Source of the DNA: Flavobacterium sp. | GTDB lineage: Bacteria; Bacteroidota; Bacteroidia; Flavobacteriales; Flavobacteriaceae | Assembly (NCBI RefSeq): GCF_046153165.1 | Contig: NZ_JBJXEN010000010.1 | Location: 5,995 to 69,994, forward strand | Length of the DNA stretch: 64,000 nt | Reading direction: 5' to 3' | The notes under the pieces: generated by a model | Database searches by the model: none | What the model was told of the DNA's origin: nothing | The model's input: the letters and a program-made list of their open reading frames with translations, nothing else | Part shown: one piece after another, positions 1-64,000 of the stretch | How positions within the stretch are numbered: position 1 is the first letter of the stretch | Layout: each line of letters begins with the position of its first letter | Program-made: the position numbers and the translations under genes

Positions 1-905
1 TTGTATTGCATTTTGAAGAATCTGGTAAAATGGAAGCTGCATACGGACTTGCTATAGTTTTATGTATGATTATGACAACCATATTACTTACTTATTTCAT
101 GATACTTAAACGTGTTTCTTGGTTTATAATTGCGCCATTAATTTTATTATATTTAGTTATAGAGTTTAGTTTCTTAATTGCTAATCTAGATAAATTCCCT
201 CATGGTGGTTATGTAACTTTAATTATTGCTTCAATATTAATTTTTATAATGTCAATTTGGTTTACTGCTAAAAAAATTAGCAAAACCTACACAAAAATTG
301 TAAAAATAGACCATTACAAAAAAGTTCTTGCAGAATTAAGTGTCGATTTATCTATACCTAAATATGCAACTCATTTGGTTTATATGACAAATGCCAATCG
401 TGTAGATGAAATTGAGGAAAAAGTAATGTATTCAATTTTACAAAAACGCCCAAAAAGAGCCGATTTGTATTGGTTTGTACACGTAAATATTACAAATGAA
501 CCATATAGAAAAGAATATAAAGTTACAGAGATTATAAAAGATGATTTATTTAGAATCGATTTTAATCTTGGTTTTAGAGAGCCTACAAAAATAAACCTCA
601 TGTTTAAAGAAGTTCTTAAAGATATGGTTAAAAAAGGTGAAGTAGATATTACAAGCCGCTACGAATCATTAAGTAAGAACAATATTATTGGTGATTTTAA
701 GTTTGTATTGTCAGAAAAATTCTTATCGAATGACAGTTTTATGCATTGGCATGAAAAACTAGTTATGAACACTTACTTTTTTATTAAAAAATTAAGTTTA
801 TCTGAAGAACAAGCATTTGGTCTCGATAGTAGCTCTGTAAAAGTAGAGAAATTTCCAATGGTACTTCATGCTCCAGAAAAAATAGAGTTGTGTCGAGTTG
901 AATAA
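1..905 (+). CDS. kup: KUP/HAK/KT potassium transporter, C-terminal part (5' end outside window)
   Basis: AAYGLAI and KFPHGGY motifs, cytoplasmic tail with F-N-L-G-F-R-E; frame open from the window edge. Confidence 0.9.
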   Translation, partial: VLHFEESGKMEAAYGLAIVLCMIMTTILLTYFMILKRVSWFIIAPLILLYLVIEFSFLIANLDKFPHGGYVTLIIASILIFIMSIWFTAKKISKTYTKIVKIDHYKKVLAELSVDLSIPKYATHLVYMTNANRVDEIEEKVMYSILQKRPKRADLYWFVHVNITNEPYRKEYKVTEIIKDDLFRIDFNLGFREPTKINLMFKEVLKDMVKKGEVDITSRYESLSKNNIIGDFKFVLSEKFLSNDSFMHWHEKLVMNTYFFIKKLSLSEEQAFGLDSSSVKVEKFPMVLHAPEKIELCRVE

Positions 906-920
906 TAATATTATTTTTTT

Positions 921-1781
921 ATGATTTCATATAATCCAAAAGAGTGGTTCACCTTTATATTTAGATTTCATAAAGCGGATACATTTAGAACATTACTTCC
1001 ACTAATTATTGGTATATCAATCTATAGTGCAATTATTGTTTATTTTATACAAGACTATTTTCATTTAGATGATAATCATCATCTAAAAAACATAACTATC
1101 ATGCATAGCATGCTTGGTTTTGTCATTTCTTTATTATTAGTTTTTAGAACAAATACAGCGTATGATCGTTGGTGGGAAGGCAGAAAACAATGGGGCGCGT
1201 TAGTTAATAATAGCCGAAACTTAGCATTAAAACTTTCTGTGATTTTAGTTGAAAAAGAAGATAAATTATTTTTTAAAAAAATTATCCCTTATTATTCACA
1301 AGTCTTAAACTTACATCTTAAAAACCAGAATATTAGTCAAGAACTTTTTGAGGAATTTAATATGAAAATTGAGACTAAGCACAAACCAAATCAGGTTATA
1401 AAATTAATGTTTAAAAAAATAAACGAGTTGTTTATCGATAACAAAATAACTGGAGAACAATTACTTTTTATTAATCAAGAGCTAATATCATTTACCGATA
1501 TTTGTGGTGCTTGTGAGCGAATCAAAAATACACCAATTCCTTTTTCTTATAGTGTTTTCTTGAAAAAATTTATATTTTTTTATGTAATGACATTGCCTTT
1601 TGGTTATGTCTTTAATTTAGGTTTTTATACTATACCTGTTGTCATCTTTATATTTTATGTTCTGGCAAGCTTAGAGCTTATTGCAGAAGAAATTGAAGAG
1701 CCTTTTGGAAATGATGAAAATGACTTACCAACTGCACGAATTGCAGAAAATATTAAAAAAAATATTGACGAAATTTTATAA
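921..1781 (+). CDS. Bestrophin-family (YneE-like) ion channel
   Basis: LLLVFRTNTAYDRWWEGRKQWG and IEEPFG-DENDLP motifs. Confidence 0.9.
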   Translation: MISYNPKEWFTFIFRFHKADTFRTLLPLIIGISIYSAIIVYFIQDYFHLDDNHHLKNITIMHSMLGFVISLLLVFRTNTAYDRWWEGRKQWGALVNNSRNLALKLSVILVEKEDKLFFKKIIPYYSQVLNLHLKNQNISQELFEEFNMKIETKHKPNQVIKLMFKKINELFIDNKITGEQLLFINQELISFTDICGACERIKNTPIPFSYSVFLKKFIFFYVMTLPFGYVFNLGFYTIPVVIFIFYVLASLELIAEEIEEPFGNDENDLPTARIAENIKKNIDEIL

Positions 1782-1830
1782 AATATTATAGAAAAAAATA
1801 TTTTACAACATACTCTGTTCTTAAATATAA

Positions 1831-1860
1831 AAGGAGAAATCTAATATTAGATTTCTCCTT
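1831..1860. terminator. Bidirectional intrinsic terminator between convergent bestrophin and acs
   Basis: Perfect 30-bp palindrome aaggagaaatctaat/attagatttctcctt flanked by A/T tracts. Confidence 0.75.
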
Positions 1861-1868
1861 CTTTTTAT

Positions 1869-3776
1869 CTACAACTTTCCGTTCTTTATCTCATCGACAA
1901 TTTCGGGATTTAATAAAGTGGTGATATCTCCAAAATTACTAAAATCTCCTTCAGCAATTTTTCTCAAAATTCGTCTCATAATTTTTCCAGAGCGTGTTTT
2001 AGGTAAACCAGAAACAAACTGAATTTTATCTAATTTAGCAATTGGTCCGATATGATCTGAAACATGTTGATTTATTTCTTTAGCCAAATTATTCTTGTCA
2101 CGGGTTTCTCCACTTTCTTTTAGAATTACAAAACCGTACAAAGCATTACCTTTTATATCATGAGGAAATCCAACAATGGCAGATTCTGCAACAGCGGGAT
2201 GCTCATTTATGGCATCTTCTATGGGAGCTGTTCCTAAATTATGACCAGAAACAATTACGACATCATCTACTCGACCTGTAATTCTATAGTAACCTACTTC
2301 GTCACGCAAAGCACCATCTCCAGTAAAATATTTACCTGGAAAAGCAGAAAAATACGTTTCTTTATAACGTTGATGATCTCCCCAAATTGTTCTTGCAATT
2401 CCTGGCCATGGAAACTTGATGCACAAACTTCCTGTCACTTGATTTCCTTCAATTTCGTTACGCTTTTCATTCATTAATACTGGTTGAATTCCAGGCAATG
2501 GTAATGAGGCATACGTTGGTTTTGTTGGTGTTACAAAAGCTATTGGTGAAATCATGATACCTCCAGTTTCTGTTTGCCACCACGTATCTACAACGGGACA
2601 ACGCTTACCTCCTACGTGGTCATTGTACCAGTGCCAAGCTTCCTCATTGATAGGTTCTCCAACAGAGCCAATTACTTTCAAGGATTGTAATGGGAATTTT
2701 TGAACGTATGATAAATTCTCTTTTGCCAAAGCTCGAATGGCTGTTGGAGCGGTATAAAATTGCGTCACTTTGTGTTTTTCAATCACTTCCCAAAAACGAG
2801 AGAAATCTGGGTAAGATGGAACTCCTTCAAAAATTACAGTCGTAGCTCCATTTAAAAGCGGACCGTAAAGAATATAAGAATGTCCTGTTATCCAACCAAT
2901 ATCGGCTGTACACCAAAAAACATCATTTTCTTCATAATTAAAAACATTTTTGAAAGTATAAGCAGAATATACCATATAACCAGCCGTAGTATGTACCATT
3001 CCTTTTGGTTTCCCTGTTGATCCTGAAGTATATAAAATAAATAAAGGATCTTCAGCATCCATGATTTCAGCTACATTATTGTCTGATGCTTGGTCTAAAA
3101 GAGGTTGTAACCATTGGTCTCGGCCTTCCTTCATATTAATTTGAGTATTCGTTCTTTTGGCTACCAATACTTTTTCAACACAAGGACATTTTTCTAAAGC
3201 TTCATCTATAATTCCTTTTAAATCGATAGTTTTTTCGCCACGGAAACCACCATCAGAAGTGATGACCATTTTACATTCAGAATCATTAATTCTTGACGCT
3301 ACTGCTGAAGAAGAAAACCCAGCAAACACTACTGAATGGATGGCGCCAATTCTAGCACAAGCCAATGTTGCAATGGCTAATTCGGGAATCATTGGTAAAT
3401 AAATACAAACTCTATCTCCTTTTTCGATGCCTTGTTCTCTCAATACATTTGCCATTTTAGAAACACGTACATATAATTCGTTGTACGAGATGTGTTGTGC
3501 TTCTTCATTTGGATTATTTGGTTCAAAAATAATAGCTGTTTTTTCACCTCGACGTACTAAATGCCTATCGATACAATTTTTTACAATGTTAACTTTTGCT
3601 CCTTTAAACCATTCTATTTTGGCTTCGGCCATATCAAATTCTACTACTTTTTCGCATTCTTGATACCAAGTAAAATTCTCGGAAGCAATTTTTCCCCAAA
3701 ATTTTCTCGGTTCTCTAATTGATTTGTTATAATGTTTAAAGTATTGTTCTAAATTGTCAATTTTGTAATAACTCAT
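1869..3776 (-). CDS. acs: Acetate--CoA ligase
   Basis: YTSGSTGKPKG, DTWWQTETGG, GRVDDV and PKTRSGKIMRR (acetylation Lys) motifs; 635 aa. Confidence 0.95.
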   Translation of the reverse strand: MSYYKIDNLEQYFKHYNKSIREPRKFWGKIASENFTWYQECEKVVEFDMAEAKIEWFKGAKVNIVKNCIDRHLVRRGEKTAIIFEPNNPNEEAQHISYNELYVRVSKMANVLREQGIEKGDRVCIYLPMIPELAIATLACARIGAIHSVVFAGFSSSAVASRINDSECKMVITSDGGFRGEKTIDLKGIIDEALEKCPCVEKVLVAKRTNTQINMKEGRDQWLQPLLDQASDNNVAEIMDAEDPLFILYTSGSTGKPKGMVHTTAGYMVYSAYTFKNVFNYEENDVFWCTADIGWITGHSYILYGPLLNGATTVIFEGVPSYPDFSRFWEVIEKHKVTQFYTAPTAIRALAKENLSYVQKFPLQSLKVIGSVGEPINEEAWHWYNDHVGGKRCPVVDTWWQTETGGIMISPIAFVTPTKPTYASLPLPGIQPVLMNEKRNEIEGNQVTGSLCIKFPWPGIARTIWGDHQRYKETYFSAFPGKYFTGDGALRDEVGYYRITGRVDDVVIVSGHNLGTAPIEDAINEHPAVAESAIVGFPHDIKGNALYGFVILKESGETRDKNNLAKEINQHVSDHIGPIAKLDKIQFVSGLPKTRSGKIMRRILRKIAEGDFSNFGDITTLLNPEIVDEIKNGKL

Positions 3777-3794
3777 AACTATTCTTATTATTTA

Positions 3795-5702
3795 TTAATT
3801 CTTATTTTTATTATAAACACCTATTTCATATTTTTTTAAAACATCGATAATTTCTTCAACAATTACTTCATCATCGATGGTTGACGGAATTTGGAAATTT
3901 TCACCATCTGCTATACTTCGAATTAATTTTCGAAGAATTTTTCCTGAACGAGTTTTAGGCAATCTTTGTACTATGACAACATTTCGTAAGGAAGCAACGG
4001 CGCCTATTTGTTGTCTTACCAGTTTTACAATCTCTTGTTCTAATTGAAAATGCTCGATAGATTCACCTGATTTATTAACTACTAATGCTAATGGAACTTG
4101 TCCTTTTAAGTCATCATTAATTCCTATTACTGCACATTCAGCAACCGAATGATGAGAAGATACTATTTCTTCCATCTCGGCAGTAGATAAACGATGTCCT
4201 GCTACATTAATAACATCATCAACTCTACCTGTAATAAATATATAATCCTCATCGTCTTTAAAACCTCCATCACCAGAAAAATAATAACCAGGAAATTTAT
4301 TCAAATAACCCATTTTAAAACGCTCGGTATCACCCCATAAATCAAGCATTGTTCCAGGAGGCAATGGCAATTTTATAACAACATATCCTTCTTGATTTGG
4401 ACCCAATTCTTGCCCATTTTCTCCAAATATTCGAATATCATAACCTGCAACTGCTTTTCCAGCCGAACCTGGTTTTACAGGTAAAACTTCTACTCCCATC
4501 ATATTAGCAATCATAGGCCAGCCTGATTCGGTTTGCCACCAATGGTCTATTGCCGGAACAGGAATATGTTCGTTGTACCATTCTAAAGTAGCTACATCAC
4601 AACGCTCTCCTGCTAAAAACTGAGTACGAAGACATGATAAATCATATTGTTTGATAAAGGCACCATTTGGATCTTCTTTTTTGATAGCTCTAATTGCTGT
4701 TGGAGCTGTAAACATTACTTTTACTTTATGTTCTGCAATGATTCGCCAAAAAGTAGATGCATCTGGTGTTTTAATTGGTTTTCCTTCGAAAATAATGGTA
4801 GCATTTCTGTTGATTAATGGACCATAAATAATAAAACTATGACCTACAACCCAGCCTACATCGGATGCAGCCCAAAAAACCTCATCTGGTTTCGCCCCAT
4901 AAATATATTGCATTGAAAATTTAAGTGCTGTAGCATATCCGCCTGTATCTCTTACTATACCTTTAGGTTTTCCAGTTGTTCCAGAAGTGTATAAAACATA
5001 TAATGGATGAGTTGCATTTACGGGAACACATGGTATCTCTTCAGAACCATAAACCAGTGCATCATAATCTACATCATATTTTTTGAAAGGAACTCTAGCG
5101 CCTAATTTTCTATTGAAAACGATAACTTTTTTTGGTTTATGTGACGACAATTCAATAGCTTCATCAACTAGTGGTTTATAGGCTATTAATCTATCTACTT
5201 CTATTCCTGATGAAGCAGTAATAATACCTCTTGGTTTACAATCATCTATTCTAATAGCTAATTCGTGTGGTGCAAAACCACCAAAAACTACCGAATGTGT
5301 CACTCCAATTCTAGCACAAGCCAACATAGCAAATGCCGCCTGAGGAATCATTGGCATATATATTACCGCTGTATCTCCTTTTTTGAATCCTAGTGAAATC
5401 ATTCCTCCTGCCAATTTTGCTACTTCAGTTTTTACATCATTAAAGGTATATTTCTTTATAGTTTGTGTTACTGGCGAATCATAAATTAGGGCAATATTAT
5501 CTCCATATCCATCTTGAATATGTTTATCTAAAGTTAGATAGCAAATATTTAATTCTCCATCTTTAAACCAAAGAGGATAATCATTTTCATCTTTTAATAA
5601 AATTCTTGATGGTTTACTATACCATTCGATTTGATTCGCTTGATCTTCCCAAAAAGCTGAAGGAAAATCGATACTCTTTTTATATAATTCTGAATAATTC
5701 AT
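3795..5702 (-). CDS. prpE: Propionate/acetate--CoA ligase (PrpE/ACSS3-like)
   Basis: YTSGTTGKPKG, FLAGERCD, DHWWQTESGWP and PKTRSGKILR motifs; GFAPHELA type; exact substrate uncertain. Confidence 0.75.
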   Translation of the reverse strand: MNYSELYKKSIDFPSAFWEDQANQIEWYSKPSRILLKDENDYPLWFKDGELNICYLTLDKHIQDGYGDNIALIYDSPVTQTIKKYTFNDVKTEVAKLAGGMISLGFKKGDTAVIYMPMIPQAAFAMLACARIGVTHSVVFGGFAPHELAIRIDDCKPRGIITASSGIEVDRLIAYKPLVDEAIELSSHKPKKVIVFNRKLGARVPFKKYDVDYDALVYGSEEIPCVPVNATHPLYVLYTSGTTGKPKGIVRDTGGYATALKFSMQYIYGAKPDEVFWAASDVGWVVGHSFIIYGPLINRNATIIFEGKPIKTPDASTFWRIIAEHKVKVMFTAPTAIRAIKKEDPNGAFIKQYDLSCLRTQFLAGERCDVATLEWYNEHIPVPAIDHWWQTESGWPMIANMMGVEVLPVKPGSAGKAVAGYDIRIFGENGQELGPNQEGYVVIKLPLPPGTMLDLWGDTERFKMGYLNKFPGYYFSGDGGFKDDEDYIFITGRVDDVINVAGHRLSTAEMEEIVSSHHSVAECAVIGINDDLKGQVPLALVVNKSGESIEHFQLEQEIVKLVRQQIGAVASLRNVVIVQRLPKTRSGKILRKLIRSIADGENFQIPSTIDDEVIVEEIIDVLKKYEIGVYNKNKN

Positions 5703-5730
5703 TGTTATTGTGATGTTTATATTTATTGAA

Positions 5731-6096
5731 TCAGTTTTCTAAAAGCTCACTTACTTGATCTACAATTTTCTTTATAGAAAAAGGTTTTGTCATATAAGCA
5801 TCGGCACCAAGAGATAATCCTTTTTCTATATCACTTTCTTTATTTTTTGCCGAAAGAAAAATGACTTTGGTATGTTTCAGATTATCCTCTTTTTTTATTT
5901 GTTCTAAGGTAGCATAACCATCAACCATGGGCATCATAATATCCAAAATAATAACATCTGGATAATTTGTTTTTAGAATATCTAATGCTTCTTGTCCGTC
6001 GCGGGCAATAAATACTTGATAATTATTTTTTTTGAATGTATATTCAAGAGCCATTACAATATTTGGTTCGTCATCTACGATTAAAATCTTCTTCAT
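5731..6096 (-). CDS. Single-domain response regulator (REC only)
   Basis: VDDE, LDIMMP phospho-Asp and KPF; 121 aa with no output domain; overlaps kinase stop by 4 nt. Confidence 0.9.
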   Translation of the reverse strand: MKKILIVDDEPNIVMALEYTFKKNNYQVFIARDGQEALDILKTNYPDVIILDIMMPMVDGYATLEQIKKEDNLKHTKVIFLSAKNKESDIEKGLSLGADAYMTKPFSIKKIVDQVSELLEN

Positions 6097-8798
6097 TGGG
6101 TGTTTATTTCAATATTCTTATTTTTAGGTAATGTAAAAGCGATGGAAGCTCCTTTTAGACTAGTTTGCGCCCAAATTTTTCCTTTGTGATGTTCAATAAT
6201 CTGTTTGCAAATAGCTAATCCTAGTCCGCTGCCTACTGGTTTTTTTATATTTTGATTGGTTGATTGGTAAAATTTATCGAAAATTACTTCAAAATCATTT
6301 GTATTTATTCCTTTGCCGTTATCTTGTACTACTGTTTGAATAAAATCTTCTTTCTCAGAAACTTGAATGGTAATTAATCCTTCTTTTTCAGGACAAAATT
6401 TTATAGCATTAGAAACCAAATTCGTAATTACCTGAAAAATTCTATCTTCATCATAATAAGCATTAATTTTATGCTTACTTTCTATATGAATCGTAATATT
6501 CTTATTCTTAATTAACTGTTGTAAAGGATCAATCGCTTTTTCGATAGTATTTACCAAATTATTTTTTGATGGATTAATAGTTTGTTTTCCTGTTTCAAAT
6601 TTCTCTAAATCAAGAATTTTATCAATTAATCTGTTTAATCTATCTGATTCTGAAATAATATTTTGAAGAAATTGCTTTCTCAAATCTTCAGGGATTTCAT
6701 CATCGTCATGCAAAATTTCACTTGCTGCTCTTATTGCTGTTATTGGAGTTCGCAATTCATGCGTTACAGTATCTAGAAATTCGTCTTTTTGCTGGTCTTT
6801 TTTAATTAAAGAACTATTTGCTGTTTGTAATTTGGCTGAAATTTCTTTTAATTCTTTAGAAGTTTCGGTTAGTTTTTTATTGATAATAATATTCTCTTTC
6901 GATTCTTCCAGGATTTTTAAAACTTCTGGCAAACTAATTTTTTCTTCTTTTACCACACTAGAAATCAATATTCTGGCAGATGCCGTTCCGATATGACCTG
7001 TGAGTAAATTCTCGGAAAATTTAATTAATCGAGCATCAGCCAATTCTTGATTTTTATCTACATTATATTTGACATTGAAGATATTCATGGCTCGTTTGGT
7101 TCGTTCTTCTCCCAGAAAACGAATTAGTACTTTTTCAATATCATTTCGGTAGGCAGTTCCTTTCCAAATAAACGCATTTTCATGATTGGTAATATATTTA
7201 TTGATATCAACAAACATTTCGGCATAATTGCGTTCCCGATAATTTCCTTTGAAACTTACTGAAACTGCAAAATAAGTGAACGAATTAAACAATAAACTCC
7301 AAAATAAGGCATGTGGAACAGGTTGCAAATAATCTAACCCAAATAATTGAAAAGGTTTTAATAATTCGATTCCCATAAATCCTTTAGAAATAAAAGATAT
7401 TTCTACGTTACTTATTCCAATAGCATAAGGAATTAACAATGTATAAATACAGATTAAAAACCCAACAATAATGCTATAAATGGCACCCAATCTTGAACCT
7501 CTTCTCCAGAATAAAGCTCCAAAAAAAGCAGGTGATAATTGGGCTATAATAACAAAAGCTACTAAACCTATAGAAACCAAACTATAATCTAATGCAAAAA
7601 AACGATAGATAAAATAAGCTAGAATAATAAGTATAAAAATTCCGAATTTTCGACTGTTTACGATTTTACGGCTACTAATAGTTTGCTCATCACTTTTTAA
7701 TTTTCCTAATAAGTTATAAGGAATTAAAACGTTGTTAGTTAGCATCGTAGAAAGACCAATAGAAGAAACGACAATCATGGATATTGCTGCTGAAAATCCG
7801 CCAAGAAAAACAATAACAGTCATTGCTTTATTGTTGAAAAGCTGTGGAATTAACAAGGAATAAGTATCCGAATTTACCTCTTTTCCGTCAAATAAAATAT
7901 TACCTCCCCAGGCGATTGGATATACAAAAAGATTGAAGATTAGTAAGTACAATGGAAATAACCAAACCGCTGTATTGATATGATTTTCTCGATTATTTTC
8001 GATAACAGAAACCTGAAATTGCCTAGGTAATAAGAAAATCGCAAACATAGATAATATACATAACAAAAACCAGTTGATGGCTTGTGGTAAACCACCAATT
8101 GCATTTTTTTCTTTAAAATTTTCTAATAAAGAAGCTTTTTGATAAATATCATCAAAACCATCAAAAACGAAATAAGTAACATAAATTCCAATAATGACGA
8201 AGAAAACAAGTTTCAAAACGCTTTCCATGGCAACAGCAGTCACTATTCCTTTTCTTTTTTCGGAAGCATCTACGTAACGAGTTCCATAATATGAAGCAAA
8301 TAATGCTAATGCTACTGCGACATAAGTTGTTGTATCGTCTAAAATAAACGAATTGGTAGCCGTTTTAGTAACTACGTGAAAAGTTTCAGAAATCGATTTG
8401 AGCTGTAAGGCAATGTAAGGCAAAATTCCTGTAAGACAAATAACAGTAACAATAGCTCCTAAAAATCGACTGTTTCCGTAGCGAAGAGAAATAAAATCGG
8501 CAATACTTGAAATTTTATTTACTCTTGAGATTCGTATAATTTTTTTTAGAATTAAAATCCAAGAAGGTGCAATAATTATGGGACCCAAATAAATGGGTAA
8601 ATAACCTAATCCGCTTTTAGCAGCCACACCTACACTCCCGTAATAAGTCCAAGCCGTGCAATAAACCGCCAATGACAATGTATATACATAAGGATTGTTT
8701 GTCCATTTGCTATTCCCTTTTTTCTCTGCCCAATGTGCAATGAAAAAAAGAACTGCTAAATAGACAGACAATATCATTAGAAGTATTATACTACTCAT
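6093..8798 (-). CDS. Sodium:solute symporter (SLC5)-STAC-histidine kinase, CrbS/CbrA-like
   Basis: About 500 aa polytopic SSS domain (LAVYCTAWTYYGSVG), STAC-like RFLGEER...GTASARIL, HisKA THELRTP, HATPase NLVSNAIKF/DNGKG/GSGLGL. Confidence 0.88.
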   Translation of the reverse strand: MSSIILLMILSVYLAVLFFIAHWAEKKGNSKWTNNPYVYTLSLAVYCTAWTYYGSVGVAAKSGLGYLPIYLGPIIIAPSWILILKKIIRISRVNKISSIADFISLRYGNSRFLGAIVTVICLTGILPYIALQLKSISETFHVVTKTATNSFILDDTTTYVAVALALFASYYGTRYVDASEKRKGIVTAVAMESVLKLVFFVIIGIYVTYFVFDGFDDIYQKASLLENFKEKNAIGGLPQAINWFLLCILSMFAIFLLPRQFQVSVIENNRENHINTAVWLFPLYLLIFNLFVYPIAWGGNILFDGKEVNSDTYSLLIPQLFNNKAMTVIVFLGGFSAAISMIVVSSIGLSTMLTNNVLIPYNLLGKLKSDEQTISSRKIVNSRKFGIFILIILAYFIYRFFALDYSLVSIGLVAFVIIAQLSPAFFGALFWRRGSRLGAIYSIIVGFLICIYTLLIPYAIGISNVEISFISKGFMGIELLKPFQLFGLDYLQPVPHALFWSLLFNSFTYFAVSVSFKGNYRERNYAEMFVDINKYITNHENAFIWKGTAYRNDIEKVLIRFLGEERTKRAMNIFNVKYNVDKNQELADARLIKFSENLLTGHIGTASARILISSVVKEEKISLPEVLKILEESKENIIINKKLTETSKELKEISAKLQTANSSLIKKDQQKDEFLDTVTHELRTPITAIRAASEILHDDDEIPEDLRKQFLQNIISESDRLNRLIDKILDLEKFETGKQTINPSKNNLVNTIEKAIDPLQQLIKNKNITIHIESKHKINAYYDEDRIFQVITNLVSNAIKFCPEKEGLITIQVSEKEDFIQTVVQDNGKGINTNDFEVIFDKFYQSTNQNIKKPVGSGLGLAICKQIIEHHKGKIWAQTSLKGASIAFTLPKNKNIEINTQ

Positions 8799-8985
8799 TG
8801 TATCGTTTTACAATTAATAAGGAAACTAAAATGGAAAGCAGCCAAATAGAAAAAAAGTAAATATAAATGGCAGGAAATCCCAATACATTTGTAGAAGAAT
8901 CAAATAGCAAAACTATAGGAAGATTAAGCCCTATGAGTAAAACTATAGATACAATTACTAATTTTTGTTGGTGTCTTTTTTTCAT
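8791..8985 (-). CDS. Small 2-TM protein overlapping the kinase start (CbrX/DUF3311-like position)
   Basis: 64 aa, two hydrophobic stretches around LGFPAIY; 8-nt overlap with kinase ATG. Confidence 0.7.
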   Translation of the reverse strand: MKKRHQQKLVIVSIVLLIGLNLPIVLLFDSSTNVLGFPAIYIYFFSIWLLSILVSLLIVKRYNE

Positions 8986-8993
8986 ATTTAATT

Positions 8994-9030
8994 AAAAAAC
9001 CTAAAGCCCTTGAAAATTCAAGAGCTTTAG
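8994..9030 (-). terminator. Intra-operon intrinsic terminator/attenuator
   Basis: Hairpin ctaaagc-cttgaa / ttcaag-gctttag followed on the minus strand by G-T6. Confidence 0.6.
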
Positions 9031-9048
9031 ATTTAATACAATTATTAA

Positions 9049-9264
9049 TTAATCTTCATATTCGTTTGTTAATGAGTACCATCCAAAAATAGTCAAACCT
9101 GTAACAATTAAAGGTAATAAAATAAAAAATATAATTATTCCAAAAACCAAGTCATCTTGTTTTCCTGAGGTCAACTTTCCTCCAAATATTCCGATACTAT
9201 AGTAAGCAATCACGATAGATAAAGCAATCCAAACTATTCCTAAATATTTTTTTATTGTGTTCAT
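9049..9264 (-). CDS. Small 2-TM membrane protein (DUF6814-like)
   Basis: 71 aa, two TM helices, C-terminal FGWYSLTNEY; family name from recall. Confidence 0.65.
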   Translation of the reverse strand: MNTIKKYLGIVWIALSIVIAYYSIGIFGGKLTSGKQDDLVFGIIIFFILLPLIVTGLTIFGWYSLTNEYED

Positions 9265-9276
9265 AATTTTTATGTT

Positions 9277-10815
9277 TTAGTCGTGAAGTGTATTAATTTT
9301 TTTATCAATGTAAATCATTCCAATTATGAAACAAACTGCTGCAATTCCTATTGGATACCATAATCCTTCTAAATAAAATTCTGGGTTTCCAGCATCTTTA
9401 GCCGAAGTTACGAAATAAGTAGATATCGCAGGAAGTAATCCTCCAAAAATACCGTTTCCAACGTGATATGGTAATGACATTGATGTATATCTAATTTTTA
9501 CAGGGAACATTTCGACAAGGAAAGCTGCAATTGGACCATAGACCATCGTTACAAAAATTACTTGAATAAAGACTAGAAAAATAAGCATCCATCGATCACT
9601 GCTATTAATAGTTTTAGTCACTTTAGTATCTACTTTGTCTTTTCCTTTATCATCTACTAATACTTTTCCGTTTTCTATGTGAATGGTTTTTATCTCTTCT
9701 ACGGTAGTTCCATCTACATATGCTTTTGTAGTAGTATAAATAGAATCTAATTTAGTAGCATCAATTTCTTTGATAGATGGAACCACTTTAGTTTGTTCTA
9801 CAATTTCAGTTTTTAAAGCTAAATCTGTAGTTTGATACATGGCTTTGTATATTGGTCTGTATAGCAAAATTGCTAATAACATTCCTCCCATCATAATGTA
9901 TTTTCTACCTATTTTATCACTCAACCAACCAAACACGATAAAGAATGGTGTTCCAAAAATTAAAGCTATTCCTAATGACATATCTACTTGAGATGAATCG
10001 ACACCCATTACGGTTTTCATAAAGTTCATCGCATAAAATTGCCCTGTATACCACACAACTCCTTGTCCCATTGTGGCACCAAACAATGCAAGCAAAACAA
10101 ATTTTAAATTGTATTTGTTTCCAAAACTTTCTTTTAGAGGATTTGTAGATGTTTTTCCTTCTGATTTTGCTTTTGCAAATACAGGAGATTCATCCATATT
10201 TTTACGAATCATATACGATACAAATACCATGATGATTGAAACCCAAAACGGTACTCTCCATCCCCATTCGTCAAAAGCTTCTTTAGATAAAACGCTTTTT
10301 GTTATAAGAATTACCATCAATGAAATAAACAAACCAACTGTTGCTGTAGTTTGAATCCATGAAGTCCAATAACCTTTTTGACCAGCTGGTGCATGTTCTG
10401 CTACATAAGTTGCAGCTCCACCATATTCGCCACCAAGCGCTAAACCTTGTAACAAACGCAATACTAAAACTAATAATGGAGCAAAAAAACCAATGCTTTC
10501 ATAACTCGGAATACAACCTATTAGGAAAGTGGCTCCACCCATTAATAATAATGTAACCATAAATGTATATTTTCTTCCTATCAAATCGCCTAAACGACCG
10601 AAGAATAATGCTCCAAAAGGGCGAACTACAAAACCTGCTGCAAATGTTGCTAATGTAGATAAGAAGGCAGCTGTAGGATTATCTGAAGGGAAAAATTTAG
10701 TAGAAATTACCACTGCTAAACTTCCAAAGATGTAGAAGTCATACCATTCTATCATTGTTCCCATTGAGGAGGCTGAAATTACTTTCCAGATTCCTTTTGT
10801 TGATTTTTCTTTCAT
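9277..10815 (-). CDS. MFS transporter, metabolite:H+ symporter (MHS) family
   Basis: GTMIEWYDF, RPFGALFFGRLGDLIGRK and QGLALGGEYGGA motifs. Confidence 0.9.
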   Translation of the reverse strand: MKEKSTKGIWKVISASSMGTMIEWYDFYIFGSLAVVISTKFFPSDNPTAAFLSTLATFAAGFVVRPFGALFFGRLGDLIGRKYTFMVTLLLMGGATFLIGCIPSYESIGFFAPLLVLVLRLLQGLALGGEYGGAATYVAEHAPAGQKGYWTSWIQTTATVGLFISLMVILITKSVLSKEAFDEWGWRVPFWVSIIMVFVSYMIRKNMDESPVFAKAKSEGKTSTNPLKESFGNKYNLKFVLLALFGATMGQGVVWYTGQFYAMNFMKTVMGVDSSQVDMSLGIALIFGTPFFIVFGWLSDKIGRKYIMMGGMLLAILLYRPIYKAMYQTTDLALKTEIVEQTKVVPSIKEIDATKLDSIYTTTKAYVDGTTVEEIKTIHIENGKVLVDDKGKDKVDTKVTKTINSSDRWMLIFLVFIQVIFVTMVYGPIAAFLVEMFPVKIRYTSMSLPYHVGNGIFGGLLPAISTYFVTSAKDAGNPEFYLEGLWYPIGIAAVCFIIGMIYIDKKINTLHD

Positions 10816-10842
10816 ATAGTATACTTTTTAAATTTATTTTTA

Positions 10843-12150
10843 TTAAAATGAATAAGCGCAAGAAACCATTACTCTAACATTAGATACATCTCTAGAGTTT
10901 AAATCGGCTGATCCGTTTCCATTAGCATTTAAATCACCCCAAGTCGCTGCTGTATATTCAACTTCTGGAGTTACTCTGAATTTATTTTGTTTAAAATCTA
11001 CTCTTCCTGCAACTCTCATTACCTGATCAACAACTCTAGTTCCAGAAACACCTCTCATATAATATTTTACTGTTTCACCTGGATTTAAAGAACGACCTGT
11101 TCCATCATTAGTTGTCATACCAAAAAACAAACCTGGAGCAATTTTTTTACCATTACTCGCTACATCTAGCCAAAAAGCAGTTGCTTTTGATGCTTCGTAT
11201 TTTTCAACTTCATTTACTGCAGTATAACCAGCAAAACCTCCTAACATGACTTGATTTTGCATGTTCAAACCTGAAATTCCGTAAGCTTTAACAGAAAATT
11301 TATCATTAGAATACTTAACATATCCCACAACAGACGAACTATTTACTTTTTCAGTCGTTAAAACTTTTGTCCCTGATGGAGCTAAAGTAAAATCGGTTAA
11401 GGGTTGGATAGATTTAAATTCCGCTCCCATACCTGCAATCCAGTTTTTATTTTTATATTGAAATTGTCCGTGTAAAGTAGGCATCACAGAATTAATTGTA
11501 CCTGAGTTCTGGGTTCCAATTGTTGCTGTTGTTGCAGCAAACTCTCTCTCTTTATATACTGTTAAAGCAAAAGATAATTCTTTAGTGAAGTTTTGTTTTA
11601 ATTTTATTTGAGTTGCCCAACCAAATGGGTTGAACATAATTCCTGTGTTAAAATTTGCTACACCTGGAAAAACCTCTGGAATAAATGTTGGATACCAAGT
11701 TTGCCCGACTGTCAATGAAGTTTTTGACCAATCCATGTTAACATAAGCATGTCTTAATCTAAAAAGCCCAATTGAAGAACCTTCTACATTTCCGAAGAAA
11801 TCGCCTTCTAATGTCCCGCTCATTTTTGCACCCCATACATTTGGTCCTTTTACTTTAGTTCCAAGTCTTGAGATTACTGATAAATAGTTTGATGAAGGAA
11901 CATCATTAAAATCATCGCCAGAAACTGGAGAATCTAATGGATAAAGATTTAATTCACCCTCTCTTACTTGTGCAGATTTTCTAGTATCATAAAAGAAGTC
12001 AGTTCTAATAAAACCATAAAGGCTAACATCCCATTCTTTTTCTACAGGTACAGGAGTAGGAACAATAGGAATTGTTTCTGTGGCTGGTGTTTGTGAAAAT
12101 CCTTTTATGGAAGCCATTCCTAATAAAAGAATTAAATAATGTTTTTTCAT
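10843..12150 (-). CDS. Outer-membrane beta-barrel porin, DcaP-like
   Basis: Signal peptide, YGFIRTD, SRLG, EGDFFG, FRLRHAY and GQTW motifs; C-terminal aromatic YSF. Confidence 0.75.
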   Translation of the reverse strand: MKKHYLILLLGMASIKGFSQTPATETIPIVPTPVPVEKEWDVSLYGFIRTDFFYDTRKSAQVREGELNLYPLDSPVSGDDFNDVPSSNYLSVISRLGTKVKGPNVWGAKMSGTLEGDFFGNVEGSSIGLFRLRHAYVNMDWSKTSLTVGQTWYPTFIPEVFPGVANFNTGIMFNPFGWATQIKLKQNFTKELSFALTVYKEREFAATTATIGTQNSGTINSVMPTLHGQFQYKNKNWIAGMGAEFKSIQPLTDFTLAPSGTKVLTTEKVNSSSVVGYVKYSNDKFSVKAYGISGLNMQNQVMLGGFAGYTAVNEVEKYEASKATAFWLDVASNGKKIAPGLFFGMTTNDGTGRSLNPGETVKYYMRGVSGTRVVDQVMRVAGRVDFKQNKFRVTPEVEYTAATWGDLNANGNGSADLNSRDVSNVRVMVSCAYSF

Positions 12151-12254
12151 AATAGATACAATTTGGTTATTAGTTGGTTGGTTTTAACACTGCCAAATTG
12201 TAACTTTTTATCAAGAAAAAAAATAATGATATATATATATGTAAACTAATATAG

Positions 12255-12674
12255 CTAATCTTTAAAACGTTCCCATTTTATAAGCATAAATTTATCCCCA
12301 AGTTCGGTTATAACCATACCTGCTCCAGATAATAAATTTTTATTTTTAACATATTCTACAAGCTCTAAATGATTAAATATCTTATAAGTAGGATGGTAAT
12401 CGCCATGAGATGGCTTCTTTATTTTATATTCTTTTACCCAATTACTTACTGTAACATGAGAAACCCCAATAATACGTTCAATTTCTCGATAACTAAGCCC
12501 TTCTAGGTAGAGCTGCATAGCTTTGATAACATAATAATTATCTATCTTTTTACCTAGTTTATTGACTGTAAAATAATAATTACATTTTTTACATAAATAC
12601 CTTTGTTTATTATTGATCACACCACTTTTTACAATAGTATTATTTTGACATTTTGGGCAAGCTAAAATCTCCAT
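12255..12674 (-). CDS. IS1 InsA-like zinc-ribbon + HTH DNA-binding protein, no transposase catalytic domain
   Basis: CPKC-x19-CKKC ribbon with KSG..KQRYLC, HTH GLSYREIERIIGVSHVTVSNWV, unrelated ~55-aa C-terminus. Confidence 0.75.
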   Translation of the reverse strand: MEILACPKCQNNTIVKSGVINNKQRYLCKKCNYYFTVNKLGKKIDNYYVIKAMQLYLEGLSYREIERIIGVSHVTVSNWVKEYKIKKPSHGDYHPTYKIFNHLELVEYVKNKNLLSGAGMVITELGDKFMLIKWERFKD

Positions 12675-12933
12675 ATATATAAATTTTGCATAAATATATT
12701 AAATTAGCAATTATAATAAAACATTTTTATTGTTTTTGTTCATTAAAAATTATGTAGTAGTCAATTTTACTAGTAAAAAATTACATTTATAATAATTTTA
12801 TTAAAATTTAGCTTTCTAAATCATTTACAGGTTATTAAGATGCTTTTTTGTTAAAAGTTAATAATTTTTAATAACTGATTTATATATATCCTTATTATTT
12901 CGTTTAATTTGTAGTATAACAATATCGCTTTAT

Positions 12934-13539
12934 ATGGAATTTGATCCAGAAAATCTTGAACAATCAGCTATTTATAAATTACTTACAGGAGCTGTCATTC
13001 CACGGCCTATTGGTTGGATATCTAGTGTAAGTGAGGATGGAATAAACAACCTTGCTCCTTTTTCTTTTTTTAATGCGATTGGAGACGATCCTCCTCATGT
13101 CATGTTTTCAACAGTCAGAGGAAATAATACGAATAAGGATACCTTAAATAACGTATTATCTACTAAGCAGTTTGTAGTTAATATGGTTACAGAAGAGTTA
13201 GTTGAACAAATGAATATGACCTCACAATCAATTCCATCTGATGAAAGTGAATTTGAACTAGCTGGTCTTACTCCTATTGCTTCCGTAAAAGTAAAACCAA
13301 TGCGTGTTAAAGAAAGTCCTATTACTTTCGAATGTGAATTAGTTCACCACTACTCATTAGAAAATCACAAATTTGGCGGAGCTACGATGATTGTTGGTAA
13401 AATAATAATGATGCACATTGATGAAAGTGTCTTACTAGATAATTACAAAATAAATATGAATACTTACAAACCTGTAGCTCGTTTAGCAGGTTCAAATTAT
13501 AGCAAAATAGGGGAAATATTTTCAATAAAAAGAAGTTAG
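12934..13539 (+). CDS. Flavin reductase-like FMN-binding split-barrel protein (COG1853/DIM6-NTAB type)
   Basis: VIPRPIGWISS, NLAPFSFFN and KDTLNN motifs. Confidence 0.85.
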   Translation: MEFDPENLEQSAIYKLLTGAVIPRPIGWISSVSEDGINNLAPFSFFNAIGDDPPHVMFSTVRGNNTNKDTLNNVLSTKQFVVNMVTEELVEQMNMTSQSIPSDESEFELAGLTPIASVKVKPMRVKESPITFECELVHHYSLENHKFGGATMIVGKIIMMHIDESVLLDNYKINMNTYKPVARLAGSNYSKIGEIFSIKRS

Positions 13540-13646
13540 CATTTAAAAAAAACATAAAAGAAGGAACACCAATTAGAGAAATCTGACAAATTTCAAAAAT
13601 TATTCTAATTCTTTAATCGGTGATAAAAAAAACATAAACAATAAAA

Positions 13647-13697
13647 AACCGTGTGAATCTGCGTCTTCGCTTTTGCGAATCCGTTTTATCCGCGTTC
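13647..13697. repeat. Intergenic GC-richer element with AATC(C/T)G units and a ttcgc-tttt-gcgaa hairpin
   Basis: Visible in sequence; related AATCTG units recur at 19295-19323. Confidence 0.45.
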
Positions 13698-13707
13698 AAT
13701 TAAAAAT

Positions 13708-15993
13708 ATGAAAATAGCAGTAATTGGTGGTGGTCCAGGAGGACTTTATTTTTCGATATTAACTAAAAAAGCGATGCCTCATTGGCAAATAGACATTTAT
13801 GAACGTAATAAAGCGGACGATAGTTTTGGATTTGGCGTTGTGTTTTCCGATGAGACATTAGGAGAATTCTTAAAACGCGATATGCAATCGTATGAATTAA
13901 TTCGTAGTAAATTTGCCTATTGGGACGATATTGTTGTAGCACGTGATGGAGAATCTGTAAGTATTGCTGGTAATGGTTTTTGCGGTTGCTCTAGAAAAAC
14001 GCTTCTACAGTTGCTGCAACAAAGATGTCTTGAAGAAGGTATAAACCTTCATTTTGAACAAAATGTCGATGATTTATCACAATTCGAAGATGCCGATATT
14101 ATTGTGGCTTGCGACGGAATTGCAAGTGGAATTCGTACTAAATATGAAAAAGATTTTGGTACAAAAATAGAAATGAAAAAAAATCGTTTCGTTTGGCTAG
14201 GATCTACAAAACCTTTAGACGCTTTTACTTATTTCTTCAGAACTACAGAATTCGGAACTATTGTAGCACATTCCTATCAATATGAAGAAGGAATGAGTAC
14301 TTGGATTTTTGAATGTTCCGATGAAACTTGGCAAAAATTTAATTTTGAAGTCACCAATGAAGAAGATACTATTGCTAAAATTTCAGAAATCTTTAAAGAT
14401 GAATTAGATGGTCATCCACTAATTTCAAATAAATCACATTGGCGTCAATTTCCACATGTAACCAATGAGAATTGGTATCATAAAAATATCGTTTTGTTAG
14501 GTGATGCCAAAGCCACAGCGCATTATTCCATCGGTTCTGGAACAAAATTAGCTATGGATTGCGCCATCGGACTTTCTGATGCGGTAATTGCAAATCCAAA
14601 TGATGTGCAAACTGCATTTCAACAATATGATAAAACTAGGAGAAATACAGTCGAAATGATTCAATATGCGGCATTAGTGTCGCTAGACTGGTTCGAAAAT
14701 ATGGATAGAAATAACCAACATCCTTTTCAACAATTTGCTTTCGGATGCATGACACGTTCTAAAAAAGTAACTTTCGAAAATTTGTGTTTACGAGATAAAT
14801 CATTTACAGACAAAGTTTTAGAAGAATTTAATAACAATAATCATGTTGATGACAAAATCCAACCAGCAGCATTTTCAAAATTTAAACTTCGTGATTTAGA
14901 CTTACAAAACCGAATTGCAATGTCTTCTATGGGACAATATTCTGCTGAAAACGGATTGGTAAACGACTGGCATTTCCAACATTACACTTCAAGAGCAATT
15001 GGTGGTTTAGGTTTAATTTTAACAGAAATGACAGCCATTTCTGAAACAGGAAGAATTACAGAAGGTTGTGCCGGAATTTATACTGATAATCAAATTAAAG
15101 AATGGAAACGAATTAACAATTTCATTCATCAACATACACAAACAAAAATCGGAATTCAATTAGGACATTCTGGACGAAAAGGCGCTACAAAAAAACCTTG
15201 GGAAGATACTTTTACTGGAACAAGTTGGGGATTACTTTCCGCTTCTGCTATTCCTTTTAACGAAAGTGCACTAACTCCAAAAGCGATGACTTTAGCCGAT
15301 ATGGATTTGATAATTTCTCAATTCGTACAAGCAACAAAAAATGCTAATGATGCTAATTTTGATATGATAGAATTACAAGCACATCACGGATTTTTATTAG
15401 CTTCTTTCTTATCTCCATTAACAAATAACAGAACTGATGAATTCGGTGGAAGTAACGAAAACCGATTAAAATTTCCATTACGCGTTTTTACAGAAATGCG
15501 AAACGCTTTCCCAAAAGAAAAACCAATGTCTGTACGAATTTCAGCAACAGATTGGGCAGAAAACGGAATTTCATCAGCAGATGTAATTGCAATTTCTGAA
15601 GCTTTTAAATCAGCTGGTGCTGATATTATAAATGTTTCTACTGGAAATACAGTGGCCAATCAAAAAACTCAAACAGGAAGAATGTGGCAAACACCTTTTT
15701 CAGATGCGGTGAGAAATACAGTTCATATTCCAACCATAACGGCTGGTTATATTCAAGATATTGATCAAATAAATACGATAATTCTAAACGGAAGAGCAGA
15801 TTTAGTAGCTTTAGGAAGACCTTTATTATTAGATGCGAATTTTGTAAGAAATGCTCAAGCTTACGAACAATTTCAACCAACTGATATTCCAAATCAATAC
15901 AAAATGGGAATTTCACATTTGTATCCGTTAAAAGCCTCTGAAAGAAAACAGGTTGAAGGAATGAAAAAGGCATTGAAACCAAAGAGTAATTAG
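13708..15993 (+). CDS. Bifunctional aroyl-CoA 5-hydroxylase / OYE-like oxidoreductase (2-aminobenzoyl-CoA monooxygenase/reductase, salicylyl-CoA 5-hydroxylase family)
   Basis: N-terminal GGGPGG, FGFGVVFSD, GDAKATAHYSIGSGTKLA; C-terminal OYE barrel (QLGHSGRK, SPLTNNRTDEFGGS); 761 aa. Confidence 0.9.
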   Translation: MKIAVIGGGPGGLYFSILTKKAMPHWQIDIYERNKADDSFGFGVVFSDETLGEFLKRDMQSYELIRSKFAYWDDIVVARDGESVSIAGNGFCGCSRKTLLQLLQQRCLEEGINLHFEQNVDDLSQFEDADIIVACDGIASGIRTKYEKDFGTKIEMKKNRFVWLGSTKPLDAFTYFFRTTEFGTIVAHSYQYEEGMSTWIFECSDETWQKFNFEVTNEEDTIAKISEIFKDELDGHPLISNKSHWRQFPHVTNENWYHKNIVLLGDAKATAHYSIGSGTKLAMDCAIGLSDAVIANPNDVQTAFQQYDKTRRNTVEMIQYAALVSLDWFENMDRNNQHPFQQFAFGCMTRSKKVTFENLCLRDKSFTDKVLEEFNNNNHVDDKIQPAAFSKFKLRDLDLQNRIAMSSMGQYSAENGLVNDWHFQHYTSRAIGGLGLILTEMTAISETGRITEGCAGIYTDNQIKEWKRINNFIHQHTQTKIGIQLGHSGRKGATKKPWEDTFTGTSWGLLSASAIPFNESALTPKAMTLADMDLIISQFVQATKNANDANFDMIELQAHHGFLLASFLSPLTNNRTDEFGGSNENRLKFPLRVFTEMRNAFPKEKPMSVRISATDWAENGISSADVIAISEAFKSAGADIINVSTGNTVANQKTQTGRMWQTPFSDAVRNTVHIPTITAGYIQDIDQINTIILNGRADLVALGRPLLLDANFVRNAQAYEQFQPTDIPNQYKMGISHLYPLKASERKQVEGMKKALKPKSN

Positions 15994-16008
15994 AAGTAAT
16001 TAGAAATT

Positions 16009-17598
16009 ATGAAACATTACGAAGATAATTTCGCTCACAATAGTTTACCAAGTTTGGACTTACAACCAGAATATAAATTCTTGGGTTTACCACAATTCAA
16101 TCGTCCAGAAATGCTTAATTGTGTGGAAAAATTACTCGACAATCATATAGCTGAAGGTCGTGGAAACAACATTTGCATCAGAACTTTCGAGGAAACTTGG
16201 ACATATCAGGATTTATACGAAAAAGCCAATCAAATAGCACATGTTTTAGTCGAAGATTTAGGTTTAAAATCAGGAAATCGTGTATTGATTCGTTCGGCTA
16301 ATAATCCAATGATGGTCGCTTGCTGGTTTGCAGTGTTAAAAGCTGGCGGAATTGTTGTCGCAACTATGCCTTTGTTACGTTCCAAAGAATTAACTACAAT
16401 TATAGATTGCGCCGAAATTTCTCATGCTTTTTGCGATAGCAATTTATCTGATGAAATGAACTTAGTAAAGTCTAGTTTTCTAAAAAAGGTTTGTTATTAT
16501 AAAAATTCCGATTTAGAGAAGTTGATGGAAACTAAACCAAAAACATTTCATAATTTTCATACCAAAGCAGATTCAGTTGCCCTAATTGGTTTCACTTCAG
16601 GGACTACAGGTCTGCCTAAAATGACAGCACATTATCACAAAGATATTCTTAATATTTGTGAAGCTTTCCCACAATATTCATTACAACCAACTGAAATCGA
16701 TGTTTTTACAGGAAGTCCACCTCTAGGTTTTACGTTCGGATTAGGCGGATTGGTTTTATTTCCCATGTATTTTGGCGCTTCCACATTTTTAATCGAAAAA
16801 CCAAGTCCAGATTTACTTTTAAAAGTCATTGAAGAATACAAAATAACGATTTGTTTTACAGCTCCAACAGCTTGGAGAATTATCACTACAAAAGTGAATA
16901 AATTTAATGTTTCCAGCTTACGCAAATGTATATCTGCTGGAGAAACATTACCCTTAAAAGTTTGGCAAGATTGGTATAATGCTACAGGATTAAAAATCAT
17001 AGACGGAATCGGTGCTACCGAAATGCTACATATTTTTATTTCATCTAACGAAGAAAATATGAAACCAGGATCAACTGGTATAGCAATTACTGGTTATGAA
17101 GCTAAAATTATTGATATAAATGGTGATGAAGTTTCAAGAAATGAACCAGGAAGATTAGCCGTTCGTGGAATTACTGGTTGTAAATACTTAAACCGAGAAG
17201 ACAAACAACGAGAATATGTAGAAAACGGTTGGAACATCACTGGAGATATTTTCCGTCAAGATGAAGAAGGTTATTTTTATTTTGTGGCTCGCGGTGACGA
17301 TATGATTATTTCTTCGGGGTATAATATTGCTGCAATTGAAGTAGAAAGTGTACTTTTAACCCACGAAGATATTCTAGAATGTGCAGTAGTAGGATTACCA
17401 GATGAAGAACGAGGAATGCTAGTTTGTGCACACATTGTTTTAAAAGAAAATGACAAAGCAAACGATGAATTAACTAAAACTATTCAACAATGGTTCAAAG
17501 AAGTAGCTGCTCCATATAAATATCCAAGAGTAATTAATTTTGTAGAAGAATTGCCAAAAACTGAAACTGGAAAAATACAACGATTTAAATTAAAATAA
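16009..17598 (+). CDS. Aromatic acid--CoA ligase, 2-aminobenzoate-CoA ligase (AbmG)-type
   Basis: FTSGTTGLPK, SPPLGFTFGLG, DGIGATEMLHIFIS and LPKTETGKIQRF motifs. Confidence 0.85.
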   Translation: MKHYEDNFAHNSLPSLDLQPEYKFLGLPQFNRPEMLNCVEKLLDNHIAEGRGNNICIRTFEETWTYQDLYEKANQIAHVLVEDLGLKSGNRVLIRSANNPMMVACWFAVLKAGGIVVATMPLLRSKELTTIIDCAEISHAFCDSNLSDEMNLVKSSFLKKVCYYKNSDLEKLMETKPKTFHNFHTKADSVALIGFTSGTTGLPKMTAHYHKDILNICEAFPQYSLQPTEIDVFTGSPPLGFTFGLGGLVLFPMYFGASTFLIEKPSPDLLLKVIEEYKITICFTAPTAWRIITTKVNKFNVSSLRKCISAGETLPLKVWQDWYNATGLKIIDGIGATEMLHIFISSNEENMKPGSTGIAITGYEAKIIDINGDEVSRNEPGRLAVRGITGCKYLNREDKQREYVENGWNITGDIFRQDEEGYFYFVARGDDMIISSGYNIAAIEVESVLLTHEDILECAVVGLPDEERGMLVCAHIVLKENDKANDELTKTIQQWFKEVAAPYKYPRVINFVEELPKTETGKIQRFKLK

Positions 17599-17604
17599 AC
17601 AATA

Positions 17605-19185
17605 ATGAGAAAAGCATTTTTAGTCATAAGTATCACCATTTTATCATTAACAGGAATATTAATTTACGTAAATTGGAAGTTTAGTTTTCTATTATTGATA
17701 TTTATTCCATTAATTATAATGGGATTATATGATATGTTTCAGTCTAAAATTACTATTCGCAGAAACTTCCCACTTTTAGGAAGAATGCGTTATTTATTAC
17801 AATCGATTGGTCCTGAAATGCGTCAATATTTCATTGAAACCGATTTAGATGGAAAACCATTTAATCGTTTACAACGAGATTTAGTATACCACCGAAGTAA
17901 AAAAGAAACTGACTCTATGCCTTTCGGGACACAACTTGATGTGTATCAAGAAGGTTACGAATGGATTAATCATAGTATTCGTTCTATACCTTTCTCGCAA
18001 GTAAACGAAAACCCGAGAGTTCATATTGGATCATCTCAATGTACAAAACCTTATGATGCTAGTTTGTTTAATATCAGCGCGATGAGTTTCGGTTCATTAA
18101 GTAAAAATGCCATTTTAGCGTTAAATAATGGCGCAAAACAAGGAGGGTTTTATCATAATACAGGCGAAGGCGGATTATCTCCTTATCATTTACAAGGTGG
18201 TGATGTAGTTTGGAATATTGGAACTGGTTACTTTAGTTGTCGTACACCTGATGGCAAATTTAACTATGATGAATATATAAAAAGAGCCACTTTAGATAAT
18301 GTAAAAATGATCGAAATAAAATTCTCGCAAGGTGCAAAACCTGGTCATGGCGGAATTTTACCCAAAGAAAAAGTAACTGACGAAATTGCTGCTATACGTT
18401 TAGTTTCTAAAGGTCAGGATATTTTATCACCACCTAGTCATTCTGCTTTTACAACACCTTTAGAATTAATGGATTTTGTAAAATTACTACGAAAAGGTTC
18501 TGGCGGAAAACCAATTGGAATGAAAATTTGCATTGGCAATAAATCAGAATTTTTGTCTATTTGTAAAGCAATGGTCGAAACCCAAACCTATCTCGATTTT
18601 ATCACTGTAGATGGTGGCGAAGGTGGAACTGGAGCAGCACCACAAGAATATTCAGACCACGTAGGAATGCCTTTACGTGATGCCGTAGCCTTTGTTTATG
18701 ATGCTCTAAACGGGTACGGAATAAAAGACCAAATCAAAATTATTTGTAGCGGAAAAGTTATTACTGGATTTGACATCATCAGAAATCTTTCTCTTGGTGC
18801 CGATTTATGTAATTCGGCGCGTGGAATGATGTTTGCACTCGGCTGTATTCAAGCACTAGAATGTCACGCAAATACTTGTCCGACAGGTGTTGCTACACAA
18901 AATCCAGAATTAATGAAAGGATTAGTTCCAGAAGAGAAAAGCGTTCGAGTAGCAAGATTTCAGCACGAAACCGTAAAAAGCGCGATGGATCTAATGGCAT
19001 CAGCCGGAATAGATCATCCAGACAAAGTCGACCGATCAGTTGTCAGCACAAGAGTTCATCTTGGTAAAACACAAACTTTTGAAGAAACATATCCAGAAAT
19101 AAAAACAGGCTCATTATTAGACGGAAGTACCGTTCCCAATGAACTTTTTAAAGTTTGGAAAAAAGCAAGTGTAGATAAATTTTAG
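17605..19185 (+). CDS. Stand-alone FMN-binding glutamate synthase family protein (GltB2/YerD-like) with N-terminal TM
   Basis: SAMSFGSLS, NTGEGG, EIKFSQGAKPGHGG and CIQALECHANTCPTGV [3Fe-4S] motif. Confidence 0.9.
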   Translation: MRKAFLVISITILSLTGILIYVNWKFSFLLLIFIPLIIMGLYDMFQSKITIRRNFPLLGRMRYLLQSIGPEMRQYFIETDLDGKPFNRLQRDLVYHRSKKETDSMPFGTQLDVYQEGYEWINHSIRSIPFSQVNENPRVHIGSSQCTKPYDASLFNISAMSFGSLSKNAILALNNGAKQGGFYHNTGEGGLSPYHLQGGDVVWNIGTGYFSCRTPDGKFNYDEYIKRATLDNVKMIEIKFSQGAKPGHGGILPKEKVTDEIAAIRLVSKGQDILSPPSHSAFTTPLELMDFVKLLRKGSGGKPIGMKICIGNKSEFLSICKAMVETQTYLDFITVDGGEGGTGAAPQEYSDHVGMPLRDAVAFVYDALNGYGIKDQIKIICSGKVITGFDIIRNLSLGADLCNSARGMMFALGCIQALECHANTCPTGVATQNPELMKGLVPEEKSVRVARFQHETVKSAMDLMASAGIDHPDKVDRSVVSTRVHLGKTQTFEETYPEIKTGSLLDGSTVPNELFKVWKKASVDKF

Positions 19186-19264
19186 AAGCTATTTCCAGCT
19201 TTACACTGCAATCTTTTTATTTTTAAAGAAAAAATAAAAAGGATTTCCGTTTCAATCTGGGCTA
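19186..19264 (+). repeat. 79-bp REP/MITE-like palindromic repeat, copy A
   Basis: 65/79 identical without gaps (manual count) to the reverse complement of 47859-47937; central hairpin. Confidence 0.8.
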
Positions 19265-19337
19265 AAATTTTAGTAAAGAACAATGATTAAATAAAATCTG
19301 TGCTAATCAGTCTAATCTGTGGCAAAAAATAAAGAAT

Positions 19338-19766
19338 ATGAACCAACCGTTTATAAAACAAGAAAAAATCCGTTTCAAACACATCGACTACGCAGGAATA
19401 GTTTTCTATCCGCGTTTTCTAGAAATGCTAAATGACTTAGTAGAAGATTGGTTCGAAGAAGCATTAGACAGACCATTTTCTAAAATGCACGAAACCAATG
19501 GAATTCCAACGGTCGATTTGAAAGTACAATTTAAAAAAGCGGCCCGATTAGGAGAAATTCTAACCAAAAAATTATGGGTAAAAAATCTTGGTAGCGCATC
19601 AATTTTATGTGGATTTTCATTTGAAGATGAACAAGGAAAAACTTGTTTAGAAGGTGAGGTTACTTTGGTAAATATTGTTTTTCAGGAAAATAAAAACGAT
19701 ATCAAAGCAGAACCTTTTAACGAGGAAATGAAAGAAAAAATTTCAAATTTCATTCAAAATGATTGA
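19338..19766 (+). CDS. Acyl/aroyl-CoA thioesterase (4-HBT hotdog family)
   Basis: HIDYAGIVFYPRF catalytic Asp motif; 142 aa. Confidence 0.88.
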   Translation: MNQPFIKQEKIRFKHIDYAGIVFYPRFLEMLNDLVEDWFEEALDRPFSKMHETNGIPTVDLKVQFKKAARLGEILTKKLWVKNLGSASILCGFSFEDEQGKTCLEGEVTLVNIVFQENKNDIKAEPFNEEMKEKISNFIQND

Positions 19767-20397
19767 ATTTAAAACATTTATGAGTTTAACTGATTCTTCT
19801 GTTGCCGAAGAAATGATTCAGATTTTGAAAGTAAATAAAATTGCTTTCAAAATACAGGATACGTCAAAAGATTTTGATGCTACTTTTGCTAATAATACAG
19901 CACAGGATTCTATACTTATTATGCTTAATCCCAATGATTTTGATAAAGCTTCTAGAATACTGGATGAGAACATGCAGTTTAATATTAATGAAATTGATTC
20001 TCTTCATCCACTTTTTTCTTTCACTATAGATGAACTAAAAGATGTTGTGAAAAATTATGATGAATGGCATCCTTTAGATGTTAAATTGGCTAAGCATCTT
20101 TTAAAAAATGAGAGTATAACCGTTGAAGATTCCGAAATTATTGACAAACAACTTCAAAAAGAAATTAAATCCCAACAACCTGAAAAATCAAATTCATTAA
20201 CCCTTATTATGGGTTACGGTTTTTGTATAATGGGTGGCTTAGCGGGAATTGGAATTGCAATATTCTTATTAACTGGAAAAAGAACTATGACAGATGGTTC
20301 AAAAAAATATATTTACTCAAAATCTGATAGAGTTCACGGTGTATATATGCTTATTGCTGGCACTGCTGTTTTTCTTTCATTATTTATTTTAAATTAA
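19759..20397 (+). CDS. Hypothetical membrane protein (DUF2007-like N-terminus, two C-terminal TMs)
   Basis: AEEMIQILKVNKI..DTS pattern, DEWHPLD, two hydrophobic helices; overlaps thioesterase stop. Confidence 0.55.
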   Translation: MIEFKTFMSLTDSSVAEEMIQILKVNKIAFKIQDTSKDFDATFANNTAQDSILIMLNPNDFDKASRILDENMQFNINEIDSLHPLFSFTIDELKDVVKNYDEWHPLDVKLAKHLLKNESITVEDSEIIDKQLQKEIKSQQPEKSNSLTLIMGYGFCIMGGLAGIGIAIFLLTGKRTMTDGSKKYIYSKSDRVHGVYMLIAGTAVFLSLFILN

Positions 20398-20404
20398 ATC
20401 GACA

Positions 20405-21385
20405 ATGGAATTCAAAAAATTTAAAGCAGCAACCGTTCAAACTTCACCTGTTTTTCTAAACGTTGAAAAAACAGTTGAAAAAGCGATTACATTTATCAAA
20501 GAAGCCAGTCAAAATGGAGCGCAATTAATTGCTTTTCCAGAAGTATTTGTGGCAGGTTATCCGTATTGGAATTGGATTATAACACCAGTTCAAGGTAGCA
20601 AATGGTACGAAAAACTATACAAATGTTCTGTCAAAACAGACGATGAAGCCATGCAACCTTTGTTTCAAGCAGCAAAAGACAACAACATTCACATTGTAAT
20701 CGGAATTAACGAACGTGGTGATTCTTATGGTGAAATTTACAATACTAATTTAATCATTGATAATCACGGAAACTTAATCGGAAAACACAGAAAGTTAGTA
20801 CCCACTTGGGCAGAAAAACTTACTTGGACTTCTGGAGATGGTTCTTCATTAAAAGTATATAATACAGAAATTGGTCCCATTGGAACTTTGGCTTGTGGTG
20901 AAAACACGAATACTTTAGCGCGTTTCACATTACTATCTCAAGGGGAATTAATTCACATTGCGAATTATATTTCGTTGCCAGTGGCACCACCAGATTATAA
21001 TATGGCGGAAGCGATAAAAATTCGTGCAGCGGCACATTCTTTCGAAGGGAAATTGTTTACGATTGTTTCGTGTTCAACGATTTCTAAAGAAATTATGGAA
21101 GCGTTAAAAGATGATGTTCCGAATGTGGAAGAATTATTAACTCGTAAGAACTCCGCTTTTTCAGGCTTTATTGGTCCAAATGGCGCTGTAATCGGCGAGC
21201 CATTAATTGACGACGAAGGAATGGTGTATGCCGATATCGATTTAGAAAAATGCATTCAACCAAAACAAATGCACGACATTCTCGGACATTATAATAGATT
21301 TGATATCTTTGATTTGCGTGTAAACATTGCTCCAACTCGAAAAATCACGTTTATAGACAATCACGAGGAATTTAATAAAAGATAG
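20405..21385 (+). CDS. Carbon-nitrogen hydrolase (nitrilase/amidase superfamily)
   Basis: Glu-Lys-Cys triad in FPE, HRKLVPT and LACGEN. Confidence 0.9.
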   Translation: MEFKKFKAATVQTSPVFLNVEKTVEKAITFIKEASQNGAQLIAFPEVFVAGYPYWNWIITPVQGSKWYEKLYKCSVKTDDEAMQPLFQAAKDNNIHIVIGINERGDSYGEIYNTNLIIDNHGNLIGKHRKLVPTWAEKLTWTSGDGSSLKVYNTEIGPIGTLACGENTNTLARFTLLSQGELIHIANYISLPVAPPDYNMAEAIKIRAAAHSFEGKLFTIVSCSTISKEIMEALKDDVPNVEELLTRKNSAFSGFIGPNGAVIGEPLIDDEGMVYADIDLEKCIQPKQMHDILGHYNRFDIFDLRVNIAPTRKITFIDNHEEFNKR

Positions 21386-21397
21386 CATTAAAATACT

Positions 21398-22516
21398 ATG
21401 GAAGATAAATTTTCAGATGACCAAATTGGTCGTGCAAGAGTACAAGATTCGCCAGAATTAGTAGCGTATTACAAAGAGTTAGAAACGCTTGGCGCTGGTG
21501 CATTATGGACAGTGGCTAACGACATTGAACCTTGGGAACCAAGATCATCATCTGTTCCAATGCTTTGGAAATATGACGATTTACGTGAATTAGTTTTAAA
21601 ATCATCGGAATTAGTTACACCAGAACAGGCAGGAAGACGTGTAGTTTATTTAGTAAACGATAAACGTAAAGATGTTTCTGCAGCTGTGGGTTGGTTGTAT
21701 ACTGGAATACAAGTGACTCGACCTGGAGAAAGTACTTCGGCGCATCGTCATCGTGCTTCTGCTTTACGCTTTATCATGGAAGGCGAACGCGGATATACTG
21801 TTGTAGATGGTAATAAAATCATGCTAGAAGTAAACGATTTTGTAATTACACCTAATTCGACTTGGCACGAACACGGAGTTGAACAAGGTGGAAAAACATG
21901 CATTTGGCAAGATGGTTTAGATATTCCTTTAGTAAATGCGCTTGAAGCCAATGATTATGCCGTTTATGATGGCAAACAACCTCTAACAGTTCCTGTTAAT
22001 TATTCTCCAATATTATATGGGGGAGCTGGTTTGATCCCAGCCGATAAAACTTGGGACAAACCCTATTCACCATTATTTAAATATTCTTGGAAGAACGTAT
22101 ATCCAGCACTTTTAGAAGCTCAAAAAGTATCAGAAGTGAATCCTTTTGATGGAATTTTTATGCAATATTCCAATCCATTAACTGGCGGCCACGTAATGCA
22201 AACTATGGGAGCATCGATGCAATTATTGCCAGCTGGTTTCAAAGGAAAAGCACACAAACATACAGGTTCAATCGTATATCAATGTGCTAAAGGAAAAGGT
22301 TATTCTATCATTAACGGAAAAAGATACGATTGGAAAGAACGTGATATTTTCTGTGTTCCATCTTGGGCTTGGCACGAACATCACAATTTATCTGAAACGG
22401 AAGATGCTTGTTTGTTTTCGTTTAATGATTTACCTGTAATTCAATCTTTAGGATTATATCAAGAAAAAATATATGAGGAAAATAAAGGATATCAAGAAGT
22501 TACGATAATACTATAA
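21398..22516 (+). CDS. Gentisate 1,2-dioxygenase-like bicupin ring-cleaving dioxygenase
   Basis: LYTGIQ..PGE..AHRHRASALRF, WHEHG, DGLDIPLV; second cupin with HKHT/WAWHEH. Confidence 0.85.
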   Translation: MEDKFSDDQIGRARVQDSPELVAYYKELETLGAGALWTVANDIEPWEPRSSSVPMLWKYDDLRELVLKSSELVTPEQAGRRVVYLVNDKRKDVSAAVGWLYTGIQVTRPGESTSAHRHRASALRFIMEGERGYTVVDGNKIMLEVNDFVITPNSTWHEHGVEQGGKTCIWQDGLDIPLVNALEANDYAVYDGKQPLTVPVNYSPILYGGAGLIPADKTWDKPYSPLFKYSWKNVYPALLEAQKVSEVNPFDGIFMQYSNPLTGGHVMQTMGASMQLLPAGFKGKAHKHTGSIVYQCAKGKGYSIINGKRYDWKERDIFCVPSWAWHEHHNLSETEDACLFSFNDLPVIQSLGLYQEKIYEENKGYQEVTIIL

Positions 22517-22519
22517 AAA

Positions 22520-23041
22520 ATGTTTAAAAATACAATATATCTATATTTAATTCTATTAACTATAATTTCTTGCAATTCTAAACATGAGAATATGGAACAT
22601 ATGAAGCCATTAACAGTTAATAAAGATTCTATAAAAGTTCCACCTTTTAAAATTCAGTTAAAGTTTTCGGACAAAGCAAATAGAACTTTAAAAAAGGAAA
22701 ATGAAACTATTTTAGTTGATGTTGAATTTATAGGAACTCCTGAATCAAAAATTACTGAAAAATATAAATATGAATATTACGATGAAAACGGACAAGTTAC
22801 AATTGGGAAAAAAATAATTGAAGTAACCAAACAGAGTGAAATAAAATTTGATAATTGTAAAGTATCCAAAGGCTTATTAGAATTGCTCAAAAACAAAACA
22901 TATAATGTTAGAATTACTATTGTAAGTGGCAGAAAGACATCTGAGGATAATTTGCTATACTGTGATTTTATAGAGCAAAATATTGAGAAAATTAGAAATA
23001 AAACTATAAAGATAAACGGCAAGTTAATTGAGGAAGAATAA
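22520..23041 (+). CDS. Hypothetical lipoprotein
   Basis: Lipobox-like IISC after a hydrophobic leader; very AT-rich. Confidence 0.6.
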   Translation: MFKNTIYLYLILLTIISCNSKHENMEHMKPLTVNKDSIKVPPFKIQLKFSDKANRTLKKENETILVDVEFIGTPESKITEKYKYEYYDENGQVTIGKKIIEVTKQSEIKFDNCKVSKGLLELLKNKTYNVRITIVSGRKTSEDNLLYCDFIEQNIEKIRNKTIKINGKLIEEE

Positions 23042-23243
23042 GCATTGCAAATAAAAATCGTTTACTGTAAGTTAAAGTCTAAATTTGATGTTGGCTTTGT
23101 GTTTGGAAAATCACTTATAAATCGATAGTTTTGGATAATTAATCCTCACCTTCAGTAACTGACGGGATATTCAATAATAATTTCAACAATCAATATTAAA
23201 AACCTTAGAACCTTAGTTCCTTTGCAACTTAGAACCTTAAAAC

Positions 23244-24152
23244 ATGAAACTACTTACCTACAAAACATCAGAAACAGAGCCAAGATTAGGATTTATTCAT
23301 AACAATCAAGTTATTGATATGGAAGATTTTGGAGATATTTCTAATTTCCCATTACCAAATGATATGTTGGATTTAATTGATATGGGATTTGAAATTATTG
23401 CAGAAATAAATGATATGATTTCAGAAACAAGTCAAAAACAAATCGATGAAATTAGTTATGCTTTTGATGAAATTACCATCCTTGCTCCTATCGAAAAACC
23501 AAGAAAAAACATCATCGGAATTGGTTTAAATTACACCGAACACGTTGCCGAAAGCGCTAGAACATTAGATACAACAGGAAAATTACCTACAAAACCAATT
23601 ATTTTTTCTAAGCCTACTACAACTGTAACTGGAACAAATACTAACATTATTAAAAACACTAAATTGACCGAACAATTAGATTGGGAAGTCGAATTGGCTG
23701 TTGTTATTGGTAAAAAAGGAAAATATGTAGCTAAAGAAGACGCATTAGATTATGTGTTTGGTTACACGGTAATTAACGATATTTCTGCACGTGATTGTCG
23801 TCGAGAAGGACAATGGATTGTATCAAAAGGGCAAGATACTTTTGCGCCAATGGGTCCAATTATAGTAACCAAAGACGAAATCGAGAATCCACACAACTTG
23901 AATTTATCATTAAAAGTAAATGGTGTTGAAAAACAAAATTCGAATACAAAATTCTTATTGTTCAATATCAATGATTTGATTGAAGATTTAAGTATCGTTT
24001 TCACTTTAGAACCAGGTGATATTATTGCTACAGGAACACCATCAGGCGTTGGAGCAGGAAGAAGCCCACAAGAATTTATGAATGATGGTGATGTGGTTGA
24101 AGCCACTGTAGAAGGAATTGGAACAATTGTGAATACAGTTAAGGAGATTTAG
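23244..24152 (+). CDS. Fumarylacetoacetate hydrolase family protein
   Basis: GIGLNYTEH, LDWEVEL, NDISARD, KGQDTFAPMGP and GDIIATGTPSGVG motifs. Confidence 0.92.
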   Translation: MKLLTYKTSETEPRLGFIHNNQVIDMEDFGDISNFPLPNDMLDLIDMGFEIIAEINDMISETSQKQIDEISYAFDEITILAPIEKPRKNIIGIGLNYTEHVAESARTLDTTGKLPTKPIIFSKPTTTVTGTNTNIIKNTKLTEQLDWEVELAVVIGKKGKYVAKEDALDYVFGYTVINDISARDCRREGQWIVSKGQDTFAPMGPIIVTKDEIENPHNLNLSLKVNGVEKQNSNTKFLLFNINDLIEDLSIVFTLEPGDIIATGTPSGVGAGRSPQEFMNDGDVVEATVEGIGTIVNTVKEI

Positions 24153-24154
24153 AA

Positions 24155-24448
24155 ATGAAATTAAGCAATTCATTTAGCGGAGCTTTAAGGACATTTTCAT
24201 ACTTTATGGCAAGTGGTACTCATTACAATTTAAAGGGAATAAATTATTTAGAACTTTATGGAAATGAACCAAGTGCGATAGAACAAGTTTTTGCAATTTT
24301 TGCAAATGTTATTGAAATGAATGAGAAAGGTGAAGTTTTAAATGCAAAATATGCTGAAATAAGAGCAACAAATTATTTAAAACAATATTGTGACAATTCA
24401 TTTGTTATTGATAAACCTTTTGAAGATTGGGAAATTGAGCTACATTAA
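24155..24448 (+). CDS. Hypothetical protein, 97 aa
   Basis: Clean ORF with 2-nt and 15-nt spacing to neighbours; no motif recognised. Confidence 0.6.
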   Translation: MKLSNSFSGALRTFSYFMASGTHYNLKGINYLELYGNEPSAIEQVFAIFANVIEMNEKGEVLNAKYAEIRATNYLKQYCDNSFVIDKPFEDWEIELH

Positions 24449-24463
24449 CACATTATTTTTAAA

Positions 24464-25213
24464 ATGAAAAAATACAGAATAGGACAAATAGTTCCATCAT
24501 CAAACGTAACGATGGAAACCGAAATACCGGCTATCTTTCGCTCACGTGAAACCATTTTACCAGAACGATTTACTTTTCATTCAAGCAGAATGAGAATGAA
24601 AAAAGTGACCAAAGAAGAGCTCGAAGCTATGGATGCCATGAGTCTTAAATGTGCTCAGGAATTATCTGATGCACATGTGGATGTTATGGGTTATGCTTGT
24701 TTGGTTGCCATTATGAGTATGGGTCGCGGTTATCATTGCGTTTCGGAAATAAATTTACATCAAGAAACTGTAGCGAACGACTTCCCTACTCCAATTGTGA
24801 CTTCTGCTGGAGCATTAATCAATGGATTAAAAGTTTTAGGGGCAAAAAAAGTAGCTATTATTACACCGTATATGCGTCCGTTAACAAATATGGTTGTCGA
24901 TTATATAGAACATCAAGGATTTGAAGTTGTTGATTCAATTGCTTTGGAAATTCCAGATAATTTAGAAGTCGCCGCTCAAGATCCAATGAATTTATTAGAA
25001 ATTTACAAACGTTTAAACTTGGAAGGTGTTGATGTTTTAGTTGCTTCAGCTTGTGTACAAATGCCATCATTAGAAGCGATTGATTTAATTCAAAAGGAAA
25101 TTGGAATTCCAGTTACTTCTGCTGCAGTTTGTACTACGTATGAAATGATGAAAAAATTAGGTATTGAAGCTAAATCTGCTATTGGTGGCGAATTATTAAG
25201 CGGAAAATATTAA
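24464..25213 (+). CDS. maiA: Maleate cis-trans isomerase (Asp/Glu racemase superfamily)
   Basis: GQIVPSSNVTMETE, YACLVAIM and SACVQMP (two catalytic Cys). Confidence 0.9.
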   Translation: MKKYRIGQIVPSSNVTMETEIPAIFRSRETILPERFTFHSSRMRMKKVTKEELEAMDAMSLKCAQELSDAHVDVMGYACLVAIMSMGRGYHCVSEINLHQETVANDFPTPIVTSAGALINGLKVLGAKKVAIITPYMRPLTNMVVDYIEHQGFEVVDSIALEIPDNLEVAAQDPMNLLEIYKRLNLEGVDVLVASACVQMPSLEAIDLIQKEIGIPVTSAAVCTTYEMMKKLGIEAKSAIGGELLSGKY

Positions 25214-25225
25214 AATATAATTATT

Positions 25226-25267
25226 AAAAAAAATCCTGAAGTTTTTGAAGCTTCAGGATTTTTTTTT
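25226..25267. terminator. Bidirectional terminator between maleate isomerase and rho
   Basis: A8-tcctgaag / cttcagga-T9 stem-loop. Confidence 0.85.
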
Positions 25268-26987
25268 AGTCATTCATCGAAATCAAAAATTCTTCGTTAT
25301 TTCTGGTTTTTTTGAATCTATCATTTATAAATTCCATTGCTTCTACAGGATTCATATCGGCAAGATATTTTCTCATAATCCACATGCGTTGTATTGTTTT
25401 TTCATCAAGTAATAAATCATCACGACGTGTACTAGAAGAAGTAAGATCAATTGCTGGAAAAATACGACGATTTGCAATTTTACGATCCAATTGTAATTCC
25501 ATATTACCAGTTCCTTTAAATTCTTCGAAGATAACTTCGTCCATTTTAGAACCTGTTTCTGTAAGTGCTGTTGCAATAATACTTAACGAACCTCCATTCT
25601 CTACATTACGAGCCGCTCCAAAAAAGCGTTTTGGTTTTTGCAATGCATTAGCATCTACACCTCCACTTAATACTTTTCCAGATGCTGGTTGCACTGTGTT
25701 ATAAGCTCTTGCTAATCGTGTAATTGAATCTAAAAGAATAACAACATCATGTCCACATTCGACCAAACGTTTTGCTTTTTCTAACACGATATTAGCAATT
25801 TTCACGTGCTCTTGTGGTTCTCTATCAAAAGTAGAAGCAACTACTTCTCCACGCACACTACGTTGCATGTCTGTAACTTCTTCTGGACGTTCATCTATTA
25901 GTAATACTATTAAATATACTTCTGGATGATTGGCTGCAATTGCATTAGCAATCTCCTTAAGTAACATTGTTTTACCAGTTTTTGGTTGTGCTACGATCAT
26001 ACCACGTTGTCCTTTCCCTATTGGAGAAAACAAATCGATAATACGGGTAGAAATAGAACTTCCTTTTTCTGCCAAACGAAATTTTTCTGTTGGAAATATT
26101 GGTGTTAAGTGTTCAAAAGAAACTCTATCACGAACTACTTGCGGATCATGTCCGTTTATTTTTAGAACTCTAACTAAAGGAAAATATTTTTCTCCTTCTT
26201 TTGGAGGACGAACCACCCCTTTTACAGTGTCTCCTGTTTTTAAACCGAACAAACGTACTTGAGAAGTTGATAAATAAATATCATCAGGTGAAGCCAAGTA
26301 ATTATAATCTGATGAGCGCAAAAAACCATAACCATCAGGCATCATTTCTAAGACACCTTCACTTTCTATAATTCCCTCGAACTCATAATCTGGTTCTCTA
26401 AAATTATTTTTATGTTTTGCGTTAGGATTAGGGTTTTGATTTTGATTTTTTTGATTCGGATTTACAGGTTTTTCTTTTTGAACTGGCTCTGCATTTTCTA
26501 GTGTTTCCGAAACTACTTCTTCTGTATTTGTTGGGGCAACTACAGGTTTAACTGCTTTTTTATTTCTATGTGAATTATCTACTTTAGTCACATTATTTTC
26601 GTCTTTTGTAAAACGAATCACTTTTGGTGGGCGTTGTTTTTGTATTACTTCAACAACTGGTTCACTTGGTATAGATACAGCTTCAATTTTAGGTTCTTCA
26701 AAAGAAATTATTTCTTGCTGAACTGGCTTATTTACTACTGGTTTTGGGGTAATTGGTTTTGAAACTTTAGCTTCAACAATCCTTGTTCTCTTGGGCTTTT
26801 CTTCAACAACTGGAACAATTTCTTGTGCGATTGGAGCGATTTTTTCAGGATTTGCTGCTTGATAATCTAATATTTGATAAACAAGCTCATCTTTTTTTAG
26901 CGTCTTGAATTTAGCAATTTTAGCAATTTTAGCAATTTCTTGTAGCTCAGGGAGCTTCATTTCTTTTAAAACAGAAATATCAAACAT
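25266..26987 (-). CDS. rho: Transcription termination factor Rho with long N-terminal insertion
   Basis: [33 protein letters not shown] and FKGTGNMEL motifs. Confidence 0.98.
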
Positions 26988-27136
26988 AAAATGATGTGTG
27001 AATTAATTATTGAGAATATAAATGAGAATGACTTTTTTTGAATCTTATTTTCCGAAGTATGAAGTGCTTACGGATTCCTATTGCAATATTACAAATTTTA
27101 TTTCAGTAAACAATAGTTTTTTATAAAAAGAAAATA

Positions 27137-27144
27137 TATTTTTG
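27137..27144 (+). promoter_or_regulatory. Bacteroidota sigma-70 -7 element for DUF4293 gene
   Basis: TATTTTTG matches TAnnTTTG, 22 nt before ATG. Confidence 0.55.
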
Positions 27145-27166
27145 TGTTAATAATATAAGATTTATA

Positions 27167-27577
27167 ATGATTCAGAGAATACAGAGTATATATTTATTAC
27201 TTGCATTTATAGTAACTGGTGCGCTTACTTTCGTTTTTCATTTATGGAAATTAGAAAACGGAGAAACAGTTTATTTTATGAGTAATATAGTTTATACTAT
27301 ATTATTTGGATTAAGTACTGTCTTATCTTTACTTAGTTTACTTACGTTTAAAAAAAGACAACAACAATTTGTGATGAACAGATTGAATATAATATTAAAC
27401 TTAATTTTACTAGGATTATTTGTGTATCGAACACTAACTGTATCTGGAGAAACTACGGTTTCGGAGAAGGGTATTGGGATGTTTCTTCCTATTGTAGCTA
27501 TCTTTTTATTGGTTTTGGCCAATAAAGCCATCAAAAAGGATGAAGATCTCGTAAAATCTGTGGATCGATTAAGATAA
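27167..27577 (+). CDS. DUF4293 family membrane protein
   Basis: MIQRIQSIYL start, FKKRQQQ, LANKAIKKDEDLVKSVDRLR end. Confidence 0.85.
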   Translation: MIQRIQSIYLLLAFIVTGALTFVFHLWKLENGETVYFMSNIVYTILFGLSTVLSLLSLLTFKKRQQQFVMNRLNIILNLILLGLFVYRTLTVSGETTVSEKGIGMFLPIVAIFLLVLANKAIKKDEDLVKSVDRLR

Positions 27578-27605
27578 ACCTTTCATCTTAGTTTATTAGT
27601 GCGAG

Positions 27606-27639
27606 AAAAATCCGTTTCAAGAAATTGAAACGGATTTTT
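27606..27639 (+). terminator. Intrinsic terminator
   Basis: aaaaatccgtttcaa-gaaa-ttgaaacggattttt. Confidence 0.85.
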
Positions 27640-27711
27640 TGTTTCATCTAACTGAATTTAGTTAGATGAAAATCATTAATTCTAGGTATTTCACGTAAAT
27701 TTATATTCATA

Positions 27712-27719
27712 TATATTTG
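27712..27719 (+). promoter_or_regulatory. -7 promoter element for the RR-small ORF-kinase unit
   Basis: TATATTTG, 17 nt before ATG. Confidence 0.6.
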
Positions 27720-27736
27720 AAAACTTTAATATCACA

Positions 27737-28405
27737 ATGGAAAATAAAATTAAAATACATTTAGCAGATGACCACCAGGTACTTATAGATGGTATACTGG
27801 CAGTACTAAAAACAAACTCAATGTTTGAAGTAGTTGGATTCTCTTTAAATGGAGAAGGTCTAGTAGAAAGGGTGGCAAGAAACAAAGCCGATATCCTAAT
27901 CATGGATATAAATATGCCCGAAAAAGACGGTATACAAGTATTACGAGAAATGAATGAAGTAGGATTTACTTGTAAAGTGATTGTTTTATCTAGTTACGAT
28001 GATGCCAAACTAATTAAAGAAGTAATTAAATTAGGAGCTAGTGGTTATCTTACAAAACAATGTGCTGGTGAAAACATTATTGATGCTATAACAACAGTTG
28101 CTTATGGCAATCAGTATTTTTCTGATGTTATAAAAGATAAGATTTTTAATATTTATACAGGAAATAATAACGACCACAATCAAGCATTAAATATTGATGA
28201 TTTAATTTCTAGCATAACTACTAGAGAACTAGAAATCCTAAACCTAATTAGTCAAGAAAGAAGCGGGAAATACATTAGTGATTTACTAAATATTAGTGTA
28301 AACACAGTTGAAACGCATCGCAAAAACTTAATGAAAAAACTTAATGTAAAAAGTTCTATCGGACTTGTTGTTTTTGCAACCAAACATAATTTAATAGAAA
28401 AGTAA
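27737..28405 (+). CDS. NarL/LuxR-family response regulator
   Basis: ADDHQVLIDG, MDINMP, HTH TTRELEIL..ISVNTVETHRKNLMKKL. Confidence 0.93.
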   Translation: MENKIKIHLADDHQVLIDGILAVLKTNSMFEVVGFSLNGEGLVERVARNKADILIMDINMPEKDGIQVLREMNEVGFTCKVIVLSSYDDAKLIKEVIKLGASGYLTKQCAGENIIDAITTVAYGNQYFSDVIKDKIFNIYTGNNNDHNQALNIDDLISSITTRELEILNLISQERSGKYISDLLNISVNTVETHRKNLMKKLNVKSSIGLVVFATKHNLIEK

Positions 28406-28424
28406 CCAATAAAAACGTAATACT

Positions 28425-28709
28425 ATGACCTATGACATGCTAGGAGTGTTTTCTTTTGACGAAGTAAACACCGAAAATTTTCAGCTTTCTTTTGAAATTC
28501 CTGACAATTGTAATTATGAATTCACTGCTGCTGCAGGAGTATGCACAATTGCTATAAAATTAAATCCAGGACAAAACGAACCTTCTAAAAATTTTGTAAA
28601 TTGTAAAGAAACTTCTGTGATCATTAACAAAAAAGCAACAGCAAATTTTGAACAATATCAAAAATCTGGGGTTACAATTAAAAAGCCAAATATCACCATT
28701 GGTTTTTAA
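28425..28709 (+). CDS. Small hypothetical protein (94 aa) between RR and kinase
   Basis: ATG 19 nt after RR stop; stop overlaps the kinase 5' end; beta-rich, 3 Cys, no signal peptide. Confidence 0.65.
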   Translation: MTYDMLGVFSFDEVNTENFQLSFEIPDNCNYEFTAAAGVCTIAIKLNPGQNEPSKNFVNCKETSVIINKKATANFEQYQKSGVTIKKPNITIGF

Positions 28710-30474
28710 TAAAACCACATATAATAAGACATTAGCTTTAATTTTTTTAACTGCTAGTCAGTTCTGTTTTGGTTTTCAAAGTTTGAAAACCAAAACAGAT
28801 TCTGTGTCTTATTATATAGAAAAAAATAATTTTATAAAAGCATTAAACTATGCTCACAAAAAATCAGAAAATTATTTAGCCACTAAAAATTATAATGCTT
28901 ATTGCGACATCATGATTCAAAAATCTGAGATTTATAGAGGGCTTAATGATATCGAGAATACAATAAAAATACTTTATGAAGCAAGAAATATTGCTGAAAC
29001 AAATAACTTATTAGAAAAGCAAGCATTAATATATAGAGCTATTGGTAATGTTAATGGAATAATTTTCGAATACAGTAAAGCAAAAAAATACCTACATAAA
29101 GCTAATAAAATAGCTTTAAAACTAAACGACAACAGTTTATTAATAAAAGTGAATCAAGGTCTTTTTAAAATATTCATGGAGACTGAATCTGATAGTGCTT
29201 TATACTATTTAAACAAAACAGATTATTATACTAAAAAACTAAAAAGTCCAATTGAAATTGCTGGCACTCAAGCTAATTTTTATTCATACTATACTTCAAA
29301 AAACGATAATATAAAGGCAAAAAAATATTTAGATAGTTCTTATAGTATTGCATTAAAAATAGGAGACAAAACTTTAATCTCCAGTTCTAAAAACAACTTA
29401 GGTGTTTATTATATGACTGTAGAGAAGGATTTTAAAAAAGGTAAACAACAATACCTCGATATTATAAAAATGTTCCCTAACAAGGAAAACTCAACTGCTC
29501 TTTCTAATGCTTATTTGAATATATCTTACGCTTACGAAAAATTAGGGGATTATAAAAACGCTTACTTATATAACAATAAGTTTTTAGAATTACAAGACGA
29601 AAAATATACAAGTAAATTAGCTAAATCTAATCAAGAACTTGAAATAAAGTATGCCATAAATAAAGTTGAAGAAGAATTTAAAGAAAAAGAAAAGACAATC
29701 AATGAGAAACAAGACAAAAATCAAAAGTTATTGTTATTATTTGCTTCATTGTTTATTTTAGCTGGATTTATTTTTTATTTCTACTATCAAAATTTATTAT
29801 TAAAACAAAAAAGCAAACTAAAAGATATTGATAACAAACTACAATACAAAATTATTAGCGCTACACTTGATGGACAAGATCAAGAGCGAAACAAAATATC
29901 AGGTGTTTTACATGATCATGTGAGTGCCGTTTTATCATCGGTAGGATTACATCTATCAGCTTTTGAAAGTGGTTTGACAAAAGATCAAATTAGCGATTTG
30001 AAGAAAACGCGATCTTTGCTAAAAGACGCTCATGACAAAGTGAGAGATTTATCGCATGAACTAGTTCCTCCATTATTAGTTAAATTTGGTTTGCCATTCG
30101 CTTTAAAAGAATTATGTGCAAATAATTCTAACTCACTAATCTCATTTAATTTTCGCTCGACTCTTGCAAAAGACAGAAGATACAATCCTGAATTTGAAAC
30201 AAAAATATTTTTTATAGTTTCAGAATTGCTAAACAATGTCATGAAACATAGCAAAGCTTCAAAATCTAAATTATCACTCGAAGAAATTGAAGGAAATTTA
30301 TACATTATTATTACAGATAATGGCATTGGTTTTAATGCAAAAAACATTAGTGTATCTAATGGTTTTGGTATCACTCAAATTCGAGCAAGGATAAGAAATA
30401 TGAAAGGTGATATGAAAATCAAATCAAAAATTGGAGATGGAACTGTAATTAATATAAAAGTTAGTATCCTTTAA
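28699..30474 (+). CDS. TPR-repeat periplasmic sensor histidine kinase (HisKA_3/NarX-UhpB type)
   Basis: Likely TTG start at 28699 giving a signal-peptide-like N-terminus (ORF track starts at 28648); helical repeats, one TM, ERNKISGVLHD H-box, ELLNNVMKHS/DNGIGF/GFG. Confidence 0.85.
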   Translation: MVFNKTTYNKTLALIFLTASQFCFGFQSLKTKTDSVSYYIEKNNFIKALNYAHKKSENYLATKNYNAYCDIMIQKSEIYRGLNDIENTIKILYEARNIAETNNLLEKQALIYRAIGNVNGIIFEYSKAKKYLHKANKIALKLNDNSLLIKVNQGLFKIFMETESDSALYYLNKTDYYTKKLKSPIEIAGTQANFYSYYTSKNDNIKAKKYLDSSYSIALKIGDKTLISSSKNNLGVYYMTVEKDFKKGKQQYLDIIKMFPNKENSTALSNAYLNISYAYEKLGDYKNAYLYNNKFLELQDEKYTSKLAKSNQELEIKYAINKVEEEFKEKEKTINEKQDKNQKLLLLFASLFILAGFIFYFYYQNLLLKQKSKLKDIDNKLQYKIISATLDGQDQERNKISGVLHDHVSAVLSSVGLHLSAFESGLTKDQISDLKKTRSLLKDAHDKVRDLSHELVPPLLVKFGLPFALKELCANNSNSLISFNFRSTLAKDRRYNPEFETKIFFIVSELLNNVMKHSKASKSKLSLEEIEGNLYIIITDNGIGFNAKNISVSNGFGITQIRARIRNMKGDMKIKSKIGDGTVINIKVSIL

Positions 30475-30475
30475 A

Positions 30476-30970
30476 TTATTTATTTCCCAACTCTATAATT
30501 TCTAAATCTTTTATTTTATCCCCTTCAATAACAAAACGCAGCATGGTTCTCACAGTATGAAAACCACTCTTTCCACAAGCTCCAGGATTCATATGCAATA
30601 AATTAAGTTTTTTATCAAATTGTACTTTTAGTATATGAGAATGTCCGCAGATAAATAATTTTGGCGAATTTTGTTGTAATTCTTCTCTAATATTTGGGTT
30701 ATATTTTCCAGGATAACCACCAATATGAGTTATCCAAACATCAACATCTTCACACATAAAACGATTGTGTAGAGGAAATTCGAGTCTTGCTTTTGCATCG
30801 TCAATATTACCAAAAACAGCTTTTAATGGTTTTATTTTCTTAATAGCATCAGTTACATCGAGATTACCAATATCACCTGCATGCCATATTTCATCTGCAA
30901 GATTTACATATTTTAAAATAGCCTCGTCAATGTGACTATGTGTATCGGAAAGTAAGAGAATTTTTTTCAA
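30476..30970 (-). CDS. Metallophosphoesterase (YfcE-like phosphodiesterase)
   Basis: SDTH, HAGD, GNID and GHSH motifs; TTG start. Confidence 0.88.
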   Translation of the reverse strand: MKKILLLSDTHSHIDEAILKYVNLADEIWHAGDIGNLDVTDAIKKIKPLKAVFGNIDDAKARLEFPLHNRFMCEDVDVWITHIGGYPGKYNPNIREELQQNSPKLFICGHSHILKVQFDKKLNLLHMNPGACGKSGFHTVRTMLRFVIEGDKIKDLEIIELGNK

Positions 30971-31025
30971 AAGAGAATTTTGTTTGAAACTAGCTTACAA
31001 AGCTATACTAAATATTTAAAATTAG

Positions 31026-31033
31026 TATATTTG
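31026..31033 (+). promoter_or_regulatory. -7 element only 5 nt upstream of the cysteine desulfurase ATG
   Basis: TATATTTG-tcaca-ATG. Confidence 0.55.
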
Positions 31034-31038
31034 TCACA

Positions 31039-32166
31039 ATGAAAAAAGTATATTTAGATAACGCTTCTACAACGCCACTTCGTCCAGAAGTTATTGAAGA
31101 AATGGTTCAAGTTTTAATGAATGATTACGGAAATCCGTCATCAACTCACGCATTTGGCCGACATTCAAAAAACTTAATAGAGCTTTCTAGAAAAAGTATT
31201 GCAAAAAATCTTAACTGTTCTGGACAAGAAATCATATTTACATCATGTGCAACTGAAGCAAATAATTTTATTATTCAGTCTTGCATTCGAGATCTAAAAA
31301 TAGAAAGGATAATTACAAGTAAAATAGAACATCATGCTGTTTTACACACGATTCAAATTCTGCAAAAAACATATAACATCCAGGTAAATTATGTAAATAT
31401 TTTAGATTCTGGAGAAATAGATTTAGTTCATCTTTCTCATTTATTAGCATCGGAAAATAAGACTTTAGTAAGTTTAATGCATGTAAATAATGAGATTGGG
31501 ACTGTTCTTAATCTTAGTAGAGTGGCAAAAATATGCAAACAATACCAAGCATATTTTCATACTGACACTGTACAATCTATTGGGAAAATAAAATTTGACT
31601 TGCAAGAAATACCAATAGATTTTCTTGTTGCGGGCGCACATAAATTTTATGGCCCAAAAGGAATTGGTTTTGCATTTATACGAAAAGGAATTGTTTTAAA
31701 TCCAATATTATTAGGAGGCGAGCAAGAAAAAGGAATGAGAGCAGGAACAGAAAGTGTACATAATATTGTAGGAATGTCTAAAGCTTTAGAGTTATCTTAT
31801 TTGTATTTAGAAGAAGAAAGAAAACATATTACTGAACTCAAAGAATATACAATATCACAATTAGAATTTCATTTTTCAGGAGTGAAATTTAATGGAAATA
31901 CGAAAGATACATTTTATAATATATTAAATATTATTTTACCGTTTTCTGAAGAAAAAACTTCGATGATTTTATTTAATTTAGATATGAAAGGAATTGCCGT
32001 TTCACGCGGAAGCGCATGCCAGTCAGGAAGTATAAAACCGTCTCATGTTTTGGCAGAAATTTTATCGGAAGAAGATTTAAAAAAGCCAAGTTTACGAATT
32101 TCTTTTAGCCATTATAATACAAAAGAAGAAATAGATTATTTGATTGAAAATTTAAAATTATTATAA
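31039..32166 (+). CDS. iscS: Cysteine desulfurase (IscS/NifS group I)
   Basis: YLDNASTTP, GNPSS, AHKFYGPKG (PLP Lys), RAGTE and SRGSAC motifs. Confidence 0.88.
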   Translation: MKKVYLDNASTTPLRPEVIEEMVQVLMNDYGNPSSTHAFGRHSKNLIELSRKSIAKNLNCSGQEIIFTSCATEANNFIIQSCIRDLKIERIITSKIEHHAVLHTIQILQKTYNIQVNYVNILDSGEIDLVHLSHLLASENKTLVSLMHVNNEIGTVLNLSRVAKICKQYQAYFHTDTVQSIGKIKFDLQEIPIDFLVAGAHKFYGPKGIGFAFIRKGIVLNPILLGGEQEKGMRAGTESVHNIVGMSKALELSYLYLEEERKHITELKEYTISQLEFHFSGVKFNGNTKDTFYNILNIILPFSEEKTSMILFNLDMKGIAVSRGSACQSGSIKPSHVLAEILSEEDLKKPSLRISFSHYNTKEEIDYLIENLKLL

Positions 32167-32271
32167 GATAATTTAATTTCCGTATATTTTATTCCATTTA
32201 ACATATACTTTTTTATGTTTATTTTAACTAAAGTTCGAATTTGGCTTTAACCTAATTTTATGATTAATACC

Positions 32272-32279
32272 TACTTTTG
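32272..32279 (+). promoter_or_regulatory. -7 promoter element for ABC transporter
   Basis: TACTTTTG, 17 nt before ATG. Confidence 0.55.
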
Positions 32280-32296
32280 TATTAAAATAAAACCAA

Positions 32297-34081
32297 ATGG
32301 CTAGGTACGTAGAAAACGATTTACCAAAATCAAAAATAAATGCAAGTTCATTAAACAAGGCAAAATTAATATTCAAATATGCTGGAAATCATAAATGGAA
32401 ATTCTATGTCGGACTAGTATTTTTATTGCTAACAGGCGCAACTGCATTAGCATTTCCTAAGTTAATGGGAATGTTAGTAGATTGTGTAAAAAACAAAAAT
32501 TTATCACAAGCAAACAATATTGCTTTAGGATTAGTTGGTATATTATTATTTCAATCTTTCTTTTCTTTCTTCAGAATATCATTGTTTGTAAACTTTACCG
32601 AAAATACACTAGCCAATTTACGATTAGCCTTATATAGTAATTTAGTAAAACTTCCTATGAGTTTTTTTACTCAGAAAAGTGTGGGAGAGCTAAATAGCCG
32701 TATAAGTACTGATATAACTCAAATTCAAGATACATTAACTAGTACAATAGCTGAATTTTTACGTCAATTTATTCTAATTATTGGAAGTTTTGCATTGCTA
32801 GCAAGCATTAACATTAAACTTACCTTAATGATGTTGTCTGTCGTTCCATTAGTAGCAGTTGCTGCAGTTTTTTTTGGGAGATTTATCAGAAAATATGCGA
32901 AAAAAGTACAAGATCAAGTTGCGGAGAGCCAAGAAATCGTTGTCGAATCGATGCAAGGAATTAGTATTGTAAAAGCATTTGCAAACGAATGGTACGAAAT
33001 TGCTCGTTACAAAAACAAAATTAACGAAGTTGTTAAAGTGGCCATAAAAGGTGGGAATTACCGTGGATATTTTGCTTCTTTTATCATTTTTTGCCTTTTC
33101 GGAACCATTGTAGCTGTTGTTTGGTATGGCGTAACATTAAGTATTAATGGGGAAATGACTGTGGGAGAATTAATTTCATTTGTATTATATTCAACTTATG
33201 TAGGTGCATCTTCTGGAGGAATTGCCGAATTATACACTCAAATTCAAAAAGCAGTTGGAGCAACAGAACGTGTTTTCGAATTATTAGAAGAAACTCCCGA
33301 AAGAATAAATACAGTTCAATCATCAATTAAAGAAAAAATAAAAGGAGAAGTAACTTTTCAGAATGTGGCATTTACATATCCTTCTCGAAAAGAAATTCAG
33401 GTATTGAAAGATGTCAGTTTCAAAGCTACTTTTGGTCAAAAAATAGCCATTGTAGGTCCAAGTGGTGCTGGAAAATCGACTATATCCTCCTTATTACTTC
33501 GTTTTTATGATATAGAGAGTGGTTCTATATTAATAGATGATAAAAATATTTATGATTATGATTTAGAAAATCTTCGTGGTAATATGAGCATTGTACCACA
33601 AGATGTGATTTTATTTGGTGGAAGTATTAGAGAAAACATTGCTTACGGAAAACCAGATGCTACCGAAGAAGAAATTATGAATGCTGCTAAACAAGCCAAT
33701 GCACTTAACTTTGTAAATGGATTCCCTGAGAAATTTGAAACTATTGTTGGAGAACGAGGTATCAAATTATCTGGAGGACAACGTCAACGAATTGCTATCG
33801 CTAGAGCTTTACTAAAAAACCCTAGTATTTTGATTCTTGATGAAGCTACCTCATCATTAGATAGCGAGAGTGAAAAACTAGTTCAAGAAGCACTAGAAAC
33901 ATTAATGGAAGGAAGGACTAGTATCATTATAGCACACAGATTATCAACCATTAGAAATGCCGATACAATTTTAGTTCTTGACAATGGTGTTGTTGCAGAA
34001 CAAGGAACACATAAAGAGCTAATAGAAATAGAAAATGGTATTTATAAGAATTTAAGTAATTTGCAGTTTAGGGATTTTTAG
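32297..34081 (+). CDS. ABC exporter, fused permease/ATPase (MsbA/ABCB type)
   Basis: 6-TM domain, GPSGAGKS, LSGGQRQRIAIARA, LDEATSSLD and IAHRLST motifs. Confidence 0.93.
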   Translation: MARYVENDLPKSKINASSLNKAKLIFKYAGNHKWKFYVGLVFLLLTGATALAFPKLMGMLVDCVKNKNLSQANNIALGLVGILLFQSFFSFFRISLFVNFTENTLANLRLALYSNLVKLPMSFFTQKSVGELNSRISTDITQIQDTLTSTIAEFLRQFILIIGSFALLASINIKLTLMMLSVVPLVAVAAVFFGRFIRKYAKKVQDQVAESQEIVVESMQGISIVKAFANEWYEIARYKNKINEVVKVAIKGGNYRGYFASFIIFCLFGTIVAVVWYGVTLSINGEMTVGELISFVLYSTYVGASSGGIAELYTQIQKAVGATERVFELLEETPERINTVQSSIKEKIKGEVTFQNVAFTYPSRKEIQVLKDVSFKATFGQKIAIVGPSGAGKSTISSLLLRFYDIESGSILIDDKNIYDYDLENLRGNMSIVPQDVILFGGSIRENIAYGKPDATEEEIMNAAKQANALNFVNGFPEKFETIVGERGIKLSGGQRQRIAIARALLKNPSILILDEATSSLDSESEKLVQEALETLMEGRTSIIIAHRLSTIRNADTILVLDNGVVAEQGTHKELIEIENGIYKNLSNLQFRDF

Positions 34082-34095
34082 AAACAAATCATTTT

Positions 34096-34569
34096 ATGAG
34101 AACAATAAATGTAAAATATAATTCATCTTGCAATTATAGTTTGTTTGAAAATGACATTGAAATTGGCAATCTAATATACAAAGACCAACGATTGTCATTT
34201 GCTATATATAAGACTAAAGTAAATAATTATTATGTTATTAACGAGAGTACCTTTTTTAAACATGAATTTAAAATTATTCATAATCAAAAAAATATTTTTG
34301 GAATAAAAATAAAACAAAATTGTCGTTTTACAATAGTCAATTTTGAAAATGAAAAAACATATACTTTAAATCAAAGCGGCTTATTATTTAGAAAAGGTCA
34401 ACCATTAAGTTATCAAGGAAAAGTGATTATTCAAGTAAAACGTAAATTTAATTGGAAAAAGTTTAGAACCGAATATATTATGAATTCAAAATTAGATAAT
34501 TGTGAAGATCATTTCTTTTTTATAGCAATATATTGTGAAACATATTATGATAATTTTCTAACAGACTAA
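34096..34569 (+). CDS. Hypothetical AT-rich protein, 157 aa
   Basis: Clean ORF between ABC gene and terminator; beta-rich; no motif recognised. Confidence 0.55.
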   Translation: MRTINVKYNSSCNYSLFENDIEIGNLIYKDQRLSFAIYKTKVNNYYVINESTFFKHEFKIIHNQKNIFGIKIKQNCRFTIVNFENEKTYTLNQSGLLFRKGQPLSYQGKVIIQVKRKFNWKKFRTEYIMNSKLDNCEDHFFFIAIYCETYYDNFLTD

Positions 34570-34599
34570 AAAAAACTCCAGAGAAATCTGGAGTTTTTT
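34570..34599. terminator. Bidirectional terminator
   Basis: aaaaaactccaga-gaaa-tctggagtttttt. Confidence 0.85.
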
Positions 34600-34618
34600 G
34601 TATCAAATAGAAAAATTT

Positions 34619-35659
34619 TTATTTGATATATTCTATTTTTTGAACCTCTTCAGCATTTACACTATCAAAAAAGCCTTGAGCACTCATCCATTCGTCACTA
34701 AATACTTTACTCATATAACGAGAACCATGATCTGGAAAAATAGCAATTACATTGCTGTTTTCATTAAACTCTCCTTCTTCGGCATACTGCAAAATAGCTT
34801 GCATAACTGCTCCTGAAGTATATCCTACAAAAAGTCCTTCGGTTTTTGCAATATTTCTTGTCATGTGAGCACTTTCTTCATCGGTCACTTTGACAAATTT
34901 ATCAATCAAATCAAAATCAGTAGCAGTAGGAATTAAGTTTTTTCCCAAACCTTCTATTCTGTATGGGTAAATTTCATCATTATCAAACTCTTTTGTTTCG
35001 TGGTATTTTTTTATCACAGAACCATAAGCATCTACTCCTAAAATTCTAATATTTGGATTTCTTTCTTTCAAAAACTTTGCAGCACCAGAAAGTGTTCCTC
35101 CTGTTCCTGTACAAGCAATTAAGTGTGTTATGTTTCCGTTCGTTTGTTCCCAAATTTCTGGACCTGTACTTTTATAATGTGCTTCAATATTTAAATCATT
35201 AAAATATTGATTGATATATACTGAGCCTTTTGTTTCTTCGTGTAAACGCTTTGCTACATTATAATAAGAACGCTCATCATCAGCAGATACATGAGCTGGA
35301 CAAACATATACTTTTGCTCCCATACTACGCAACATGTCAATCTTGTCGGCAGATGATTTAGAGCTTACTGCAAGTATACAATCATAGCCTTTTATAATAC
35401 TAACCATAGCCAAACTAAATCCTGTATTACCAGAGGTCGTTTCTATAATTGTATCTCCAGGCTTGAGTATTCCTTGTTTTTCCGCTTCTTCGATAATGTA
35501 TAACGCAATTCGGTCTTTAGTAGAATGTCCAGGATTAAAGGCTTCCACTTTAGCATAAAAGTTACCTTTTAAATCTTCGGTAATTTTATTGATTTTAATA
35601 AGTGGTGTGTTACCTATTAGTTCTAAAACGTTATTGTATGCTTGTATATTTTGTTTCAT
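34619..35659 (-). CDS. PLP-dependent cysteine synthase / cystathionine beta-synthase family protein
   Basis: [17 protein letters not shown] (PLP Lys), TSGNTG and GTGGT motifs. Confidence 0.9.
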
Positions 35660-35712
35660 ATAATAGTTAATCGAGGCATTATTTTTGAAAATTTAATAAC
35701 TCCAAAACTCTG

Positions 35713-35720
35713 CAAATTTA
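35713..35720 (-). promoter_or_regulatory. -7 promoter element for cysteine synthase family gene
   Basis: TAAATTTG on minus strand. Confidence 0.5.
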
Positions 35721-35735
35721 TAAAAAAAAATTTAA

Positions 35736-37871
35736 TTATTTCTTAATTCCTTCTAAATCTAACAAAAAACTAAATTCTTTAGCAACTTCTTTGAGTGCCT
35801 CAAAGCGTCCAGAAGCTCCTCCATGGCCTGCATCCATATTTGTATCTAAAAAAAGTAAGTTATCATCTGTTTTTAAAATCCTTAATTTCGCTACCCATTT
35901 CGCTGGTTCCCAGTACTGTACCTGTGAATCATGAAGTCCAGTCGTTACTAGCATATTTGGATATTTTTGTGCCACAACATTGTCGTATGGCGAATAGGAT
36001 TTCATATAATCATAATACTTTTTTATATTAGGATTCCCCCATTCGTCATATTCTCCTGTTGTTAGCGGAATAGTATCATCGAGCATTGTGGTAATTACAT
36101 CTACAAAAGGAACTTGAGCAATAATTCCGTTATATAATTCTGGTGCTTGGTTTATTACTGCTCCCATGAGCAATCCACCTGCTGAACCACCTTCGGCATA
36201 CAAATGTTTAGGTGATGTATATTTTTTAGAAATTAAATATTTAGAACAATCTATAAAATCTGTAAATGTATTTTTCTTTTTCAATAATTTTCCATCATCA
36301 TACCAAGGTCTTCCTAAATCTTCTCCTCCTCGAATGTGTGCTATGGCAAAAACAAATCCACGATCTAAAAGACTTAATCTAGTTGTTGAAAACGTGCAAT
36401 CCATAGAGTAACCATAAGAACCATAAGCATATTGTAACAATGGATTACTTCCATCGAGTTTCACTCCTACTTTATGAATCATCGAAATAGGAATTTTAAT
36501 TCCGTCACCAGCTGTAGCCCAAAGTCTTTTTTCTATATAATTATTCTTATCGAATTTTCCGCCTAAAACTTCCTGTTCTTTTTTAATTTCTTTAGTTTTT
36601 GTTCTCATATTAAAATCGATAACCGAAGATGGTGTAGTTAAAGATTGATAACCGTAACGAAGTATTTCGGTGTCAAAATCTACATTAGCACCTGTTGATG
36701 CCGAATAGGTTTCACTATCAAAAGGTAGATAATATTCTCCTTCACCACTCCATGGCATAATTCTTATTCTATGTAAGCCATTTTCGCGTTCTTCAACGAC
36801 CAAATAATCTTTAAAAATCTCGATATCTTCTAACAAAACAGATGAACGATGCGGAATAACTTCTGTCCAATTTTCTTTTGATGTTGACGTTTCTAATGTT
36901 TTCATCAATTTAAAATTCTCTGCCTCATCTTTATTAGTCATAATATAAAAACTATCACCGTAATGATTGATACTATATTCTAAACCACGAACACGTTTTT
37001 GGAACATTCTAAATTTTCCATCAGGATTATCGGCTTCAAGAATTTGATATTCAGTTGTAAGTGTGCTTCCAGACTCAATTGCTAAATATTTTTTAGATTT
37101 TGATTTAGCAATGTCTACATTATAAGTTTCATCTTTTTCGAAATAAACCAAAACATCTTCTGCCGATTTTGAGCCTAATTTATGCTTAAAAATTTTGTCC
37201 GAACGCAACGTAACTTCGTCTTGTGTTGAATAAAAAATAGTAAAATTATCATTTGCCCAAACAGCAGAACCAGATGTGTTTTCTATTTTATCCGATAAAA
37301 TTTCGTTTGTTTCTAGATTTTTTATTTGAATGGTATATATCCTTCTTCCTACAACATCCGAACTAAAAACAGCTAATTTATTATCTGGACTAACTGTTAA
37401 TCCACCCAACTGAAAATAAGAGTGTCCTTTTGCCATTTCGTTGCAATTGAACAAAATTTCTTCTTTTGCTTCTAAATTCTCTTTTTTACGAGAATATATA
37501 GGATAATCTTGTCCTTTTTCGAAACGAGTAATATAATAATAACCGTTATATAAATAAGGTACCGACTGATCATCTTCTTTGATTCTAGACTTCATTTCTT
37601 CGAACAATTCCTTCTGAAAATCCTTCGTATCAGCAGTCATTTCATTATAATATGCATTCTCTTTATTCAGATAATCAATAACTTCTGGATTTTCACGATT
37701 ATTAAGCCAATAATAATTATCAATTCTTATATCATTATGTATTTCTAAAGTATGAGGTTTTATAAGAGCTTGAGGTGGATTTATTTTTTTATGCATTTCT
37801 TGAGCGTAAATTTTATTATTTGGAAGTACAAAAATAAGACAAAGAACACTTAAAGTAAGTATCTTTTTCAT
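35736..37871 (-). CDS. ptrB: Oligopeptidase B (S9A), with signal peptide
   Basis: DNYYWL, GGSAGG nucleophile, HDSQV and GHGG motifs; likely start MKKILTL at 37871. Confidence 0.92.
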   Translation of the reverse strand: MKKILTLSVLCLIFVLPNNKIYAQEMHKKINPPQALIKPHTLEIHNDIRIDNYYWLNNRENPEVIDYLNKENAYYNEMTADTKDFQKELFEEMKSRIKEDDQSVPYLYNGYYYITRFEKGQDYPIYSRKKENLEAKEEILFNCNEMAKGHSYFQLGGLTVSPDNKLAVFSSDVVGRRIYTIQIKNLETNEILSDKIENTSGSAVWANDNFTIFYSTQDEVTLRSDKIFKHKLGSKSAEDVLVYFEKDETYNVDIAKSKSKKYLAIESGSTLTTEYQILEADNPDGKFRMFQKRVRGLEYSINHYGDSFYIMTNKDEAENFKLMKTLETSTSKENWTEVIPHRSSVLLEDIEIFKDYLVVEERENGLHRIRIMPWSGEGEYYLPFDSETYSASTGANVDFDTEILRYGYQSLTTPSSVIDFNMRTKTKEIKKEQEVLGGKFDKNNYIEKRLWATAGDGIKIPISMIHKVGVKLDGSNPLLQYAYGSYGYSMDCTFSTTRLSLLDRGFVFAIAHIRGGEDLGRPWYDDGKLLKKKNTFTDFIDCSKYLISKKYTSPKHLYAEGGSAGGLLMGAVINQAPELYNGIIAQVPFVDVITTMLDDTIPLTTGEYDEWGNPNIKKYYDYMKSYSPYDNVVAQKYPNMLVTTGLHDSQVQYWEPAKWVAKLRILKTDDNLLFLDTNMDAGHGGASGRFEALKEVAKEFSFLLDLEGIKK

Positions 37872-37906
37872 AATAAATGAAATTGAATTTATAACTTGCA
37901 ATTTAG

Positions 37907-37914
37907 TAAATTTG
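37907..37914 (+). promoter_or_regulatory. -7 promoter element for ybaB
   Basis: TAAATTTG, 26 nt before ATG. Confidence 0.55.
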
Positions 37915-37940
37915 CAGTAAATAATTTTAAAATTACAATA

Positions 37941-38261
37941 ATGGATTTAATGGGAATGATGGGAAAATTAAAAGAAACCCAACAAAAAATAGAAGATACA
38001 AAAAAACGTTTAGATACTGTTCTTATAGACGAGCAAAGTACTGATGGTTTACTTAAAATAACTCTGACAGCAAACAGCACTATAAAAAATATTTCTATTG
38101 CAGATTCTTTATTAGAAGATAAAGAGCAATTAGAAGATTATCTAATTTTAGTCATGAACAAAGCTATTGAAAAAGCTGCAAAAGTAAACCAAGCCGAATT
38201 AGACGCTGTTGCAAAAGTAGACATGCCTATGATTCCTGGTATGGAAGATATGTTTAAATAA
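37941..38261 (+). CDS. ybaB: YbaB/EbfC nucleoid-associated protein
   Basis: [28 protein letters not shown]-terminal IPGM; start trimmed to ATG 37941. Confidence 0.88.
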
Positions 38262-38266
38262 AAACC

Positions 38267-38319
38267 AAATTCATAAAAAAAATCGAGCCATTTCTGAGCT
38301 CGATTTTTTTTATGAATTT
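38267..38319. terminator. Bidirectional terminator between ybaB and sucD
   Basis: 22-bp perfect stem aaattcataaaaaaaatcgagc / gctcgattttttttatgaattt. Confidence 0.88.
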
Positions 38320-38329
38320 ATTTTAAGAT

Positions 38330-39202
38330 TTATCCTAAAACTTCTTTTACTTTTTTACCAATTTCTGCTGGAGAATCTACTACGTGAATACCACATTCTC
38401 TCATAATACGTTTTTTTGCTTCAGCCGTATCATCAGCTCCACCTACAATTGCACCTGCATGCCCCATTGTTCTTCCTGCTGGAGCAGTAACTCCTGCAAT
38501 AAAACCAACAACTGGCTTACGGTTACCATCAGCTTTTATCCAATGTGCTGCATCAGCTTCTAGTTGACCTCCAATTTCTCCAATCATTACGATACAATTA
38601 GTCTCTGGGTCATTCATTAACAACTCAACAGCTTCTTTTGTTGTAGTTCCAATAATTGGATCTCCTCCAATACCAATTGCTGTTGTTATTCCTAATCCTT
38701 GTTTTACAACTTGATCAGCAGCTTCGTAAGTTAATGTTCCTGATTTAGAAACAATTCCTACAGTTCCTTTTTTGAAAACAAAACCTGGCATAATACCTAC
38801 TTTTGCTTCACCAGGTGTAATAACTCCCGGACAGTTAGGTCCAACTAAACGACAGTTTCTTCCTTTAATATAATCATTTGCTTTAATCATATCTGCCACA
38901 GGAATACCTTCAGTAATTGTAATAATTACCTTAATTCCTGCATCAGCAGCTTCCATAATAGCATCAGCAGCAAAAGCTGGTGGCACAAAAATAATAGTTG
39001 TATCTGCACCTGCTTGTTCTACAGCATCTTTTACAGTATTAAAAACTGGACGATCTAAATGCGTAGTTCCACCTTTTCCTGGTGTTACACCACCTACAAC
39101 ATTTGTTCCGTATTCGATCATTTGTTCAGCGTGGAAAGTTCCTTCGCTTCCTGTAAATCCTTGAACTATTATTTTTGAATCTTTATTAACTAAAACACTC
39201 AT
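38330..39202 (-). CDS. sucD: Succinyl-CoA ligase alpha subunit
   Basis: [20 protein letters not shown] and MGHAGA (phospho-His) motifs. Confidence 0.98.
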
Positions 39203-39236
39203 GATATATTTTTTATGTTATTTTTTTATTGTGTTG

Positions 39237-39244
39237 CAAAAGTA
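39237..39244 (-). promoter_or_regulatory. -7 promoter element for sucD
   Basis: TACTTTTG on minus strand. Confidence 0.55.
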
Positions 39245-39250
39245 TGAAAT

Positions 39251-39281
39251 AGTAATTAGTAATTAGCAATTAGCAATTAGT
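39251..39281. repeat. Heptamer tandem repeat AG(T/C)AATT x4.4
   Basis: agtaatt agtaatt agcaatt agcaatt agt. Confidence 0.8.
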
Positions 39282-39313
39282 TTTTTAAGTCCTTTTGCTA
39301 AATTTATATATTT

Positions 39314-39682
39314 TTATGACAACTGACTCATTTGAAATCCGCGATATAATTTTCCGTCTTTTAATTCCCAAATAACTATAAAATGTGCCAGAATCATTTC
39401 TTCTCTTGGATTCTCGATTGTCTTTATATAATGGCTATATCTTACTGTAACTTTGTTATTATCCTCTAATAAATGTGTAATATATACTCTAGAAGAATGA
39501 TATGCTTTGCCCATCTGGTTAACAATATTTACCATTTCTTCTTTATTCATTTGAAGAAAACCTTTGCTACTATTCCAATCTAATGAAACATCCGGATGCA
39601 TATAGGTATCCAATAAAGTACTATCTAGAAAAACATTAGACTTATAAAAATCTTTGACTAATTCTTTTGCGGTCATCTTCAT
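39314..39682 (-). CDS. NTF2/SnoaL-like domain protein
   Basis: 122 aa; HPDVSLDW and [17 protein letters not shown] pattern. Confidence 0.75.
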
Positions 39683-40611
39683 TTAAGTTTATTTATGATT
39701 TCTGGAATTCGTTTTATATTGGCTAATTGTTTTAGTTTTTCTCGAGATTCTTCTACTGGAGTACCAAAATAAGATTTCCCTCCTTCAATAGATTTAGTAA
39801 CCCCTGTTTGTCCCATAACAACTGCTTTTGCGCCAATTGTAATTCCACTAGTTGTACCTACTTGTCCCCAAAGTGTAACCTCATCTTCAATAATTACGCA
39901 ACCAGCAATTCCTGTTTGTGAAGCAATTAAACATTTTTTTCCAATGATGGTATCATGTCCTACGTGAACTTGATTGTCAATTTTTGTTCCTTCACCAATA
40001 GTTGTATCACCAGTAACTCCTTTGTCGATAGTACAAAGTGCTCCTATGCCTACATTATCTTCAATAATCACACGGCCACCAGAAATTAATTGATCGAAAC
40101 CATCTGGACGTTTTTTGTAATAGAAAGCATCCGCACCTAGAATTGTTCCTGCGTGAATAATCACGTCATTTCCAATAATAGTATTATCGTAAATTGAAAC
40201 ATTAGAATGAATGAGACAATTTTCGCCAATTACAACATTGTTTCCAATGAAAGAATTGGGTTGAATAACGGTTCCTTTTCCTATTTTGGCAGAAGCCGAA
40301 ATAGCAACATTTGATGCTTGAAAAGGTCTGAAATGATTTGTTAATTTATTAAAATCCCGAAACGGGTCATCAGAAATCAACAATGCTTTACCTTCAGGAC
40401 AAACTACATTTTTATTTATTAAAATAATCGTTGCAGCCGATTGTAATGCTTTATCATAATATTTGGGATGATCTACAAACACAATATCTCCTGCTTCTAC
40501 TACATGAATTTCATTCATACCTAAAACAGCAAAATTATCATCACCTACATATTCGCAGTTAATAATATTTGCAATTGCTGCAAGAGTTTGTTTTTGGGGA
40601 AATTTCATCAA
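39679..40611 (-). CDS. LpxD-like acyltransferase paralog
   Basis: Hexapeptide repeats, [16 protein letters not shown] and ASQTGIAG motifs. Confidence 0.8.
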
Positions 40612-40614
40612 AAA

Positions 40615-41178
40615 TTATTTTACACGTTCCATATAAGAACCTGAAGCGGTATCAATTTTTATTTTATCTCCTTCATTTATAAACAAAGGAACATTTATAG
40701 AAGCCCCTGTTTCTACCGTAGCAGATTTTGTAGCATTTGTAGCGGTATTTCCTTTTACTCCTGGTTCAGCATAAGTAACTTCTAAGATTATTGATGCTGG
40801 CATATCTACAGAAAGCGGTAAATCTGTTTCGGTATTTACTTGTACCATTACATTTGTTCCTTCTTTTAGTAAATCTGGAGCGTCAAGTATTTTTTTATCT
40901 AAGGTAATTTGCTCAAAAGATTCGATATTCATAAAATGAAATTGATCTCCTTCAGCATACAAATACTGATAAGTGTGTGTTTCTACACGAACTTCATCTA
41001 TTTTGTGCCCCGCAGAAAAAGTATTATCTAATACTTTTCCGTTTGTTAAACTTTTTAGTTTTGTACGAACAAAAGCTGGTCCTTTACCAGGCTTTACATG
41101 TAGGAATTCGATAATTTTATAAATATCATGATTAAATTTGATACACAATCCGTTTCTTATATCTGATGTAGATGCCAT
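40615..41178 (-). CDS. efp: Elongation factor P
   Basis: HVKPGKGPAFVRTK, PGVKGNTAT and VPLFINEGD motifs. Confidence 0.98.
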   Translation of the reverse strand: MASTSDIRNGLCIKFNHDIYKIIEFLHVKPGKGPAFVRTKLKSLTNGKVLDNTFSAGHKIDEVRVETHTYQYLYAEGDQFHFMNIESFEQITLDKKILDAPDLLKEGTNVMVQVNTETDLPLSVDMPASIILEVTYAEPGVKGNTATNATKSATVETGASINVPLFINEGDKIKIDTASGSYMERVK

Positions 41179-41265
41179 TTTTTATTTGTTTATTCTGTTA
41201 TTTATTAATTTGTTTAATCGTTATTTTTTAATCGGTTGACCTAATTAACGATTAAATGAGAAGAT

Positions 41266-42048
41266 CTATACTCCCGTATATCCTTTCATAATACCTCTAG
41301 AGGAATTTCTTATAAAACCTAAAATTTCATCTCTTTCTGGAGTAGCTTCCATTTCTGCTTCAATAATTGCTAAGGCTTGAGAAGTATTGTAATTTTTTTG
41401 ATATAGGGTTCTGTATATACTTTGAATTTCACTGATTTTTTCGGTAGTAAATCCTCTTCTTCTTAGCCCTACAGAATTTATACCTACATAAGATAAAGGT
41501 TCTTTTGCTGCTTTTGTATAAGGCGGAACATCTTTTCTTACTAGAGATCCTCCTGAAACCATAGCATGATCTCCAATAGATATAAATTGATGAATGGCTG
41601 CTAAGCCACCAATGATTGCAAAATCACCAACTGTAACGTGACCAGCAAGTGCTACACCATTTACCACAATAGCATTTTTTCCTATATGACAATCATGTGC
41701 AATATGTGCCGTTGCCATAATTAGACAATTGTCACCAATAGTTGTTTGCCCTGAAGCAATTGTACCTCTATTTACAGTAACACATTCTCTAATTGTAACA
41801 TTATCTCCAATTACGGTAAGTGAATCTTCTCCTCCAAATTTCAAATCTTGTGGTATTGCAGAAATTACTGCACCAGGAAAAATATTACAATTTTTACCTA
41901 TTCGTGCTCCTTCCATAATAGTTACGTTAGAACCTATCCAAGTTCCGTCGCCAATAACTACATTATTATGTATGGTTGTAAATGGTTCTATAACTACATT
42001 TTTGGCAATTTTTGCGCCTGGATGTACATATGCTAATGGTTGATTCAT
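41266..42048 (-). CDS. lpxA: UDP-N-acetylglucosamine O-acyltransferase
   Basis: PQDLKF, IRECVTVNRGT and HIAHDC motifs; start trimmed to MNQPLAY. Confidence 0.96.
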   Translation of the reverse strand: MNQPLAYVHPGAKIAKNVVIEPFTTIHNNVVIGDGTWIGSNVTIMEGARIGKNCNIFPGAVISAIPQDLKFGGEDSLTVIGDNVTIRECVTVNRGTIASGQTTIGDNCLIMATAHIAHDCHIGKNAIVVNGVALAGHVTVGDFAIIGGLAAIHQFISIGDHAMVSGGSLVRKDVPPYTKAAKEPLSYVGINSVGLRRRGFTTEKISEIQSIYRTLYQKNYNTSQALAIIEAEMEATPERDEILGFIRNSSRGIMKGYTGV

Positions 42049-42052
42049 ATTC

Positions 42053-43441
42053 TTATTGTTTTTTAGCAATTTGCGCCATTAATTCTGCTTCGGCAACTAA
42101 TTTTCCGTTTGCATAAGCATGGGCTTGCATGTGACAAATTCCTCTTCGTATTGGTGTTATCAAATCACATTTGAATATTAATGTATCTCCTGGTAGTACT
42201 TTTTGCTTGAACTTTACGTTATCTATTTTCATAAAATAAGTAAGGTAATTTTCTGGATCTGGAACAGAACTTAAAATTAAAATTCCGCCTGTTTGCGCCA
42301 TTGCCTCAACAATAATTACACCTGGCATCACTGGAGCTCCTGGAAAATGACCAACAAAAAACGTTTCGTTCATTGTTACATTTTTTAAACCTACAACGTA
42401 GCTATCTGTCATTTCGATAATTCTATCTACAAATAAAAATGGTGGACGGTGTGGTAAAATACTCATAATTTTATGAATATCCATCAGAGGTTCTTTGTTT
42501 AAATCATAAACCGGAACATAATTGCGTTGTTCAGCTTTAATAATTTTAGACATTTTTTTTGCAAATTGAGTGTTTACAAAATGTCCTGGTTTATTAGCAA
42601 TTACTTTCCCTTTTATTCTTGTCCCTATTAGTGACAGATCTCCCATCACATCAAGTAATTTGTGGCGAGCTGCTTCGTTAGGATAATGTAAAGTTAGATT
42701 ATCTAAAACTCCATTTGGTGTAACAGAAATTTTATCTTTTCCAAAAGCTATTTTTAATCTATCCATCGTTTCGGCAGAAATTTCTTTATCTACATAAACA
42801 ATAGCATTATTTAAATCTCCTCCTTTTATTAATCCGTTTTCTAATAATGTTTCTAATTCGTGTAAGAAACTAAAAGTTCGGCAATCGGCAATTTCAGTTT
42901 TAAACTGGCTAATACTTTTCATGCTTGCATTTTGAGTACCTAATACTTTTGTACCAAAATCTACCATAGCAGTTACACAGTACTCCTCAGCTGGCATAAC
43001 AATTATTTCGCTTCCTGTTGCTTCATCTATATAAGAAATAACTTCTTTTACAACATAAACATTTCTTTCAGCATTTTGTTCTGCAATTCCTGCTTTTTCG
43101 ATAGCTTCTACAAAATATTTAGAAGAACCATCCATGATTGGAAGTTCTGAAGCATTTAATTCGATAATAACATTATCTAAATCGCAACCTACTAATGCGG
43201 CTAGAACATGCTCTGGTGTTTGAATTTTTACTCCTAATTTTTCTAAATTTGTACCACGTTGCGTGTTTACAACATAATTTGCATCAGCTTCAATTATAGG
43301 CGAACCTTCTAAATCTACTCTAACAAAAGTAAACCCACTATTTATTGGTGCTGGTTTAAAAGTTATTTTTACTTCATTACCAGTATGAAGTCCAACTCCT
43401 GTAAGAGAAATTTCGTTATTGATGGTTTTTTGTTTGACCAT
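42053..43441 (-). CDS. lpxC: Bifunctional LpxC/FabZ
   Basis: GVGLHTG, TPEHVLAAL, RHKLLD; C-terminal LPHRPPFL and GHFPGAPVMPGV. Confidence 0.97.
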   Translation of the reverse strand: MVKQKTINNEISLTGVGLHTGNEVKITFKPAPINSGFTFVRVDLEGSPIIEADANYVVNTQRGTNLEKLGVKIQTPEHVLAALVGCDLDNVIIELNASELPIMDGSSKYFVEAIEKAGIAEQNAERNVYVVKEVISYIDEATGSEIIVMPAEEYCVTAMVDFGTKVLGTQNASMKSISQFKTEIADCRTFSFLHELETLLENGLIKGGDLNNAIVYVDKEISAETMDRLKIAFGKDKISVTPNGVLDNLTLHYPNEAARHKLLDVMGDLSLIGTRIKGKVIANKPGHFVNTQFAKKMSKIIKAEQRNYVPVYDLNKEPLMDIHKIMSILPHRPPFLFVDRIIEMTDSYVVGLKNVTMNETFFVGHFPGAPVMPGVIIVEAMAQTGGILILSSVPDPENYLTYFMKIDNVKFKQKVLPGDTLIFKCDLITPIRRGICHMQAHAYANGKLVAEAELMAQIAKKQ

Positions 43442-43443
43442 AA

Positions 43444-44463
43444 TTATTTTATTATTTTTTTTAATTCTTCTAATTCACCTACAATTTTCGGAAGGTTTTT
43501 AAAATGCACATATGATTTACTATATTCTGAATACCCAAATGACGGGCTTCCTTGTAAGGTTTCATTGTCTTTAATATTTTTACCAACTCCAGATTGTGCT
43601 TGTATTCTTACATTATTACCAATGGTTAAATGTCCTGCTATTCCCACTTGACCTCCTATCATACAGCTTTTCCCAATTTTTGTAGATCCTGCAATACCTG
43701 TTTGCGCTGCAATTACAGTATTCTCACCAATTTCTACATTGTGAGCTATTTGAATTTGGTTATCTAGCTTTACCCCTTTTCTAATGATTGTAGAACCTAG
43801 AGTTGCTCTATCTATTGTGGTACAAGCTCCAATATCTACATTATCTTCGATAATTACATTTCCAATTTGAGGAACTTTACTATAAACTCCTTCTTCGTTT
43901 GGCACAAAACCAAAACCATCAGCACCTATTGTTGTTCCAGAATGAATTGTACAATTACTACCTATTTCGGTTTCTGAATATATTTTAGCTCCTGCAAAAA
44001 TAATTGTATTATCTCCAATTTTCACATTGTCACCTATGAAACTATTAGGGTAAATTTTTACATTTTCGCCAATAATTACATTTTCGCCAATGTAACTAAA
44101 ACTTCCTAAATAGAAATTAATTCCGTGTTTTGTCGATTCAGGCAGCACACAAGGAATTTCGATACCTACTTTATTATTTTTTACTTGATTATAAAACTCT
44201 AATAATTTTGCAAAAGATTTATATGCATCCTCCACTTTTATTAATGTGGTTGTTATTGGATTTTCAGGAACAAACGTATTGTTTACAATAGTTATTGTTG
44301 CTTTTGTTTCGTATATAAAGTTTGCATATTTAGGATTTGCTAAAAAAGTTAAGGAACCTTCGGTACCTTCTTCTATCTTAGATAATTTAGAAACTTCTGC
44401 TGCTGGATTCCCAACAATTTCTCCTTCTAATATTCCGGCTATCTGTTCGGCTGTAAATTTCAT
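43444..44463 (-). CDS. lpxD: UDP-3-O-acylglucosamine N-acyltransferase
   Basis: [27 protein letters not shown] and [10 protein letters not shown] motifs. Confidence 0.96.
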
Positions 44464-44468
44464 CGTGA

Positions 44469-44476
44469 CAAAAATA
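44469..44476 (-). promoter_or_regulatory. -7 element only 5 nt upstream of lpxD ATG
   Basis: TATTTTTG-tcacg-ATG on minus strand. Confidence 0.55.
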
Positions 44477-44496
44477 TAAAAATTTAAAAAGAAACA

Positions 44497-45732
44497 TTAT
44501 ATTTTATTGAGTTGTTTTGGAAAACATATAAAATATTTAGTTACCTGTTTAGATAATGCTCTTAGATTTAACTGATCTGAGATTAATGCCACATCTTCTA
44601 TAACTCCATCTTTTTTGAGTATTCTTATAGGCTCAGCCGATTTACTATAGGCTTGATTTCTTATTTTCCCTTTAAAAACAAAATATTTTGCTTCATGTAT
44701 TCCTATATTATTTTCTTTCGAAAACTGTTCAGTTAAGTCTTGAACTTGTTCTTTTGAGAATTTATCCTCATTCATTTTAATTTTTAACAAATCTCTGTTA
44801 ATGATCATTTTACTTAATGAACTTAATGTAAAATCCTGATGTGATTGCCATTGTTTTATCGCTCCAACAATATCAGTATCATCTAATTGAGCAAATTTAT
44901 CAAGAATATCATCATTAAAATCTGCTAAACTTATTTTATTTTGAATAAAGTAAAATAGGTTTTCACTGCATGTAATTGGGATTCCTTTTTGATATAATTC
45001 TTTGGCTCTTTTTAATATATTTGTTAGAGTTAATTCGGCAACTAAACTTGTTTTATGTAAATATACTTGCCAATACATTAGTCGTCGTGCCATTAGAAAT
45101 TTTTCGACCGAATAAATTCCTTTTTCTTCTATAACCAAGACATCATCAACAACATTCATCATCTGAATTAATCGATCTGAATTTATCTTCCCTTCTTCGA
45201 CACCTGAATAAAAACTATCACGTTTCAGGTAATCCATTCTATCCATATCTAATTGGCTAGAAATAAGTTGCAGCATAAATTTTCGATGATATTCTCCTTT
45301 AAAAATCTGAATAGCTAAACTTAATTGTCCGCCGAATTCGACATTCAATTTATTCATAAATAATAAAGAAATTTCTTCGTGATGCACATCTTCTACAATA
45401 CTATGTTCCATGGCGTGGGAAAAAGGACCATGACCAATATCGTGTAATAAAATTGCTATGTACAAAGCATTTTCTTCTTCGGGAGAAATTATCGTATTTT
45501 TAAATCTAAGTACTTGAATAGCTTTCTGCATAATATGCAAACAACCTAAAGCATGATGAAATCTTGTATGATTGGCTCCTGGATAAACTAGGTATGATAA
45601 TCCCATCTGAGAAATTCTTCGCAGTCTCTGAAAATATGGATGCTGAATTAAATCATAAATTAACGGATTGGGAATAGTTATAAATCCGTAAATTGGATCG
45701 TTGAATATTTTTAACTTATTTGTGTTGTCCAC
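44497..45732 (-). CDS. HD-domain phosphohydrolase (dNTPase/SAMHD1-like)
   Basis: FNDPIYG, QRLRRISQ, HTRFHH, LLHDIGHGPFSH and DMDRMDYLKRD motifs; probable GTG start 45732. Confidence 0.9.
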   Translation of the reverse strand: MDNTNKLKIFNDPIYGFITIPNPLIYDLIQHPYFQRLRRISQMGLSYLVYPGANHTRFHHALGCLHIMQKAIQVLRFKNTIISPEEENALYIAILLHDIGHGPFSHAMEHSIVEDVHHEEISLLFMNKLNVEFGGQLSLAIQIFKGEYHRKFMLQLISSQLDMDRMDYLKRDSFYSGVEEGKINSDRLIQMMNVVDDVLVIEEKGIYSVEKFLMARRLMYWQVYLHKTSLVAELTLTNILKRAKELYQKGIPITCSENLFYFIQNKISLADFNDDILDKFAQLDDTDIVGAIKQWQSHQDFTLSSLSKMIINRDLLKIKMNEDKFSKEQVQDLTEQFSKENNIGIHEAKYFVFKGKIRNQAYSKSAEPIRILKKDGVIEDVALISDQLNLRALSKQVTKYFICFPKQLNKI

Positions 45733-45790
45733 TTTTTTCAATTTATACAAATATAGAAAAGATAAGATACGATTTCATAATTTGTAGAAA

Positions 45791-45832
45791 TTAAAAATCC
45801 CTTTTTGAAAATGTTCAAAAAGGGATTTTTAA
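45791..45832. terminator. Intrinsic terminator after the 45846 gene
   Basis: ttaaaaatccctttttgaa / ttcaaaaagggatttttaa. Confidence 0.85.
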
Positions 45833-45845
45833 TATTCTATAAATG

Positions 45846-46463
45846 TTATTTTCTTTTCTTTTTCGTTGGTTTAGTACCTGCTGGACTAGTAGGTTTTGCA
45901 ACTTCATACCTCATCGAGGTTACATTATAAGTATATTTTGTATCTGAAGATTTATCTCTTAACGAAAAATCTTCTCCTAAAAATACAAATTCATATCCAG
46001 ATTTTCTTGTTCTTTCTTGTGTTTCAGAAGCTGTTTTGAGTTTGTCTAAAAAAACAATTTCCTTAATTTTTGCAGCAGTTTGTGTATTTCCTATTAACAA
46101 TGTTTTAGTTGCAGGATTCCATATTTGAGATTCTACAGTAGTAGTTTCTTCTTTTTTTAGTTTGGTTTCTACAATACTACTTTCCGTCCAAGTTACATAA
46201 TACATTGGAGTTCCTTTAGTTGTATAACTTTTTATACTACATAAAGTAGGCATTGCTTTTACATCATACTTTTTTAGTAATAAGGTGTCCTTTTTTGCAC
46301 CATTTGAAATAAAAAAATAAAAGTTATTTTTACTCATTTCCGCCGAAGCATTTCCACTTTTTGCAATTACAACATTAGGAATAACTGCTTCAGGTTTCTT
46401 TTTCTTTTGACTGTATATATTTCCGAAACATAGAAGTAAAGTAAATAAGGCTATTTTTTTCAT
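45846..46463 (-). CDS. Exported hypothetical protein with Lys-rich termini
   Basis: Signal peptide MKKIALFTLLLCFGNIYS; ATG 46463 lies downstream of a TAAATTTG at 46495-46502. Confidence 0.7.
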   Translation of the reverse strand: MKKIALFTLLLCFGNIYSQKKKKPEAVIPNVVIAKSGNASAEMSKNNFYFFISNGAKKDTLLLKKYDVKAMPTLCSIKSYTTKGTPMYYVTWTESSIVETKLKKEETTTVESQIWNPATKTLLIGNTQTAAKIKEIVFLDKLKTASETQERTRKSGYEFVFLGEDFSLRDKSSDTKYTYNVTSMRYEVAKPTSPAGTKPTKKKRK

Positions 46464-46537
46464 AATTTGGGTGTGTTTTTGGTACAGCAATATACAAATT
46501 TATTTGAACCATCAAAATTAAAAAAATGTTATAAATT

Positions 46538-46906
46538 TTACTTAGAGATAGCATTTAACAATAATTGTGCGGTGGCTTCGTTTGTAGCTAAAGGAACATT
46601 ATGAACATCGCAAACACGAATAAGCATATTTATATCTACTTCGTGCGGGTGACTTGAGTTTGGATCTTTAAAAAACAAAACCATCTGTGTTTTTCCTTCA
46701 GCAACACGGGCTGCAATTTGAGCATCCCCTCCCATAGGCCCAGAGAGCATTTTTGTAACTTGAAAACCAGCATTTTCTGCTTTAGTCCCTGTTGTTCCTG
46801 TTGCAATTAAGGAAATATTTTTTGCATGAAGAATTGATGCATTTTTATTTAGAAACTGAACTAAATCAGCTTTCATCCGGTCGTGAGCAATTATAGCAAT
46901 TTCCAT
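46538..46906 (-). CDS. mgsA: Methylglyoxal synthase
   Basis: IAHD, ATGTTG, SGPMGGDAQI and HPHEVDI motifs. Confidence 0.96.
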   Translation of the reverse strand: MEIAIIAHDRMKADLVQFLNKNASILHAKNISLIATGTTGTKAENAGFQVTKMLSGPMGGDAQIAARVAEGKTQMVLFFKDPNSSHPHEVDINMLIRVCDVHNVPLATNEATAQLLLNAISK

Positions 46907-46909
46907 TTA

Positions 46910-47761
46910 TTATTTGTTTAAAACATGGTATTCGATTAAACCATCTATTGGTCGGCGCAATACATTTCCTAACTTTATTTCGTGTTTATTTAAAATTTTC
47001 TCTAACTCATCTTTTAAATAAAAAGCAATCGAACCTATAAAATGTACTGGAACTTCTTTGTAATTATCAAACTGCTTGATATAGTTTTCTACAAAAGATT
47101 CCATTTCTTCGTTAATGAAGTTTTGACAAAATTGGGTGTCTTTATGTTTTATTAAAAACTTAGCAAACGTTGCTAAATATGCGTTTGGATTGGGTTCTTT
47201 GTATAAATTATTCTTTACTGGATCTGGTTCTACATTGTAAGTGGTCTCAAACTCTTTTGCCAAATCCGCTGGCATTTTATTAAAATAATAACCTCTAAGT
47301 AAATGTCTTCCGAAGCGATTTCCTGAACAATCATCCATAGCGATATAGCCTAATGATTGTACTTTTTGATGCAGCACATTTCCGTCAAAATAACTACAAT
47401 TCGAGCCCGTTCCTAGTATACAAACAATGGCTTTTTCGTTTTTGGGTGTTGTGGCGTAAACTGCGGCATAAGTGTCTTCGTGAACCGTTACTTTTGCATT
47501 TGGAAAATAATTTTGAAACACTTCTGTTAAAAAATTTTTCATTCTATCGGTTCCGCAACCTGCTCCATAAAAAAATAAGTTAGATACTTGGTTTTTATTA
47601 TGTGCTATATCGAATCTATCTTCAAGACGATTTATTATTTCTTCTTTTGTTAAAACTTCTGGATTTAATCCTAATGATTGTGTGGTAAAAAGTACTTTTC
47701 CAGCTTCATCTATGGCAATCCAATCGGCTTTTGTAGAGCCGCTATCTACGAGTAGTTTCAT
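46910..47761 (-). CDS. N-acetylglucosamine kinase-like (BadF/BadG/BcrA/BcrD ATPase family)
   Basis: VDSGSTKADW, FYGAGC, ILGTGSN and HFIGSIA motifs. Confidence 0.88.
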   Translation of the reverse strand: MKLLVDSGSTKADWIAIDEAGKVLFTTQSLGLNPEVLTKEEIINRLEDRFDIAHNKNQVSNLFFYGAGCGTDRMKNFLTEVFQNYFPNAKVTVHEDTYAAVYATTPKNEKAIVCILGTGSNCSYFDGNVLHQKVQSLGYIAMDDCSGNRFGRHLLRGYYFNKMPADLAKEFETTYNVEPDPVKNNLYKEPNPNAYLATFAKFLIKHKDTQFCQNFINEEMESFVENYIKQFDNYKEVPVHFIGSIAFYLKDELEKILNKHEIKLGNVLRRPIDGLIEYHVLNK

Positions 47762-47768
47762 TTATTTT

Positions 47769-47822
47769 TTAGATTTTAATTTGCTACGCCAGTTCGCTGA
47801 CGCTCGGGTTAGATTTTAGATT
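47769..47822. repeat. TTAGATT heptamer units flanking a GC-rich 29-bp insert
   Basis: ttagatttt..tttgctacgccagttcgctgacgctcggg..ttagattttagatt. Confidence 0.5.
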
Positions 47823-47858
47823 TACTAAAATGCAAAATAGTTTCGATTAGTTTGTTTC

Positions 47859-47937
47859 TAGCCCCGATAGAAGCGGTTATCCTTTTTGTTTTTTCTTTAA
47901 AAACAAAAAGATAAAAGCGGATAGCGGGAAATAGCTT
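47859..47937 (-). repeat. 79-bp REP/MITE-like palindromic repeat, copy B
   Basis: Reverse complement aligns ungapped to 19186-19264 (65/79). Confidence 0.8.
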
Positions 47938-47945
47938 CAAAAAAA

Positions 47946-47977
47946 AATTCCCATTAATATTGATATTAATGGGAATT
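47946..47977 (-). terminator. Terminator after gap
   Basis: aattcccattaatat-tg-atattaatgggaatt with T-tract on the minus strand. Confidence 0.8.
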
Positions 47978-47991
47978 AAATATATGATTTT

Positions 47992-49005
<1,014 letters not shown>

Positions 49006-49047
49006 TTATTGATATTTTAATTAACTTTTTAAATATTATAATTTTAA

Positions 49048-50034
49048 TTAAGTCGACATGATATCTGAAACTCTTAATAATTCTTTATCAATTTCAGATT
49101 TTCCTTTGATAGCTTTTTCTAATGGTGTTAATGATACTTTATCGCTTAACATTCCTACCATAAAATTTGATTTACCTTCAAGTAATGATTCTACAGCTTT
49201 TACACCTAATCTTGAAGCAAGAACTCTATCGAAACAAGATGGCGCGCCTCCTCTTTGCATGTGACCTAGAACCGAAACACGAACATCATATTCTGGCATA
49301 TGTTCTTCGACATAATCTTTGAGTTCAAATACATTTTTCCCCATTTTATCACCTTCGGCAACTACAACAATACTTGATGATTTACCTGATGCTTTACTTT
49401 TTTGAAGTGATTCTAATAACCTATCTAGTCCTAAATCTTCTTCTGGAATAAGAATTTCCTCTGCTCCTGCTCCAATTCCTGCATTTAGTGCTATATGTCC
49501 TGCATCACGTCCCATAACCTCTACAAAAAACAATCGGTTGTGGGAACTTGCGGTATCTCTAATTTTATCTATAACTTCTACAACTGTGTTTAATGCTGTA
49601 TCGTAACCTAATGTATGACTCGTACCAAAAATATCATTATCGATAGTTCCAGGAATCCCCATTACTGGAAAATTAAATTCATTATTAAAAATTTCGGCTC
49701 CTGTAAAAGTTCCATCTCCACCAATAACAACAAGTGCATCTACTTCAGAATTTAGTAAATGTTGGTGTGCTTTTTGACGTCCTTCAACAGTCATAAACTC
49801 TTTTGAACGTGCTGATTTTAGGATTGTTCCTCCTTTATTAACGATATTATTTACTGAACGTGGTCCTAATTCTTTAAAATCGCCTTCTATCATTCCCTGA
49901 TAACCACGATATATTCCTATACATTCTATGTTATGATAAGCACAAGTACGAACTACCGAACGGATTGCCGCATTCATTCCAGGAGCATCTCCACCAGAAG
50001 TTAAAACCCCTATTTTTTTAATTGTTTTTGACAT
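49048..50034 (-). CDS. pfkA: ATP-dependent 6-phosphofructokinase
   Basis: TSGGDAPGMN, GGDGT, PGTIDND, EVMGRDAG and LGHMQRGG motifs. Confidence 0.97.
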   Translation of the reverse strand: MSKTIKKIGVLTSGGDAPGMNAAIRSVVRTCAYHNIECIGIYRGYQGMIEGDFKELGPRSVNNIVNKGGTILKSARSKEFMTVEGRQKAHQHLLNSEVDALVVIGGDGTFTGAEIFNNEFNFPVMGIPGTIDNDIFGTSHTLGYDTALNTVVEVIDKIRDTASSHNRLFFVEVMGRDAGHIALNAGIGAGAEEILIPEEDLGLDRLLESLQKSKASGKSSSIVVVAEGDKMGKNVFELKDYVEEHMPEYDVRVSVLGHMQRGGAPSCFDRVLASRLGVKAVESLLEGKSNFMVGMLSDKVSLTPLEKAIKGKSEIDKELLRVSDIMST

Positions 50035-50160
50035 TAATGCAATAATTGAATTGTAAAATTAGTAAAGTAATAACTAGACAAGTGAATATTTTAATAAAAT
50101 TTAATAATTTATTAAAATCTCAAACGTTTTCGTTAATAAGTTTTTTGAAATTGAATAACT

Positions 50161-53100
50161 TTAGTTTAAATCCGGAACTGTTTCTGGAGTAGTTTTAGGT
50201 TTTTCGGCTGCCTTTTTTTGACGTTGTTCCGTAAATTGAATAAACTCTGGTGTTAAATCTGAATCTGGAACATCCTCCTTTTTAGAATCTTTTTCTTTCT
50301 TATCTTTTTTTGACAAAATTTTTGAAATAAGTTCTTTGAAAGTATTAAAATCGACATCGTAAGTAATCCCAAGTCCTTGTGTATAACCTATTCCTTCTCC
50401 TATATATTTAGTATCATTTTCACGATTAAAAACTCTGGCTTTTAGTGAACCATCCTCATTAAGGCGCAACTCGATTTCTACATCTCCAACTATTGCCGAT
50501 TCAGAAACGCCACCTACAGGCACACCAAGTTTTCCATTTATAGTGATTTTATTACTTATCTGTGTAGAAAGAGTTAATCCAAAACGACCATCAGTTTGAG
50601 AATCTAGATTTCGTTTGTCCCCTTGCACATAATTTAGTCCTACTTTTAATTTATCATCTTCATTAGAAAAAATATCCTGAAATAAACTACCTGCTTTTTC
50701 TAAAAGATTACCTGTTATTATATTTTCCCCTACACCTTTATCACTTAAAAAACTACCGGATGATAATAATGCCATTGCTTGCGTTTGTCTTTTGTCGCTA
50801 TCACTTAGTTTATATTCTATTTCAGATTTTAATACTGAACTAAGTGTTGGAAAATTAATAGATATATCAGGAGTTGGACTCGTTAACTTATCTGTTAGTT
50901 TTATAATCACTTCAGTAGGAATCTTTTTATTAAATGATGAATTTTCTAGTAATATTCCTGGGTTTGCTTCTGTTGTATAAACTGCCTCCATGTCTAATGT
51001 AGCATTCAGAGGGTTTCCATCCCATGAGATTGAACCTCCTTTTTTTATATCGAATTTTTTGTCTATAATTCCACCATATTTAAAATTATAGATTCCAGAA
51101 TACACCTGAAAATCTCCCCACATATTAAATTTACCTAGGGTGTTAATTTCCATCAGTAAACTTCCCGCTCCTCTTCCTTTTAGTGAATGTCCTGAATTTT
51201 TATCTATAATAACTTCTATTTCAGCATCTTTAGTGATATCAAGTTCAAAATTAAGTTCGACTCCGTTATAAGTTTTTCGTTTTCTACTTTTTGTTTTATC
51301 CGCGAGATCATCTTTTGCCGATCTAAATTTTATATAATCATTTTCGGAGGAAGTTTCAGAATCTGTAATAGGAATTTTTAAAGAAGTTCCTTTTTCAGAT
51401 TTTGCATTTACATTAATTACCAATCCGTTTGTTGGCCCTTTTATAGTTGCTTCTCCATCTATATAAGCAGTTCCGTAATACAAGGCATCTTCAGAGTCTT
51501 TAGTATCTAAAGCTACAATTCTATTTGAAGAAAGATTTAAATCTAAAAACCAATCTCCAAAATTATGATGGCGAATTCCTCCTGTCAAAATTCCTTTTGT
51601 ACCATATTTAGAATCATTAATTCTTATGTTTCTAAAAGAAAATTGGTTTTCTGTTACATCTACAATCGAATTATTTTCGAAATTATAATCTACATTTAGA
51701 TAGGGTACTTTTAATCCTGCTTTATTAAGATATAACCTACCTGTAATATCTGGATTTTCTAATTCTCCTTCAAAACTTGCTGTTCCTGATGCTAACCCTC
51801 GAATATTTGTAATTACATTACCGCCTAAAGCACTAAAGACGCCCATGTTAAAATTATTGAGTCGAAGATTTAAATCGACTAATGTGTTTTTATTTTCGAC
51901 AAACACATTACCATCGGCAGAAAAAGATTCTAATCCGTCATTTTTTAAAACAGAGTTAATTTTAAAATTTTTGAAAGTATCATCACCTTTTACATCGACA
52001 ACTAATTTTCCTAATTTTAAATCATTAATATTTAAACTATCAACAGTTATTGATGCTGTTGGTTCATAAATTGCTTTGTTTTGCTTAAAATTAACTAAAC
52101 CATTTACTTTGCCTTTAAGTTTTAAACTATCTATTGATGGTGTTATTTTATCAAGTTCAATATCTTTTAGCGAAAGTTCTATATCCTTATAGGTTGAATC
52201 TCTCAAGACTCCCATTAATTCCATTACTTGATTTTCGTGAGACATTGATATCTTTTCAACAGAAAAATCAGTTAGTTTTTTATTAAAAATAATTTTGTTG
52301 TCTTTAGATTCATTTTCATTTATAAACCATAAATAATCTTTGAAGTTTACTTCAGATTTTTTAATTCCAACCACACTATTATTATCTTTATTAATGGTGT
52401 GATATAAGTTTAAATTATAAAAATCTTCTGCTTTTTTTCCTCCTTTAAATTCTGTTCTAAAAAATAAAGTATCATTTGCTGTTACATTTATCAGACTAAA
52501 ATCTGATACTTTATAACGTTTTGTTTTAATACTATCCATTTGTATATAAGCGTTGTATAATGGATTTTTGTTGTCAATATCTATATTTATATTATCAAAA
52601 TAATTATTGTAAGCTGTAATTGTTGGCGATTTAAAATTAAACTTAAACTCATCATTATCAGAATTTATCATTCCTTTCATAAATGTATTTTCTCCTAGTG
52701 AAACTTCTGGAAAAAAGATTTCAATTAGTTTACTATATACATTAAAGTCAAATTTCAAAAATTGACCTTTATTTACTTTATTTGGCGAATAATTAGCATA
52801 TAAACTTCCTAGAGAATTTTCTATCAGTTTTTCAAGCTGATTAAATTGAAATTTTCCAACCACTTTTCCTTCAATAATATCAGGCGAGTTTATAGTAATT
52901 GTTCTTACTCGATTCTCATCAAAATAAGATTTTACAACAAAATCATCAAAAAAATAAGTGTCTTTATTATTTTCGTATGATGTTTGATTTATAAAAATGG
53001 ATCCATATAAATTATCTATCGAGTTTCCTTGCAATTTCATCGTGACATCACCTCTAAAAACTGAAATCGAATCGGCAGTATATAATTTTAATTTTTCAAG

Positions 53101-54687
53101 ATTAGCATATTCTACATTTGCATGAAAATCATATTTATTTTCTTTGTTGTTTAGGTTAAGAATTCCATCAAAATCCATTTGTAAATTTGGATCATTAACA
53201 TTTATGCTTCCTTTGAATATTGATTTTATCATGGTTCCATCAACAACCAGATTTTTGTAATTGTATTTATTATAATAAACACTATTTACGGTTCCCTCTA
53301 ATTTTGTGTTTAAATATTTTTGTGTAAAACCTTTTCCGTCAACATCTAAATCAAGGTTTACAACACCAACATCAGTCCTATTTAAAAGCTTTCCTAAATC
53401 AAAATTATCTAATTTTACATTTCCAATATAGGTAGCATTGTCAATATTATCTATGCTTGTCATGCTCAAATTTGACTTTGCGTTTCCTAAAGCTGTTCCT
53501 AATAAAATATCTGCTTTTATGGTTTTCAAAGTAACTTCGGTAGTTCCAGAAAGTGTAAAAACACCAAATTTCTTGAAAGTTGTAGGCAGATTTTCACCCA
53601 AAACTCTAGGTAAGATGGCATTAAGATTATTATAAGTTGATGATACTTTAGAAAAATTTCCTTTCATATAAAAGTCTCCTTTATTTTTAGAAAAAAGATT
53701 TTTAAAAGTAAAATTTCCTACTATTTCGGATTTGTTGTTATCTATTAATTTTAACTTTTTTGTAGAAAAATTATTTAGAGTCCCTAAAAGTTTTCCACTT
53801 AAATTGAATCGCTGATTTTCACCAAATTCTCCATAATAATGATTTAAATCATTAGAAGAAACAGATGCTTTATTAATCTTAATATCAAAAATAACTTTGT
53901 TATTAAAGTCTGAAAAATCCTTCCTATCATATCGTAAAGCTACATTTCCTTTCAGATCAGATTCTGGTGTTTTTACGCTTAGTTTTTCTAAAAGGATATG
54001 CTTTTTTGTGTAAGTAAATTCTGAAACAAGATTATTAATCACAAGACCACGATTATCCACAAATGACATTTCTTTTATCGAAGTAGTCACATCGGGTCCA
54101 AGAATCTTAAAATTAGTAGTAACGGCATTCAACTTTTTTGCACTAAAAAGCAATGGTTTATCGAGATTATAATCGTTAAAAGAAAAAGTACTATTGGTTA
54201 AATCGAATTTATTAGCAGTTAGTAAAAACTTTTTCTTTGATTTTGTGGGTGTTTTTTCATCAAAAAGAGCAATAAACTTATCTAAGTTATTGTCTTTTTC
54301 ACCTTTGTAGTTTTTTAAATTAAAAAATAGTCCATCTAAAGCAACATCGCCAAAATGTAAATCACCATCTACCAATTTTTTAATATCAAGAATATTCGTT
54401 TTTAGTCTATTAATATAAAATAACGTGTCTTTTTTATGATCTCTAATTAGAACTTTTTTTAGTTTAACACCACCAAATACTGTAAAATTAGCTTCTTCAA
54501 CAGTAATATCAGTACCATAATCTTTATTCAAAATTTCGGTTGCATATTGACCTAACATGGTTTGCACCGATGGTAAAGAAAGTGCAATACCAAGTCCCAA
54601 CAATAACAATACTAATCCTAAAAGGAATAATAATATGTATTTTCTGATTTTTTTTAGGACTGTATTTTTTTTCTTTTCTTCCAACAA
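50161..54687 (-). CDS. tamB: Translocation/assembly module TamB-like protein (DUF490)
   Basis: N-terminal TM anchor, 1508 aa beta-taco-like sequence, C-terminal GDVEIELRL..DGSLKARVFNR. Confidence 0.85.
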   Translation of the reverse strand: MLEEKKKNTVLKKIRKYILLFLLGLVLLLLGLGIALSLPSVQTMLGQYATEILNKDYGTDITVEEANFTVFGGVKLKKVLIRDHKKDTLFYINRLKTNILDIKKLVDGDLHFGDVALDGLFFNLKNYKGEKDNNLDKFIALFDEKTPTKSKKKFLLTANKFDLTNSTFSFNDYNLDKPLLFSAKKLNAVTTNFKILGPDVTTSIKEMSFVDNRGLVINNLVSEFTYTKKHILLEKLSVKTPESDLKGNVALRYDRKDFSDFNNKVIFDIKINKASVSSNDLNHYYGEFGENQRFNLSGKLLGTLNNFSTKKLKLIDNNKSEIVGNFTFKNLFSKNKGDFYMKGNFSKVSSTYNNLNAILPRVLGENLPTTFKKFGVFTLSGTTEVTLKTIKADILLGTALGNAKSNLSMTSIDNIDNATYIGNVKLDNFDLGKLLNRTDVGVVNLDLDVDGKGFTQKYLNTKLEGTVNSVYYNKYNYKNLVVDGTMIKSIFKGSINVNDPNLQMDFDGILNLNNKENKYDFHANVEYANLEKLKLYTADSISVFRGDVTMKLQGNSIDNLYGSIFINQTSYENNKDTYFFDDFVVKSYFDENRVRTITINSPDIIEGKVVGKFQFNQLEKLIENSLGSLYANYSPNKVNKGQFLKFDFNVYSKLIEIFFPEVSLGENTFMKGMINSDNDEFKFNFKSPTITAYNNYFDNINIDIDNKNPLYNAYIQMDSIKTKRYKVSDFSLINVTANDTLFFRTEFKGGKKAEDFYNLNLYHTINKDNNSVVGIKKSEVNFKDYLWFINENESKDNKIIFNKKLTDFSVEKISMSHENQVMELMGVLRDSTYKDIELSLKDIELDKITPSIDSLKLKGKVNGLVNFKQNKAIYEPTASITVDSLNINDLKLGKLVVDVKGDDTFKNFKINSVLKNDGLESFSADGNVFVENKNTLVDLNLRLNNFNMGVFSALGGNVITNIRGLASGTASFEGELENPDITGRLYLNKAGLKVPYLNVDYNFENNSIVDVTENQFSFRNIRINDSKYGTKGILTGGIRHHNFGDWFLDLNLSSNRIVALDTKDSEDALYYGTAYIDGEATIKGPTNGLVINVNAKSEKGTSLKIPITDSETSSENDYIKFRSAKDDLADKTKSRKRKTYNGVELNFELDITKDAEIEVIIDKNSGHSLKGRGAGSLLMEINTLGKFNMWGDFQVYSGIYNFKYGGIIDKKFDIKKGGSISWDGNPLNATLDMEAVYTTEANPGILLENSSFNKKIPTEVIIKLTDKLTSPTPDISINFPTLSSVLKSEIEYKLSDSDKRQTQAMALLSSGSFLSDKGVGENIITGNLLEKAGSLFQDIFSNEDDKLKVGLNYVQGDKRNLDSQTDGRFGLTLSTQISNKITINGKLGVPVGGVSESAIVGDVEIELRLNEDGSLKARVFNRENDTKYIGEGIGYTQGLGITYDVDFNTFKELISKILSKKDKKEKDSKKEDVPDSDLTPEFIQFTEQRQKKAAEKPKTTPETVPDLN

Positions 54688-54697
54688 TAGTTTTTTG

Positions 54698-54705
54698 CAA
54701 AGGTA
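54698..54705 (-). promoter_or_regulatory. -7 promoter element for tamB
   Basis: TACCTTTG on minus strand, 10 nt before start. Confidence 0.55.
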
Positions 54706-54741
54706 AACAACCCTAAACCTTTAGATTTGATAAAAAATCTT

Positions 54742-54749
54742 TATTTTTG
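54742..54749 (+). promoter_or_regulatory. -7 promoter element for tsaD operon
   Basis: TATTTTTG; supports a true start downstream of the ORF-track TTG. Confidence 0.5.
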
Positions 54750-54815
54750 GGCTTCGATGTAAAATTAAATATTTTATATCGGTTTATCAAATATAACGCA
54801 AAATCTATGCCTTTT

Positions 54816-55838
54816 ATGCATCAAAAACCAATTTTTATTCTTGCTATCGAAAGTTCTTGCGATGATACTGCGGCAGCCGTGATGCAAAATGACAAAGTTT
54901 TATCTAATATCGTCGCGCAACAATCTATCCATGAGCAATATGGCGGTGTAGTTCCCGAACTAGCTTCAAGAGCTCACCAACAAAATATTGTTCCAGTAAT
55001 TGATGTCGCTCTAAAAAAAGCAAATATTACTAAAGACCAATTGTCAGCTATTGCCTTTACCCAAGGACCAGGACTTATGGGTTCTCTATTAGTAGGCAGT
55101 TCGTTTGCAAAAAGTATGGCAATGGCATTAAATATTCCGCTAATTGCAGTAAACCACATGCATGCGCATATTTTAGCTCATTTTATTGATGAAGATGGTT
55201 TCGATAAACCCGAATTTCCTTTTCTAGCCTTGACCATTTCTGGCGGACATACTCAGATTGTAAAAGTAAATGGCTTTTTTGAAATGGAAATCATAGGCGA
55301 AACTACCGATGATGCTGTGGGAGAAGCTTTCGATAAAAGTGCCAAAATATTAGGTCTTCCTTACCCTGGAGGCCCATTAGTAGACAAATATGCTCAATTG
55401 GGAAATCCGAAAGCTTATAAATTTACCAAACCAAAAATGCCAAATTTAGATTTTAGCTTTTCTGGACTAAAAACCCAAATTTTATATTTTATTCAGAATA
55501 ATGTAAAAGAGAATCCTAATTTTATCGATGAAAATAGGAACGATATTTGTGCTTCTATACAAAATATTATTATCGAGATTTTGATGGAAAAACTAAAACT
55601 CGCCGTACAACAAACAGGAATAAAACAAATTGCTATAGGTGGTGGCGTTTCGGCAAATTCAGGAATTAGAAATACATTGAAAGAAGCCGAAAAAAAATAC
55701 GGTTGGAAAACTTTTATTCCAAAATTTGAATATACGACTGACAATGCAGCTATGATTGGTATTGTAGGTTACCAACGTTTTTTAGAAAATAAATTTAATG
55801 ATGCTTCTGTAGTTAGCAAAGCACGAATCGATTTTTAA
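54816..55838 (+). CDS. tsaD: tRNA N6-adenosine threonylcarbamoyltransferase
   Basis: IESSCDDT, VPELASRAH, NHMHAH, SGGHT and TDNAAMI motifs; start 54816 (or 54807). Confidence 0.97.
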   Translation: MHQKPIFILAIESSCDDTAAAVMQNDKVLSNIVAQQSIHEQYGGVVPELASRAHQQNIVPVIDVALKKANITKDQLSAIAFTQGPGLMGSLLVGSSFAKSMAMALNIPLIAVNHMHAHILAHFIDEDGFDKPEFPFLALTISGGHTQIVKVNGFFEMEIIGETTDDAVGEAFDKSAKILGLPYPGGPLVDKYAQLGNPKAYKFTKPKMPNLDFSFSGLKTQILYFIQNNVKENPNFIDENRNDICASIQNIIIEILMEKLKLAVQQTGIKQIAIGGGVSANSGIRNTLKEAEKKYGWKTFIPKFEYTTDNAAMIGIVGYQRFLENKFNDASVVSKARIDF

Positions 55839-55839
55839 C

Positions 55840-56544
55840 ATGCAATTATTTTACAATCCAGATATAAATACTACTTTAAAAGAATTTTCTTTTGATAAAG
55901 AAGAAAGCAAACACATTGTTAAAGTATTAAGAAAAACTGAAGGTGACACTTTACATGTAACCAACGGTATAGGGGATTTATTTTCGACCGAAATTATTTT
56001 AGCTTCCGAAAAAAAATGTACAGTAAAAATCATTTCAACCGAAACATCACAACCGACCGATTTTTATATTCATCTGGCAGTGGCACCAACAAAAATGAAT
56101 GATCGCTTCGAATGGTTTTTAGAAAAAGCTACCGAAATGGGAGTTCACGAAATTACGCCTATTATATGTGATCGTTCCGAAAGAAAAATAATCAAAAATG
56201 AGCGTTTCGATAAGATTATACTATCGGCGATGAAACAATCGTTGCAATTTTTTCTGCCAAAGTTAAATGAACCTATTTCGTTTAAGGATTTCATTAACCA
56301 GCAACACAACGGGAATTTGTGTATTGCACATTGCGAAGAAACTAACAAAAAACTATTGAAAAACACTATAAAACCAAAAGAAAAATACACCATACTTATT
56401 GGTCCTGAAGGCGATTTTTCTGAAAAAGAAATCCAATTAGCCTTAACCAACCATTATATTCCTGTATCTTTGGGAAACACCCGATTACGAACAGAAACTG
56501 CCGCAGTGGTTGCTTGTCATAGTGTGGTTTTTGTGAATGAGTGA
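55840..56544 (+). CDS. rsmE: 16S rRNA m3U1498 methyltransferase
   Basis: HIVKVLR, EKATEMG, IGPEGDF and LRTETA motifs. Confidence 0.95.
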   Translation: MQLFYNPDINTTLKEFSFDKEESKHIVKVLRKTEGDTLHVTNGIGDLFSTEIILASEKKCTVKIISTETSQPTDFYIHLAVAPTKMNDRFEWFLEKATEMGVHEITPIICDRSERKIIKNERFDKIILSAMKQSLQFFLPKLNEPISFKDFINQQHNGNLCIAHCEETNKKLLKNTIKPKEKYTILIGPEGDFSEKEIQLALTNHYIPVSLGNTRLRTETAAVVACHSVVFVNE

Positions 56545-56608
56545 TATTTAGATATAACAATAAACTAGGATATAGTTGTAAGTAAAAACGTATTTATGAG
56601 AATCATTA

Positions 56609-57367
56609 ATGAAAAATAACAAATCAATCTCTGAAGATTACAGCTTACTAGATGAATTAATAAGTCCTTTTGTTTCAGAATTAATGACTAACAAAGAAAA
56701 AAATCAGCAAAAAATTTTGGAAATCTGTCATGTTGGAAAATTTCTTTTATTTTTTAAAAAACAAATTCAAATAGATAGTTTATCAGAAAAACCTGATTTT
56801 ATATTAAATTTTAATGATGAGAAAATTGGCCTTGAACATCAAATAGTAATTGATTCGAAATTGAAGGAAAAAGAAGGTTTTTATGAAAATATTTTTCAGA
56901 AAGTTGAAACCGAAATAAAACTTGATGAAAACTTACCTAATTTTTTAATGAATTGCTTCATTAAACCAAATTTAGAATATAAATTAAACCAAAAAAAAGA
57001 AATTGAATTAATCATTAAAAAAGTTATTTTAGAATATTTAATTAATAATACTTTTATAGAAAATCCTATAATTAGTAAATTAATAAAAATGCAACACTCT
57101 AAGAAGAATATTAATGTGAATTTTGGTGCCTGGATACAAAAAACTATAACCAAAGAAGTAATTTTAAATGCAATCTCAAAAAAAGAGAGTAAAATAGAAA
57201 ACTACATAAAAAATGGTCTTCAAAAGCAATGGTTATTATTAGTAATAGGAAGTAATGGAAAAAGCTCGTTTGAAATGAATAATAATATCAATATTGAAAT
57301 TGAAAGTAAATTCGAAAGGATATATATACTAGAAGATTTTGATAATATTTTACATCAAATAAAATGA
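56609..57367 (+). CDS. Hypothetical protein with PD-(D/E)XK-like nuclease motif
   Basis: SEKPDFILNFNDEKIGLEH; very AT-rich; ATGA overlap with next gene. Confidence 0.55.
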   Translation: MKNNKSISEDYSLLDELISPFVSELMTNKEKNQQKILEICHVGKFLLFFKKQIQIDSLSEKPDFILNFNDEKIGLEHQIVIDSKLKEKEGFYENIFQKVETEIKLDENLPNFLMNCFIKPNLEYKLNQKKEIELIIKKVILEYLINNTFIENPIISKLIKMQHSKKNINVNFGAWIQKTITKEVILNAISKKESKIENYIKNGLQKQWLLLVIGSNGKSSFEMNNNINIEIESKFERIYILEDFDNILHQIK

Positions 57368-58002
57368 AAAAAATAATTTTATTTTTAATTCTGGTTACAA
57401 CTCCTGTACTTTCCCAAGAAATCGCATTGCTAAAATATAGTGGCGGAGGAGATTGGTATGCAAATCCAACATCATTACCTAATTTGATAAAATTTTGCAA
57501 TCAGAATATAAATACCACTATAAAAACCAAACCAATTACTGTTACACCAGGAAGTGCAGATATTTTTTCGTATCCGTTTATTCACATGACAGGACATGGT
57601 AATGTAGTTTTTAACGAAGCTGAAGTTCAAAACTTACAAAATTACTTGCGTTCTGGTGGTTTCCTTCATATTGATGACAATTATGGAATGGATCAATATA
57701 TTCGAAAAGAAATTTCAAAACTTTTCCCTAATGAAGCTTTAGTCGAAATTCCAGCTAACCATGCCATTTTCCAAAAACCGTTTCCTTTCCCTGACGGATT
57801 ACCAAAAATACATGAGCATGACGGGAAAAGACCTCAGGCTTTTGGCATTTTTATAGACACTAAATTAGTGTTACTTTACACTTACGAATGCGATTTAGGT
57901 GATGGTTGGGAAGATCCAGAAGTTCACAATGATCCTCCCGCAATTAGAGAAAAAGCATTAAAAATGGGTGCCAATATCATGAACTACATCTTTAATAATT
58001 AG
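57364..58002 (+). CDS. DUF4159 family protein
   Basis: YSGGGDWY, PFIHMTGHG, DDNYG, PKIHEHD and DLGDGWED motifs. Confidence 0.88.
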   Translation: MKKIILFLILVTTPVLSQEIALLKYSGGGDWYANPTSLPNLIKFCNQNINTTIKTKPITVTPGSADIFSYPFIHMTGHGNVVFNEAEVQNLQNYLRSGGFLHIDDNYGMDQYIRKEISKLFPNEALVEIPANHAIFQKPFPFPDGLPKIHEHDGKRPQAFGIFIDTKLVLLYTYECDLGDGWEDPEVHNDPPAIREKALKMGANIMNYIFNN

Positions 58003-58030
58003 TAAAATAATCTTATAAAAAGACAATTTT

Positions 58031-58070
58031 AGTATTTTATCGACTATATAAGTATTTTATCGATTATATA
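58031..58070 (+). promoter_or_regulatory. 20-bp tandem direct repeat, putative transcription-factor site upstream of the protease
   Basis: agtattttatcgactatata / agtattttatcgattatata (19/20 identical). Confidence 0.55.
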
Positions 58071-58160
58071 TACATATTCGCATCTTTTAGATATTTATTT
58101 TATAGTATTGCCATATTATTAAACTAAAAATTAACAAATTACCAACCAAACCAACAAATT

Positions 58161-59123
58161 ATGAAAAAATTGTTATTAACTGCTTCGGTAGTATTCTTTA
58201 TGTTTTCTTGTCAAAAAGACGAGAATGTATCTGATGTTCAACAAGATGCTACAATAAACGCATCTGCCCACAGAGGTTGTGCTTCTCAAGAAGTATTAGA
58301 GCGTCAATTAAGAGAGAATCCTGCTTTAGCATCTAGAATGGCAGAAATCGAAAGATTTACAGAAAATGCAATGGCTACAGGAAAAATTGTAAACGGAAAA
58401 ATTCAAATTCCAGTTGTATTCAATGTATTATACAGAACAACTGCTGAAAATATTTCTTTAGCACAACTTCAATCACAAATTGATGCATTAAACAAAGATT
58501 TTAATGCTTTAAACGCAGATTATTCAACTTCTAACCCATTTAATGCGGTTAAAGCTAATGTTGGAGTTTCATTTGTATTAGATCAAGTAATTAGAAAATC
58601 TACAACAAAAACTTCATGGGGAACTAATGATGCGATGAAAAAAACATCAACTGGTGGTTTAGCACCAACATCTCCAACTACAAAATTAAACTATTGGGTT
58701 TGTACAATTGGTGGAGGAATTTTAGGTTATGCACAATTTCCTGGAGGTTCATCTGCAACTGATGGTGTAGCTATCGATTCTAAATACACAGGTGTTACTA
58801 GTTCGTCTTCTGCAGCATATCCTTATAACTTAGGAAGAACTGCAACTCACGAAATAGGTCACTGGATGAACTTACGTCACATTTGGGGAGATGCAACTTG
58901 TGGATCTGATTTAGTTTCTGATACACCTACTCATGATTCAGCTAACTTTGGTGTTCCTGCTGCAGGTCACAGAAGTACTTGTTCTGGTGCTCCATTAGAA
59001 ATGTATATGAACTATATGGACTATACTGACGATAGAGGAATGTACATGTTCTCATTAGGTCAAAAATCAAGAATGGATGCAATATTTGCTGTTGGAGGTT
59101 CTAGAGCTTCTTTCAGATTGTAA
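58161..59123 (+). CDS. M43 (ulilysin/pappalysin-like) zinc metalloprotease lipoprotein
   Basis: Lipobox FSC, propeptide Cys (HRGC), HEIGHWMNLRH and Met-turn MNYMDY. Confidence 0.92.
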   Translation: MKKLLLTASVVFFMFSCQKDENVSDVQQDATINASAHRGCASQEVLERQLRENPALASRMAEIERFTENAMATGKIVNGKIQIPVVFNVLYRTTAENISLAQLQSQIDALNKDFNALNADYSTSNPFNAVKANVGVSFVLDQVIRKSTTKTSWGTNDAMKKTSTGGLAPTSPTTKLNYWVCTIGGGILGYAQFPGGSSATDGVAIDSKYTGVTSSSSAAYPYNLGRTATHEIGHWMNLRHIWGDATCGSDLVSDTPTHDSANFGVPAAGHRSTCSGAPLEMYMNYMDYTDDRGMYMFSLGQKSRMDAIFAVGGSRASFRL

Positions 59124-59144
59124 TATCTTTCTAAACATAAACTT

Positions 59145-59173
59145 AAAACTCGCTCTTGTAGCGAGTTTTTTTT
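59145..59173 (+). terminator. Intrinsic terminator
   Basis: aaaactcgct-cttgt-agcgagtttt plus T-tract. Confidence 0.85.
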
Positions 59174-59201
59174 ATTATATTCGTTTCTCAATTCAAATAA
59201 A

Positions 59202-60290
59202 ATGACATCAAAAATTATCGCAAACGGAATTATAAAAGCATTAGTAATTATTGTTGGAATTGTAATGCTATTATTCTTTTTATATCAAATTCAATCAGTA
59301 ATTATCTATTTGATAGTTTCACTAATACTAACTCTAATCACAAGTCCATTTGTAGGGTTTTTAAAAAGAAGATTAAAATTTTCTAACACAATAGCAGTTG
59401 TATTTACAATGTTTATATTGGTTTTAACTTTTGTGGGATTAATTATGATGTTTGTACCACTTATCTTATCACAAAGTCAAAATTTATCTTTATTAGATAC
59501 TAAAGCAATTGAAAACAGTGCAACAGAATTGGCTAATCAATTTAAAGTTTACCTAACAAGTCATCATATTAATACTGGGAGTTTACTAAATGTTTCGAAC
59601 TTAACATCGAAAATAAATTTCAATTTTATACCTACAATTCTAAATTCTATTTTAGGTACAATAAGTAGTTTTGGTATGGGATTAGCTTCTGTTTTATTTA
59701 TTACTTTTTTCTTTTTGAAAGACAAAATAATGTTTACAAATGGTATGAAAATAATTTTACCTGACAATCATGAAGAAAAAATTCTAAATTCATTTACTAA
59801 GATAAACGAAATGTTAAGTCGTTATTTCATAGGATTATTAATTCAATTATTTATTGTTTTCATTTTATATTTAATTGTTCTACTTATTTTTAGTGTAGAA
59901 AATGCATTCGTCATTGCTTTTTTATGTGCTCTATTAAATATTGTACCTTATGTTGGCCCATTAATAGGTTCGGTTTTAGCAGCAATATTAACTATGATTA
60001 GTAATCTAGGTGGTAATTTCCAAAATGATATTTTACCTACAACTTTATACGTAATGATTGGTTTTTGGGTGGTTCAATTAATAGATAATAACATTTCACA
60101 ACCCTTAATTTTTTCGAAAAGTGTAAACTCTCACCCACTCGAAATATTTTTAGTTACCCTAATTAGTGGATTTCTTTTTGGAATAACAGGAATGATTATT
60201 GCAATTCCTTTTTATACCATGCTAAAAGTAATTGCTAAAGAATTTTTTCCTGAGAATAAAATTGTGCAACTCATTACAAAAAATATCTAA
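59202..60290 (+). CDS. AI-2E family transporter
   Basis: Polytopic membrane protein; NIVPYVGP, DNNISQPLIF and HPLEIF motifs. Confidence 0.9.
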   Translation: MTSKIIANGIIKALVIIVGIVMLLFFLYQIQSVIIYLIVSLILTLITSPFVGFLKRRLKFSNTIAVVFTMFILVLTFVGLIMMFVPLILSQSQNLSLLDTKAIENSATELANQFKVYLTSHHINTGSLLNVSNLTSKINFNFIPTILNSILGTISSFGMGLASVLFITFFFLKDKIMFTNGMKIILPDNHEEKILNSFTKINEMLSRYFIGLLIQLFIVFILYLIVLLIFSVENAFVIAFLCALLNIVPYVGPLIGSVLAAILTMISNLGGNFQNDILPTTLYVMIGFWVVQLIDNNISQPLIFSKSVNSHPLEIFLVTLISGFLFGITGMIIAIPFYTMLKVIAKEFFPENKIVQLITKNI

Positions 60291-61468
60291 TGACTTCCTC
60301 ATTATTATCTTTTGATATACAAGAGTTTATCTCTCAAAATATTAATGCAAATATTTCAAAATTAGCATTGCAAAAAAACCCTTTTCCTGAGGTTCCTTGG
60401 GTAGAAATACTAACACAAATTTCGGCAAAAAGTAAAGCAAAAGAAAAGTTACCAACTTGGTATTCTCATGAAAACATCATTTATCCAAGCAAAATATCGG
60501 TAGAGCAAACCTCATCAGAAAAAACAGCCTTATATAAATCTAGTCTTGTTTCTGGCGAAAGTTTAATCGATTTGACAGGTGGTTTTGGTGTAGATGATTA
60601 TTATTTTTCAAAAAAAATAAATCAAGTATATCATTGTGAATTAAATGCCACATTATCTGAAATTGTTAAACATAATTTTGAAATATTAAATCAGACAAAC
60701 ATCATTTGTTTAGACGGTGATAGTTTTAAAACGTTAAAAAAACTAAACCAACACTTCGATTGGATTTATATAGATCCGTCGAGAAGAAGTGATACAAAAG
60801 GCAAAGTTTTTATGCTAAAAGATTGTTTGCCCAATGTTCCCGAACTTTTAGAAGATTATTTTAAATTTTCTCATAAAATACTTATTAAAACAGCACCAAT
60901 ATTAGATATTACTTCTGGTTTGAGTGAATTAAAAAATGTAAAAACCATCCATATTATTGCTGTAAATAATGAAGTAAAAGAATTATTATGGGAAATTGAA
61001 AAAAATTACGAAAATGCAATTACTATAAAAACTATTAATTTTAATAAAGAAAAAGAAGAAATATTTGAATTTATTTTGAATGAAAAAATAGAACCTAATA
61101 TTTATAAATTGCCTAAAAAATACATCTACGAACCCAATTCGTCGATTCTAAAATCAGGTGCTTTCGAGTTAATCGCTAACAAATACAAACTAAGAAAATT
61201 ACATCAACATTCTCATTTATATACATCTAACGAAATAATAGATTTCCCTGGACGACTATTCAAAATTGAAACTAGTTTTGAATATAATAAAAATGAAATG
61301 AAAAAATTTCTACAAAATACCAAGGCAAATATCACCACACGAAACTTTCCAGAAACCGTTGAAAACATTAGAAAAAAATGGAAAATAAGCGATGGCGGAA
61401 ATAGTTATACTTTTTTTACAACCGATGCAAATAATCGCAAAATTGTTTTAATTTGCGCTAAAATTTAA
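60290..61468 (+). CDS. Class I SAM-dependent methyltransferase with THUMP-like domain
   Basis: EQTSSE, DLTGGFGVD, YIDPSRR, YEPN and NITTRNFP motifs. Confidence 0.85.
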   Translation: MTSSLLSFDIQEFISQNINANISKLALQKNPFPEVPWVEILTQISAKSKAKEKLPTWYSHENIIYPSKISVEQTSSEKTALYKSSLVSGESLIDLTGGFGVDDYYFSKKINQVYHCELNATLSEIVKHNFEILNQTNIICLDGDSFKTLKKLNQHFDWIYIDPSRRSDTKGKVFMLKDCLPNVPELLEDYFKFSHKILIKTAPILDITSGLSELKNVKTIHIIAVNNEVKELLWEIEKNYENAITIKTINFNKEKEEIFEFILNEKIEPNIYKLPKKYIYEPNSSILKSGAFELIANKYKLRKLHQHSHLYTSNEIIDFPGRLFKIETSFEYNKNEMKKFLQNTKANITTRNFPETVENIRKKWKISDGGNSYTFFTTDANNRKIVLICAKI

Positions 61469-61473
61469 ACCCA

Positions 61474-62043
61474 ATGAGAATTCCTGCAATTGTTTTATTC
61501 TTCTTATTTCAATCTTTATTATTTGCGCAAAAACCTTGTGAATACAGTGTAAATGTTACTGACTCGATTGGTACACTAAAGGAAACCAAAAGTTGTTTGG
61601 TTTACGAAAAAGTCTTTGGTAATTCGGCACAACTTATTTTTTTATCGTTAATTTCAGATAATGGAACGCCAATTCTAAACATGCAAATCATACAAAAAAG
61701 TACCGATTTTATCACACCTAAATGTTTAGACAAAAATTCTAAAGTTTATTTCCAGTTATCTAACGGGAAAATTTACACCTTAATAAATGTTAATGAAAAC
61801 GAATGTGATAATTTAATATACAATGCGGAAGAGAAATTAAACAATCGATTATTAAATGCTCACTTTCTGTTTATGAAAGATAATTTTGAAGATTTAAAAA
61901 AACATCCAATTACTATGATGCGAATAAAATTGGCTTCGGAAACTAAAGATTATATCCTACAAAAAGAGCTTCGTGGCGAAAAAATATCTGGTTTTTTTCA
62001 GCCTGAAAATTTCTTTATAGATAGTTTTCCGTGTATTGAGTAG
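61474..62043 (+). CDS. Exported hypothetical protein
   Basis: Signal peptide ending LFA/QKPC; 189 aa. Confidence 0.7.
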   Translation: MRIPAIVLFFLFQSLLFAQKPCEYSVNVTDSIGTLKETKSCLVYEKVFGNSAQLIFLSLISDNGTPILNMQIIQKSTDFITPKCLDKNSKVYFQLSNGKIYTLINVNENECDNLIYNAEEKLNNRLLNAHFLFMKDNFEDLKKHPITMMRIKLASETKDYILQKELRGEKISGFFQPENFFIDSFPCIE

Positions 62044-62087
62044 CTTAAAACTTACTTAATATAACTTGCTAAACAAAAGTGTAGTAA

Positions 62088-62258
62088 ATGAAAAAAGTAT
62101 TTAAATTCATTATAATTTTAGCTATAACTATGGTTAGTTTTTTTTGGTTATTAGTCTTAGCGTCAAGTCATAACGTTCCTATTAAATCTCATTTAATACT
62201 TATGATTATTATTTTATGTCTTTCACTATTTCTCCTAATTTTAAAAAATGAAAAATAA
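62088..62258 (+). CDS. Small 2-TM ORF (56 aa), not in ORF track; possibly the 5' half of a frameshifted gene
   Basis: Manual translation MKKVFKFIIILAITMVSFFWLLVLASSHNVPIKSHLILMIIILCLSLFLLILKNEK. Confidence 0.5.
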   Translation: MKKVFKFIIILAITMVSFFWLLVLASSHNVPIKSHLILMIIILCLSLFLLILKNEK

Positions 62259-62598
62259 ATATTTTAACTTTTATTGGATTTTTATTTTTCTATTACAAGT
62301 GTATTTAATCACAGAGAAATACATAAATATAGGTTATATTTTAAGTGAAAAAATTTATTTATGGAATATTGTAGTTATGATTTGCTCAGTAGTTTTCCTA
62401 TATAATAGAGTGAAATTAAATAAAATTTTAGTGAATTATGAAAAGATCATTATTTTAATCTTTGTAATAAATGCAATATCTACAGTTTTTATTCAAATCA
62501 TTTCAAAAGAAGAAATATTAAAAATAGTAATCACAATATTAATTATATCGGCATCTATTTTTATTGGCAATTCAATTGAAAAAGAACAAAAAATTTAA
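62248..62598 (+). CDS. Hydrophobic hypothetical membrane protein (116 aa)
   Basis: About four hydrophobic segments; extremely AT-rich. Confidence 0.5.
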   Translation: MKNKYFNFYWIFIFLLQVYLITEKYINIGYILSEKIYLWNIVVMICSVVFLYNRVKLNKILVNYEKIIILIFVINAISTVFIQIISKEEILKIVITILIISASIFIGNSIEKEQKI

Positions 62599-62618
62599 AG
62601 ATAATTATTTGTAAAACA

Positions 62619-63239
62619 ATGAAAAAAATATTTTTTACCCTAATCTTTATAGGAATGTTATTTGTAGGTTTTAAGTTTATTAATCATCATAAAATTGTTT
62701 CCGCAAGTAATCATGAATTAGCTCATTCTCCAAAAGAAAAACTAGAAACTCAAATAGTTGAAGTAAGAAAACTAATAAGCAGCAACTCTAAATACAATCA
62801 TGAAATAGCCTTTCTTATAGATATGGGAATTCCTTCTGGAAAAAATCGTTTTTTTATATATGACTTAAAAAATAACAAAATCATCGATAAAGGTTTAGTT
62901 GCACATGGTTCTGGTTCTGAAACCGGCATTCAAGGGAAACTAAAATTTAGCAATATAGATAATTCTCTTTCTACATCATTGGGAAAATATTCGATTGGGA
63001 ATTCTTATGCTGGAAAATTTGGAAAGGCTTATAAATTATATGGTTTGGACAAAACAAATAGTAATGCTTAAAACAGAAATATAGTTTTGCACAAATATTT
63101 TGATGTTCCATACGACGAACAAGAAAATTACATTTGTAATAGTTATGGTTGTCCTATGGTAAATGAAAAATTTTATTACCGTATAGAAAAAATAATTGAC
63201 AATTCACAAACAAAAATTATCTTAAGCATATATTACTAA
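62619..63239 (+). pseudogene. L,D-transpeptidase (YkuD_2-like) interrupted by an in-frame TAA at 63069-63071
   Basis: AHGSGS and SLGKY before the stop; same frame continues NRNIVLH...SYGCP to TAA at 63237-63239. Confidence 0.8.
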
Positions 63240-63263
63240 AAGTATGAAATTATAATCCAGTTT

Positions 63264-63893
63264 TCACTCACACTTCCATGTAAAATTAGATAAACTATCT
63301 TTTCTAGAACCTATAAGATTATAATGCCACCACTCTGAGTCGAAGGATTCAAAATTATTTCGTGTCATAATTTTTTTGAGAAATCTTCTGTTTCTAAGTG
63401 TTTTTCTAGGGAAATCTCTGTAATTGTGGCTAGATTCTATTCCAAAAAAATCGAAAGTAGTTCCCATATCAAGCTCGACACCATTTTCGTCAACTAACGT
63501 AATATCTACTGCTCCACCACGATTATGTATAGAACCTTTTGAAGGATTTGCAACATAATTTGGATCAGGAACAATTACCCACATTTTTTTCTGAACATCA
63601 AGCGGCCTGTAACAATCAAAAATCTTTATTTGATATCCTTTTCTCTTAAATTGGTTATTGGCTTCTATAAGATTGTTTACCGTTTTTAATCTCAAAAAAC
63701 AGGATTCACAATCATATACTTTTGTTTTCAAAAAATTATCTTCGGTAGCATACTTCATGTCCAAAATAAAATCGGAACTATAATCTTTTAGATTTACAAA
63801 AGTTGTGTCGTTAATAATTGCTTCATTTTGCGCATTACAAGTAACCGCAATAATCATAAAATGAACTAATATAATGGTAAATCTTAATCTCAT
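63264..63893 (-). CDS. D-alanyl-D-alanine dipeptidase (M15D, VanX/DdpX-like), exported
   Basis: DCYRP, SIHNRGGAVD and EWWHY motifs; likely start MRLRF at 63893 (ORF track 63932). Confidence 0.92.
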   Translation of the reverse strand: MRLRFTIILVHFMIIAVTCNAQNEAIINDTTFVNLKDYSSDFILDMKYATEDNFLKTKVYDCESCFLRLKTVNNLIEANNQFKRKGYQIKIFDCYRPLDVQKKMWVIVPDPNYVANPSKGSIHNRGGAVDITLVDENGVELDMGTTFDFFGIESSHNYRDFPRKTLRNRRFLKKIMTRNNFESFDSEWWHYNLIGSRKDSLSNFTWKCE

Positions 63894-63931
63894 TTTTGAT
63901 GTTTTTTTTAGCAGGAATTCCATTAAAATCA

Positions 63932-64000
63932 TTATTCAACAAACATTTTTTTATCTATAATTCTTTCCATATAATCTTGAATAAAAGCTTTTACAGAAAT
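63932..64000 (-). CDS. 3' end of an unidentified gene running off the window
   Basis: Open frame ISVKAFIQDYMERIIDKKMFVE* on the minus strand. Confidence 0.4.
   Translation of the reverse strand: MSVKAFIQDYMERIIDKKMFVE

Follow-up and report, generated by a model that had tools for sequence, protein, structure and literature searches.

Bacterial nitrilases of branch 1 are best known as biocatalysts, and for most of them we know of no natural substrate. Members of solved structure, including NitA of Pseudomonas fluorescens EBC191 (6ZBY), 8UXU, Nit6803 (3WUY) and the cyanide dihydratases/hydratases, share one fold and a Glu-Lys-Glu-Cys catalytic set, and the NIT4 type (6I00) acts on a beta-cyano carboxylate. 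The maleamate branch of nicotinate catabolism exits through a maleate isomerase, preceded by NicF, an isochorismatase-fold enzyme that releases NH3 from a cis-C4 fragment. For aminoaromatic and hydroxyaromatic acids, the closest described systems are the 2-aminobenzoate-CoA ligase and monooxygenase/reductase of Azoarcus evansii and the salicylyl-CoA route of Streptomyces sp. WA46, with the same ligase, fused FAD/OYE hydroxylase and thioesterase as the locus described here. The Azoarcus pathway is said to continue by beta-oxidation, and the Streptomyces route reportedly leads from salicylyl-CoA to gentisate (sdgABCD) with no C-N hydrolase or maleate isomerase. The dioxygenase GDOsp (3BU7) of Ruegeria (Silicibacter) pomeroyi cleaves gentisate in vitro, with both oxygen atoms ending in the product; gentisate is apparently the one substrate on which it has been characterised, and it is inactive on salicylate. 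Arthrobacter grown on anthranilate has been found to contain hydroxyanthraniloyl-CoA (PMC3534580), anthranilate is the end product of the iad pathway (PMC9613470, PMC12633357), and the 2022 curation of GapMind lists the route past anthraniloyl-CoA monooxygenase as unknown and hence omits it (PMC9007349). Full-text literature searches returned no paper describing a nitrilase with a 3BU7-type dioxygenase or a maleate isomerase, nor the pathway proposed below; the association of GDOsp in the genome with a nitrilase and with a locus that yields anthranilate likewise appears undiscussed.

The window, that is the whole 64,000-nucleotide stretch of Flavobacterium sp. DNA analysed here, contains a cluster of genes on one strand that includes a nitrilase, a dioxygenase, a fumarylacetoacetase-type (FAH) hydrolase and a maleate isomerase-like gene, a four-gene module spanning positions 20405-25213 (Table 1). 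The dioxygenase scores 528 bits against 3BU7 and 306 bits against TIGR02272 (cut-off 442), and its plasmid orthologues are 54-65% identical to it compared with at most 43% for canonical gtdA genes. The fused FAD/OYE protein scores 957 bits against NF006101, under the cut-off of 1078. The isomerase-like protein is 66-69% identical to copies in proteobacterial modules, one of which is annotated maiA, and the cluster encodes this maleate isomerase but no maleylpyruvate isomerase of the GST or mycothiol type. The module occurs once in this genome, which also encodes a tryptophan dioxygenase, a kynureninase-like protein and only one other CN_hydrolase. Scans for sigma-70 promoters and terminators gave chance-level results, which are uninformative for a Bacteroidota operon.

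Table 1. Cluster genes and nitrilase features, with positions in the window; fractions give occurrence among 80 Flavobacterium loci
Feature	Position	Strand	Remarks
Flavin reductase, first cluster gene	12934..13539	+	PF01613; 67/80
Fused FAD-monooxygenase/OYE, 761 aa	13708..15993	+	Salicylyl-CoA 5-hydroxylase / 2-aminobenzoyl-CoA monooxygenase-reductase type; 69/80
Aryl-CoA ligase	16009..17598	+	Benzoate-CoA ligase family; 72/80
Stand-alone glutamate-synthase FMN-domain protein	17605..19185	+	Accessory; PF01645 1.6e-85; only 42/80
4HBT-type acyl-CoA thioesterase	19338..19766	+	79/80, always just upstream of the nitrilase
212-aa ORF, hydrophobic C-terminus	19759..20397	+	No family match; 6/80, not conserved
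Nitrilase	20405..21385	+	Branch-1 family, LACGENT clade, placed by tree; proposed nitrogen-releasing step
Other catalytic codons of the nitrilase	20540..20815	+	Glu46 20540-20542, Lys130 20792-20794, Glu137 20813-20815
Nucleophile motif L162-A-C164-G-E-N167	20888..20905	+	Cys164 codon 20894-20896
Clade-specific loop Y188-I-S-L-P-V-A-P-P-D-Y-N-M200	20966..21004	+	Stands where most nitrilases have a W-P motif
Bicupin ring-cleaving dioxygenase	21398..22516	+	GDOsp (PDB 3BU7) orthologue; proposed 5-hydroxyanthranilate 1,2-dioxygenase
173-aa ORF, lipoprotein-like N-terminus	22520..23041	+	0/80, not conserved
FAH-family hydrolase	23244..24152	+	PF01557 9.7e-70; proposed acylpyruvate C-C hydrolase; 70/80
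DUF7677 protein	24155..24448	+	0/80, not conserved
Maleate cis-trans isomerase-like protein, 249 aa, last cluster gene	24464..25213	+	Asp/Glu-racemase superfamily; PF17645 1.5e-16; 69/80

The nitrilase gene is an open reading frame with an ATG start encoding 326 amino acids. It begins 7 nt past the preceding ORF and stops 12 nt before the dioxygenase gene on the same strand, which bears out the preliminary description in placing it directly upstream of a dioxygenase and together with a maleate isomerase. The protein matches the CN_hydrolase family PF00795 over residues 7-285 (6.2e-41, 140.9 bits against a cut-off of 23.2). Its 13 top PDB matches are all nitrilases or cyanide (di)hydratases (E 2.9e-61 to 3.4e-37), whereas amidases and formamidases reach E-values of only about 1e-8 to 1e-5, and the range over formamidases, N-carbamoyl-D-amino-acid hydrolases and NIT2 is 1e-9 to 1e-4; identity to the solved branch-1 structures is about 40% over the full length (E 1e-61 to 1e-48). 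By its nearest relatives the window enzyme is a branch-1 nitrilase, and it may act on a nitrile. The protein did not match the isochorismatase fold (PF00857) and fell well below the aliphatic amidase/formamidase models NF009802 (23 bits against 427) and NF009803 (41 bits against 406). It also scored under the Nit6803/Nit1C equivalog TIGR04048 (229.3 bits against 502.6), and profile searches of the window's ORFs found no Nit1C genes near it.

All catalytic residues are in place, as the preliminary description had stated for the Glu-Lys-Cys triad: in an alignment of 129 sequences Glu46, Lys130 and Cys164, together with Glu137, occupy near-invariant columns, with conservation of 95% or more within the clade and 85% or more among the other nitrilases. 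Unlike the solved branch-1 nitrilases, the window enzyme has Gly165 after and Ala163 before the nucleophile and a distinct loop at residues 188-200. Across the same alignment Ala163 is specific to the clade, most other nitrilases carrying Ile there, and Arg247 is invariant in the clade only; every clade member has Ile189, which none of the other nitrilases carries, 79% of them having Pro. The loop presumably lines the active-site pocket, as reported structural work on Nit6803 would suggest. Gly165 is common to the wider CGE family, beyond the clade.

The LACGEN motif, noted earlier as a departure from the usual CWE, is real and lies within a longer G-T-L-A-C-G-E-N sequence, but a residue other than Trp after the cysteine is not rare. 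Among the best 150 representatives at 50% identity, 70 have CGE and 34 have CWE, CGE[NH] being the commonest variant, and NitA (6ZBY) carries CAEH. The further suggestion that CGEN marks amidase-like specialisation did not hold: CGEN nitrilases at 41-46% identity occur in unrelated contexts, beside GntR-aminotransferase and PhzF genes or octopine-dehydrogenase and creatinase genes, and nitrilases with CWEN stand in beside the same module genes in other bacteria. We therefore rejected CGEN as a functional marker. Paralogues of 32-43% identity in other Bacteroidota have no adjacent dioxygenase or thioesterase within the 1.5-kb flanks covered, and at the boundary of the clade two relatives, sharing 52% (Polaromonas) and 49% (Salinigranum) identity with the window protein, have LACGENT without the module. 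The characterised nitrilases blr3397, REH16 and Nitphym, traced through cluster names, which yielded no USDA110 locus tag, and papers that give no sequences, could not be assigned to the clade.

The genomic context of the nitrilase is strongly conserved. Among 80 Flavobacterium loci, it is flanked by the thioesterase in 79 and by the dioxygenase in 75, while the ligase, hydroxylase, FAH hydrolase, isomerase and flavin reductase are each found in 67-72; most absences are loci cut by contig ends. Nitrilase and dioxygenase co-occur across 101 Flavobacterium genomes (two-by-two counts 45/2/2/52, phi 0.92, Fisher p 1e-23), as do nitrilase and isomerase (45/2/4/50, phi 0.88), and nearly all exceptions are fragmented assemblies. 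Outside the genus the module recurs in rearranged order, at 58-64% identity, in a MAG (L081), Bradyrhizobium, Variovorax, Paraburkholderia, Ruegeria, Ralstonia, Sagittula, Burkholderia and Embleya, so that clade contexts span Bacteroidota, Alpha- and Betaproteobacteria, and Actinomycetota. In the tree, all 17 clade members of known context carry the module and form one clade (SH-aLRT 93). Orthologues of the dioxygenase and FAH hydrolase stand beside every member whose context was read, and the isomerase beside all but one: the full four-gene set was found in L081, L117-L120, L122, L124 and L125, while L116 has no recognisable isomerase. The 3BU7 dioxygenase gene of R. pomeroyi itself lies directly after a nitrilase of this clade, SPO_RS20400 in strain DSS-3. 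A fixed catabolic gene context distinguishes the clade from the solved branch-1 nitrilases.

The same slot can be filled by a different nitrilase. In at least four proteobacterial records, from Novosphingobium (two records), Aminobacter and Tistrella, a NIT4-like nitrilase with CWEN stands next to orthologues of the dioxygenase and FAH hydrolase instead of a member of the clade. These proteins share only some 30% identity with the window protein, with no convergent residues at the clade-specific positions. Of 19 plasmid modules 17 were read; 15 of these hold a nitrilase of one or the other lineage, and amidase-signature, isochorismatase-fold and branch-2 amidase genes were not seen in any of the 17. 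One Sulfitobacter alexandrii record has the dioxygenase, FAH hydrolase, a flavin reductase and RidA with no nitrilase within 10 kb.

Upstream partners vary from lineage to lineage, yet all lead to anthranilate or anthraniloyl-CoA. The Flavobacterium loci combine an aryl-CoA ligase with an AbmA-like hydroxylase; Variovorax and Embleya have tryptophan 2,3-dioxygenase and kynureninase beside the module; MarR and IorAB genes of the iad type accompany it in Bradyrhizobium, Ruegeria and Sagittula, joined in Bradyrhizobium by Rieske genes; and Ralstonia and Burkholderia pair IorAB with an AbmA-like hydroxylase and a thioesterase. In Bradyrhizobium, Variovorax, Paraburkholderia, Ruegeria, Sagittula and Embleya the module has no AbmA-like hydroxylase within 10 kb, so that 5-hydroxylation is no more than presumed there. 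We counted the lack of a nearby hydroxylase in these six genera, together with the S. alexandrii locus lacking a nitrilase, against the pathway proposed next.

We posit that the nitrilase is probably the nitrogen-releasing hydrolase of a four-gene lower-pathway module for anthranilate catabolism. In the route that follows, the gene set, its conservation and co-occurrence and its link to genes that yield anthranilate are observed, while we infer all substrates and how the final steps are ordered. Anthranilate, for example from tryptophan via kynurenine, would be converted by the ligase to anthraniloyl-CoA and by the AbmA-like flavoprotein to 5-hydroxyanthraniloyl-CoA, from which the thioesterase would free 5-hydroxyanthranilate. 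The dioxygenase would open the ring at the bond joining C1 to C2, the carbon that bears the amino group, so that the nitrogen stays at the end of the chain, and the FAH hydrolase would release pyruvate. The nitrilase would then turn the remaining nitrogen-bearing C4 acid into maleate and ammonia, and the isomerase would produce fumarate. That the enzyme releases nitrogen once the ring is open is well supported by the conservation of the module across three phyla, by the co-occurrence within the genus and by the absence of NicF from the genome. Consistent with the preliminary description on this last point, the whole assembly (96.5% complete) yielded no PF00857 isochorismatase match, whereas 11 of 14 control genomes gave one. 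Also in favour of the route are the tryptophan dioxygenase and kynureninase-like genes of the genome, the hydroxyanthraniloyl-CoA seen in Arthrobacter, and a cluster that encodes a maleate isomerase and no maleylpyruvate isomerase, which is how the maleamate branch of nicotinate catabolism ends. The evidence also supports the nitrilase as the sole C-N hydrolase candidate in this pathway, every input of which bears an amino group. It would hold the position of NicF, delivering maleate to the isomerase; this likeness comes from gene context, the two folds being unrelated, and the substrate may be a nitrile rather than maleamate.

Within this reading the substrate could be an amide, either maleamate or, ahead of C-C hydrolysis, maleamoylpyruvate; or it could be a nitrile, (Z)-3-cyanoacrylate or 3-cyanoacryloylpyruvate, if a cyclic imidate intermediate fragments rather than being hydrolysed. 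Branch-1 nitrilases are normally poor amidases, and we know of no ring-cleaving dioxygenase that makes a nitrile, so that each chemical variant requires something unprecedented. We put a nitrile tentatively first and consider an amide possible. The nitrile stays open and a compound such as (Z)-3-cyanoacrylate is slightly favoured over maleamate because CGE[NH] is common in unrelated contexts, NIT4-like enzymes with CWEN replace the clade, and no other amidase family appears. With two nitrilase lineages recruited and no ordinary amidase family, an enzyme that is a good nitrilase and no amidase is a live possibility, and the likely candidate for such a nitrile is an unsaturated acid with a beta-cyano group rather than an aromatic nitrile. 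(Z)-3-cyanoacrylate would be a beta-cyano carboxylate, the substrate class of NIT4. In its full form, which we advance with some reserve, the dioxygenase would convert 5-hydroxyanthranilate to 3-cyanoacryloylpyruvate, with one oxygen atom entering the product and the other lost as water, the FAH hydrolase would yield (Z)-3-cyanoacrylate, and the window enzyme would be a genuine nitrilase.

The preliminary description had proposed a maleamate amidohydrolase other than NicF. The tie to the dioxygenase and isomerase, and the standing of the nitrilase as sole C-N hydrolase candidate, survive from that proposal; CGEN as its marker does not. Taken strictly, as a non-homologous replacement of NicF acting on maleamate or maleamoylpyruvate, in which Gly after the cysteine adapts the scaffold to amides, it is a sub-case of the lower-pathway reading that seems to us possible but doubtful. 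Ring cleavage beside nitrogen normally gives amides, as in the formation of N-formylmaleamate by 2,5-dihydroxypyridine dioxygenase, NicF is missing from the genome, and the residue after the cysteine reportedly influences amide handling in NitA-type nitrilases (work attributed to Kiziak, Sosedov and Stolz). Both oxygens would moreover stay in the product, as they do when 3BU7 cleaves gentisate. These points are offset by the frequency of CGE[NH] in related nitrilases of unrelated context, by the CWEN substitutes in Novosphingobium, Aminobacter and Tistrella, by the plasmid modules free of amidase-family genes, and by the very low score of the aliphatic-amidase model.

Since GDOsp cleaves gentisate, the ring substrate could instead be gentisate with the nitrogen removed earlier, for example if 5-hydroxyanthranilate is oxidised to a quinone imine that is hydrolysed and then reduced again by the flavin reductase, or the pathway could start from salicylate; the nitrilase would then be accessory or detoxifying and unrelated to the main carbon flow. 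The activity of this Ruegeria orthologue agrees with such a route, as do the best model of the hydroxylase (salicylyl-CoA 5-hydroxylase), the recurrence of a flavin reductase, which also adjoins the module in Ralstonia, Novosphingobium, Aminobacter, Tistrella and Sulfitobacter, the S. alexandrii locus, and the sufficiency of dioxygenase, FAH hydrolase and isomerase for direct hydrolysis. We nevertheless regard it as unlikely: it leaves unexplained both the nitrilase in nearly all plasmid modules read, with its near-perfect co-occurrence in Flavobacterium, and the link to genes of the kynurenine and iad routes, which yield anthranilate, and described CoA-dependent salicylate clusters reportedly need no C-N hydrolase.

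Deamination of 5-hydroxyanthranilate or 5-hydroxyanthraniloyl-CoA by the nitrilase before ring cleavage was considered and rejected, as the aryl-thioether intermediate, unlike a thioimidate or acyl-enzyme, would not hydrolyse. It is also very improbable that the nitrilase feeds the pathway from outside with an environmental nitrile, for example by converting indole-3-acetonitrile to IAA in iad loci or an amino- or hydroxybenzonitrile to an acid for the CoA ligase, for although it is a branch-1 nitrilase by homology, adjoins auxin-degradation genes in Bradyrhizobium, Ruegeria and Sagittula, and has Bradyrhizobium counterparts, none assigned to the clade, that hydrolyse arylaliphatic nitriles (PMC8280356), its fixed neighbours are lower-pathway genes while the upper genes vary, indole-ring enzymes are absent from the Flavobacterium, Variovorax and Embleya loci, and within Flavobacterium it tracks the maleate isomerase.

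Read as the lower pathway of anthranilate catabolism, the module bears on a question that dates from the Azoarcus studies of the 1990s, namely the fate of anthranilate past 2-aminobenzoyl-CoA hydroxylation, for which it is a concrete candidate in Flavobacterium, Bradyrhizobium, Variovorax, Ruegeria, Ralstonia, Burkholderia and a streptomycete relative. Auxin degradation by iad genes in plant microbiomes, currently drawn to stop at anthranilate (PMC9613470, PMC12633357), could be continued by it. If maleamate is the substrate, a known reaction would be carried out by a second fold that bears no relation to the first. If a nitrile is the substrate, the dioxygenase would perform the first nitrile-forming cleavage of an aromatic ring, by an enzyme type for which a crystal structure exists, and a large bacterial nitrilase clade would gain a physiological role in tryptophan, auxin and anthranilate catabolism. 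A nitrilase embedded in a pathway in this way would supply the branch-1 family with a natural substrate.

The window nitrilase is an open reading frame of 326 amino acids with a CN_hydrolase match (PF00795; 6.2e-41). Among proteins of solved structure its best matches are genuine nitrilases and cyanide (di)hydratases, including NitA (6ZBY; 2.9e-61, ~40% identity) as the closest, 8UXU (2.6e-60) and Nit6803 (3WUY; 5e-55), with formamidases, carbamoylases and Nit2 matching at just 1e-9 to 1e-4. It carries the motif GTLACGEN, and Glu46, Lys130, Glu137 and Cys164 occupy near-invariant columns in an alignment of 129 sequences. A 7-nt gap separates the gene from the ORF before it and a 12-nt gap from the bicupin dioxygenase gene after it, in a co-directional cluster whose last member is a maleate-isomerase-like gene. 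The whole assembly (96.5% complete) encodes no isochorismatase-fold protein and therefore no NicF, and has one other CN_hydrolase only, a 257-aa ORF on a different contig. ORF, alignment and genome search thus bear out the preliminary description as regards the catalytic triad with LACGEN, the dioxygenase next downstream, the maleate isomerase in the cluster and the lack of NicF. The window has a G+C content of ~31% and close homologues all come from Flavobacterium. The catabolic cluster stops at a Rho termination factor of 573 aa, which has the long insertion past the N-terminal domain typical for Bacteroidota.

Across 80 Flavobacterium loci, the nitrilase is flanked by a 4HBT thioesterase in 79 and by the dioxygenase in 75, and is accompanied by a CoA ligase (72/80), an FAH hydrolase (70/80), an AbmA/SdgC-like hydroxylase (69/80), maleate isomerase (69/80) and a flavin reductase (67/80), contig ends accounting for most of the missing genes. 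Small ORFs of the window are not conserved (212 aa, 6/80; 173 aa and DUF7677, 0/80), and a stand-alone glutamate-synthase FMN-domain protein (526 aa) between ligase and thioesterase is accessory, occurring in 42 of the 80 operons. Against 60 Flavobacterium loci, which were chosen by nitrilase similarity, conservation within the operon is highest for the nitrilase (median identity 90.6%) and maleate isomerase (91.9%), with ligase, hydroxylase and thioesterase at 80–84%. Among 101 genomes spread evenly over the genus, nitrilase and dioxygenase occur together in 45, each without the other in 2 and neither in 52 (phi 0.92; Fisher p 1e-23); for nitrilase and maleate isomerase the counts are 45 with both, 2 with nitrilase only, 4 with isomerase only and 50 with neither (phi 0.88; Fisher p 2e-21). 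Discordant genomes are nearly all fragmented or incomplete, and one (G409) has an in-frame stop within the dioxygenase gene. Maleate isomerase is therefore found in Flavobacterium essentially only where the nitrilase is present, the co-occurrence to which the preliminary description had pointed.

Outside the genus, each opened locus combines a nitrilase with an orthologous dioxygenase (57–65% identical to that of the window) and FAH hydrolase (47–57%), and also an isomerase (63–69%) except in Bradyrhizobium, where none was recognised. A metagenome-assembled genome (L081) encodes a 59%-identical nitrilase in the order SnoaL, nitrilase, cupin, FAH, isomerase, hydroxylase, thioesterase, and the relatives of this nitrilase at 64–69% are proteobacterial. 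Nitrilase and module partners are likewise found in Bradyrhizobium japonicum (L116), Variovorax boronicumulans (L117), Paraburkholderia pallida, Ruegeria pomeroyi (L119), Ralstonia solanacearum (L120), Sagittula stellata (L124), Burkholderia sp. SFA1 (L125) and the actinomycete Embleya. Module nitrilases form a single clade in a maximum-likelihood tree (SH-aLRT 93), the module is present in all 17 members whose context is known, and a sister sequence from Polaromonas lacks it. The four Variovorax proteins diverge in step from those of the window (nitrilase 62–63%, dioxygenase 63%, FAH 55–59%, isomerase 67%), as would be expected had they been inherited or transferred together. Clade members all share Val47, Gly64, Ser65, Trp67, Trp135, Thr140, Ala163, Thr170, Arg247, Ser250, Gln285, Asp303 and Arg305, which are rare in the rest of the alignment. 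The clade also has a rebuilt loop, Y188-I-S-L-P-V-A-P-P-D-Y-N-M200, at the place of W-P in most nitrilases, which we take from structural work on Nit6803 to line the substrate pocket. Two annotations are likely mistaken: the Ralstonia 'NADPH dehydrogenase' is a bicupin dioxygenase (64% to that of the window) and the second 'gentisate 1,2-dioxygenase' of Burkholderia SFA1 is an FAH hydrolase.

Coordinates of features in the window and in related loci
Locus	Feature	Position	Strand
Window	PF01613 flavin reductase	12934-13539	
Window	Glutamate-synthase FMN-domain protein	17605-19185	
Window	Nitrilase	20405-21385	+
Window	Bicupin dioxygenase	21398-22516	+
Window	Maleate-isomerase-like gene	24464-25213	+
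Window	Rho termination factor	25266-26987	-
L119 (Ruegeria)	GDOsp	10033-11157	
L120 (Ralstonia)	'NADPH dehydrogenase'	6706-7845	
L125 (Burkholderia SFA1)	Second 'gentisate 1,2-dioxygenase'	8042-8953	
L128	NIT4-like CWEN nitrilase	12045-12974	
L129	NIT4-like CWEN nitrilase	17056-18003	
L131	NIT4-like CWEN nitrilase	~8933-9844	-
L132	NIT4-like CWEN nitrilase	~8920-9846	-

The genes that feed the module vary among loci, yet every set leads to anthranilate or anthraniloyl-CoA. Flavobacterium has an aryl-CoA ligase, a thioesterase and an FAD-monooxygenase/OYE fusion of the 2-aminobenzoyl-CoA monooxygenase/salicylyl-CoA 5-hydroxylase type, which at 957 bits falls short of the cut-off (1078); outside the cluster, the genome of the window also has genes for tryptophan dioxygenase and a kynureninase-like protein. 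Variovorax and Embleya clusters include tryptophan 2,3-dioxygenase and kynureninase. In Bradyrhizobium (also with Rieske genes), Ruegeria and Sagittula the module is accompanied by paired MarR and IorAB (IadAB) genes from the iad auxin-degradation locus, a route published as ending at anthranilate (PMC9613470, PMC12633357). Ralstonia and Burkholderia SFA1 carry IorAB, thioesterase, AbmA-like hydroxylase, dioxygenase, FAH, nitrilase and isomerase in one string. These IorAB-like 2-oxoacid:ferredoxin oxidoreductase genes, which adjoin the module in L116, L119, L120, L124 and L125 and are not needed by the published nine-gene iad core, could turn isatinate (2-aminophenylglyoxylate) directly into anthraniloyl-CoA. 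Arthrobacter grown on anthranilate was found to contain hydroxyanthraniloyl-CoA (PMC3534580), and IAA-fed V. boronicumulans yielded hydroxyanthranilate (m/z 152), assigned as the 3-isomer by retention time (PMC12852158, 2026). The isobaric 5-hydroxyanthranilate would fit the module in a V. boronicumulans genome (CP023284.1). The flavin reductase accompanies the module in more than one phylum (window, L120 and the orthologous-dioxygenase loci L128–L132) even though the AbmA-like hydroxylase has its own flavins, and it might hold an autoxidisable p-aminophenol intermediate reduced.

We posit that the window nitrilase probably catalyses the nitrogen-releasing step of a lower pathway for anthranilate, all substrates of which we infer. 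Anthranilate would be activated, 5-hydroxylated as the CoA ester and then set free as 5-hydroxyanthranilate (the 2-amino analogue of gentisate); a dioxygenase of the gentisate type would split C1-C2, leaving nitrogen on the former C2, and the resulting 2,4-diketo acid would undergo FAH-type C-C hydrolysis to give pyruvate and a nitrogen-bearing cis-C4 acid, from which the nitrilase would free ammonia to yield maleate for isomerisation to fumarate. Two features match the logic of the nicotinate/maleamate route: no glutathione- or mycothiol-type maleylpyruvate isomerase accompanies the module, whereas a maleate isomerase does so at the opened clade-nitrilase loci other than Bradyrhizobium. Absence of the hydroxylase within 10 kb at several proteobacterial loci counts against the proposed role. 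Less probably, the module serves a gentisate route in which nitrogen is lost earlier and the nitrilase is not needed: the Ruegeria module dioxygenase is the crystallised 'gentisate 1,2-dioxygenase' GDOsp (3BU7; 901 bits), which is active on gentisate and inactive on salicylate (PMC11264262, PMC13280823). We found no literature test of GDOsp on 5-hydroxyanthranilate. A gentisate route leaves the conservation of the nitrilase unexplained. The GDOsp gene lies on the Ruegeria pomeroyi DSS-3 megaplasmid directly after a clade nitrilase and beside iad-type IorAB and MarR, a setting that suggests the enzyme may naturally act on something other than gentisate.

The preliminary description proposed a non-NicF maleamate amidohydrolase, partly from the CGEN motif. 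Its role assignment is supported by module context and co-occurrence, leaving the substrate class as amide or nitrile, but the motif argument is wrong. C-G-E is the commonest variant among the best 150 representatives from a library of 1.8 billion proteins (70, against C-W-E 34, C-Y-E 8, C-F-E 3 and C-A-E 3; solved NitA carries CAEH). CGEN nitrilases 41–46% identical to the window protein have unrelated neighbourhoods, one adjoining a GntR-aminotransferase and a PhzF gene and a second octopine dehydrogenases and a creatinase-like gene, and no dioxygenase lies beside 32–43% paralogues in other Bacteroidota. Being common and found in unrelated contexts, CGEN alone is uninformative on maleate isomerase or amides.

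A plasmid search for orthologues of the window dioxygenase gave 19 records at 54–65% identity, separated by a clean break from canonical gtdA (≤43%). Seventeen were opened, the remaining two being further Novosphingobium. A clade nitrilase adjoins the dioxygenase in 11 of the 19, one record is interrupted by IS elements right after FAH, and one has no nitrilase within 10 kb. In four (Novosphingobium resinovorum, N. humi, Aminobacter aminovorans and Tistrella mobilis) a different nitrilase stands beside dioxygenase, FAH and flavin reductase, and the Novosphingobium loci also have the AbmA-like hydroxylase and thioesterase. At ~30% identity to the window protein, this replacement scores 354 bits against plant NIT4 (beta-cyanoalanine nitrilase/hydratase), has the classic motif CWEN and shares none of the clade-specific residues, and its loci lack a maleate isomerase within 10 kb. 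The opened modules showed no amidase of the amidase-signature, isochorismatase-fold or branch-2 type; two independent nitrilase recruitments without ordinary amidases argue that the module needs nitrilase chemistry. NIT4 acts on a beta-cyano carboxylate, the class to which (Z)-3-cyanoacrylate would likewise belong. Ring cleavage of this kind is expected to yield an amide; a nitrile would be reachable if the cyclic imidate after oxygen insertion fragments, and the mass balance closes (C7H7NO3 + O2 -> C7H5NO4 + H2O), although we know of no enzymatic precedent for nitrile formation by such fragmentation. We accordingly regard nitrogen release from a nitrile and release from an amide as almost equally tentative readings, with the nitrile very slightly ahead.

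A full-text search of literature outside subscription journals found no paper tying a nitrilase to a 3BU7-type dioxygenase, maleate isomerase or anthranilate catabolism, and tryptophan degradation via anthraniloyl-CoA monooxygenase was omitted from a 2022 curation for lack of knowledge (PMC9007349). The window nitrilase, a known kind of enzyme, would belong to a lower pathway for anthranilate that is apparently both widespread and undescribed.
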